A DNA stretch of 46,718 nucleotides, counting the filler, from Catajapyx aquilonaris (lineage: Eukaryota), in NCBI GenBank assembly GCA_000934665.2. It is 2 parts of 2 records of this genome, joined end to end, with 100 filler letters (N's around TTAATTAATTAA, not from the genome) between each part and the next. Parts side by side here need not be neighbours in the genome. Positions count along the whole stretch, not along the records: positions 1 to 23,325 come from JYFJ02005705.1; 1 more part is not named here. One strand, given 5' to 3'. Shown here piece by piece: positions 1 through 46,718 of the stretch. The notes below the pieces were generated by a model. That model was not told the origin of the DNA. It saw only the letters and a program-made list of their open reading frames with translations, and did no database searches. Within the stretch, counting starts at the first letter, position 1. Each line of letters starts with the position of its first letter. The translations under genes were made by a program, and so were the position numbers.

Positions 1-890
1 GCCAGCTCACCACACACGCTCGCTAAACGCCTGTGAATATCTGTCGCTGCCACTCCTTCCGTCCACAAAAACCATGTGGTCCACCTCTGCCCGTGGTGGT
101 CTCCTGCAACGTTGTCCATGACGAGAGCTACGGGCACTACTTTCGGTGGGCACTGCGACGAGGCAACTGACACGAATGGGGTCAAATTTTCTCTGGCGCC
201 CTCAGGAAGACTCGTTCCATCTAGTGGTGAATAATGGAACTTCTAGGACCACTTCTTCAGAAGGAAAAAGAAAGAGTGTAAATTAGAAGACACGTAAAAG
301 TAGGAAAGGCAAGGAGAACAAAAATGGAACATAATTGTGTACCAATAAGGTGAGTGTTGTATGATACTAGTCTATGTTTTGTGAAGAAACATATAGTTTC
401 TTTACAAGACATACGAGGCAGAAGGTACATTTCGCTTACTTCTATAGTGTTCTATCACAACAATACCAAATACTAGTACTGCAGTTAATGATGTAGATAT
501 ATTATGTAATGATTGGTGATTGGTCATTCTAGTAGTGACCGTTACTTCATATGAAGGAAGGCGGATAAACGGCAAGTCGCGGACGGCATCACATAACAGC
601 GCGACATCATTACTTTTGCAGAATCAATAGTAGGCCTACACATATCAGGCTCCTATATACGCGTAAATACAGTATAATATGCTGTAAAGATTATTTGATG
701 TTATATAAACTATCAAGCCTCACAACCCTGACAAAGAAAATAAATTATTGGAAAGACCTTTGATCGATTCGTTGCTTAACAATATTCTTTTCAACCCTTA
801 TTGAGGGCCAATGAGAAGAGCACCACGCCTTGATGGCGTTATGTCATCACAGAGCAGAAAGGAAGAGACAGACAAAGTTGGAAGCCAACA

Positions 891-2200
891 ATGGACGTGT
901 ACGACTCCCTCCGTCCTTCTCTTCTCGCCTTCAGGGCATTGGGACTATTCCCAGTGGCCAACACCAGAAGAGGTCCATACAAGAGGAGCTGGACACTCAC
1001 TCTGTTGCCTCCGATCCTCTTCGTCGGAGTTAATCTGGCCTGGATGGTGGGTTATAACAAATGGGGAGACTACACCACGGGTGAAGCGTTTGGAGTGATA
1101 GCATTCGTCGATTTGATTAGTGTGACCTTGACCGTTGTCATGTTGTACGTCGCTCTCCAAGTCAAATTCAAACCAGCCTGTGACCTGGTGTCCCAACTGA
1201 ATGAATTTGACCAGGCAACCACAGGGAATGGAGAGGTCAACCGGAAGATAAGGATTGCCGGGTGGGCCTATGTGGCGACGTTGGTTGTCATCATTCTGGG
1301 TCAGGAAGTATCAGGGTGCCTAGCGTACTGGGAAAACTATCAGCTGACATATGAAAATATATCAGTCCCGGCATACATGTTGTTCCATATAATTCCTCAA
1401 GCCACTATCATCCAGGCGGCGTTTCTCTCCGAGTCGATCAGGCATCGTCTGGAGTCAGTTACACGTGAAATGAAAGAAGTCATTCAAACCCTTCAAGTCA
1501 CGTTTCCTCTGCGGGACAAGGACCAGGCCCCAGTTGGATGGCCAAATGTCCGACCTTTGACCCGTCTCAGCGGTGAATTCGATTACCTGTGCAAGACGGT
1601 CGCTTGCATGAACGACGCCTTCGGTTTCGCCCTGGCCGTTGTTTATCTACACTTTGTGGTAGTGGTCGTTACCACTGGGTCATATTTATTGAAGGAAAAT
1701 AACATGAGTGCCGTTACGGCATACGCGATCATTGCGACGCTTACCAAGAGCACGGTTGTGATTTTCGCCACTTGGGTGATGGACAAACTTCCATGTCAGG
1801 TAAGTGTATATGAGCTCTGTCAGGTTGTCTTAATTGGACGGCGTTATGCAATAAATTATTAAATGCCATTTTTCTTTTAATAGGCCTCATCCCTCCTGCA
1901 CGATCTTTGCATGATAGACCTGTCTAGCATCACTTGGCAGTACCAAAGGCAAATCCGTCACCTCACAACCAGGATGACATTGCATCGGGTGGAAATATCT
2001 ACCGGATTTTTTTCCATTAGAAAGAGCATAATTTCTGCGGTAAGAATATAGTGAAATATCTACATTTTACAAGTATAGCTGATATTATCCATCATGTTCC
2101 TCTACATATTGTTACCAACTTTTTTTTCTTCCAACAGATGATGTCATCAATAGTTACATATGTTATCATCATTGCTCAGTTCAGAGCTTCAGAATGGTGA
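891..2200 (+). CDS. Gustatory receptor copy 1, complete 3-exon gene (~375 aa)
   Basis: Exons 891-1799, 1884-2039 and 2138-2200 with GT..AG phase-0 introns. Multi-TM hydrophobic protein ending MMSSIVTYVIIIAQFRASEW*, i.e. the GR TM7 motif TYhhhhhQF. Confidence 0.92.
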
Positions 2201-2753
2201 TCAGAGGACACATCTCCGTACATAGTAATCAAGAAATAGTGTAAGTTTGTTATTAAGCTAAAATATAGCGACAAAAAACCGTTTGACACTTTTGTCATCA
2301 TTATGGGCGATAGTTATCCTCTCTTATCATAATTATACTTTAATTCCACACAGTTACACACAAAATTCTATTGTACTTATGCATTTGTGAAATTGTCACT
2401 TACATTTTACTCAATCCCTATTTCAAAGTTTCCCTTGGCAGTTCTCTATTGTCAACCTATAGTATTTAAATCCATGCAATCAATCAATTTTTCGCACCTT
2501 CCAGAATGGACAAACCTGGCTAAAATAATATTGAATGAACGAAATTGTTACCTATACTCAAGTGACTGATGAGAAAATACAAAAAGAACTGCTGCTGTCA
2601 TTCCCACTAAATAAATACAGGTAGTTAATCATTTTGTTGACTTTTATTGTCCAGAAGCCTTTCAACCAAGCAAGCCACGCGAATAATCAATTATTTCTAT
2701 TGCATTTGCCTTGAGCAGTTGAAGGTAATCGACTGTCGAGTTCGGAAGCAACA

Positions 2754-3659
2754 ATGGACGTGTACGACTCCCTCCGTCCTTCTCTTCTCGCCTTCAGGGC
2801 ATTGGGACTATTCCCAGTGGCCAACACAAGAAGAGGTCCGTACAAGAGGAGCTGGACACTCACCGTCTTGCCTCCGATCATCTTCGTCGGTGTTAATCTG
2901 ACTTGGATAGTGGGTTTTAAACACTGGGAACATTACACTTCGGGTGACGCTCTTGGCGTGGCTTATGCCATCGACTTGATCAATGTGATTCTGACGGTTG
3001 TTACGTTGTACGTCACCCTTCAGATCAAATTCAACCCAGTGTGTGACCTGGTGTCCAAACTGCATGAATTTGACCAGGCAACCACAGGGAATGGAGAGGT
3101 CAACCGGAAGATAAGGGTTGCTGGATGGGCCTATGTGGTGACGCTAATTGCCATCATTCTGGTCCATGAAGTCTCGGCTTACTTTGCATTCTTTTTATAC
3201 ATTCAAGCACTGGATGTGATAGCGTACATGGCCTACGAGTTGTTCTACTTCATTTCTCAAGCTACTTTCATCCAAGCAGTGTTTCTCTCCGAGTCGATCA
3301 GGCTTCGTCTGGAGTCAGTCGCATGTGACATCAGAGAAGCGATTCAAACCCTTCAAGTCACTTTTCCTCCGGTGGACAAGGTCCAGGCCCCATTTGGATG
3401 GTCAAATAACCGACCTTTGACCCGTCTCAGCGGTGAATTCGATCATCTCTGCAAGATGGTCGCCTCTGTTAACAATGCCTTCGGTTTCGCCCTGGCCATT
3501 GCTTATCTGCACTTCGTGGTGGTGGTAGTTTCCACTGGATCACTCCTGTTGCAAGTGGACAACAAAAATGCTGCAATCGCATATGAGGTCATTACAACGC
3601 TGACCAGAAGCACGGTCGTAATATTCGTAACATATGTGATGGACAAGCTTCCACACCAG
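2754..3659 (+). CDS. GR long first coding exon (copy 2), intact, no adjacent exons 2/3; probable alternative first exon
   Basis: 906-nt open frame homologous to copy 1, ending CAG|GTAAGT in phase 0. No exon-2/3 sequence seen before 8276. Confidence 0.85.
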
Positions 3660-3978
3660 GTAAGTGTATAGGCCTATTATGACTGTATAAGTTGCGTTTG
3701 GCTTCTCTTATTAGAGCTGGAGTCTTGTCTCTCTGAGATCAATAATATATTGATTGAATGTAATGAAATTTAGTACAAGGATTGGCCCATTGAGTATTCT
3801 AGGTGTGACCCTTATGTGCTGTGAATGTTTGTCTCTTCGTTTATTACAATTGACATGCTTCACACACACATTCCAATTAATGTAATGTGTTGTATAACAG
3901 ATTTTGTTGCCATAAAGCCTCACAACCGTAAAAAAAATACAATTATCGGAACGACCTTTTGATCGATTAGTTGCTTAA

Positions 3979-5119
3979 AGGGACACTCCACTCAAAATAC
4001 AAGTTGGATTCTAAAAATCGGGCAAGAAATCCTTATTCCGAGGGTATAAGCAGTTTTCCTGAGAGACGAACGGTAAGGCCATGGCGAGCCGTCAAATTTC
4101 GGAAATTCGAATCTGGCGCAAAAGAGCTGCCCGCCCGGCCCAGTCCGCTCCCTCCGCGCGCGCCGCCAACCGGGACTTGGCAGAAAATGCCTGACATCTC
4201 AGCCGTCTTTGGTCCACGCCATATTTGGTCCGCACGGGTGTCGGGTCGTGCGTTTGCGCCAATTTTGAAGGGGGTTTCCGTGGGCGGCATGCTACCTATT
4301 ACCCTGGACAGTAAATATGCTCACCACAGCACTGTTACTTTACGGGCCAGGGCTGGGCCAGGGTTTAAACTGGCTCCTGACTGTTTATGAAAGGCCCACA
4401 TCTGCTACCCAGCAGATCCAAGAACAAAGGCGACCTGCGGGCGGGGAAGGAAACTTGAGTCATGACTAAACTCTTAGCACTTGCGAAAGACATGTGTGAG
4501 TCAGCCCTTTCGAATGGGCATATCGGAGTGTACGGTACTTGGAAGCAGGCAGGATGGATGGGCAGGGAGCTCCTGATGTCGGTGCTACCGATGGTGCATT
4601 TTGTGTAGTGTGTCGGCTCCGCAGCAATGACGTCAGCCACGAGACTTATCGTCGAACTTTTTTTTTTCATTTCCGTGTCGAAAGGAACATTTGATGCGCC
4701 AATGACAAGCAGCGCTGAATACGGCTCAAATTGGTACGGGAGGAGGCCGTGCGGACTTGGGCTGGGAAGCCCTGCTGGTACGTCGCTCTCAGCAACAGCC
4801 GCCGTACCGTCAAGAAGGTGATTCGGACCTGCACGTGGACTGTCGGATTCCGCCATCTTTGAAAAATATACCACACCAAAGATCAGGGTAACCTCCATGA
4901 GTGCCGGCAACCATGTAGGGGACCCTGCCAAATTTCCGACTGTTTCTGCCCATACCCGGAAGAGGCGCTGCTCTTCTGCGCCAGATTCGAATTTCCGAAC
5001 TTTGACGGCTCGTCCTGGCCTTACCGTTCGTCTCTCTGGAAAACTGCTTATTACCCTCGGAATCAGGATTTTCTGCCGGATTTTTAGAATCCAACTTGTA
5101 TTTTGAGTGGAGTGTTCCT
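3979..5119. mobile_element. Non-autonomous DNA transposon, Kolobok/T2-MITE-like
   Basis: TTAA at 3975-3978 and 5120-5123. ~150-bp TIRs starting AGG(G/A)ACACTCCACTCAAAATACAAGTTGG. Paralogous empty sites (GTTGCTTAACAAT) near 771-783 and 17347-17359. Confidence 0.88.
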
Positions 5120-5252
5120 TTAACATTTGCTTTCCATCTGTATTGTGCCTCTCTTGAAAGGACTATACTTACCTTGCTACGTGTCATTTCCGAGAGAGTT
5201 GGCTTAGACCATAACAGTTGAAAGGAAGCAAATGTCAAGTTCGGAAGCAACA

Positions 5253-6177
5253 ATGGACGTGTACGACTCTCTCCGTCCTTCTGTGCTCGTCTTCAGGAGT
5301 TCAGGGCATTGGGACTATTCCCAGTGGCCAACACCAGAAGAGGTCCATACAAGAGGAGCTGGACACTCACTCTCTTGCCTCCGATCATCTTCGTCGGTGT
5401 TAATCTGACTTGGATCGTGGGTTACAAACACTGGGAATATTACACTTTTGGTGAAGCTTCCGGAGTGGTGGAAGCCATCGACTTGATTAATGTCACCCTG
5501 ACGGTTGTCACGTTGTACGTCACCCTTCTGGTCAAATTCAACCAAGCCTGTGACCTGGTGTCCAAACTGCATGAATTTGACCTGACAACCACAGATAATG
5601 GAGAGGTCAACCGAAAGATAAGGGTTGCTGGGTGGGCCTATGTGGTGACACTATAGTTGTCATCATTCTGGTGGAGGAAGTCTTGGGGTAGGCCTACTTC
5701 TCATTCTGGTCAGGCAATCAGGCACATTATGTGATGGTGTACCTGGCGTACGAGTTGTTCTACATCATTCCTCAAGCGACCCTCTTCCAAGCACAGTTTC
5801 TCTCCGAGTCGATCAGGCTTCGTCTGGATTCAGTCGCACGTGAAATCAGAGAAGTGATTCAGACCTTTAAAGTCACTTATCCCCCGCCGGACAAAAACCA
5901 GGCGCCACCAGTTCTATGGTCAAGTGTCCGACCTCTGACCCGTCTCAGTGGTGAATTCGATCATCTCAGCAAGATGGTCGCCGATGTCAACGACACCTAC
6001 GGTTTTCCCCTGGCCATGGTTTATCTGCACTTCGTGGTAGTGGTAGTTACTACGGGATCACTCTTACTGGAAGCTGAAAACACCACTGCTTCTGTTACAT
6101 ACGAGGTCATTACAACTCTCGCCAGAAGCACAATCATAATATTTGCGACGTGTGTGATGGACAAACTTCCACGTCAA
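5253..6177 (+). pseudogene. GR long first exon (copy 3), pseudogenised
   Basis: Homologous to the other first exons, but has an 8-nt duplication/insertion near 5290-5305 and further indel/stop lesions near 5650-5700. Donor CAA|GTAAGT retained; no own exons 2/3. Confidence 0.88.
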
Positions 6178-6224
6178 GTAAGTTAATTAAGTAATGTAAT
6201 TATTTCCGACTCATGCACGATGTA

Positions 6225-6418
6225 CACCCGCGAGCATAAAGATGGAGACGGCAGGCTGCTCTGCCAATTGCAGCTATTACGGTATCAAATATACTGTCAT
6301 AAATATACGAACACACGCCTGAAGCAGCTAACTCGGTCCAAAAAGAGTTCATTAATTTGAGTCGGATAAAGAAAGGTCAAAAAGGGGCCTGCCGTCTCCA
6401 TCTTTATGCTCGCGGGGG
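6225..6418. mobile_element. MITE with TA target duplication
   Basis: ~30-bp TIR CCCGCGAGCATAAAGATGGAGACGGCAGGC, with TA on both sides. Confidence 0.8.
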
Positions 6419-6426
6419 TACATGGA

Positions 6427-6586
6427 TATAGTCAAGGGGGTAATCACTTCTGTACTCCAGTGTACACCTGTGAGTGGTACTCCCTGGTACTCCTCAGGCA
6501 CCTCACTCTTTATTACTCCGTGGTACTCCTTGAATTTGGTACTCCAGTGTACACTTTTCAGTCGAGTGATTACCCCCTTGGATATA
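6427..6586. mobile_element. Small MITE-like element
   Basis: TIR CAAGGGGGTAATCACT / AGTGATTACCCCCTTG; interior has repeated GTACTCC motifs. Confidence 0.7.
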
Positions 6587-7112
6587 GTAGTCTACCTATA
6601 GAATAAAATTATAATGAGTGTGCACGACATTTTCTTGTTTTAATTGCGAGTTGAATGCTCCTTTTTCAAGTAGGGCTGAAAAAATCATTGTCTCTTAACG
6701 ATTCGACAAGGATAGCATAATTATGTTCGCCGTCACCATATGTGGCAGCATGGTGATCACTCATTGGTTGATTTCCTGCCAGGTTTCGCATTATACCCGT
6801 AAATATATTGATTATGCGGTGTACAAGGAGTGGTTTTGGGATATTCAAGAGGTGACCCATATTTCGCGAGAGGGTGTGTACTGTACTGTCCATCTGCAAT
6901 GTTCTGTAAAGCTGCTTTTGCTGCCGTAACGCTTCACATCTGGGACAATGACATTTATTGGAAAAACCTTTCATTGGCATGGACTTTAAAAGTTTCTTTT
7001 AGGCTTTAGTACGTGTCAATGAAGGGACACCACGCCTTGTGACTGGTCAATTTCTGACACACATGTCATTATACCAGTGGAAGGGAAGAGAGTGACGAGT
7101 TCGGAAGCAACA

Positions 7113-8586
7113 ATGGACGTGTACGACTCTCTCCGTCCTTCTCTTCTCGTCTTCAAGACATTGGGACTATTCCCAGCGGTCAACACTAGAAGAGGTCCAT
7201 ACAAGAGGAGCTGGACACTCACCATCTTGCCTCCGATCATCTTCGTCGGTGCAAACTTGGTCTGGATGTTGGGTTTTGGACACTGGGAATATTACCAATC
7301 GGGTAAAGCCACTGCAGTAATAGGGGTTATCGACATGATCAATGTCACCACATCGGTGGTGACACTCTTCGTCACGCTTCAGGTTAACTTCAGCCGAGCC
7401 TGTGACCTGGTGTCCCAACTGCATGAATTTGATCTGGCGACGACAGGGAATGCAGAGGTCAACCGGAAGATAAAGGCTGAAGGATGGGCCTATGTTGTGA
7501 CGCTAATTAGCGTCATACTGGTCCAGGAAGTCTCCATGTGTGTAGCATTTTGGTCAGGCTTTACGACAAAGGCCATGATATGGAATATGGCCTACGAGTT
7601 GTTCTACATAATTCCTCAAGTGACCCTCATCCAAGCAGTGTTTCTCACCGAGTCGATCAGGCTTCGCCTAGAGTCAGTCACACGTGACATCAGGGAAGTG
7701 ATTCAAACCCTTCAAGTCACGTTTCCTCCTCCTGACAAGGACCTGGCCCCAGTTCGATGGTCTACTGTCCGACCTTTGACCCGTTTGAGCGGTGAATTCG
7801 ATCATCTCTGCAAGATGGTGTCCTGTGTCAACGACGCCTACGGTTTCGCCTTGGCCGTTGCTTATTTGCATTATGTTGTAACTTTCGTTACAATGGGATC
7901 TATCTTGTTGGAATCGGACAACACGAGTGCTATTACTGCATTTGTGATCATTGCAGTGCTTACCAAAAGTATTGTTGTAATATTTGCGACGTGTGTGATG
8001 GGAAAACCTCCACATCAGGTAAGATTATGTAACAACACAAAAGATGTCAATAGTGGAATTGAGAATTTAGTATTATTATCAAAGACTCCGGTATGTGCAG
8101 TATACCATACACTGGGTCCGAGTAAACTAGAGTATAGACAACGTCTAACAGTGACTTATAAAGAGATACTCCACTATTGAGGATCAACATTATACAGTTA
8201 TATTAGAAGAGTCTGTAATACATGGTAACCGCCCCGTAACGCTGTAAATGAAACTAATATTATTATTCTCAACAGGCCTCATCTCTACTGCACGACCTCC
8301 GCATGATTGACCTGTCCTGCCTCACTTGGCCTGACCAAATGCAGATCCGTGACCTCACTATGAAGGTGACTTACCCCCGTGTGGAAATATATGCCGGATT
8401 TTTTTCCGTGACAAAGAGGATCATACTTGGGGTGAGGAAAAAGTTCAAGTGTTGCCTTTCATAATATGTTTCCTTGAATGATGCTCAGTATTAATGTTAG
8501 ATTTCTTTCAACAGATGCTGTCATCAATAGCAACATATTTTATCATCATAGCTCAGTTCAGAGCGTCAGAAAAATCATCACCGTAA
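7113..8586 (+). CDS. Gustatory receptor copy 4, complete (~377 aa); exons 2/3 probably shared with copy 2
   Basis: Exons 7113-8018, 8276-8431 and 8515-8586; ends MLSSIATYFIIIAQFRASEKSSP*. Confidence 0.92.
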
Positions 8587-10418
8587 ATTAGCCTTCCACA
8601 ATCATATTCATTAAGAAAATTAATTTTGCCAGTTTAAATAATGTTGTACACTTTTTTTTATTATTGGTGAGATTTGAGGTATCCACCAACATCCTTCCTT
8701 ATTCTCTTCTTTACTACATGTACATAATTATGCGTTAATTTCATTCAAAATGGGAAAAAAAATTATTATGAATCGTGCTTTCATTCATTTTCCAGGTCTA
8801 ATGAACCTGCCTTTTATTTGTACATAGAGTAGTTTTCATCTGTGAAAATTATATACATAAATATACTGTATAATAAAATGCAGTATAAAGCAAGATGATT
8901 CCATGGTAAACTGTGCCCTTCATTGCATAAACGATTAATAAATTAACATGGCAACGGTACCTAGAAATAATGTTGATTTGCGTTCGTGATGCAACAAAAA
9001 AATGAAGAGAATAATCTCCAATTCAATTTATTATATCGATGTTTGTAAGACTAATATGTAATCATTAGCTTCGAAATGGATTAAGTAAACACGCACAATC
9101 TCATCACCTATTGTTTCAGACAATGTGACATCTTCGAACTCTCTAAGTTTGTAACAATAATAGACAAGCCGTACTAAATATTGCAGGAAATGAAGAACTT
9201 ACATGTCAAACGAGTTTATTAGAGGTTGTATAAGGACCATTATCTATTTCCGCTAATTACGGCTGCATTGTAAATGAGCCCATTATGTCAGTAAAGTTCT
9301 TCAAATGTCAGAAATCCACTTAGTTGGTTAATAAATGGCTGATGAGAGATCAGAAAGCACTTGATCTCTCGTTAATATTTTTCTGTAATGACTTATTGTA
9401 CCGAAGTAATCGCTTCGGGTCCGGAAGAACCAGCCCGAGACGTCAACTTCCGTGTAGGTCATCTGAGAGATCCAGTCCCGTATCTTGTTCTCGAAGTCCA
9501 CTGCTGACAGGTCGATTCGACGAAGGTGACGAAGACCATAATGATGATGCCTGTAGACAAATGAGATCCAATGGGTCGTAAATTCAATGTTAAAAGTTAC
9601 ATGATTTTTTTTTGAGCGAAATCGAGTGACCACCCACATTGGCGCAAGCCAATTGTTCCAATAACAACGTTGCCATACAGTTGCTTCTCTGTCACGTGTT
9701 CCATTTTATTGACCTCGTAATTGCCTCACGGACTTTTTGTTGGAGTGTGGTTTTTGACCACTCTCTCCGAGACTCTCTCGGTTTGTTTCCTGGGAGGAAA
9801 ATTCCTGTCTTGTGGCCAGTGTGTATCCAACACTTGGTGGGGGCTGTTTGGGCTTGGCTCCTTGGGAGCTTGGGTTGTCCCCACGTGTTGCGTTTGTTTC
9901 CGGTAACCTGTGTACGGGGTATTTTGATACTTGTACGGTTATTACCGAAGTTTGTTTTTGGCTGTACAGGTTCTGTAACCTGTAGCCACGTGGTGGTCAA
10001 GCATTATACAGGGTGATTCTCCCTGGAAATGGAAACCCAAACATTCCTCAATAACTTTTTAACTATGGTATGGTTCCGGATGAAAATGGACGTGTAGGCT
10101 AAATATGTTGATTAGGGTTATGTGTAAGGATTGGTTTCAGTTGGGGTATTCAAGAGGTGACCTATATTTCACGAGAGGGTGTGTACTGTACTGTCCATCT
10201 GCAATGTTCTGTAAGGCTGCTTTTGTTGCCATAACCCTTCACATTTGTGACAAAGACAATTATTGGAAAAACCTTTCATTGGCATGGACTTTAAAAGTTT
10301 CTTTTAGGCTTTAGTACGTGTCAACTGAAGGGACACCACGCCTTGCGACTGGTCAATTTCTGACACATTTGCCATTATACCAGTGGAAGGGAAGGGAGTG
10401 ACGAGTTCGGAAGCAACA

Positions 10419-11873
10419 ATGGACGTGTACGACTCCCTCCGTCCTTCTCTTCTCGTCTTCAGGGCATTGGGACTATTCCCAGTGGCCAACACAAGAAGAG
10501 GTCCATACAAAAGAAGCTGGACACTCACTCTGTTGCCTCCGATCCTCTTCGTTGGTGTTAATCTGACTTGGATCGTGGGGTACAAACACTGGGAACATTA
10601 CCAATCGGGTAAAGCCACTGCAGTAATAGGGCTTATCGACATGATCAATGTCACCACATCGGTGGTGACACTCTTCGTCACGCTTCAGGTTAAATTTAGC
10701 CGAGTCTGTGACCTGGTGTCCCAACTGCATGAATTTGACTTGGCAACCACAGGGAATGCAGAGGTCAACAGGAAGATAAGGGCTGAAGGATGGGCCTATG
10801 TTGTGACGCTAATTAGCGTCATACTGGTCCAGGAAGTCTCCATGTGTGCAGCATTTTGGCCAACCTTTGCGACAAAGTCCATTATATGGATTTTTGCTTT
10901 CGAGTTGTTCTCCTTAATTCCTCAAGCGACCCTCATTCAAGCAGTCTTTCTCTCAGAGTCGATCAGGCTTCGTCTAGAGTCAGTCACACGTGACATCAGG
11001 GAAGTGATTCAAACCCTTCAAGTCACGTATCCTCCCCCGGACAAGCACCAGGCCCCATTAGGATGGTCTAGTGTCCGACCTTTGACCCGTCTCAGCGGTG
11101 AATTCGATCACCTCTGCAAGATGGTCTCCTGTGTCAACGACGCCTACGGTTTCGCCTTGGCCGTTGCTTACTTGCATTCTGTTGTAACATTCGTTACAAC
11201 GGTATCTGTCTTGTTGGAATCTTACAAGATTGCAATTACTGCATTTGTGATCATTGCAGTAATTACCAGAAGCACTGTTGTAATATTTGCGACGTGTGTA
11301 ATGGGGAAACTTCCACATCAGGTAAGATTATGTAACAACACATAAGATGTCAATAATGGAATTGAGAATTACCATTATTATCAAATTATGTGCAGTACCT
11401 TAAGCTGCGTTCCCGTAAACTACAAGAGTATAGAGAACGTCTAACAGTGACTTATAAAGAGATACTCCACTTTTGAGGATTAACATTATACAGTTATATT
11501 AGAAGAGTTTATAATACATGGTAACCGCCCCGTCATGCTGTAAATGAAACTAATATTATTATTCTCAACAGGCCTCGTCTCTACTGCACGACCTCCGCAT
11601 GGTTGACCTGTCTTGCCTCACTTGGCCTGACCAAATGCAGATCCGTGACCTCACAATGAAGGTGACATACCCTCGTGTGGAAATATATGCCGGATTTTTT
11701 TCCGTTACAAAGAGGATCATACTTGGGGTGAGGAAAAAGTTCAAGTGTTGCGTTTCATATGTTTCCTATGCTCAGTATTAATGTTAGATTTCTTTCAGCA
11801 GATGCTGTCATCAATAGCAACATATTTCATCATCATAGCTCAGTTCAGAGCGTCAGAAAAATCATCACCGTAA
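10419..11873 (+). CDS. Gustatory receptor copy 5, complete (~376 aa)
   Basis: Exons 10419-11321, 11572-11727 and 11802-11873, canonical splice sites, TYFIIIAQF motif. Confidence 0.92.
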
Positions 11874-12568
11874 ATTAGCCTTCCACAATAATATTCATTA
11901 AGAAAATTAATTGTGCCGGTTTAAATAATGTTGCACACTTTTTTTTCTTTATTATTGGTGAGGTTTGAGGTATCCACCAACATCCTTCCTTATTTTCTTC
12001 TTTGCTACTTGTAGCCTACATAATTATGCGTTAGTTTCATTCAGAAGCGGAACAAAAAATTCATTTGCATCGTGCTTTCATTCAATTACCACTTCCTTGC
12101 CACTTCTAATGAACCTGCCTTTTATTTGTACATAGATTTCAACAGTGAAAATGATATACATAAAGATACTGTAAAATAAAATGCAGTATAAAGCAAAATG
12201 ATTCCATGGTAAACTAAAACGTGCCCTTCCTTGCAAAAAGGATTAATAAGTTAACTTGGCAAAGGTACCTTGAAATAATGTTGATTTGCTGTCGTGACGC
12301 AACAAAGAGAATGAAGAGAATAATCTCCACACCTGTGGTTGTACGTAATATGCAAACCTGTGACTAACTATCGAATAAAGCTGAGATAAAATCCACCCAA
12401 GCTGAAAATAAGTGTCTGATGATATATCAGAAGACGCTTTGTCTGTCATTCTTATTTTCGTAATTATGAATTTTTCAAGATTAGTAAGAGTTCCTACTAT
12501 TGTTTGCTTCAGACATCAATAAAATGAAGACTCTTCAAGTAGTGTGATACTGAGCATGGTGTACTGTG

Positions 12569-13105
12569 TTCCATGTCAGGTAAGTGTGAGCTCTGTCAGG
12601 TTGTCTTAATTGAACGGCATTATGCAATAATGAGTCAACCCGCATGGAACCATTTCTGAGAAAAGGGGCTTTGAATATCACGCCTGTGAAATTAATGCAG
12701 TGTCCTTTTCGGTCATTTATGGCAGAAGTATGCAGATTTCGTCAGATTGATTTTAACTGAATGAAGTACGCTCAGTTGCTCAGTTCAGAGCTTCAGAATA
12801 GTGATCATAGGACACATCTCCATACATTAGTAATCAAGAAATAGTGTAAGTTTTTTGTTAAGCTAAAATAGCGACAAAAAAAACGTTTTGACACTTTTGT
12901 CATCATTATGGGCGAGCCATCTACCAATATCCTCTCTTATCATAATTATACTTTAATTACACACAATTACACACAAAATTCTATTGCACTTTATGCATTT
13001 GTGAAATTGTCACTTCCATTTTACTTAATCCCTATTTCAAAGTTTACCTTGGCAGTTCTCTAATTGTCAACCTATAGTATTTAAATCCATGCAATCGATC
13101 AATTT
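12569..13105 (+). pseudogene. Deletion remnant of a copy-1-type GR
   Basis: 12569-12630 matches the copy 1 exon1/intron1 junction (TTCCATGTCAGGTAAGTGT...GCAATAA). ~12776-13105 matches the end of copy 1 exon 3 and its 3' flank (~2172-2490). Confidence 0.85.
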
Positions 13106-13581
13106 TATATGTGAGACAATATTGCACGTTGAATTCAATCAAACACTGTCGATTGGAGACAATTGAAACCGGAGCCTGCATAGAGCAAATGAACAACATA
13201 ATGATATAGTATGCCAATGGCAGTGATTGCGACATGCTTGTCAAAGATTGAATGCTCTCCAAACATCAGAATGTGGGCAAGGTTATAGTTTTTTTTGCGA
13301 AACTGACATGATTGTAGTCGATAACGTAGTAGAAATGACGAAATCAAACACGCAGGAGTCACATTACTGATTCCTTTAGACACCAAGACATCTTGACGAT
13401 CTTGTCACCTTGCAGTAATAATGGACAAGCCTGGCTAAAATAATACAGGTAGTTAATCATTTTGTTGACTTTTATTGTCCAGGAGCCTTTTAACCAAGCA
13501 AGCCACGTGAATAATATATTATTTCTACCGCGTTTGCCTTGAGCAGTTGAAGGTAATCGACTGTCGAGTTCGGAACCAACA

Positions 13582-14487
13582 ATGGACGTGTACGACTCCC
13601 TCCGTCCTTCTCTTCTCGTCTTCAAAGCATTGGGACTATTCCCAGTGGCCAACACCAGAAGAGGTCCATACCAGAGGATCTGGACACTCACTCTGTTGCC
13701 TCCGATCATCTTCGTCACAGTAAACGTGGCCTGGATCATGGGTTTTAAACACTGGGAACAATACACTTCGGGTGACGCTCTTGCCGTGGCTTATGCCATC
13801 GACTTGATCAATGTGATTCTGACTGTTGTTGCGTTGTACGTCACCCATCAGATCAAATTCAACCCAGTGTGTGACCTGGTATCCAAACTGCATGAATTTG
13901 ACCTGGCAATCTCAAGGAACTTAGAGATCAACCGGAAGATAAGGGTTGCTGGATGGGCCTATGTGGTGACGCTAATTGGCATCATTCTAGTGCAGGAAGT
14001 CTCGGGGTACTTTTTATTCTTTTTAGACTTTCAAGCACTGGACGTGATAGCGTACATGGCCTACGAGTTGTTCTACTTCATTCCCCAAGCTACTTTCATG
14101 GAAGCAGTGTTTCTCTCCGAGTCGATCAGGCTTCGTCTAGAGTCAGTCGCACGTGAGATCAGAGAAGCGATTCAAACCCTTCAAGTCACGTTTCCTCCGC
14201 TGGACAACGACCAGGGCCCAGTTGGATGGTCAAGTGGCCGACCTTTGACCCGTCTCAGCGGTGAATTCGATCATCTCTGCAGGATGGTCGCCTCTGTTAA
14301 CAATGCCTTCGGTTTCGCCCTGGCCATTGCTTACCTTCACTTCGTGGCGGTGGTAGTTACCACTGGATCACTCCTGTTGCAAGTGGATAACGAAAGTGCT
14401 GCAATCGCATACGACGTCATTACAACCCTCACCAGAAGCACAATCATAATATTTGCGACATGTGTGATGGACCAACTTCCACGTCAA
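13582..14487 (+). CDS. GR long first coding exon (copy 6), intact, no adjacent exons 2/3; probable alternative first exon
   Basis: 906-nt open frame with phase-0 donor CAA|GTAAGT. The next exon 2 is at 16374. Confidence 0.85.
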
Positions 14488-15223
14488 GTAAGTTAATATC
14501 ATGTAATATATTGTTTCCAACTCATGCACATGGATTCTTCTCTACACACGAATGAAATGAGCAATCGTTGGAATGCACAACGGAGAAGTGGGGAAAAATA
14601 CGGGCAGTAATTATTATTGTGACCGTATTTCTTTCTATTCCGTTGTGCATTCTGTATCCCATGATGCTCCAGATGTGGTAGTCCGCATTAATTTGTAAAC
14701 TATCACATGTCCAAAAGTAGAAAACAATAATCATAATGAGTGTGCACCACATTTCCTTGTTTTAATTGCGAGTTGACTGCTCCTTTTTCAAAATAGGACA
14801 GGAAAAATCATTATCGCTTAATGATTCAACGTGGATAGGATAATTATGTTCGCTGCATGGTGATCACTCCTTCGTTGATTTCCTGCCAGGTTTTGCATTA
14901 TATACGTAAATATGTTGACTATGTGTATATACAAGGAGTGGTTTTGGGGTATTCAAGAGGTGATCCATATTTCACGAGAGGGTGTGTACGGTACTGTCCA
15001 TTTACAATGTTCTGTAAAGCTGCTTTTGCTGCCAGAATGCTTCACATCTGTGACGAAGACAATTATTGGAAAACCCTTTCATTGGCATGGACCTTAAAGT
15101 TTCTTTGAGCCTTTATTACGTGTCAACTGATGGGACACCACGCCTTGTGACTGGTCAATTCCTGATGACGGATTTGTCATTACACCAGTGGAAGGGAAGA
15201 GAGTGACGAGTTTGGACGCAACA

Positions 15224-16113
15224 ATGGACGTGTACGACTCTCTCCGTCCTTCTGTTCTCGTCTTCAAAGCATTGGGACTATTCCCAGTGGCCAACACCAG
15301 AAGAGGGCCATACAAAAGAAGCTGGACACTCACCATCTTGCCTCCGATCATCTTCGTCGGTGCAAACCTGGTCTGGATGGTGGGTTATGGACACTGGGAA
15401 TATTACCAATCGGGTAAAGCCACTGCAGTAACAGGGCTTATCGACATGATCAATGTCATCACATCGGCGGTGACACTCTTCGTCACGCTTCAGGTTAAAT
15501 TCAGCCGAGCCTGTGACCTGGTGTCCCAACTGCCTGAATTTGACCTGGCGACGACAGGGAATGCAGAGATCAACCGGAAGATAAAGGCGGAAGGATGGGC
15601 CTATGTTATGACGCTAATTAGCGTCATACTGGTCCAGGAAGTATCCATGTGTGCAGCATTTTGGTCAGCCTTTGCGACAAAGGCCATGATATGGAATATG
15701 GCCTACGAGTTGTTCTACATAACTCCTCAAGCGACCCTCATCCAAGCAGTGTTTCTCTCAGAGTCGATCAGGCTTCGTCTAGAGTCAGTCACACGTGACA
15801 TCAGGGAAGTGATTCAAACCCTTCAAGTCACGTATCCTCCTCCTGACAAGGACCAGGCCCCAGTTCGATGGTCAAGTGTCCGACCTCTGACCCGTCTCAG
15901 CGGTGAATTCGATCACCTCTGCAAGATGGTCTCCTGTGTCAACGACACCTACGGTTCCACTTGCATTATGTTGTAACTTTCGTTACAATGGGATCTATCT
16001 TGTTGGAATCGGACAACACAAGTGCTATTACGGTATACGCGATCATTACAGTGCTTAACAAAAGCATTGTTGTAATATTTGCGACGTGTGTAATGGGAAA
16101 ACCTCCACATCAG
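15224..16113 (+). pseudogene. GR long first exon (copy 7) with frameshift
   Basis: 890 nt versus 906 nt in paralogues; net 16-nt deletion at ~15956 (TACGGTTCCACTTGCAT versus TACGGTTTCGCCTTGGCCGTTGCTTATTTGCAT). Confidence 0.85.
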
Positions 16114-16373
16114 GTAAGATTATGTAACAACGCAAAAGATGTCAATAGTGGAATTGAGAATTTAGTATTATTATCAAAGACTCCGGTATGTGCAGTATAC
16201 CATACGCTGCGTCCGAGTAAACTAGAGTATAGACAACGTCTAACAGTGACTTATAAAGAGATACTCCACTATTGAGGATTAACATTATACAGTTATATTA
16301 GAAGAGTTTATAATACATGGTAACCGCCCCGTCATGCTGTAAATAGAACTAATATTATTATTATTCTCAACAG

Positions 16374-16675
16374 GCCTCATCTCTACTGCACGACCTCCGC
16401 ATGATTGACCTGTCCTGCCTCACTTGGCCTGACCAAATGCAGATCCGTGACCTCACAATGAAGGTGACATACCCTCGTGTGGAAATATATGCCGGATTTT
16501 TTTCCGTTACAAAGAGGATCATACTTGGGGTGAGGAAAAAGTTCAAGTGTTGCGTTTCATATGTTTCCTATGCTCAGTATTAATGTTAGATTTCTTTCAA
16601 CAGATGCTGTCATCAATAGCAACATATTTCATCATCATAGCTCAGTTCAGAGCGTCAGAAAAATCATCACCGTAA
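16374..16675 (+). CDS. Intact GR exons 2 and 3 (shared C-terminal cassette)
   Basis: Exons 16374-16529 and 16604-16675; open frame, splice sites intact, TYFIIIAQF motif. Confidence 0.88.
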
Positions 16676-17249
16676 ATTAGCCCTCCACCAGCATATTCCC
16701 TAAGAAAATTACTTTTGCAAGTTTCAATAATGTTGCGCACTTTTTTTTCGTTATTATAGGTGAGGTTTGAGGTATCCACCAACATCCTTCCTTATTCTCT
16801 TCATTATTACTACTTGTGTATAATTATGCGTTAATTTTATTCAGAAGCGGAACAAAAAATTCATGCTGCATCGTGCTTTCATTCAATTTCCGACTATGAA
16901 CCTGCATTTTATTTCTTACACTAGTAAAACCCTCGCTCCGCTCGCCTTTTCCTAGGGCGCAGGCCTGCGGTGTAGGACATGTTCTTAATGATGCTCACCC
17001 AACAGTTATCCTCATCATACCCTCCCCCCCCTCTCCCCCCTCCTTATATTAAACCTTTGACGTCTAAGTACATCATAATTGAAATACTCCATGACGTCAA
17101 TTGCATCCTGGACTGTTCCCATGCTGAAGGCCTTCCAGTTGTTGGGTCTGAACAGGAACGTATGCCACAACACGTTGCCCCAGACGTATACAGTACTGCT
17201 GCCACTATAGATCTGTTGTACGTGTACGGTCGACCGGTACACATATTTC

Positions 17250-17510
17250 AATTAACGTAATGTGTTGTATATCAGCTTTTGTTGCCATAAAGCCCCACAA
17301 TTGTTTAAAAAAAAGACAATTATTGGAACGACCTTTTGATCGATTCGTTGCTTAACAATTGCTTTCCATCTGTATTGTGCCTCTCTTGAAAGGACTATAC
17401 TTACCTTGCTAAGTGTCAGTTCCGACAGTGTTGACTTAGAACATAACAGTTGAATAGAAGCAAATGTCAAATTCGGAAGCAACAATGTACGTGTACGACT
17501 CTCTCCATCC
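17250..17510 (+). pseudogene. Remnant of a copy-3-type GR first exon: upstream region plus first ~9 codons
   Basis: Matches 3880-3978 joined to 5124-5280 without the MITE. ATG at 17485, then an abrupt join to sequence like that downstream of copy 6 (~14605). Confidence 0.8.
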
Positions 17511-18214
17511 ACTTCTACTGTCAGTAATTATTATTGTGACGACCGTATTCCTTTCTCTTCCGTTGTGCATTCTGTACCCCCATGATGCTTATAATAATAT
17601 TCTAACCATGACTTCTGACCAGATGCTCCATCAGATGTGGTAGTCCACATTAATTTGTAAACTATCACAATCATGATTGTCCAAAAGTCCACCTATAGAA
17701 AAAATTATAATGAGTATGCACGACATTTTCGTGTTTAATTGCGAGTTGACTGCTCTTTTTTCAAATTAGGACTGTAAAAATCATTATCTCTTAACGATTC
17801 AACGTGGATAGCATAATTATGTTCGCTGTCACCATAATTATGCAGCAGCATGGTGATCACTCATTCGATCATTCCCTGCCAGGTTTTGCATTATCCAGGT
17901 AAATATGTTGACTATGTGTACAAGGAGTGGTTTTGGGATATTCAATAGGTGACCCATATATCACGAGAGGGTGTGTACTGTACTGCCCATCTGCAATGTT
18001 CAGTAAAGCTGCTTTTGTTGCCATAACGCTTCACATCTGGGACAAAGACAAATTATTGGAAAAACCTTCCATTGGCATGATGGACTTTAAAAGTTTCTTT
18101 TAGCCTTTATTATGTGTCAGCTGAAGGGACACCACGCCTTGCGACTGGTCAATTTCTGACGGATTTGTCATTACACCAGTGGAAGGGAAGAGAGTGACGA
18201 GTTTGGACGCAACA

Positions 18215-19698
18215 ATGGACGTGTACGACTCTCTCCGTCCTTCTCTTCTCGTCTTCAGGGCATTGGGACTATTCCCAGTGGCCAACACCAGAAGAGGTCC
18301 ATACAAGAGGAGCTGGACACTCACCATCTTGCCTCCGATCATCTTCGTCGGTGTTAATCTGACTTGGATCGTGGGTTACAAACACTGGGAACATTACCAA
18401 TCGGGTAAAGCCACTGCGGTAATACGGTCTATCGACAGGATCAATGTCACCACATCGGTGGTGACACTCTTCGTCACGCTTCATGTTAAATTCCGCCGAG
18501 CCTGTGACCTGGTGTCCCAACTGCATGAGTTTGACCTGGCAACCACAGGGAATGGAGAGGTCAACCGGAAGATAAGGGCTGAAGGATGGGCCTATGTTGT
18601 GACGCTAATTAGCGCCATACTGGTCCAGGAAGTCTCCATGTGTGCAGCATTTTGGTCAGGCTTTACGACAAAGGCCATGATATGGATTGTGGCTTACGAG
18701 TTGTTCAACATAATTCCTCTAGCGACCCTCATCCAAGCAGTGTTTCTCTCCGAGTCGATCAGGCTTCGTCTAGAGTCAGTCACACGTGACATCAGGGAAG
18801 TAATTCAGACCCTTCAAGTCACGTATCCTCCGCCTGACAAGCACCAGGCCTCATTAAGATGGTCTACTGTCCGACCTTTGACCCGTTTGAGCGGTGAATT
18901 CGATCATCTCTGCAAGATGGTGTCCTGTGTCAACGACGCCTACGGTTTCGCCTTGGCCGTTGCTTATTTGCATTATGTTGTAACTTTCGTTACAACGGGA
19001 TCTATCTTTTTGGTATTGGACAACACGATTCCAATAACTGCATTTGTGATCATTCCAGTGCTTACCAGGAGCACTGCTGTAATATTTGCGACGTGTGCGA
19101 TGGACAAACTTCCAAGTGAGGTAAGATTATGTAACAAAAAAGATGTCAATAGTGGAATATATTTAAAAATTTTGAATTATTATCATAGATTCCGTTATGT
19201 GCAGTATCTTACGCTGTGTCCGAGTAAACTACAAGTGTAGACAACGTCTAACAGTGACTTCTGAAAGGATGCTCCACTATTGAGGATTAGCATTATACCG
19301 AAGAGCCTATATTATAAGCGTCTGCAATACGTGGTAACCCATCATAAATAAAACTAATTATTCTCAACAGGCCTCATCTCTCCTGCACGACCTCCGCATG
19401 ATTGACCTGTCCTGCCTCACTTGGCCTGACCAAATGCAGATCCGTGACCTCACAATGAAGGTGACTTACCCCCGTGTGGAAATATATGCTGGATTTTTTT
19501 CCGTTACGAAGAGGATCATACTTGGGGTGAGGAAAAAGTTTAATGTCAAGTGTTTAAACAAATATCAGCATTTCATATGATTGTTTCCTTGATTGCTCAA
19601 TACTATATATTATATTCTTTCAACAGATGCTGTCATCAATAGCAACATATTTCATCATCATAGCTCAGTTCAGAGCGTCAGAAAAATCATCGCCATAA
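18215..19698 (+). CDS. Gustatory receptor copy 8, complete (~377 aa)
   Basis: Exons 18215-19120, 19371-19526 and 19627-19698. Confidence 0.9.
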
Positions 19699-20203
19699 AA
19701 TAATTATCCCTCCACAATCATATTCATTAAGAAAATTAATTTTGCCAGTTTGAATAACGTTGTATACACTTTTCCTTTGTTATTGGTGAGGTTTGAGGTA
19801 CCCACCAACATCCTTCCTTATATTCTCTTCTTTACTACTTGTACTGTACCTATTACAGTTGAATCCAGCCATAACAACCTCGTCTATAACAGACTTTTGG
19901 TTATAAGGGCCGGTCCCGGGATGCTTCCATAAGGCCCTGTGTATTTACATAGTGGTACAGCTTAAATCAATTGGTGAAGGTCTTACGTGCGCCTGCCTTG
20001 TTTCAGTACTTTCATTCCGCCACGGAGGTCTTACTTCCCTTTTTTTCACTGCAGGGAATGTTTTTGCTCTTATATGATTGAGTCAACATGCACAGTCTCA
20101 TCACCTTTTCTTTCAGACAATGTGACATCTTCGCACTCTGTAAGTTAGTAACAGTAATAGAAAAGCCGTACTAAATATTGCACGAAATGTTGTTTATTGA
20201 CGG

Positions 20204-21520
20204 TTACTCATCATTTTTAAATTGCGCCAGAATAACCAGATACGTTGCGATCGAAGTAGCCATCTGCGAAATAATTGTATCAAAAATGAAGTACATAACA
20301 TTGGGGTAATTAAAGCGTGCACATACCGCAGTGACGATTCCCTTTCGGACTTTGAAAAATCCAGCGGATATTTCGGCATCCGGATGCGCCACCTTTGCTA
20401 CCAGATCACGGAATTGCATCTGGTTGTGCCATTTGAATAGTGACAGGTCAACTTTTCGAAGCTCGTGAAGTAGTGATCCAGCCTGCTTGCATAAAAAAAT
20501 TCAAACAAACAAATCATTACATCTAAATCATCTGTGTCAGAAAAAGTAGTCAAACAACAAAAAATGTGATTAAGTACGAGACATTCAAATACATATACGG
20601 TATATACGTAAATCGCAATAATTTCTCACCTCTGTTGTCATCCGATCAATTAAGCAGGTGAAAGAGATGATGATGATTATTCGAGTTGACGTTGCGACAA
20701 AGTCGTACAGAAATGTTCTGCCTTGAAAGATCAGTAAGCATGTTCCTGCAATTGTTATTGACAAGAATAGATGCAGGTACACTGTAGCAAGGACGAGACC
20801 ATATGCTTCGTTGACCATGGTGACCATCTGGCAGAGTTCGTCGTAGGCACCACTCAATCGGGTCAAAGGTCGGTATGAGGATTCGCGAACAAATAGTTTC
20901 GTCTGAAGGTCGCGAAATGTGCTTGGAAATGTGCTGATCACGTTGCGAATTTCCTTTCCTACAAGTCTGAATCTGATCCTGATCGACTCGGAGAAAAATG
21001 CGATTTGTATTAAAGACATGTACGGAATGAAAATGAAGGCTTCGTATATTACTGTAGATATTAGCGAGAGATTTTCGAATGTTAAACAGCTGATGAATAA
21101 CTGGATGATAAAAAGTACTCCGTATGTCACCAAGTACGCGCACGTGCCAATTTTAACACTTCTGTGCGTTTGTGTACTGATGGCCATGATGCTATCGAAA
21201 TTGTGCAGTTTCGACATCAGATCGCTCACTGTTTGGAAACTGGTTACGGAAGTGACGTACAAAATCACAACACTTAAATTCCAGTTGAAGAGATCCAAAG
21301 CGAATATAAACTGATACACTTTACCGGCAGTTAATGCAACCCAATCTTCGGCGACCTGTCCCAACATGTACAGCACATTAGTGACAGTAAAGTGAGTCAA
21401 GCTGATTAGGACACAGAGCCACGTCCGCCGATAGGGTTTGCTCCGCGTGTTAGCAACAGGCAATACACCTAAGAACCGGGAAACTAGTGCAACTGGACGA
21501 AACGAATCGTAAATGTCCAT
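20204..21520 (-). CDS. Divergent gustatory receptor, complete (~368 aa)
   Basis: Minus-strand exons 21520-20630, 20482-20327 and 20263-20204. Same intron positions; shares PVANTR and RPLTRLSG motifs; ends ATYLVILAQFKNDE*. Confidence 0.92.
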
Positions 21521-22831
21521 AGTTACTTCTTGTCCTACAGACTGACCTTCTCCTTCTGCACACTACAAGATTGTAGAAAGCAATTTTTCCGGTGTGTTAT
21601 GTAAAGAGGGGAGTGTTCCATCATGCTTTGTCCAAAGAGACGATGAACATATTGAACGTATATCTTTTAATCGCCTTTGAACTTGACAGCCAAGGGCTTA
21701 TCGGTTTCTGTAAATTCGATTTTGGTAAATATGCATGGGGTGAGGCAACAACCCAACATGAATGCATGTCACAATAATAAGTAAGTTATCATTTCAGATT
21801 GATTATACGAGCTCGTAATGACTCACAAGTACTTTCAATAAAAGGCGATAAGCGATTCTGAACGGAATTAATTAACTTAAATAATGCAGCCACACTACGC
21901 GCGTTACGCTTTAAAAGGCGCAAAATTATTTTATAGTGCTAATTAGTGATCTATATAATATGGGCACCAACTCAGACGCTGCAGTCATCATAATTAACCT
22001 CCTGAGACCCCTAATACACCTTTCAATCACCTTTGTTTTTTTTACGCGCTTGAGTTAGTCAGAAGGTGCTGGAAAAAGCAAAGGTACAGTATACTGTACC
22101 TACAAAACATGTATTTGTGCATGTCTTTTGTACTTCTCTGTAAGGGTTCCTTTTCCTTGCGAAATTCCCTGCATGCGACGAAGCATCACTTGAAGCAAGT
22201 TCTCGTAGGGGAGATTAGCCGGATGGTCGTTCAGGGGTTTATGGGGGTCAATCCTGATGGAAAAAGCTTGCTGATGGTCTCTCCCAGGTTGTCAAATAAT
22301 CCATCCGGATATGTGCTAACACACGCACCACAAAAATCGATATGTCTACAGATAGATACAATGTTTCAAAAGCTTTTATTTATTGCGAACTTTTCCACAC
22401 ATTTTGAGGGGGCCTCTTACAAGGTAATATATTCCTTCAGTTTTAATGTGCATGTACAGTCTTATATACCGATAAAAGACACCGAATGGAGAATGTTTCT
22501 GCGATCACAATAATTGCAAAATTCTCAAACAAACTTTTAAACCCCTGCCATGAGAATATTAACAAGATATATTTTGCCATTGAATTAATCAATTCGGTAT
22601 GGTATGTCGAACTGTGCCAGGACGACAAGATACATTGTAAGTGATCCGGCCAGCTGAAATGAGTACAAAATTGCAAAATTTTACTTCGCTCATAAAAATG
22701 TTTTTGCACAGAATAACAGATGATAAGTAGACTTATACAGGAGCGATAATTCCGCTTCGAATTGGAAAGAAGCAGCCGCCGAAATCTCCACCTCGGGATA
22801 TGCCACCTTCCAAGTCAGGTCATATTAGTGA

Positions 22832-23325
22832 CTAGCAGGATACCCGGCGTTGCTCGGGTTATGAAATACTTTTCCATAGGAGTGACTCATTGATTTGGAA
22901 GTAACCTTTGTAATAATTATGGCTATACAATGTTGGCATACCAGTGACATGGAGCATATTGCATGTGCATGAAGTCTAAACAACACACTGCGGATGTCGG
23001 ATTGTAAGAAAATACACAATACACCTCCAAAATCCAGCAAAAGTATGTCATGAAAAATTGAAGGTTGTGCAGTTAATGTAGAAGTAAATGTAGAATGTGT
23101 AGAAGCTCCAGCATGGCAGAGCTTACAATCTGACATCCATTGTGTTTTTTTTTTGATTCGATGCACATGCAATATTTGGTATGGCCTATTACGTTCATAA
23201 TTGCATAGATGAAGCGTGTTGTCTCGAAGCTTCAACACAATATCCCTCTTATTACCATGCTCCTGACCACTCATGATCACAGCAATCCCATTGCAAGAAG
23301 GTTGATTGAATCGACCACGATGCTC
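22832..23325 (-). mobile_element. Helitron fragment (3' end plus degraded RepHel coding piece)
   Basis: Minus-strand end CCCGAGCAACGCCGGG hairpin + CTAG|T. Minus-strand translation EHRGRFNQPSCNGIAVIMSGQEHGNKRDIVLKLRDNTL resembles Helitron Rep proteins. Confidence 0.75.
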
Positions 23326-23425
23326 NNNNNNNNNNNNNNNNNNNNNNNNNNNNNNNNNNNNNNNNNNNNTTAATTAATTAANNNNNNNNNNNNNNNNNNN
23401 NNNNNNNNNNNNNNNNNNNNNNNNN
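23326..23425. other. Assembly gap with artificial linker
   Basis: 44 N + TTAATTAATTAA (stops in all six frames) + 44 N = 100 bp. Confidence 0.95.
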
Positions 23426-23453
23426 GCGGATTATGGACGGCCCCACACCCATA

Positions 23454-23750
23454 AGGTGAATTCGTTTATGGCTGAGGGTAGCAATAGTGTAGCTCCAGCG
23501 AGAGTTCTGCATTCGTTTATGACGAAGCTGCTCTAAAGGGGCGGGGCTTGGCGTAGCACTGCATTCGTTTATCCCAGTGCAAGGGTCGGGTGTAGCGCGA
23601 GTGTAGCTCTGGCCTGCACGCTCGTTCGGGAGGGTGCAAGTGGTGTAGCGGTGGGTGTAGCTCCTCTTCCACTGTGACGTTTCACACACGTGACCAGGCT
23701 GCGCTAGAGCTACACTCCAGTGCTTCACTCAGCCATAAACGAATTCACCT
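23454..23750. mobile_element. MITE with 3-bp TSD (Harbinger-like)
   Basis: TIR AGGTGAATTCGTTTATGGCTGAG, flanked by ATA on both sides. Confidence 0.75.
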
Positions 23751-24228
23751 ATAAATACACCCAATTTTTTACTTTGCTAACCATGGACACAATCAGACAA
23801 AACTAGAAGTTCCCACTTTTTCCCATTGTGTGACGGAAATGAAACCTACAGAGCTATAGGCACTGTCTGATAAATGGAATGTTTGAAATATCTAAATCTC
23901 ACCTTCACCATCCATTATGGTATCAATCAGTATGGCATACTGGTATTGGTGATCATTTTCTCCTGTAATGGCTTTCTTTGACACAATAAGCTATGACACC
24001 CTAAGCCACAATTACTCAGATGGTGTCCTCAAAGTCAGCCCAGATCCATTTCAGCATCTAAATAGTTAATGTAATTATTGTTTTAGGCCCTGCATGGTAT
24101 AAGGCAGCATGGACAATAAGGCATATAATGCTAGAGAGATTATTTTACTTAAGTGATTGACAATTTTGTTATGTTTGCATTAGAAATGTGTGTATCCTGA
24201 TATAATCCAGCTACATTAAGAAATGCCT

Positions 24229-24450
24229 GGGGAGGTGAAGTGGCGCAGCGGTAATGCTCGCACCCGCCTAAAGAAAAGTCCTGGGTTAGATCCCAAGCCC
24301 GGGCTTTCCCTTTCTCATCTCGTGTGGAGTTTCATTGTCTCTAGCTTCGCCTTTGGTGGATATCTGCTGGATTAACCACCCAGAGAACTGTGCAAAACTA
24401 CATTGCATTTGAACCTGCACATTTTCCCTCCTAGAAAACCCTCCCCCGCT
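24229..24450 (+). mobile_element. Degenerate tRNA-derived SINE
   Basis: A-box-like TGGCGCAGCGG and B-box-like GGTTAGATCCC; no complete cloverleaf. The 3' boundary is approximate. Confidence 0.55.
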
Positions 24451-24921
24451 CGTGGTTCCAAGGAATTACGGAAAAATACCATTCTTGTACACTATAGAGC
24501 GAATAAAGGTACTGTGCCAGATGCCCAATATGGGCGGAAGGGAGGAAAGGAAGTGTGGGGCAAAAAAAAAAGGCTGACGACCATGAACTGGTATACAGTT
24601 TGGTTTATTGCAAGGGAACAGGAGGAGAAAGAGAGGCGTCAGGGCACAGAAGGCTCAATCATGGAAGGAGCTTTGACAGATTACACCACAGCCAATTTTA
24701 GGGCAGTGGACAGGACAGTGTGTCAATAAGCAAGGTCCCTCAAAGGAAGAGCATTCTTGATGCCATATTCCATGTAGTTCGGGTCTCACCTACCACACTG
24801 TCATCTACTATGTCATAATCATGTTATGAGAGCAAACTGACTAGCCTTAAGGTTTGATTCTCAACTTTCAGGACTGGTTTTGAGTAACTGCAATGTGAAT
24901 TGATTGTTCTATGTTTTCCAG

Positions 24922-27900
24922 GGCAGAAAAATCAGAAGTTCTCTCAGAAGACCTTGTGACTGCTGAGAAACGTGTTGACAACGTGAAGCAGTCATGCCAG
25001 AACATTGTAAAAAAGTTGCAAGGATATTTGCAAGGGCAAGGAACAGATGGTGCCTCAGTGGAGAAGAGGATGGTGAGAAATCACGTGCCATTTTGCACAA
25101 TTGTGTGATCCTACTAACTTTAATTATAGGGATAAATTTTGTTGCATTTTGAGTGTGTTTGGCATGCAAAAATTACATAGCACAAAAATAACTACTTGGA
25201 GCGAGCGAAATTATCTATAACTGAAGCAACCCCCATACTTGGAACAACATCAAAATTGTATTGCATGTTATTATGGGTGAGGCGATACTGAAGCAAGGTG
25301 GATCATCATCAGTTACCTATTAACATTGTAGAGGCTGCAGTGAATTTAAATACTATTAATCCAGGAGACACGACCCTATCAAATTGAAGTACGGTACAAT
25401 TGTGGGCATTAAGTTGTATCAGTGATCATGTCAGCAAGGCATTACTGGTACTGTTGCATGGACAGATTTGAAGTCTCACAGTACAAAACAAAATGAAAAG
25501 GTACAGGCATAAAATGTTTTAAGAGCAATAATAACCAACATGCCCATTGACAGTGGTTAGTATCTGCACAGGACTTGCATGATACAAGCTTTTCTAGTCA
25601 TGCCCCAAGTGTGTTAATTTTCCTTATTGATGCATTTTATTTTACTTCCCTCTTCTTGATATACGGATTTAGTGCTTTTTCGCCCTTTCCTGCTGACTTT
25701 ATACCTGCTGCTCCACAAGGGGGTTGTTTTTGGTCCCTCTCCAGGAAGATGGAGAGGAGAGGTGGAAGAGGGCGGGGCTTCCGGAATATCCCCCACATCC
25801 CCCCTCACCACTATTAAACCCAAAAACAGGCGGAATGGTGTAGCTAGGGGAGAAAACACTCAAAACAGTTGAGAAGAGAGCGAGTCGAGGACCCTGGGCC
25901 CAAGGAGGTTTAATTCTGCAACCAATTCCTTGGTGAGGTTTAATTCTTAAACCTCCTTGCCTGGGCCTCCCGCTTCCCGCCCTCTCTCCGCTCCACCCCC
26001 CTCTCCAGAAAGTCTCTTCCACCTCCGGGGAGAGAAGACACTTTTTGGGAATTTGTGGAGAGCTCCGCCCATTTCACCCCCCTTTTCCCCCCTCTCCAAC
26101 TTTCTGGAGAGGCACCAAAAACACTCGGGTAGAGGCCACACCCCCTCCCCAGCTTCCTGGAGAGGGACCAAAAACACCCCCAAGGAAAGCTTCTGGTTCT
26201 CATGTGTATGGACCCTGACGGGTGTTATTAACCCTTTGTCTTCCGTGACCATGTTTGTTGTATGTTCATACGATCAAACAAATTTTTTATAAAATTCACT
26301 GATATAACCCAGACGGAAATTTATTTAACCATAGTCTTAGGAAAGTTCATAGTTTCTATGTTCATGAGTATTTAGTCCATTCGGGTGATATTTTTAATGG
26401 CATGACGTCACAGGCCAAAGGTCTGATTCATAGTAAACAAACACTTACTGCATAAATTAAAATAGACATAACTCCCTGCCGCATATTTCCCTGTAGGTGG
26501 AAGTGCAGCTGAAAACCATTTAAAAATTCCTGAAATTCTGCGACTTACTTTTCGCTGGGGGAAAAATCAGAACGATCTGTGAAGGGTAGGCAAACTCCCC
26601 CAGCATCAATGCGGCTGTGAAAGTGGCCTCCCTCATAATTGGCCGGGCTGACTGCTCCATTAGGCGGTGCCCACTTGCCGCCTGAGCCACCTTTTTAGCA
26701 CCTGGTGGATCACATTACCTCCTTTTAACCCAGACCTTTAATAATATTAAAGGGACACTTAATGTTTCCATAATTCATAAGAGGGACTAAGCTTTTATAG
26801 GCGGTGGGGCTCCGCCTCCCCGCACCCCCCCCCATGTGGCTGCGCCCCACTTGCGCGCCTTCAGCGTGAATTGGTCGGCTCCCGGGCTGTCTCCATAACT
26901 ATGCGAGGCCAGCGGTGCAGGTGCACCAGGCTGCCCCCACGACCGCCACTCTCCGATGCGAACACAGCACGTGTTTTAACGTGAAAATGGGTTGGAGTGA
27001 AGGCTGATCCGGTTCACCACTGATGTCACCAATAGACCAACCGAACGCATCTCTGACGTATCATTCTCACAGCAGGTTTGAGTCGAGAGTGAAAGCAGAT
27101 GGGAGCGGCTGGTGGGGTTGGGTGGCGATGGGTGGCGATGGGTGGGTGTCCTATTGTTTTCCGGAGCTGAACCACATGGCCAGCAAGGTTGGGAATTTAA
27201 AAATTCGTTCTGTGGGCATATCTCGAAAACTGGGAATTTTGTGATTATTGGCATTGGATTTTTGGCATGACTAAATCGGGGGCAAGGAATCCAATGCTAC
27301 TACTCCCAGCCCTCTACGACCTCGGGAAGTGGGAGATCTTTTCCATCCTCCTCCTCCTCGGATAGGGGCTTTATATATACTTGACTCGCTTTGCGAGGCG
27401 CGGGGGGGGCCCAGCCCCCCACACTCCCCAGCAGGGCTGCGCCCCACTTCGAGTTCCATGCAGGTCTCCCTGTCTCTGTAACTCTCCGAAGCCCAGTGCA
27501 GGTGCACCCGGCCGCCCCACACTTACCCCACTCTCCGCTTCAGCCTCATCTTGTGCATGAATCAAGAGCGAAACCGATGGAGCCAGATCCAGTGATTTTC
27601 ACCCAGGGCGCTATTTTTATACCCCCACCCAAAGCGTGCATAATTGAGCGGGTGACAAAGGGTTAACTGTGGGATAGTCATCATTTTGCAACCCTGTATT
27701 TTGTGTCTTTTTGTTCATGATATCATCTATCAGCCAAAGAATCAGGAATTTGTTTAAATCTGTGTCAGTAGATTAGAGTGGGAGTGTATGTGTTGTGTTC
27801 CTAATGCACAGTTTGTAATTTCAGGTGTGAATTGTAAATAAATGTTTCTCATTGTTTGCAGAAAAAAGTTGCAGAATCTCTTTTAGGAAACAGTATGATG

Positions 27901-30900
27901 GAGAGTGCCGGATTGCTGGGGACTGTGTCAGTCTTGGGGTAAGTGATCTTAACGGAGATTTTTAATCACATTTTTTAAACTACTCCACCCCTCCACTTTT
28001 TTGGGGCGTGCATAGACTACGGGATTGGGGTAAGGTAATTTTCAAAAATCCATCATGAAGAGTTAGGATATGTGAAACTGTCTATTAGGCTCATGTACTA
28101 TTAACCGCAAAAGTAATGTCGCACTGTTATGTGTATGGCGTACGCGACTTATTGTTTAGTATGGGCTTTAGCATGAGCAACACCCATGCTAAACAACAAG
28201 TCGCAGATGCCATCGCATAACAGTGCGACATTACTTTTGCTGTTAATAGTAGGGGTGAGCGGGGCACGATGGCTACAAGGGTACGATGGCACAGTCAAAT
28301 TTTTGAAGGGGCTATTAGGTTCACGGACATGATGCTTATGTGGTAGGTGCAGATAGACATGCTCCACATTACATCTTCTTTTCAATTTAATCGCAAAAGA
28401 CTGTCGGCAGCAGTACCGATTATTTCGATTTTTGACAATTAGTGTTTCTTTTTTCTTCCAACTGAAGTGCTAGATCACTGAGCCAAATAATTATTTTGCA
28501 AGGCATAATAATTATATGCCTACAAAATGACACCATAAATGGCCATTTAATATTTGTCACTCAAGAGCAGGAGGACTAGAAAGGTAAAAAATGACTATGG
28601 GGCATGATGGCGCATTTTGTTTGGGGCACGTTGGCACGTGTCCCTACCAACCTTAGTGGACTAAGCTGACCATGGCGATTATGGTGGACCATTGCAGCCT
28701 CTAGTGCTTCTCTCCTGTCACTTATTAGGTCGGGCCCATGCACTTTTCCCAGTTGCCCACTACTTGCTTCTTAGTTGGAGGCAAAAAGTTCTGAATATCT
28801 TGTAACATCTTTGTAATCTCTTGTAACTATATGGATATGAATCGATAATGTGTGTGGAAGTGATTTTCATATTATTTCATAAGTCCTACCTTAGCCTTAC
28901 ATGACTGTGTGCCAACATGCCCCATGCCTTGTGCCATCTTGCCCCGGGCATGGGGCACGGTGGCACACGAGCAGAGGCTTTTTAAATAATTTATAGAGGA
29001 TAGCATATTTAAAATGCAAACATGTGAAAATATCACATATATGCTCAAATGTCTAAATTATTCGCAGGTATAACAATTACAGTGAATAAGTCTTAACTGG
29101 CCTCAGAAAAAAATGAAATGTAAAAAGTGTGCCATCTAGCCCCGGTCTCCCCTACATAATGAATTTTCAAACATGGAGTCAGGATTAACACAAAGTTGAG
29201 AGGGGGTTAACCCCTGTTCATGTACATATTGGCAATTCAACCCTGCAACACAGGACCAAGTCCAACCCAGAGTGAAATCTGGTTGTGGAACTGATTGATG
29301 CTTCCACTCAAGGTTAAGAGCATTAAAAAATGGTGGGTAGAATCAAGTTGGAAGAAGTGCTTTGGAGTTTTTGGAGGAGATCGAGGCTAGGTGACAAAGT
29401 GTGGTACAAACTTGTAGTGGTGGATACCCAGCAGAAGTGTACTCTGCTGCTTTGTTCAGGGGAAAAGGCTATAGAGTTCCAGGAACAAGTAACCCCATGC
29501 TTGTTTTTTTATTTTGTATATGGCTCCAATTCAACCCTGGGTTCAATCCTGATTCACACTCAACCTGCAATTTGAGCAGTCATTATGTGTATGTGTACTA
29601 TATCATCAGCCTTAGACATTCATGACAGCATGTTACAGGAAAATATTGAACCATACACATGTTTGAAATTGCCCTGTGCAGTTTCCTGAGTGCCCTCTTT
29701 GCATCAAGTATCAGCCAGTAAAATCATAAACTTGATTGTAACAGCTTATAGCAGCCCCCTGCAACTCCCTATCTAGCCATATGGGGAAGGCGTGTGCTTA
29801 GCGAGTCCCCTATCCCCGGATGTGGAGTCCTGCATAACCGGATGTGGAGCCCTGAGCCAAATCGTATTCAGGCTGACGACCTCTGAACCGTACTGGACTT
29901 ACCTAAAGCGTCAAATCCCATTCAGTTCCAGTTTGCAGATCCACAGGACCAGCCACCCGAATGCGATTTGGTGCAGAGCTCCACATCTGGGGATAGGGGA
30001 CTTGCTAAGCACACACGAAAAGAGAGGGAGTTGCGGGGGNAGGGGGGGGGGGGGGCTGGCTTATAGGATGTTCACGCATTAAAATTTTTGAGATGAAGTC
30101 CAGTTATTCAAAATTACACTTTTCCTATTCAGAAAAGTTTTGGCAGAATGTGGACCACTGGAGGCAAAAATCGGTAGTGAAATAATTCAGCATGAAGTCC
30201 AGTTGGAACAGTTGGTTTTGGGACCTCTTCAGCAACTATTAGATGTGGACATTCCAAACATCATGAAGCAACGGCGAAATTTGAACAAGTTGACCTTGGA
30301 TATGGATTCTGCAAGGACTAGGTAAAGTAAACTTTTCTTTTCTAATGTCAATCACTTCACACAATTCTGCAAAGGAACCCTTTTAACCCTTTGACAACTG
30401 CGGACATCATATGATGTCCTAGCATACTTTCCTGCAGGGCCTACAGACATCATATGATGTCTTGAGACTTCCAACTCGTAAAATTCCAACCTCACCGATA
30501 ATTTGGTGCATTGGTAGCCCACCCCAAGGGATGAAAAACGCACCTGTAGTTACTTGCTCAAAATGACCATGACCCATATTGGAGGGGGGCGTATGTTAAT
30601 GCACCGAATTTCAAGAAATACAGGGTGTTCCAGAGTTGACGACTCACTCTTTGAAACGCAATTACTTTCGAACGGAAGAACATATTTATTTAATGTATGC
30701 ATCAAAACATCAAGGAAATACTAACTTAAGACCTGTTCTCCATGGTATGGTCAACCACCCCCCCTTCCACGTCGATACAGGCCTGCAATCGCAAGGCGAC
30801 GTTGTCGCACACCTTCCGACAGAAGTCAACAGGGATCGCGTTGAACTCCTGTGTGATTATGTCACGCAGATGCTCCAAGGAGCCGATTCGATGGTGTTAA

Positions 30901-33900
30901 TACTGGTAAACCTTTTCCTTCAGATAACCCCACAGGCATCGGACTGATTTTGCTTTTGCTGGAGAACTTTCTAGTGCATCTCGGATGCTCTGTTTGTTTT
31001 CTGCATTCACAACTGTTTTCCCTTTGCTGGGGTTATTTTGATCCAAAACACTTCCAGTTTCATCGAACCGTTGGTTTATCCTCGCAACAGTTTTTCGGGT
31101 AGGAGCCGGTCCACCGAAAAGGTTTACCATTTGACGGCACACTTCTGTAACATTTTTTGTCACTGAATACAGTCGAACACACTGGACACGTTTCTCCAAC
31201 GACAGTCTTGCTTCGGCCATTTTTGTTGCAAGACCTGAGCATTGCTTTAGTACTGCCACCTACATGGAAGATTTTCGCACCCTCCCTTGATGTTTTGGTA
31301 CGTACTTTAAATAAATATGTTGTTCCGTTCGAAAGTAATTGCGTTTCAAAGAGTGAGTCGTCAACTCTGGAACACCCTGTAGATGAGGTCAAAGGGGGAA
31401 AAGAACTCAGGCCTAAGTAAGGCAATGGCTCAAAAACTCCATTGTCAAAATGTGGATTATACTGGAAATGATTGTAGATGTGTGGGATTGCTTTTGTTTC
31501 TTTTATTTCATTCTGTTTTTTTGTTGTTGTTTTTTTTGTTTTTTTTAAAGATACCACACAGCAACCAAAACAGCTGCTGGTTCTGGCACTAACAATTCCA
31601 AAGCTGATAATATCAAAGAGGAGCTTGAAGATGCACAGCAAAAGGTGGAGCAGTGTAGGGTAAGATTTTCTCCCAACATTTTTTCCTGGCACACAAGAAT
31701 TAGCAGGTGTCTCAGGTTATGTATTTGATTGCCTAGTGTCCATATTGTGTTCAAATGTCTCAGTGGTGTTACTATGGTACCCATGTACATTAATTAACCT
31801 TCCCCTCTTCATGTAGTGTATTTTATGTGAAGTGCATTAGAAAAGTATGCAAATTTTACTATATTCTGAATTCTTGGATTCATATAGCCTCTAAAAACTC
31901 TGGAGGCCTTGATGTTCTTGGGAGCTGACATAGGAATGCGAATACCAGAGCTAAACGTTTGCAACAATTTGTTGGGTATTCATAGTCAAATGCAAAACTG
32001 TGTGTGTATTGCTCTTCAAGTAGAAAGGTGACAGCCCCACTTGGCATGCTGGGTGTTTGCTGAAGTGGTCACAATCAGAACAGTGAGTGTATTTCTGATG
32101 CGGAATGCCACTGAATATTCTAAGCGTAATATTCTAAGTTAAAGTTCTTCTGTATTGTTCAATTTTTTTCCCAGTAGTGCCACATTTTAAAATCGGGAAG
32201 AATGTCAGAAGTATTAGTACCATTCTTCCACATAAACCACTCTTACCACCTCTGCTACTTTAAATATTCTGTGGGCAACATGGTGATGTAGTGGTTAGCA
32301 CCACCGACTTCCATGGCTGAAGTCATGAGTTTTATCCCCATGTTGGATGGAGGATTTTCTCATGTGGAAATAGTTTTTATGGAGTCTCAGAATGCTCATG
32401 GTGGTTTTCTTGGATTCTCTTGTTTCTTTCCACAGTCAAAATCCATCACAACACATTGAATCAATAAAGTCCAGAATAAAAAGAGGATCCCCTAAGAGGA
32501 CACAGTTCTATCATGGTTCTACCTTAGTCAGATATTAACGGGGTTATTCCAGACCATGTAGGTCCTTAAACCCCGGGCCCCACATAGGGCCTATATCATC
32601 ACTCTAAGTCCGTTTCGTCGTGGTCCGCCAGGGGCGGACCACCCGTTCGCTTCCGAATCGAACCCAAGCCGTCATAGGGTCGAGACTCGACCATCGGGAC
32701 GACACCCAGAGGAGCCGCCCGTCCCACGATCGAGTCCCGAACCCGTAAGGTCCGGAGCTCGCCCCAATCCATACTACCATACTTCTCAACTGGAATCTTG
32801 AATATGTGGCATCACATCACTTTGAAAACATGTGTAAACTGGATCAAACCTTTACATTTGGCATGTCGCACATCTGTTGGCTCCAAAGAGTATCAAACAC
32901 CTCCACAACTTTTGATAAGCAATGTAATATTGAAGTATTTGACATGTGTGAAAATCAGCCCCAAGTCACTCTCCCTCTTTTCACGTGAGCTTACCTGATC
33001 TCCCCCACCAAGGGGGATTGGCCATGGTCGGCGCCAGAGTCACTTGCCTAGATGGTGGTGCCTTACCTAGAGGGGCAATTCTGAACCATTAGGGTCAACT
33101 CCGATTGGCTGGAGTTTAAAAAGGCCTCCTGTGCTACTCCATGGCTCTTTTTAACCAATATACTTCTTCCAGCCAATTGGAGTTGGCTCGAATGGTTCAG
33201 AATTGGCCTGCTAGGTAAGGCGCCACCATCTTGGTGCATGACTCTAGTGCCGACCATGGCCAATCCCCCTTGCTGAGGGAGATTAGCTAATCTCACAGGG
33301 GTAGCAATGTACTGGTATAGGGAGTGACTTGGGGGCTGGTGAAAATCATAATTTGTTCATGTATTTTGTCTTACAGGATGCTCTTGCAGCTGAAATGTTT
33401 CAATTTATGTCACGCGAGCAAGCCATGGCTGAATTGATATTATTGCTGGTGAAACTGCAGCGGGATTATCACAGAGCTGCCTTTGATGTGCTGGATAGCA
33501 AACTTTCATCTGTTGAGTCTTTAATACGTATGTCAGACATATTTCAAGCTGTATTTTTTTTGCCACTTACTTATTTCCATTGGCACTTGAAACATTACTT
33601 TGGTTCACTTGCAGGTGACAATCCATATAAGCCTGCTTACGGAGTGGATCTGGACGAACACCTAAGAGTAACAGAACGACAAGTAGCTTATCCGATTGAA
33701 CTCTGCGTATGTGCCTTATTAGAAGGGGGGGTGCAGGAAGAGGGACTGTTTCGGGTGGCTGGAGGTGAAATCATTATTTGTAGTGGCAATTTTAGAAAGC
33801 TGACATATATTAACAAAATACTTATTGCAGGAGCTTCTCGTGTTAGAAAACTGAAGACTGCTTTTGACACTGGCCTTGTGGATTTACCCATGATTCTGGA

Positions 33901-36900
33901 ATTTCGAGACCCCCATGTTGTTGCAGGAGCTTTGAAGTCATATTTGAGGGAGCTGCCAGAACCACTGCTGACAAATCAACTATATGATGACTGGATGGCT
34001 GCTGCCAGGTGCATATTTAGTTGTTTGGTAAAAAGTGCAAATTCCTAAATTTGGTTTTGGGATTTGTAGGGTTCAAGATCCAGATGCAAGATTGCAAGAA
34101 TTGTGGAAAGTGGTGCAGGAATTGCCTAAATCAAGTTTCGACAATTTGCGCTATTTGATCAAATTTTTGGCTCTTCTGGCAAAAAATCAGGAAACCAATA
34201 AGATGGGATCTCACAATATTGCCATTGTGATGACACCTAATTTAATATGGAACCCTGCAGAAGATGGTGAAACTGTGATGGGGTGAGTGGCATTCAGTAC
34301 AAGTGGCCTTGTCATAGCTGGCATTAAATTCTTGTATATTTTTTTCTCTAGGATGAACATGTCCATGACAAATACTCACAGTTCAATTATTGACTCTCTA
34401 GTCACATATGCAGATTGGTTCTTCCCAGGAGGTAAGTGCAGAAGTATACTGCAGAATTGGAAACTGGCAAGTTTAAGAATTATTGATAAAATAGATTTTA
34501 TTTATGTTTGTTTTTCATGAGACCTACATAGAGTTGTTAATATTTACTAGTTGCAACCAAGCCCTAATATTGGTGGTGGCTTCTGTGATGCACAAGTTCA
34601 GTAAACATTTTTTTTAAAGAAGCCTGTGCACTCTTAATTTATGTGACATCATTTTGTAAAGGGTCCCTCAGAAATTGTGTATTTACTGTATATTGGAGTT
34701 CCTCCCCACACACACTATAGAACACAAGTTCTTTCGAGGGAGAAATAAATTTGATTGATTGATATTCAGCTAACATTCTGTGTTAATTATATTTAATTTT
34801 TTTGACAGATATTGATTTCTGCATCACTTGTCAAAAGATTCCACAAGATAGCTTGCCATCCACACCTAATGGGATGTCAGCTTCTGCAGAAGGCCATAGG
34901 CGTACTAGCAGTGCCGAAGGCCATGCCATTCATTTATCATCTGGTAGTTCTGGAATTGAAGTAGGCATGAAACGGGCACAGTCAAATAGCAGCCTCTCAG
35001 ATCACAGCAGGTGCGTAAATTAGAAATCTTTGTCCGATGGCATACCGTAGATCAGTGGTTCCCAAACTTTTTTTGGTCACAGCCCACATCAGATAGGGAA
35101 AATACCTCGCGGCCCACCTAATGAGCCAGTTACACCTGGTCACCTCCCACGCAAAGAGTGCATGTGTATGCTTTCTGTGTTAAGAACTAAGCGGCGTGCA
35201 GGATTTTTTTTCCCCTTTTTTTACGTACTGTGCTCTGGCTCCTCATTTTGCCAGATCATTTTATAGTTTACAAAAATAAAATTTAAAGCTGGCGGCCCAA
35301 AGTTTGGGAACCACTGCCAGAGATTAATTGTGAAAGGTCATATTTAATAGTACAATGTTCAATCAAATGAAAGTGAGCCAGTCAACCTTACATGGACATG
35401 GTCACAGTCCAAGAACAAATACCAGTATGCTAAAAATACTGAGTAGTCACATCTACTAAGAACCAAAGGATCCCTCCCAGGATTGATTTTGTTGTGTACC
35501 ACAATAATATATACAGGGTGGTCCAACATCAAGTGTCGTTTTATAACGGCTATTAATAGAAGCGCTTTACGATTGACATTGCAGCGACGTGTAAAATTGC
35601 CCACTTCGATGGCGCCGAAGATGCGCCGAAGTGGGACATTTTACGCGTCGCTGCTACGTCATCGCAAAATCACTGCTATTAATCGCCGTTATAAAACGAC
35701 ACTTGATGTTGGACCACCCTGTATTTGGTCCACCTGTTCTTAATAATATTAGATGAAAAAGTGTAACGCCAAAATGGTGAATACGTATGTCAAAAATTGG
35801 TGAAATAACCTTGGTAGCTTTGTTTAACTTTGATGAGGTGAAACAAAACGGCCAGGAAGAAACTAACAAGCATCGCTTTTTCTTTAGTCCACCACTTGGT
35901 AGCCCTAAACCAGCACTCCGTCGCAAGAACAAGCCTGCTCCTGGCCCTCCTGTGAAGAGTGATACCAAACCTAAACCAGATCGTCCTGAGAAACCCCCAA
36001 GACTAGATGGAACTGGCAGCCTTCCAAGGCACTTTTCCAGAAACTCGGATGTCTTTATACATTCCCCAAAACCATCCAAAGGTTCAGATGAAGCATGTCC
36101 TTCTGCAGATAAAGGTGGTGATGCACCCCCACCCCTTTCGCCTAAGCCTCCCCTTGTCCACCTTAGTGACGCTGTCACAATTAGAAGAAAGGGAGAGGAA
36201 AGCAAAACTGTATCTTCTGCTAAAGCAAATCACAGGAGCAGTTTAGAAGAGAAAATTCCAAGTGACTCAGCAAAGAAGCCTGTGCCAGCAACTCGTATGT
36301 CGCTGATGGCAGAAATTCCTAGGAGGCCAAACAGTTTTGTGGGCATCCGAGGAGAAGATAAGCCCGACCATGGAAAAAGAGAGACTCAGGATTTGCCAAG
36401 AACTGAGGAGAAGCTTCCTGAAGCTGAGAAACCCAAGCCTGTGGTGCCCATCAGGCCAGTAATTCTGCGAGCAACGCAGCCAAATACAAAGGATGCCAAG
36501 ACTGAGGAAAAGCCTCAGTGGGCCTGTGAAAATACTGCAGAGGTAAGTTTGAAACTGTTACAGACACTTCATATTGTGAAAATTTCTACTCTGCAGGGAC
36601 ACAAGTCAGAGCGTGCTGTACTGGAGCGGACCCATTTGTACTGTGTGGACAAGCAGCAGGTTTCCATTGTGAACATGGGTTCAAATGAACCAACAGCAAG
36701 GAGGCTTTCTCTTGGCCGAACACCATCAGGTATTACTTTTAACTTTATTGTTGTGGCAAGTGTGACCCTGGAAATCTTTCCAGAAAAAAGCATTGCATCT
36801 GAATCCTCCGAGAAAGCAACTGACCTTCACATTGAGGAAGATCACTCTAGTCAGCACGTATCACAGGAACAGGAAAAGGAAGAGGCCAGCCATGAAACTC

Positions 36901-37160
36901 CAGAAGGTACTGGGAAGGGACCAATTGGTGATGGGATGCTTTCGTCACAAGGGGTGGGAGGGTTTATTGGCAATTCTGAGTGCCAGTCCATGCATACCAA
37001 CAGTCAGGTTTACATATCTGCAGGTGGAAAGTCCCAGTCCCCAGCAAATACCCCCCCATCTCCTCACATTCCTTCGCGCCCTCCCCGACCCCCAGTGCCG
37101 CCACCAGTGCCTGCCACCAAGCCACGTAGCAGCTATGGTTCAGAAAGCACAGACTTGTAG
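24922..37160 (+). CDS. RhoGAP92B: BAR-domain RhoGAP (RICH/ARHGAP17/ARHGAP44/SH3BP1 family), 5'-partial
   Basis: Phase-consistent exons 24922-25072, 27862-27938, 30133-30321, 31551-31659, 33377-33527, 33615-33764, 33831-34008, 34070-34282, 34352-34431, 34809-35010, 35888-36542, 36597-36729, 36784-~36906 (donor uncertain) and 37024-37160. BAR start RAEKSEVLSEDL, GAP motifs EEGLFRVAG, ALKSYLRELPEPLL and NIAIVMTPNLIW, Pro-rich tail ending ESTDL. Confidence 0.9.
25718..26182. repeat. Fold-back/MITE-like element
   Basis: Inverted arms GGGGTTGTTTTTGGTCCCTCTCCAGGAAG / CTTCCTGGAGAGGGACCAAAAACACCCC, with an internal partial duplicate. Ends approximate. Confidence 0.6.
26232..27662. mobile_element. piggyBac-like non-autonomous element
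   Basis: TTAA|CCCTTTGTCTTCCG ... CGGGTGACAAAGGG|TTAA. Confidence 0.65.
28096..28251. mobile_element. Palindromic MITE
   Basis: Near-complete hairpin TACTATTAACCGCAAAAGTAATGTCGCACTGTTATG / CATAACAGTGCGACATTACTTTTGCTGTTAATAGTA. A related right arm occurs at ~573-633. Confidence 0.75.
28252..29152. mobile_element. TA-flanked non-autonomous DNA transposon
   Basis: TA|GGGGTGAGCGGGGCACGATGGC ... GCCATCTAGCCCCGGTCTCCCC|TA. The GGGGCAYG.TGGCAC motif recurs internally in both orientations. Confidence 0.7.
29745..30065. mobile_element. Fold-back MITE
   Basis: Inverted arms GTGTGCTTAGCGAGTCCCCTATCCCC / GGGGATAGGGGACTTGCTAAGCACAC, plus outer GCAACTCCCT / AGGGAGTTGC. Confidence 0.7.
30387..31396. mobile_element. 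piggyBac-like MITE interrupted by a mariner element
   Basis: TTAA|CCCTTTGAC left end with duplicated GACATCATATGATGTC; GTCAAAGGG right end; right TSD degraded (GGAA). Confidence 0.5.
30621..31379 (-). mobile_element. Internally deleted Tc1/mariner (maT/DD37D-like) transposon
   Basis: TA TSD and ~75-bp TIRs CAGGGTGTTCCAGAGTTGACGACTCACTCTTTGAAACGC. Minus ORF has an HTH-like N-terminus (RFDETGSVLD) fused to the C-terminal LWGYLKEKVY motif. Confidence 0.88.
32273..32470 (+). mobile_element. Degenerate tRNA-derived SINE
   Basis: Head GGGCAACATGGTGATGTAGTGGTTAGCAC, body motif GGTTTTCTTGGATTCTCTTGTTTCTTTCCACAGTC, AATAAA-rich end. Confidence 0.55.
32523..32790 (-). ncRNA. Candidate structured RNA with box C/D-like 3' module (identity unknown)
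   Basis: Minus strand CTTAG-A-GTGATGA...CTGA-CTAAG (32608-32523), plus several GC-rich hairpins whose mismatches are G-U on the minus strand. Confidence 0.35.
32996..33285. mobile_element. MITE with long TIRs
   Basis: ~95-bp imperfect inverted arms beginning ATCTCCC.CA.CAAGGGGGATTGGCCATGGTCGGC. Confidence 0.78.
35053..35316. mobile_element. hAT (Charlie/Buster-type) MITE
   Basis: TIR CAGTGGTTCCCAAACTTT; 8-bp flanks CCGTAGAT / CCAGAGAT (6/8 match). Confidence 0.82.
35514..35721. mobile_element. Tc1/mariner-type MITE
   Basis: TA|CAGGGTGGTCCAACATCAAGTGTCGTTTTATAACGGC ... reverse complement|TA. Confidence 0.85.
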
Positions 37161-39250
37161 CAGGCACGTGGAGAGTGTCTTGAATGTGCAGAGGAAGGAG
37201 AAGATATGTGTGAACTAGAGCAGAGTGCAATTCAGGTGGTGAGTCTTCCGCAAAACATCACACAACTGTAGCGTAGCTGCACTGGTACTGACTTGTTGAT
37301 GCTGTTGTCACTTATAAAATCACATTTTCACATGTTGTCACTTTGGTTGCTTCCAAATTGTTGAAATTGGGTTTCTTGTTGAAGCATTGATTTTAAAAAT
37401 TGGAAGTAAAACTGAAAGACTGATTCTACAGTTTTGCTGTTAATATATGCAAAAGTCTGCATACTTCTTTGCTGTGAAAATACACACAAGTTCCTTACAA
37501 CTTTGTCTATGAAGGTCTTCTCACATGCAAATTGTTGTGGTTAAATGCTTGTAGTCATGTACAGTTTGAACATAGTGTTCACATCAGGAGAGGGTTTGAT
37601 ATTTTTCATATTTTATACATGTTTAAGTGAAACGTACGTGGGTTTGGATATATGCAGTTTTGACCTGTCTATACAGTCAAACAGTCATTGGTGGTCTTCA
37701 TTTTCACCCAATGTAAAGGTTACAAGCAATGGGTTAATGAACCCTTCTGTGTGCAGTGTAACACTAAGTGTGTCCAAAGAGGAGTTTAATGTTTGATTGG
37801 GCTGCAACTTCAGACTAGTCGCATCTAATGTTGGGCTTGTAAGGTTCTGTTTTAATAACACCCGATCTGAAGGTGTTTTGCAAACATCCTGTATCAGGTA
37901 GTACGATTTGGTGAGAGATTTAAATTATGGGAAATTATAGAAAGTAGGCTTTATTATAAATTTTATGTGAAAAGAAGGTAAATTACGAAAAGTTCTTGAT
38001 GGCTCAGGCACCGAATGAAGGGATGTGGTTTTCTTCACACAAATTCATTGTATGCTGTTGCTACCAATTTTGGTGGCATGCAAAAGATGAGTTCATAACC
38101 ATGATTTATCTTATGTAACTAACAAATTCAGATGCAGTTAAGTTACTGTTGATTGTATTGTGATTGTCATGCTGTCTGTGTGCATTTTAAATTGATCAGT
38201 AATTTTCAAGGGTGTTTCTAAGGCTTGCTTACGAAGCAGTAACATTGCTTAAAGGTCGGTTCACAAACTCAGCTGGTTGCATGGTGGGTACAGTTTGTGT
38301 GTGCAAAAAAATGGACTGAACAATGACACAAAAAAAATTTCAATGGCCACACTCGTTTCTTGTACTGGATGTTGACGCAGTCTCCTGCCCACAAAAAAGT
38401 GTCCAAGCCTGGACAAATTCATGTCCCCATCATATGCATGACATTGTAGGGCTCTGTGAATTGACAGTCACAAAAATTTCAATGCAGCCCATGTTTTACT
38501 CACTGCACAGAATTAAGGAACTGGCCTGAAAAAGTCTTCCTATTTTTATAGTGGCGGTAGTACTGGACATTAGTATGGTAAACCAATCTTACTGAATCAT
38601 GAAGTAGTTCTAACAAATTGACTTAACCAGGTTGGGAGGTTGTATAGTTATTTAATGAGAATTCTAATGTGTAATAAACAGGGTGTTGCAACTGAAAGTC
38701 TAGTTACTCTAGTACATAGCTATTTTTGGTGCTAAATTGCTTTTAATGTTTTTAATGGTTATCAAAAAATTAACTGCTGATGGTAGGTTGCAGGGACCCA
38801 TCCTTTTGACACCTGCACCGGTGTTGACCCTGCAAAAATTGATTTTATCATTGATGTTCAGTGACAATTGTCTCAGTGGGAAATAAATCAGATTTTTTTC
38901 AATTCAACTGGCATGTAATATTAGCAGTTAATTCTTCTGATTTATTCACTAAACATAACTGCTTAAAAATATGCAGTTAGTGTCAAAAAATTGCAAACCA
39001 CTACAGGCATTTCAGTTAGAACACACTGTATTAATTCCATAACTAACAAATTATAATTAGCCCCCTTTTTACTGTTCAATATGTAAAAAAGTCAAAATGC
39101 ATGAATACCAATTCTGTGACTGATGAATTTGGGGCCTTACATAAATAATGTGAGGCTGCAAAAATTTGGTTATGTTTTACTCTCCTGTCATACTTAGAAA
39201 CAACCAGGACATTTCATAAAATTGACCCTTACTCCTTAATGTGCTAAATA

Positions 39251-39495
39251 CAGAGTGTTCCAAGTTTCTAGGTCCTCAATCACAATCACAATCACAAATT
39301 TTGCACAAAGTTGTTACCTTTGTGTAGCTTTTTGCAACACAATTGAGGTGCCTTCCACAGAAGCTGCTATATTCAACCACACCTGAGAATAGTTGAACAC
39401 CTCGATTAGGGTGCAAAAAAGCTACACAATAAAATACCTCTGGCAAAATATTGATAACTAAAGGGGCCTACAGTAGATTCTTGTAACACACTCTG
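39251..39495. mobile_element. Degenerate mariner-type MITE
   Basis: TA|CAGAGTG ... CACTCTG|TA with internal inverted TGTGTAGCTTTTTGCA / TGCAAAAAAGCTACACA. Confidence 0.55.
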
Positions 39496-39756
39496 TATAG
39501 TGTACTGAGTGAAGTTTGTCATTTCCCATAAGCCATAAGTTGGGAAACTGAACATTTAAAAGTGATGGAGAATTCCACAAAATCACGGGGTTTACCAGAA
39601 TTTTTTATCATACCTGAAAACATGGCATAATTTATGGGTGGTCCTTGAGCATCTATTTTGACTAGGGCTTATAAAATTGGGTTTGACTGCACTTTTCTGG
39701 TGAAATAATACTTCATAACCAAAAGGATATACTGTGTGCTTCAAACTTACAGTTAA

Positions 39757-40035
39757 CCCTGGAACCGTGACGTGCCTGAAAGTTACGTTAACCGTGATGT
39801 GGGGTCTTTTAGGACCCCATCCATATTCTAAGTTTTATTAATTTTTATATAATACTAATGTATTGACTATATGCAATCATTCTTTGAACAATGCCTAAAA
39901 TGATTGCTAATTCAAAATAAACATGCACTTCCTGTTATATACTTTTTTTAAATGGCAACAGTTCATCGTAATTATCATTTTAATGCATTTTAATTCCTCT
40001 GGGGTCCTAAAAGCCCCTACGTCACAGTTCCAGGG
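39757..40035. mobile_element. piggyBac-like MITE
   Basis: TTAA|CCCTGGAACCGTGACGT ... ACGTCACAGTTCCAGGG|TTAA, with subterminal inverted TTTTAGGACCCCA. Confidence 0.85.
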
Positions 40036-40764
40036 TTAACTGTACTGTACAGTTAACAGTTCCATTTTAATGAAGCAATAAATAGATTGGTAATTTAGGC
40101 ATGATATAATGCATCAAGGCAATACAGAGATCAATCAGTCACATGGTGCAGGTAGTTGGCATGTATAGGTGGATTTTTTGAAGTGGAACTCTTAATACTC
40201 CAATGAGGTGCATGAAAACTGTCACTCTTCATAATGCAAGTTGCCAGACAACTCGAGGCTATGTTAGGAGGGCAAGGGTCTTTAAGGTTCCCTTTAATAT
40301 GGATCTGAGATAACTTGTAGGATGCATAATATACACAGTAATGCATCATAATATGAAGGGAAAATTGGCGTATGGCATGTTCCAACTGGACAGTTTTTTA
40401 AAGTACCTCATTGTATTTGAATTTCAAGACATTTTTGAACTACCCTTGTACCTTAAAGAATGGCCAAAAGATATTTTCATAAATAATTTCTTGTTAAGCA
40501 ATAATTGCATAATTGATTTGATATTTTCTTATCATTTGAGGGGTGCTAGGGGGTGGGTTATCAGTTCCATAGTGATGGGCATTTATGACTTAAAGGAATG
40601 AGAAGAAGCGAGAATAAAACTACTGCGGATGATAATGCAATTCTAGCTTGAAGTCACCATTCTTCCTTGATTACCTGAGCCAACAAGAATGTTGGAGGAA
40701 CTTGTACTGGAACTTCAGACCAAAGATATCTGCTATATATAACTGCTAGATACAGAACTGCTAA

Positions 40765-41025
40765 GGAAAAGTGAAGCCAGTGTTTGCTTGGAGTTTGTAC
40801 CAGTCGTCCAAAGCAAAGATGGCGGCTTTGTGCGACTTGGATTGATCTGCCATGGTGGCCTGTACGTAGTTGGACATCTTCAAGGGATGCCCCGTGCCCC
40901 TGGAAACGTCCCACTGCGGTTCGTTCCATCTGCACAGGGGCCGCCCCTAAGGCTGCTTCTGCTGCCCCGCCCAAAGTAACAATGGCGCCATCTTTACTTT
41001 GAGCGTGATTTGGCTTCACTTTGCT
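40765..41025. mobile_element. Degraded MITE-like element
   Basis: Inverted AAAGTGAAGCCA ends and subterminal CAAAG.AAAGATGGCG; GC-rich interior. Confidence 0.45.
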
Positions 41026-43072
41026 TGTATGGAAAGGGATAGCGAGTTATGCATCTAGTAGAATATATAGCAGATATCTTTGCTTCAGACTCACCAAGTA
41101 GTGAAGACTGGTAGATCTTGAGTGCAGTTTTACTTGTATAGGTGAGAATATAGAAAATAACATGTGCGTGCACCCTCCAATTTGGTGATTCAATATATGT
41201 AATTGTAGTTGATGCAGTGGAATGTGAAACAAGCAGTGACACCAAAAACTGCCTAATGCATTAGGAATGCGATTTGGCCTTTACATAACAGTCTGTAGTT
41301 TGCATAGCAATTGATCATATCAGAATGCATTTGATACATTTGTGCCCTTCAGTTTCCACATTTGTATTGGACCCAATGTTGTTTTTTGTTACTGAAGTGA
41401 GTTACTTTTCATGATTGAAGAATTATGAATTGGAGCATCATTCATGTTTTCAGGACTCACAATTTTAGGTTAGTGATTTAAAACCAGATGTGTTACACAG
41501 TACATCTATAAGAAAGTTAGAAGCACTTTTTTGATGGAAGACTGCTTTCACTAGTAGTATCAATTGGTTTGCACTAACAAGTCTAGAACTGTATGCATAC
41601 TGGCACCAAATGTGCCAATGAGAAAGTAAATTGTATCTGCACAATTCAAGGGTCATGTTTTTCAGGGTTTTTTTTCCCATTATTGCCACAAACTTTCCAA
41701 CTGCAGTGTCCAGTGTGTGCTGGTTGTCAGGTGCAAAATTGCGTTTGGATAAAACATTTTATACAGATTGAATAATATTCAGAAATAAATAAAGGACTGC
41801 ATATGGAACCCATGTGGATTTATTTCTCCTGTCGTAAGCCAATTTGAAAATATGCTCTAAAAAATTAATTACAGAAGGTTGTAAAAGTATTTTAGTTGCA
41901 AGTTCTGGCAAATAATTTCTTCAGTTTTAATTCAGTTCTGGGTCTGCTTTTCTTCAGCACCTTCATCTTTCAGTGGTCATGAAGCTCAAGAGAAAGTGTA
42001 AGGTAAGGAGTTCACTACCCCACAACAACCTAAAGCCACGATCTTCAACTGGTGGTCTCCGTAACCCCAGGATTCCAATTGGGTTGAAGGGATTTCTCTG
42101 AGACATTTTGAGTAATGGCTGATTTATTTATCCAACAGAGCTAAGCATCATTCTGAAGTGTTAGTCGTTATTGTATAAAAAGATGTCACAGAATTGTATG
42201 GATGCTGGCAAAATTTTGCAGAGAATAAGTCGTCTTCTATCACTAAACTACTAAAGGGTTACCTAGAATGCTCGAGTGTTGGATCCTGAAGACTAACATT
42301 GGTTGAATGTTCTCCCTCATTCTTGGTCACCATTTAAGAGTTGTGTAAGAGACAAGCATCTTGTTATTGCTTGGAATCTGATGAAGAGCCAGCATTCAAC
42401 AGGTACCAAAAATGAAGGACTTTCGTCATGAGAGACCAAATGTGGCAGGGGTAGGGTCACACTGCACCTACCTACCCCATGACCTAACCTTCCTTTCCAG
42501 CAGATACACGCCTATCCTTCAGCAGATACATGCCTAGGAAAGCAGGTAAAAGTGCTGAATCTCTTGTTATGAAAGCGTAGCCCATTCTTGCTCCTTAGCT
42601 GCTTTTTGTGCTTTGTACTGCACTTGTCCATCCCAACAACTTAATTATTTGGACCAGAGATGCCCTGAAAGCTGAATCTTGGCAGGCTTCTGTACAGTGT
42701 TGGACATTAATCGAGGCCTATTGCTAGCGACATTTTCCGAAGCTGCAGAAGAAGGAATCGAAGATAAGGATACTGCAAGCCGGGCGAGCAAGATTCCTTC
42801 TTCTGCTGCTTTTTGGCTTTCCTGCAGTGTTTAGATTGTTTTGACATGTCAGACCCCAAACACATGAAACATAAATGAAAGTACACAAGTGACAAATCAG
42901 TTAATGGAACAAACACCCACTGGTAGTTACCACAGATATTTTATGGGAGGTGTATTGGACGTTTGGTTCAGCAGTGGGACAGGATGAGTACCTTGAATAA
43001 GCCTTGCACCCTTACAATCTGCATGCAGTCTGTACACGAACGAAGCACTTTCAGTTCATCATCACCTGCATC

Positions 43073-43123
43073 ATATTTATATTTATATTATATTTATATT
43101 TATATTATTTATATTTATATATA
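43073..43123. repeat. AT-only simple repeat (TATATT-like)
   Basis: Directly visible low-complexity run. Confidence 0.85.
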
Positions 43124-43156
43124 AGGATACTACAGTAGAACCATGACGAAGATTAT

Positions 43157-43303
43157 GGGCCGTTTTCTCGAACAGTGGTTCAAATGTAAACCCGGTTCAA
43201 AGCCGGTTTAAACCCTTGACAACAGCCTAACAACAATCAAATCAGGGATTAAACTGGCTTTGAACCCGGTTGACATTTGAACCCCTGTTCGAGAAAACGG
43301 CCC
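43157..43303. mobile_element. Harbinger-like MITE
   Basis: TAT|GGGCCGTTTTCTCGAACAG ... CTGTTCGAGAAAACGGCCC|TAT; ~60-bp arms. Confidence 0.8.
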
Positions 43304-43937
43304 TATGACGATTATAAAAGGCTAATGAAGCACAAGATATGGCAATTGTTTATTTTTATTTTTTTAAATATCACTGCACCCGCACTGCACCCACCGACCA
43401 TCAGCAACATATTGATGTCCAATGAACATTCAGGAATCATTCAATGTCCTACTTCTCCAATGATCATCAAGTAAATGTTAATTGGATTTTTGTCCACCGA
43501 TCCATCTCCACTAAATATCAAAGTGTGTGCTGTGTATTGTACTGTACAAGCGGTACAAGCTTTGCAACTGTTCAAAAAGCACCCTCATTCGCGCCGACAT
43601 GCACTTTCACTTTAGGCCTACCTCCCAGCAGATGGCACGAGTTTGAAATAAGTGCATGATAAGGTGGCCGATAGGTGGCAGCACGAGTATGCAGGGAGTG
43701 CCTAGGGAAGACTATTCTAACAACCTTGGGGAGTGCAGGCAGGGAGAGAGAGGAGCGAAGGGGCCCGAGGAGTTGGGGCACGGGGAGACGGGACCTACCA
43801 CGGGAGAGGGAGAGAGGAGGGAGACAACAGGCACTGCTCGCCTCGCTTAGTCGTTATTAGTGTTCCAGCTGCTGTTTGAGCTGTAATACACGTCCCTCCG
43901 CTTCCACTTCGCTCCATCCCTGCTACTGACCTAGGCC

Positions 43938-44127
43938 ATGGCGGACGACCGTGATTCGGATGTATTATCCGGGTATTGGTTTACCAACTGGGAGCGCGAG
44001 TGCATTGAAGCACTAGAGAGTGAGGCAGATGAGGAACTACAAGCTCAGAACGGCACCCATTTGGCTAACCAGAGGATGTGGGTGCTGTTTCAGGGGACAG
44101 CAACTTCCATTACTCAGCTGTACAAAG
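43938..44127 (+). CDS. HAPSTR1: First coding exon of HAPSTR1/C16orf72 homologue; remaining exons not seen in window
   Basis: GCCATGG start. WFTNWERECIE...QRMWVLFQGTATSITQLYK resembles the HAPSTR1 N-terminus (WFSKWERQCL...LWHLFQNSATAVAQLYK). Phase-1 donor G|GTAGAT. Confidence 0.85.
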
Positions 44128-44687
44128 GTAGATCTTAAAGTAGTCATTCGTCCCGTTTCCCACCCCCCGCCCAACCCGACTCGCCACTGTCCCTTCTACC
44201 CATCACCAAAATGCGATTCAGTTCACTAATATTCAGAGCAGTTTGGAACATAAGGATTTTTGATATGGAGTATGAGTTGTGGCTGGTTGGTTGCATAACA
44301 TGATGAGTGGGCTTGAGAAGTAGTGTTAATGTGGATGGGTTCAGGGTGCCTGTGGAGCAAGAGCATGTGGGCTAGGTTGTTTAATTCTTTTATCACCTAA
44401 AAAATTGTGCGGTATGAACATGAGTTAATGTGAGTTATGGAGTTTTCTGTTGTTTACATGTAGACTAACTCTGTAGTTACCCCTAACTATGTTTATACAA
44501 CTGCATGAGCTATTTGTGAATGACATGATGAGGGGAGTCCTGTATGGTGAAGCACATGCATTGTATGAATTATACTGAAAACGATAACTAGCTAAAATTA
44601 AGACTGCCAGGGTAATGCATGAAGTGTAGTGGCAGGTCTACAATTTAAACTTCCCTAAGGGCTGGTTGTACCCAGTTAGGTACATTA

Positions 44688-44918
44688 CCGAAGCAGGTTG
44701 GCATGGTGGATAAGGCGTCCGACTGCTAATCGGGAGGTCCTGGGTTCGAATCCCGGAGCCGACAACCTTGACCGTGGTTTTCTGTGGTTTTCCACGGTCT
44801 TTCTAGGATAATTCCGGGGTCGCTTCCGTATAATAGGCCACAGCCGCTTCCTTCCTTCCCTATCCTTGGAGGTTGAAAGGCAATGCTGGGCCAACCTCCT
44901 TAAATATATCAATTATAA
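44688..44918 (+). mobile_element. tRNA-derived SINE with TSD
   Basis: A box TGGCATGGTGG, B box GGTTCGAATCC, body GGCCACAGCCGCTTCCTTCC, 14-bp TSD AGTTAGGTACATTA (44674-44687 and 44919-44932). Confidence 0.88.
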
Positions 44919-46041
44919 AGTTAGGTACATTAAAAAATCATATTCTTGCCAGCCTAAACCTTGACTTGGCAATGTGGAGCATTCAGGCGCAGGGTTTTTT
45001 TAAACTTTCAAATAGAGACCAGATTTATTAAAAATATGACAACATTCTGAATGTTTCTGACCAGGTTCTACCATTCCTAAGATGAAGATCTTCAAAACTA
45101 AATCACAAACTAGGTTGATTCAAATGTAAATGAATGATGATTTAACGTCTGTTACTCAGACGCCTATATTGAGGTTTTCCATAAACTAGTGGTAATTTGT
45201 GATCTAACAACTGCATTTTCACAATCTTGAAGTACATTTATCGGATTCAAAGTGATACTGCACTCGAACAAGTTGGCTTCAGAAAATCAGGCAAAAGTCT
45301 TGATTCTATTGGTGTAATTTTTTATAGAAGTCAAAAGTAACCTCAAGCCCAGAGGTCAAATTGGTAAAAGATTTGTCTTCTGCTGCTGGCGTTTCAGGTG
45401 AGGTGACAGCTAGCACTGCTGACAGAACTAGGTGAACACAGGTTAATTATGAGGGTGTTCAAAAAGTGCTTACATGTGGTGCCTAAAAGATGAAGTGAGG
45501 TGCAAAAGGTGTTAACATTTTAGACAAGAAACAATAGTTGTTGCTGGAAGTAGAAGGTAGGCCTTCTCAAACTCACATGAAATATTCATTTCAGTTCAGA
45601 GCAATGCATTTTTTCCTAACTAACACAAGTCATCAATGGGTGCATTTACACTAGAGAACGCGGTGCAGATGCAATCCTCCTGAACGTGGTTGAAACCAGT
45701 TTTGAGACGCGGTGAGCCGACAATGCTGTTACACTAACAAGGGAACATCGCGACATGATGATAAAGGATTTTGCCAAAAATCGCTCAGTGGGTAAATCAC
45801 CTGCGTAGAATGCAAAGGTGAACTTAAGAATATCCACTTCCCAGCCACTTTTGAGATATGATGACAGATCTGGCTTGCTCAATACTGCTGAGAGCAGCCG
45901 CCTCGTAATCCAATGGTCCCACTTGCTCTATTTTTTTTTTTGCCCCTACCCCTCCCCTCTTTTTCTAGTCAAGTTCTTAACCTGTTTTTGTTTTTAGCTG
46001 CAGATACTGATGAATTTCAGTGTCCTTTGGCACATGCTTAA

Positions 46042-46591
46042 AGGGACACTCCACTCAAAATACAAGTTGGGTTTTAAAAATCTGGCAAAAAATCCTGATT
46101 CCGATGATATAAGCCATTTTTCTGAGAGACGAACGGTAAGGCCAGGATGAGAGGTCAGATTCGTAAAATAATATTCTCCCGCGCAGTGAGTGGTTGGAAC
46201 AAAGCCCCTCCAGCGGCCAGATGGCGAACCACACAGATGGACAGGACTGTTCCGGGACCGAATATCATGGAAGAAAGAGAGTGCACGACCTGATCGGAGG
46301 CTAACGAGGCAGTCAGAAGCCCCAACGGTGCGGAGAAGGCATCACTTAGCTCGGATGGGGGGAAAGCACGTTAAGCACCTTCAATTCACGCCATCCCCTT
46401 GTCTAGTTCCGCCCGGTTTTGCTCCTCTGGTGGTGTCGCCACCTGTGCCGCCCGTGGTTTTCGAACAACACACTTCCAGCTTTCACCCTGGCCTTACCGT
46501 TCGTCTCTCAGAAAAACTGCTTATACCCTCGGAATCAGGATTTTTTGCCCGATTTTTAGAACCGAACTTGCATTTTGAGTGGAGTGTCCCG
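46042..46591. mobile_element. Kolobok/T2-MITE-like element, same TIR family as 3979-5119
   Basis: TTAA on both sides; ~105-bp TIR AGGGACACTCCACTCAAAATACAAGTT; different interior. Confidence 0.85.
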
Positions 46592-46718
46592 TTAATCTAA
46601 TTACTGCAATTATCTCAACATAAGAGATGGGCAATTAATACTGGATCCCTTTTTGTTACATGATGTGTTTTTCTCGTCAATGATTGGGCCCCTTAGGGGT
46701 CGTCCATATACCACGTGA

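Follow-up and report, generated by a model that had tools for sequence, protein, structure and literature searches.

Layout of the locus and published gene models

In a gustatory receptor (GR) array of Catajapyx aquilonaris, an intact first exon at 2754-3659 is followed by two more first exons and then by a single set of two short C-terminal exons (the cassette). Is this orphan exon spliced to the distant cassette, or is it the remnant of a gene that has lost its tail? The window analysed is a stretch of 46,718 nucleotides (assembly GCA_000934665.2); exons are named below by their start positions.

891..2200, + strand: self-contained paralogue with three exons, upstream of exon 2754
2607..2753, + strand: promoter-like region 5′ of exon 2754 (putative function); aligns without indels to 13435-13581 (136 of 147 bases the same)
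2754..3659, + strand: orphan first exon, intact, 302 codons, exon 1 of CaquGR442a; 7tm_7 E 1.3e-15, over the cut-off
3660..3665, + strand: phase-0 donor GTAAGT of exon 2754, spanned in DNA runs X1-X3 by a single-copy contig
3744..5252, + strand: intergenic DNA and upstream DNA of exon 5253 (3744-3974, 5122-5252), split by an element; the place where the 2754 cassette is missing
3975..5121, strand not assigned: high-copy element with ~157-bp terminal inverted repeats, inserted at TTAA ~130 bp 5′ of exon 5253
5253..6177, + strand: orphan first exon, broken by two frameshifts and an in-frame TAG but with its donor retained
6220..6580, strand not assigned: two short high-copy repeats in the post-5253 spacer (depth, loose ends, inverted repeat)
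6602..6607, + strand: sole + strand AATAAA/ATTAAA hexamer of the putative 4,616-base intron
7113..8018, + strand: cassette-proximal first exon, intact, exon 1 of published CaquGR442c
8276..8431, + strand: cassette exon 2, 156 bp, both ends phase 0
8515..8586, + strand: cassette exon 3 with TM7 motif TYFIIIAQF and stop
13582..14487, + strand: sister orphan exon of the duplicated module, intact; published CaquGR443a

Exon 2754 (906 bp) is stop-free and ends in phase 0 at the donor CAG/GTAAGT. Exon 5253 (925 bp) carries insertions of 8, 2, 6 and 3 bases relative to exon 2754 and has the donor CAA/GTAAGT; exon 7113 (906 bp) has an intact frame and the donor CAG/GTAAGA. The 52-codon exon 2 of the cassette is in phase 0. 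When exon 2754 is joined to the cassette, phases match and the frame stays open for 377 residues. Within the putative intron lie two competing donors, 10 sites that resemble acceptors and one poly(A) hexamer. Frames, phases and searches agree with the layout given in the preliminary description: two intact first exons flanking a broken one, and one cassette downstream. That description had also pointed to the full frame and strong donor of exon 2754. Both are present; however, donor strength was rejected as additional evidence: the same CAG/GTAAGT occurs in complete paralogues (891, G000:C961:8802 and G000:C961:14306), and the donor is inherited.

This locus, spliced model included, is already known: in its set of dipluran "relict" GRs, the supplement of PMC13388675 (Nat Commun 2026) gives exon 2754 plus the cassette the name CaquGR442a and the 7113 gene the name CaquGR442c. 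The available alignments of the supplement, some of them trimmed, match by eye our translations of exons 2754 and 7113 with the cassette, and the gene models do not differ from ours. The expectation that annotators would mis-model these exons as truncated genes was thus not borne out. In the same paper, exons 13582, 10419 and 18215 are 443a, 444 and 445, G000:C961:13103 and 14306 are CaquGR441a and b, and the G000:C1211 locus is CaquGR460a/b. Exon 5253 is probably CaquGR442b, a name that appears to have been left out of the listing; "GR442b" gave 0 matches in the searched portion of the supplement. The splicing of CaquGR442 was assumed there from the exon pattern. The main text, in the portion available, mentions no RNA-seq for the locus, and the examined portions of the paper contain no selection test, module history or RNA support. 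Among the titles and abstract beginnings covered by our literature search, which lay outside subscription papers and most supplements, none tested the 3659-to-8276 junction.

Family membership

Exons 2754 and 7113 scored 58 and 68.6 bits against Pfam 7tm_7 (curated cut-off 26.6), and the top Atlas matches were arthropod GR clusters. The terminal exon at 8515 fits the motif defined in the available part of PMC13388675, six residues followed by TYxxxxxQ. Seven membrane-spanning segments are expected of a GR; crude hydropathy showed 5 peaks in the 2754 model and 6 in the 7113 model. By the naming in that part of the paper, the locus belongs to the relict GR lineage (CaquGR31-547). The bitter-GR supergroup usually has long, 69-72 bp, 90 bp and short exons with three phase-0 introns, a usual trait rather than the membership criterion of that source. 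The present locus has a single middle exon of 156 bp and two introns, both phase 0. The middle intron may have been lost in this lineage, because exon 2 is split in more distant paralogues.

A homologue search with exon 7113 scored 0 of 1,874 candidates. An odorant-receptor family search of the genome gave one weak match, and a neighbouring RhoGAP exon had insect matches at 60-70% and no close relative, which pointed to an arthropod and no further.

Search for the missing cassettes

No cassette was found between 3660 and 8275. Only chance-level matches were obtained there by tblastn (best E 1.9, within exon 5253) and by blastn with word size 7 (best E 2.8), and iterated profile searches found none either. 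Elsewhere in the window, the cassette tblastn and blastn searches recovered five complete + strand cassettes and one − strand cassette.

At the protein level, four cassettes of the window share 98-100% identity, which favours the idea, raised as a refuting outcome in the preliminary description, that near-identical exons 2-3 were collapsed out of the assembly after 3660. It is also favoured by the element at 3975-5121, which no listed contig bridges whole, and by the origin of the reads: X1, X2 and X3 are three DNA runs from one sample and may be the source of the assembly. However, a 525-base contig found in all three runs matches 3476-4000 base for base and gap-free (depth 18-36), and a 328-base contig, also in all three, does likewise at 5919-6246. 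Each orphan exon is thus followed, without differences, across its donor into the next repeat. Since both orphan donors are bridged by single-copy contigs, collapse is unlikely. The element has a depth of 10^3-10^4 (~30 for single-copy DNA), its two flanks have an unbroken counterpart, an empty site, at 17239-17483, and there are no N runs before position 23326. Run X5, of which a small share was used, covered repeats only (8 of 30 bins) and was uninformative. An assembly artefact is largely refuted, and we regard it as exceedingly improbable.

On G000:C961, the DNA at 3744-5252 has its counterpart in the post-stop spacer that separates two complete genes; it also aligns to 17239-17483. A DNA search for the spacer after exon 2754 found one other copy, at 17239-17345. 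The spacer after exon 5253 includes a 37-bp inverted repeat (6220-6256/6387-6423).

Orphan exons in the array

Of the 93 exon-1 loci examined, 81 have their own cassette. Clear breakage was found in 6 of these 81, with 2 more doubtful, whereas 6 of 9 cassette-less loci were broken or fragmentary (Fisher p 1e-4 to 3e-4). Among orphans that keep the 3′ end and a GT donor, 3 of 6 were broken (p 0.025). Intact orphans fell in two separate clades in a quick tree of 74 exons, built from paralogues of the C. aquilonaris genome alone. Another orphan exon, intact and ending in a phase-0 donor, lies at G000:C1211:54173-55066 and is 39% identical to the nearest of 74 paralogues; the available part of PMC13388675 names it CaquGR460a.

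The two module copies are ~8% apart in non-coding DNA. The 5′ part of sister exon 13582 resembles exon 2754; its last ~20 codons and donor resemble exon 5253. The upstream DNA of exon 2754 is preserved in the sister copy, and that of exon 5253 is homologous to the upstream DNA of complete genes. The 5253 lineage was an orphan before the module split; it is broken in module 1, nearly all deleted at 17484-17510, and persists solely as the tail of exon 13582.

Frame survival and selection

Between exons 2754 and 13582 there are 85 substitutions in 906 bases and no indels or stops; in non-coding DNA of these modules, 116 substitutions are accompanied by 22 indels over 1,486 bases. Broken exon 5253 showed 4 indels where 6.7 were expected; the indel rate used is therefore realistic. 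Under neutrality, the probability that the exon 2754 frame survived since the module split was ~0.002-0.016; it rose to ~0.16-0.24 if the cassette was lost at a random time after the split.

We also ran the proposed comparison of exon 2754 with its paralogues by dN/dS, and it did not separate orphans from complete young copies. The two orphans had a dN/dS of 0.65 and young complete paralogues 0.67 (all codons, p 0.91). In orthologous blocks, omega was 1.08 for the orphans; this value was rejected as evidence of decay, with young complete copies at 1.12 in the same codons. Private changes on the orphan branches (N:S = 11:2 and 17:4) gave no purifying signal of their own. Because orphans and young complete paralogues have the same dN/dS, the measure is not decisive. 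The patchy similarity among paralogues probably reflects gene conversion, which blurs dN/dS.

These results bear on whether exon 2754 is recent birth-and-death debris, whose exons 2-3 were lost too recently for decay to show and which yields no productive splice. The excess of breakage among orphans, the inherited donor, and the higher of the two ranges of neutral frame survival, that with the time of cassette loss left free, are consistent with it. Deletions are also frequent in the array: remnants lie at 12569-12630/12776-13106 and 17239-17510, isolated pieces of cassette occur at 9397-9540 and at 22603-22824, and the end of exon G000:C961:13103, ~16 codons together with the normal donor, is gone. 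However, debris would need two separate recent events for exons 2754 and 13582 (~0.03-0.06 jointly, as a product) and a third at G000:C1211, and shared-tail architecture is repeatedly functional in insects. We consider debris unlikely, although a serious contender.

Proposed splicing of exon 2754

The spliced model is the likeliest one. In our judgement exon 2754 is probably spliced to the shared cassette, in a tandem relict GR array in which copies 2754 and 5253 lack tails. A copy of the upstream region and exon 1 would have been joined to post-stop intergenic DNA at most ~85 bases from the donor, through cassette deletion or unequal crossing-over. A transcript starting upstream of 2754 would then be spliced from donor 3659 to the next true acceptor at 8275, removing 4,616 bases that include the other two first exons. 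The predicted product is a receptor of 377 residues, of which the final 75 would also be those of the 7113 receptor; exon 5253 would be a dead isoform. The locus would work like Drosophila Gr39a and Gr28b, yet would have arisen locally. In favour of the model are the published annotation, itself an assumption, the open spliced frame, the absence of indels between exons 2754 and 13582, the match in dN/dS with young complete paralogues, the intact orphan at G000:C1211 and the Blattella splices. It is weakened by the higher neutral survival when the time of cassette loss is left free, the excess of broken orphans, the fate of the 5253 lineage, the orphan branches without a purifying signal, and the competing splice sites and poly(A) hexamer of the putative intron.

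Alternatively, exon 2754 may persist because it encodes a truncated protein without splicing, or because its transcript regulates the gene downstream. Its open frame reads through the donor to a stop 3 codons further on, giving 305 residues. Such a protein would lack the conserved C-terminal region bearing the TM7 motif, and we think this very unlikely. The conserved GR C-terminal region has a role in channel assembly.

Comparison with known shared-tail loci

Like Gr39a and Gr28b, the locus has tandem first exons with start codons and same-phase donors on one strand (5253 is frameshifted with its donor kept), a single short C-terminal exon set downstream and none in between. In the available part of PMC2204066, splicing of the large first exons of Drosophila Gr39a, Gr28b and Gr23a is reported as shown. 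These loci resemble ours in having large first exons with donors only, the first acceptor lying at a small conserved exon block, and in first-exon gain, loss and pseudogenisation with relaxed selection on duplicates. They differ in that some of their exons predate a split of 40-60 million years, whereas the Catajapyx exons are young and come from a different GR lineage, with splicing as a prediction. The preliminary description had proposed an analogous and probably independently arisen locus. Its local, independent origin is supported by the 81 of 93 loci with their own cassettes, by the two clades of orphans, and by a relict lineage nearly absent from flies according to the part of PMC13388675 at hand; the analogy in splicing stays putative.

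Shared-tail architecture is common in insects. In the portions available of PMC6175461, PMC6080948 and PMC6720082, Blattella (26 GR genes, Gr60a-m), Thermobia and beetles have tandem long first exons leading to shared short C-terminal exons, with some GR/OR isoforms pseudogenic, and DponGr38a-d have the one-plus-two exon plan of the Catajapyx locus. Such loci contribute 13-39% of GRs in three beetles and none in Agrilus, and RNA-seq support for the Blattella splices is common (PMC6175461). In the Catajapyx radiation they are rare, with 9 extra isoforms on 517 genes in the part of PMC13388675 available.

Significance

Since this locus has been published with its spliced model, and loci of its kind are widespread, the finding has little significance for now. 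The question at stake is the validity of isoform calls based on layout. In the C. aquilonaris genome breakage affects cassette-less exons much more frequently than complete genes, so debris may figure among the published isoforms; CaquGR441a, an exon without its normal end and with a weak substitute donor, is an example. If the 2754 splice is true, it would place shared-tail splicing in a dipluran and provide a young example of such loci beginning. More tentatively, and with somewhat less than even confidence, we suggest that shared-tail loci here arise by a route other than clean exon duplication: a whole gene of the tandem array would lose both short tail exons, and splicing into the tail of the next gene would rescue it immediately, most orphans dying and a few persisting. 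If so, the window would show birth (2754), a hybrid isoform made by recombination (13582) and death (5253, 17484), all within one young, ~8%-diverged array of a non-insect hexapod.

Layout of the receptor array

On contig G000:C3396 (window bases 1-23325), 7tm_7 receptor genes are arranged in tandem. Long first exons are named here by their start positions; the short exons 2-3 encoding the receptor C-terminus are termed the cassette, and a first exon without its own cassette is termed an orphan.

Receptor genes and exons in the array
891, + strand: complete gene
2754, + strand: orphan exon, intact
5253, + strand: orphan exon, broken
7113, + strand: complete gene
10419, + strand: complete gene
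12569-13106, + strand: remnants of 891-type gene
13582, + strand: orphan exon, intact
15224, + strand: frameshifted gene with its own cassette
17239-17510, + strand: remnant of 5253-type gene
18215, + strand: complete gene
21520-20207, - strand: more distant complete gene

All coordinates, frames, phases and donors in the preliminary description of module 2754-8586 were correct. None of three search methods revealed an exon 2 or exon 3 in the interval 3660-8275. The shared-tail layout is a real feature, and its initial interpretation is sound. The exon-2 copies at 8276-8431, 11572-11727, 16374-16529 and 19371-19526 have 98-100% protein identity (~84-89% for their first exons), a pattern that points to strong constraint on the tail or to its conversion. 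Decayed lone exon-2/3-like fragments lie at 9397-9540 (-) and 22603-22824 (-), with no same-strand first exon found nearby. The window also holds a RhoGAP gene of ARHGAP17/44/SH3BP1 type (~33300-37160, +), one exon of which is 60-70% identical to insect proteins.

Assembly continuity

Four of five sequencing runs were compared with window 800-9400; three of them (X1, X2 and X3) came from one sample, possibly the assembly's source. In these three, one read contig spanned 3476-4000 and a second 5919-6246, each with 0 differences and at single-copy depth, indicating that both orphan donors (2754 and 5253) continue directly into the assembled sequence. The repeat at 3975-5121 was unbridged in the reads; its two flanks are contiguous at a paralogous empty site (17239-17483). 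From the read contigs and the empty site, collapse of a cassette out of the assembly after 3660, the refuting scenario raised earlier, is unlikely. The 3975-5121 element is non-coding and high-copy, with ~157-bp terminal inverted repeats, and lies at a TTAA site; related ends occur at 46030-46167 and 46483-46595.

Predicted splicing of exon 2754

The most likely reading, and a reasonably probable one, is a predicted splice from 3659 to 8276. The transcript would begin upstream of 2754, and removal of 4,616 bases would give a 377-residue receptor whose 75-residue tail is identical to that of the 7113 receptor. By analogy with the Gr39a pattern described in PMC2204066, the first donor would be preferred over the two later ones. 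The intron also presents obstacles: it contains 10 acceptor-like sites, and a single poly(A) hexamer lies at 6602. That exon 2754 is recent debris is a clearly less probable alternative, and all other readings, taken jointly, are very improbable. The strong GTAAGT donor noted at 2754 is present, but complete paralogues have the same donor.

Inferred history of the module

The spacer that follows exon 2754 aligns, from ~3744 onward, to DNA that lies past the stop codon of a complete G000:C961 paralogue and continues into the next gene. Thus, at most ~85 bases of the exon-2754 intron are left, and the cassette is simply missing. Deletion and unequal crossing-over would yield an identical picture. 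DNA search found no copy of this spacer other than 17239-17345.

Non-coding DNA of modules 2754-8586 and 13582-16675 differs at 116 of 1,486 bases, and we infer that the unit was later duplicated, yielding these two modules. Across 13582-14530, exon 13582 and the start of its intron combine a head as in 2754 with a donor, an intron start and a final ~20 codons as in 5253, indicating that the exon is a hybrid of the two types and that a 5253-type orphan preceded the cassette gene before the duplication. Exon 15224, the first exon proper to the 16374 cassette, is frameshifted by a 16-base deletion; 13582 may therefore be the sole working user of that cassette.

Selection on orphan exons

Across 906 bases, exons 2754 and 13582 show 85 substitutions, 0 indels and 0 stops. 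In flanking DNA of the same modules, 116 substitutions are accompanied by 22 indels, 16 of which have lengths not divisible by three. Exon 5253 has 4 indels against 6.7 expected, supporting the indel rate used. Neutral survival of an intact 2754 across the whole time since duplication has P ~0.002-0.016, but P rises to ~0.16-0.24 for a cassette loss placed at random after the duplication.

Codon models in our own script put omega for the two orphan tips at 0.65 with all 305 codons (p 0.063 against 1) and at 1.08 in a subset of 180 codons selected as lacking obvious conversion. Young complete paralogues gave 0.67 and 1.12, respectively (p 0.91 and 0.93 versus orphans). Private nonsynonymous:synonymous changes were 28:6 in orphans; the five young complete genes used for comparison had 46:26 (p 0.07). 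The proposed dN/dS comparison of exon 2754 with paralogues thus gave values like those of young complete copies and does not discriminate. With 0 indels or stops, the frame has been kept; amino-acid constraint is not decisive.

Orphan exons across the genome

We surveyed 40 stretches around part of 129 genome matches (358,547 bases merged, G000:C3396 included). Among 93 exon-1 loci, 81 had their own cassette and 9 preceded another exon 1; the remaining 3 were at an edge or unresolved. Three of the 9 orphans (2754, 13582 and G000:C1211:54173-55066) had an intact, open frame and a phase-0 donor; the other 6 were broken, truncated or fragmentary. Of the cassette-bearing loci, 68 had one near-full frame; by our reading, 5 others had an extra intron, 6 were broken and 2 were doubtful. 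Breakage was higher among orphans than cassette-bearing genes (p between 1e-4 and 3e-4), also when just the 6 donor-keeping orphans were counted (p 0.025). A quick tree placed the intact orphans in two distant clades, supporting repeated local origin.

G000:C1211:54173-55066 (-, in stretch L025) has 298 codons and donor GAG|GTAAGG, with the next gene 418 bases on; the nearest of 74 paralogues is 39% identical. If any of the orphans is an old alternative exon, it is most likely this one, published as CaquGR460a. The long exon of the downstream gene is split by an extra phase-0 intron. Elsewhere, G000:C552:56694-57644 (+) is a GR first exon with an apparent GC donor (TAT|GCAAGT), and G000:C453:69645-69911 (+) has a single weak 7tm_6 (odorant-receptor family) match, over cut-off at 29 bits, and may be among the precursor ORs of PMC13388675.

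Relation to published models

PMC6080948, PMC6175461, PMC6720082 and PMC2204066 describe the shared-tail arrangement as common in insect GR/OR genes. In PMC13388675, 517 relict GR genes and 9 extra isoforms were annotated in the dipluran C. aquilonaris, splicing was assumed wherever this exon pattern occurred, and pseudogenes were excluded from trees. "RNA-seq" or "RNAseq" has 0 occurrences in its main text. By eye, in the examined part of supplementary file 5, CaquGR442a matches exon 2754 plus this cassette, CaquGR442c the 7113 gene, and 443a exon 13582; 444, 445, 441a/b and 460a/b were also matched. GR442b does not occur in that part. The expectation that annotators would mis-model the locus fails, given its publication as CaquGR442a/442c: the spliced model is already known in print, and the splice itself is predicted. 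That paper states that isoform letters increase the farther an exon lies from the shared ones, yet 442a is farthest and 442c nearest.

G000:C961:13103 (L002:1103-2010) has an open frame, with the last ~16 codons and normal donor gone; we scored it as broken, whereas PMC13388675 models the same exon as an isoform. That model, CaquGR441a, ends the exon with unrelated codons where the DNA has only a weak GTTAAA donor, and is a doubtful isoform call.

The remaining value of the locus is as a young array in which the birth and loss of shared-tail isoforms could be tested.
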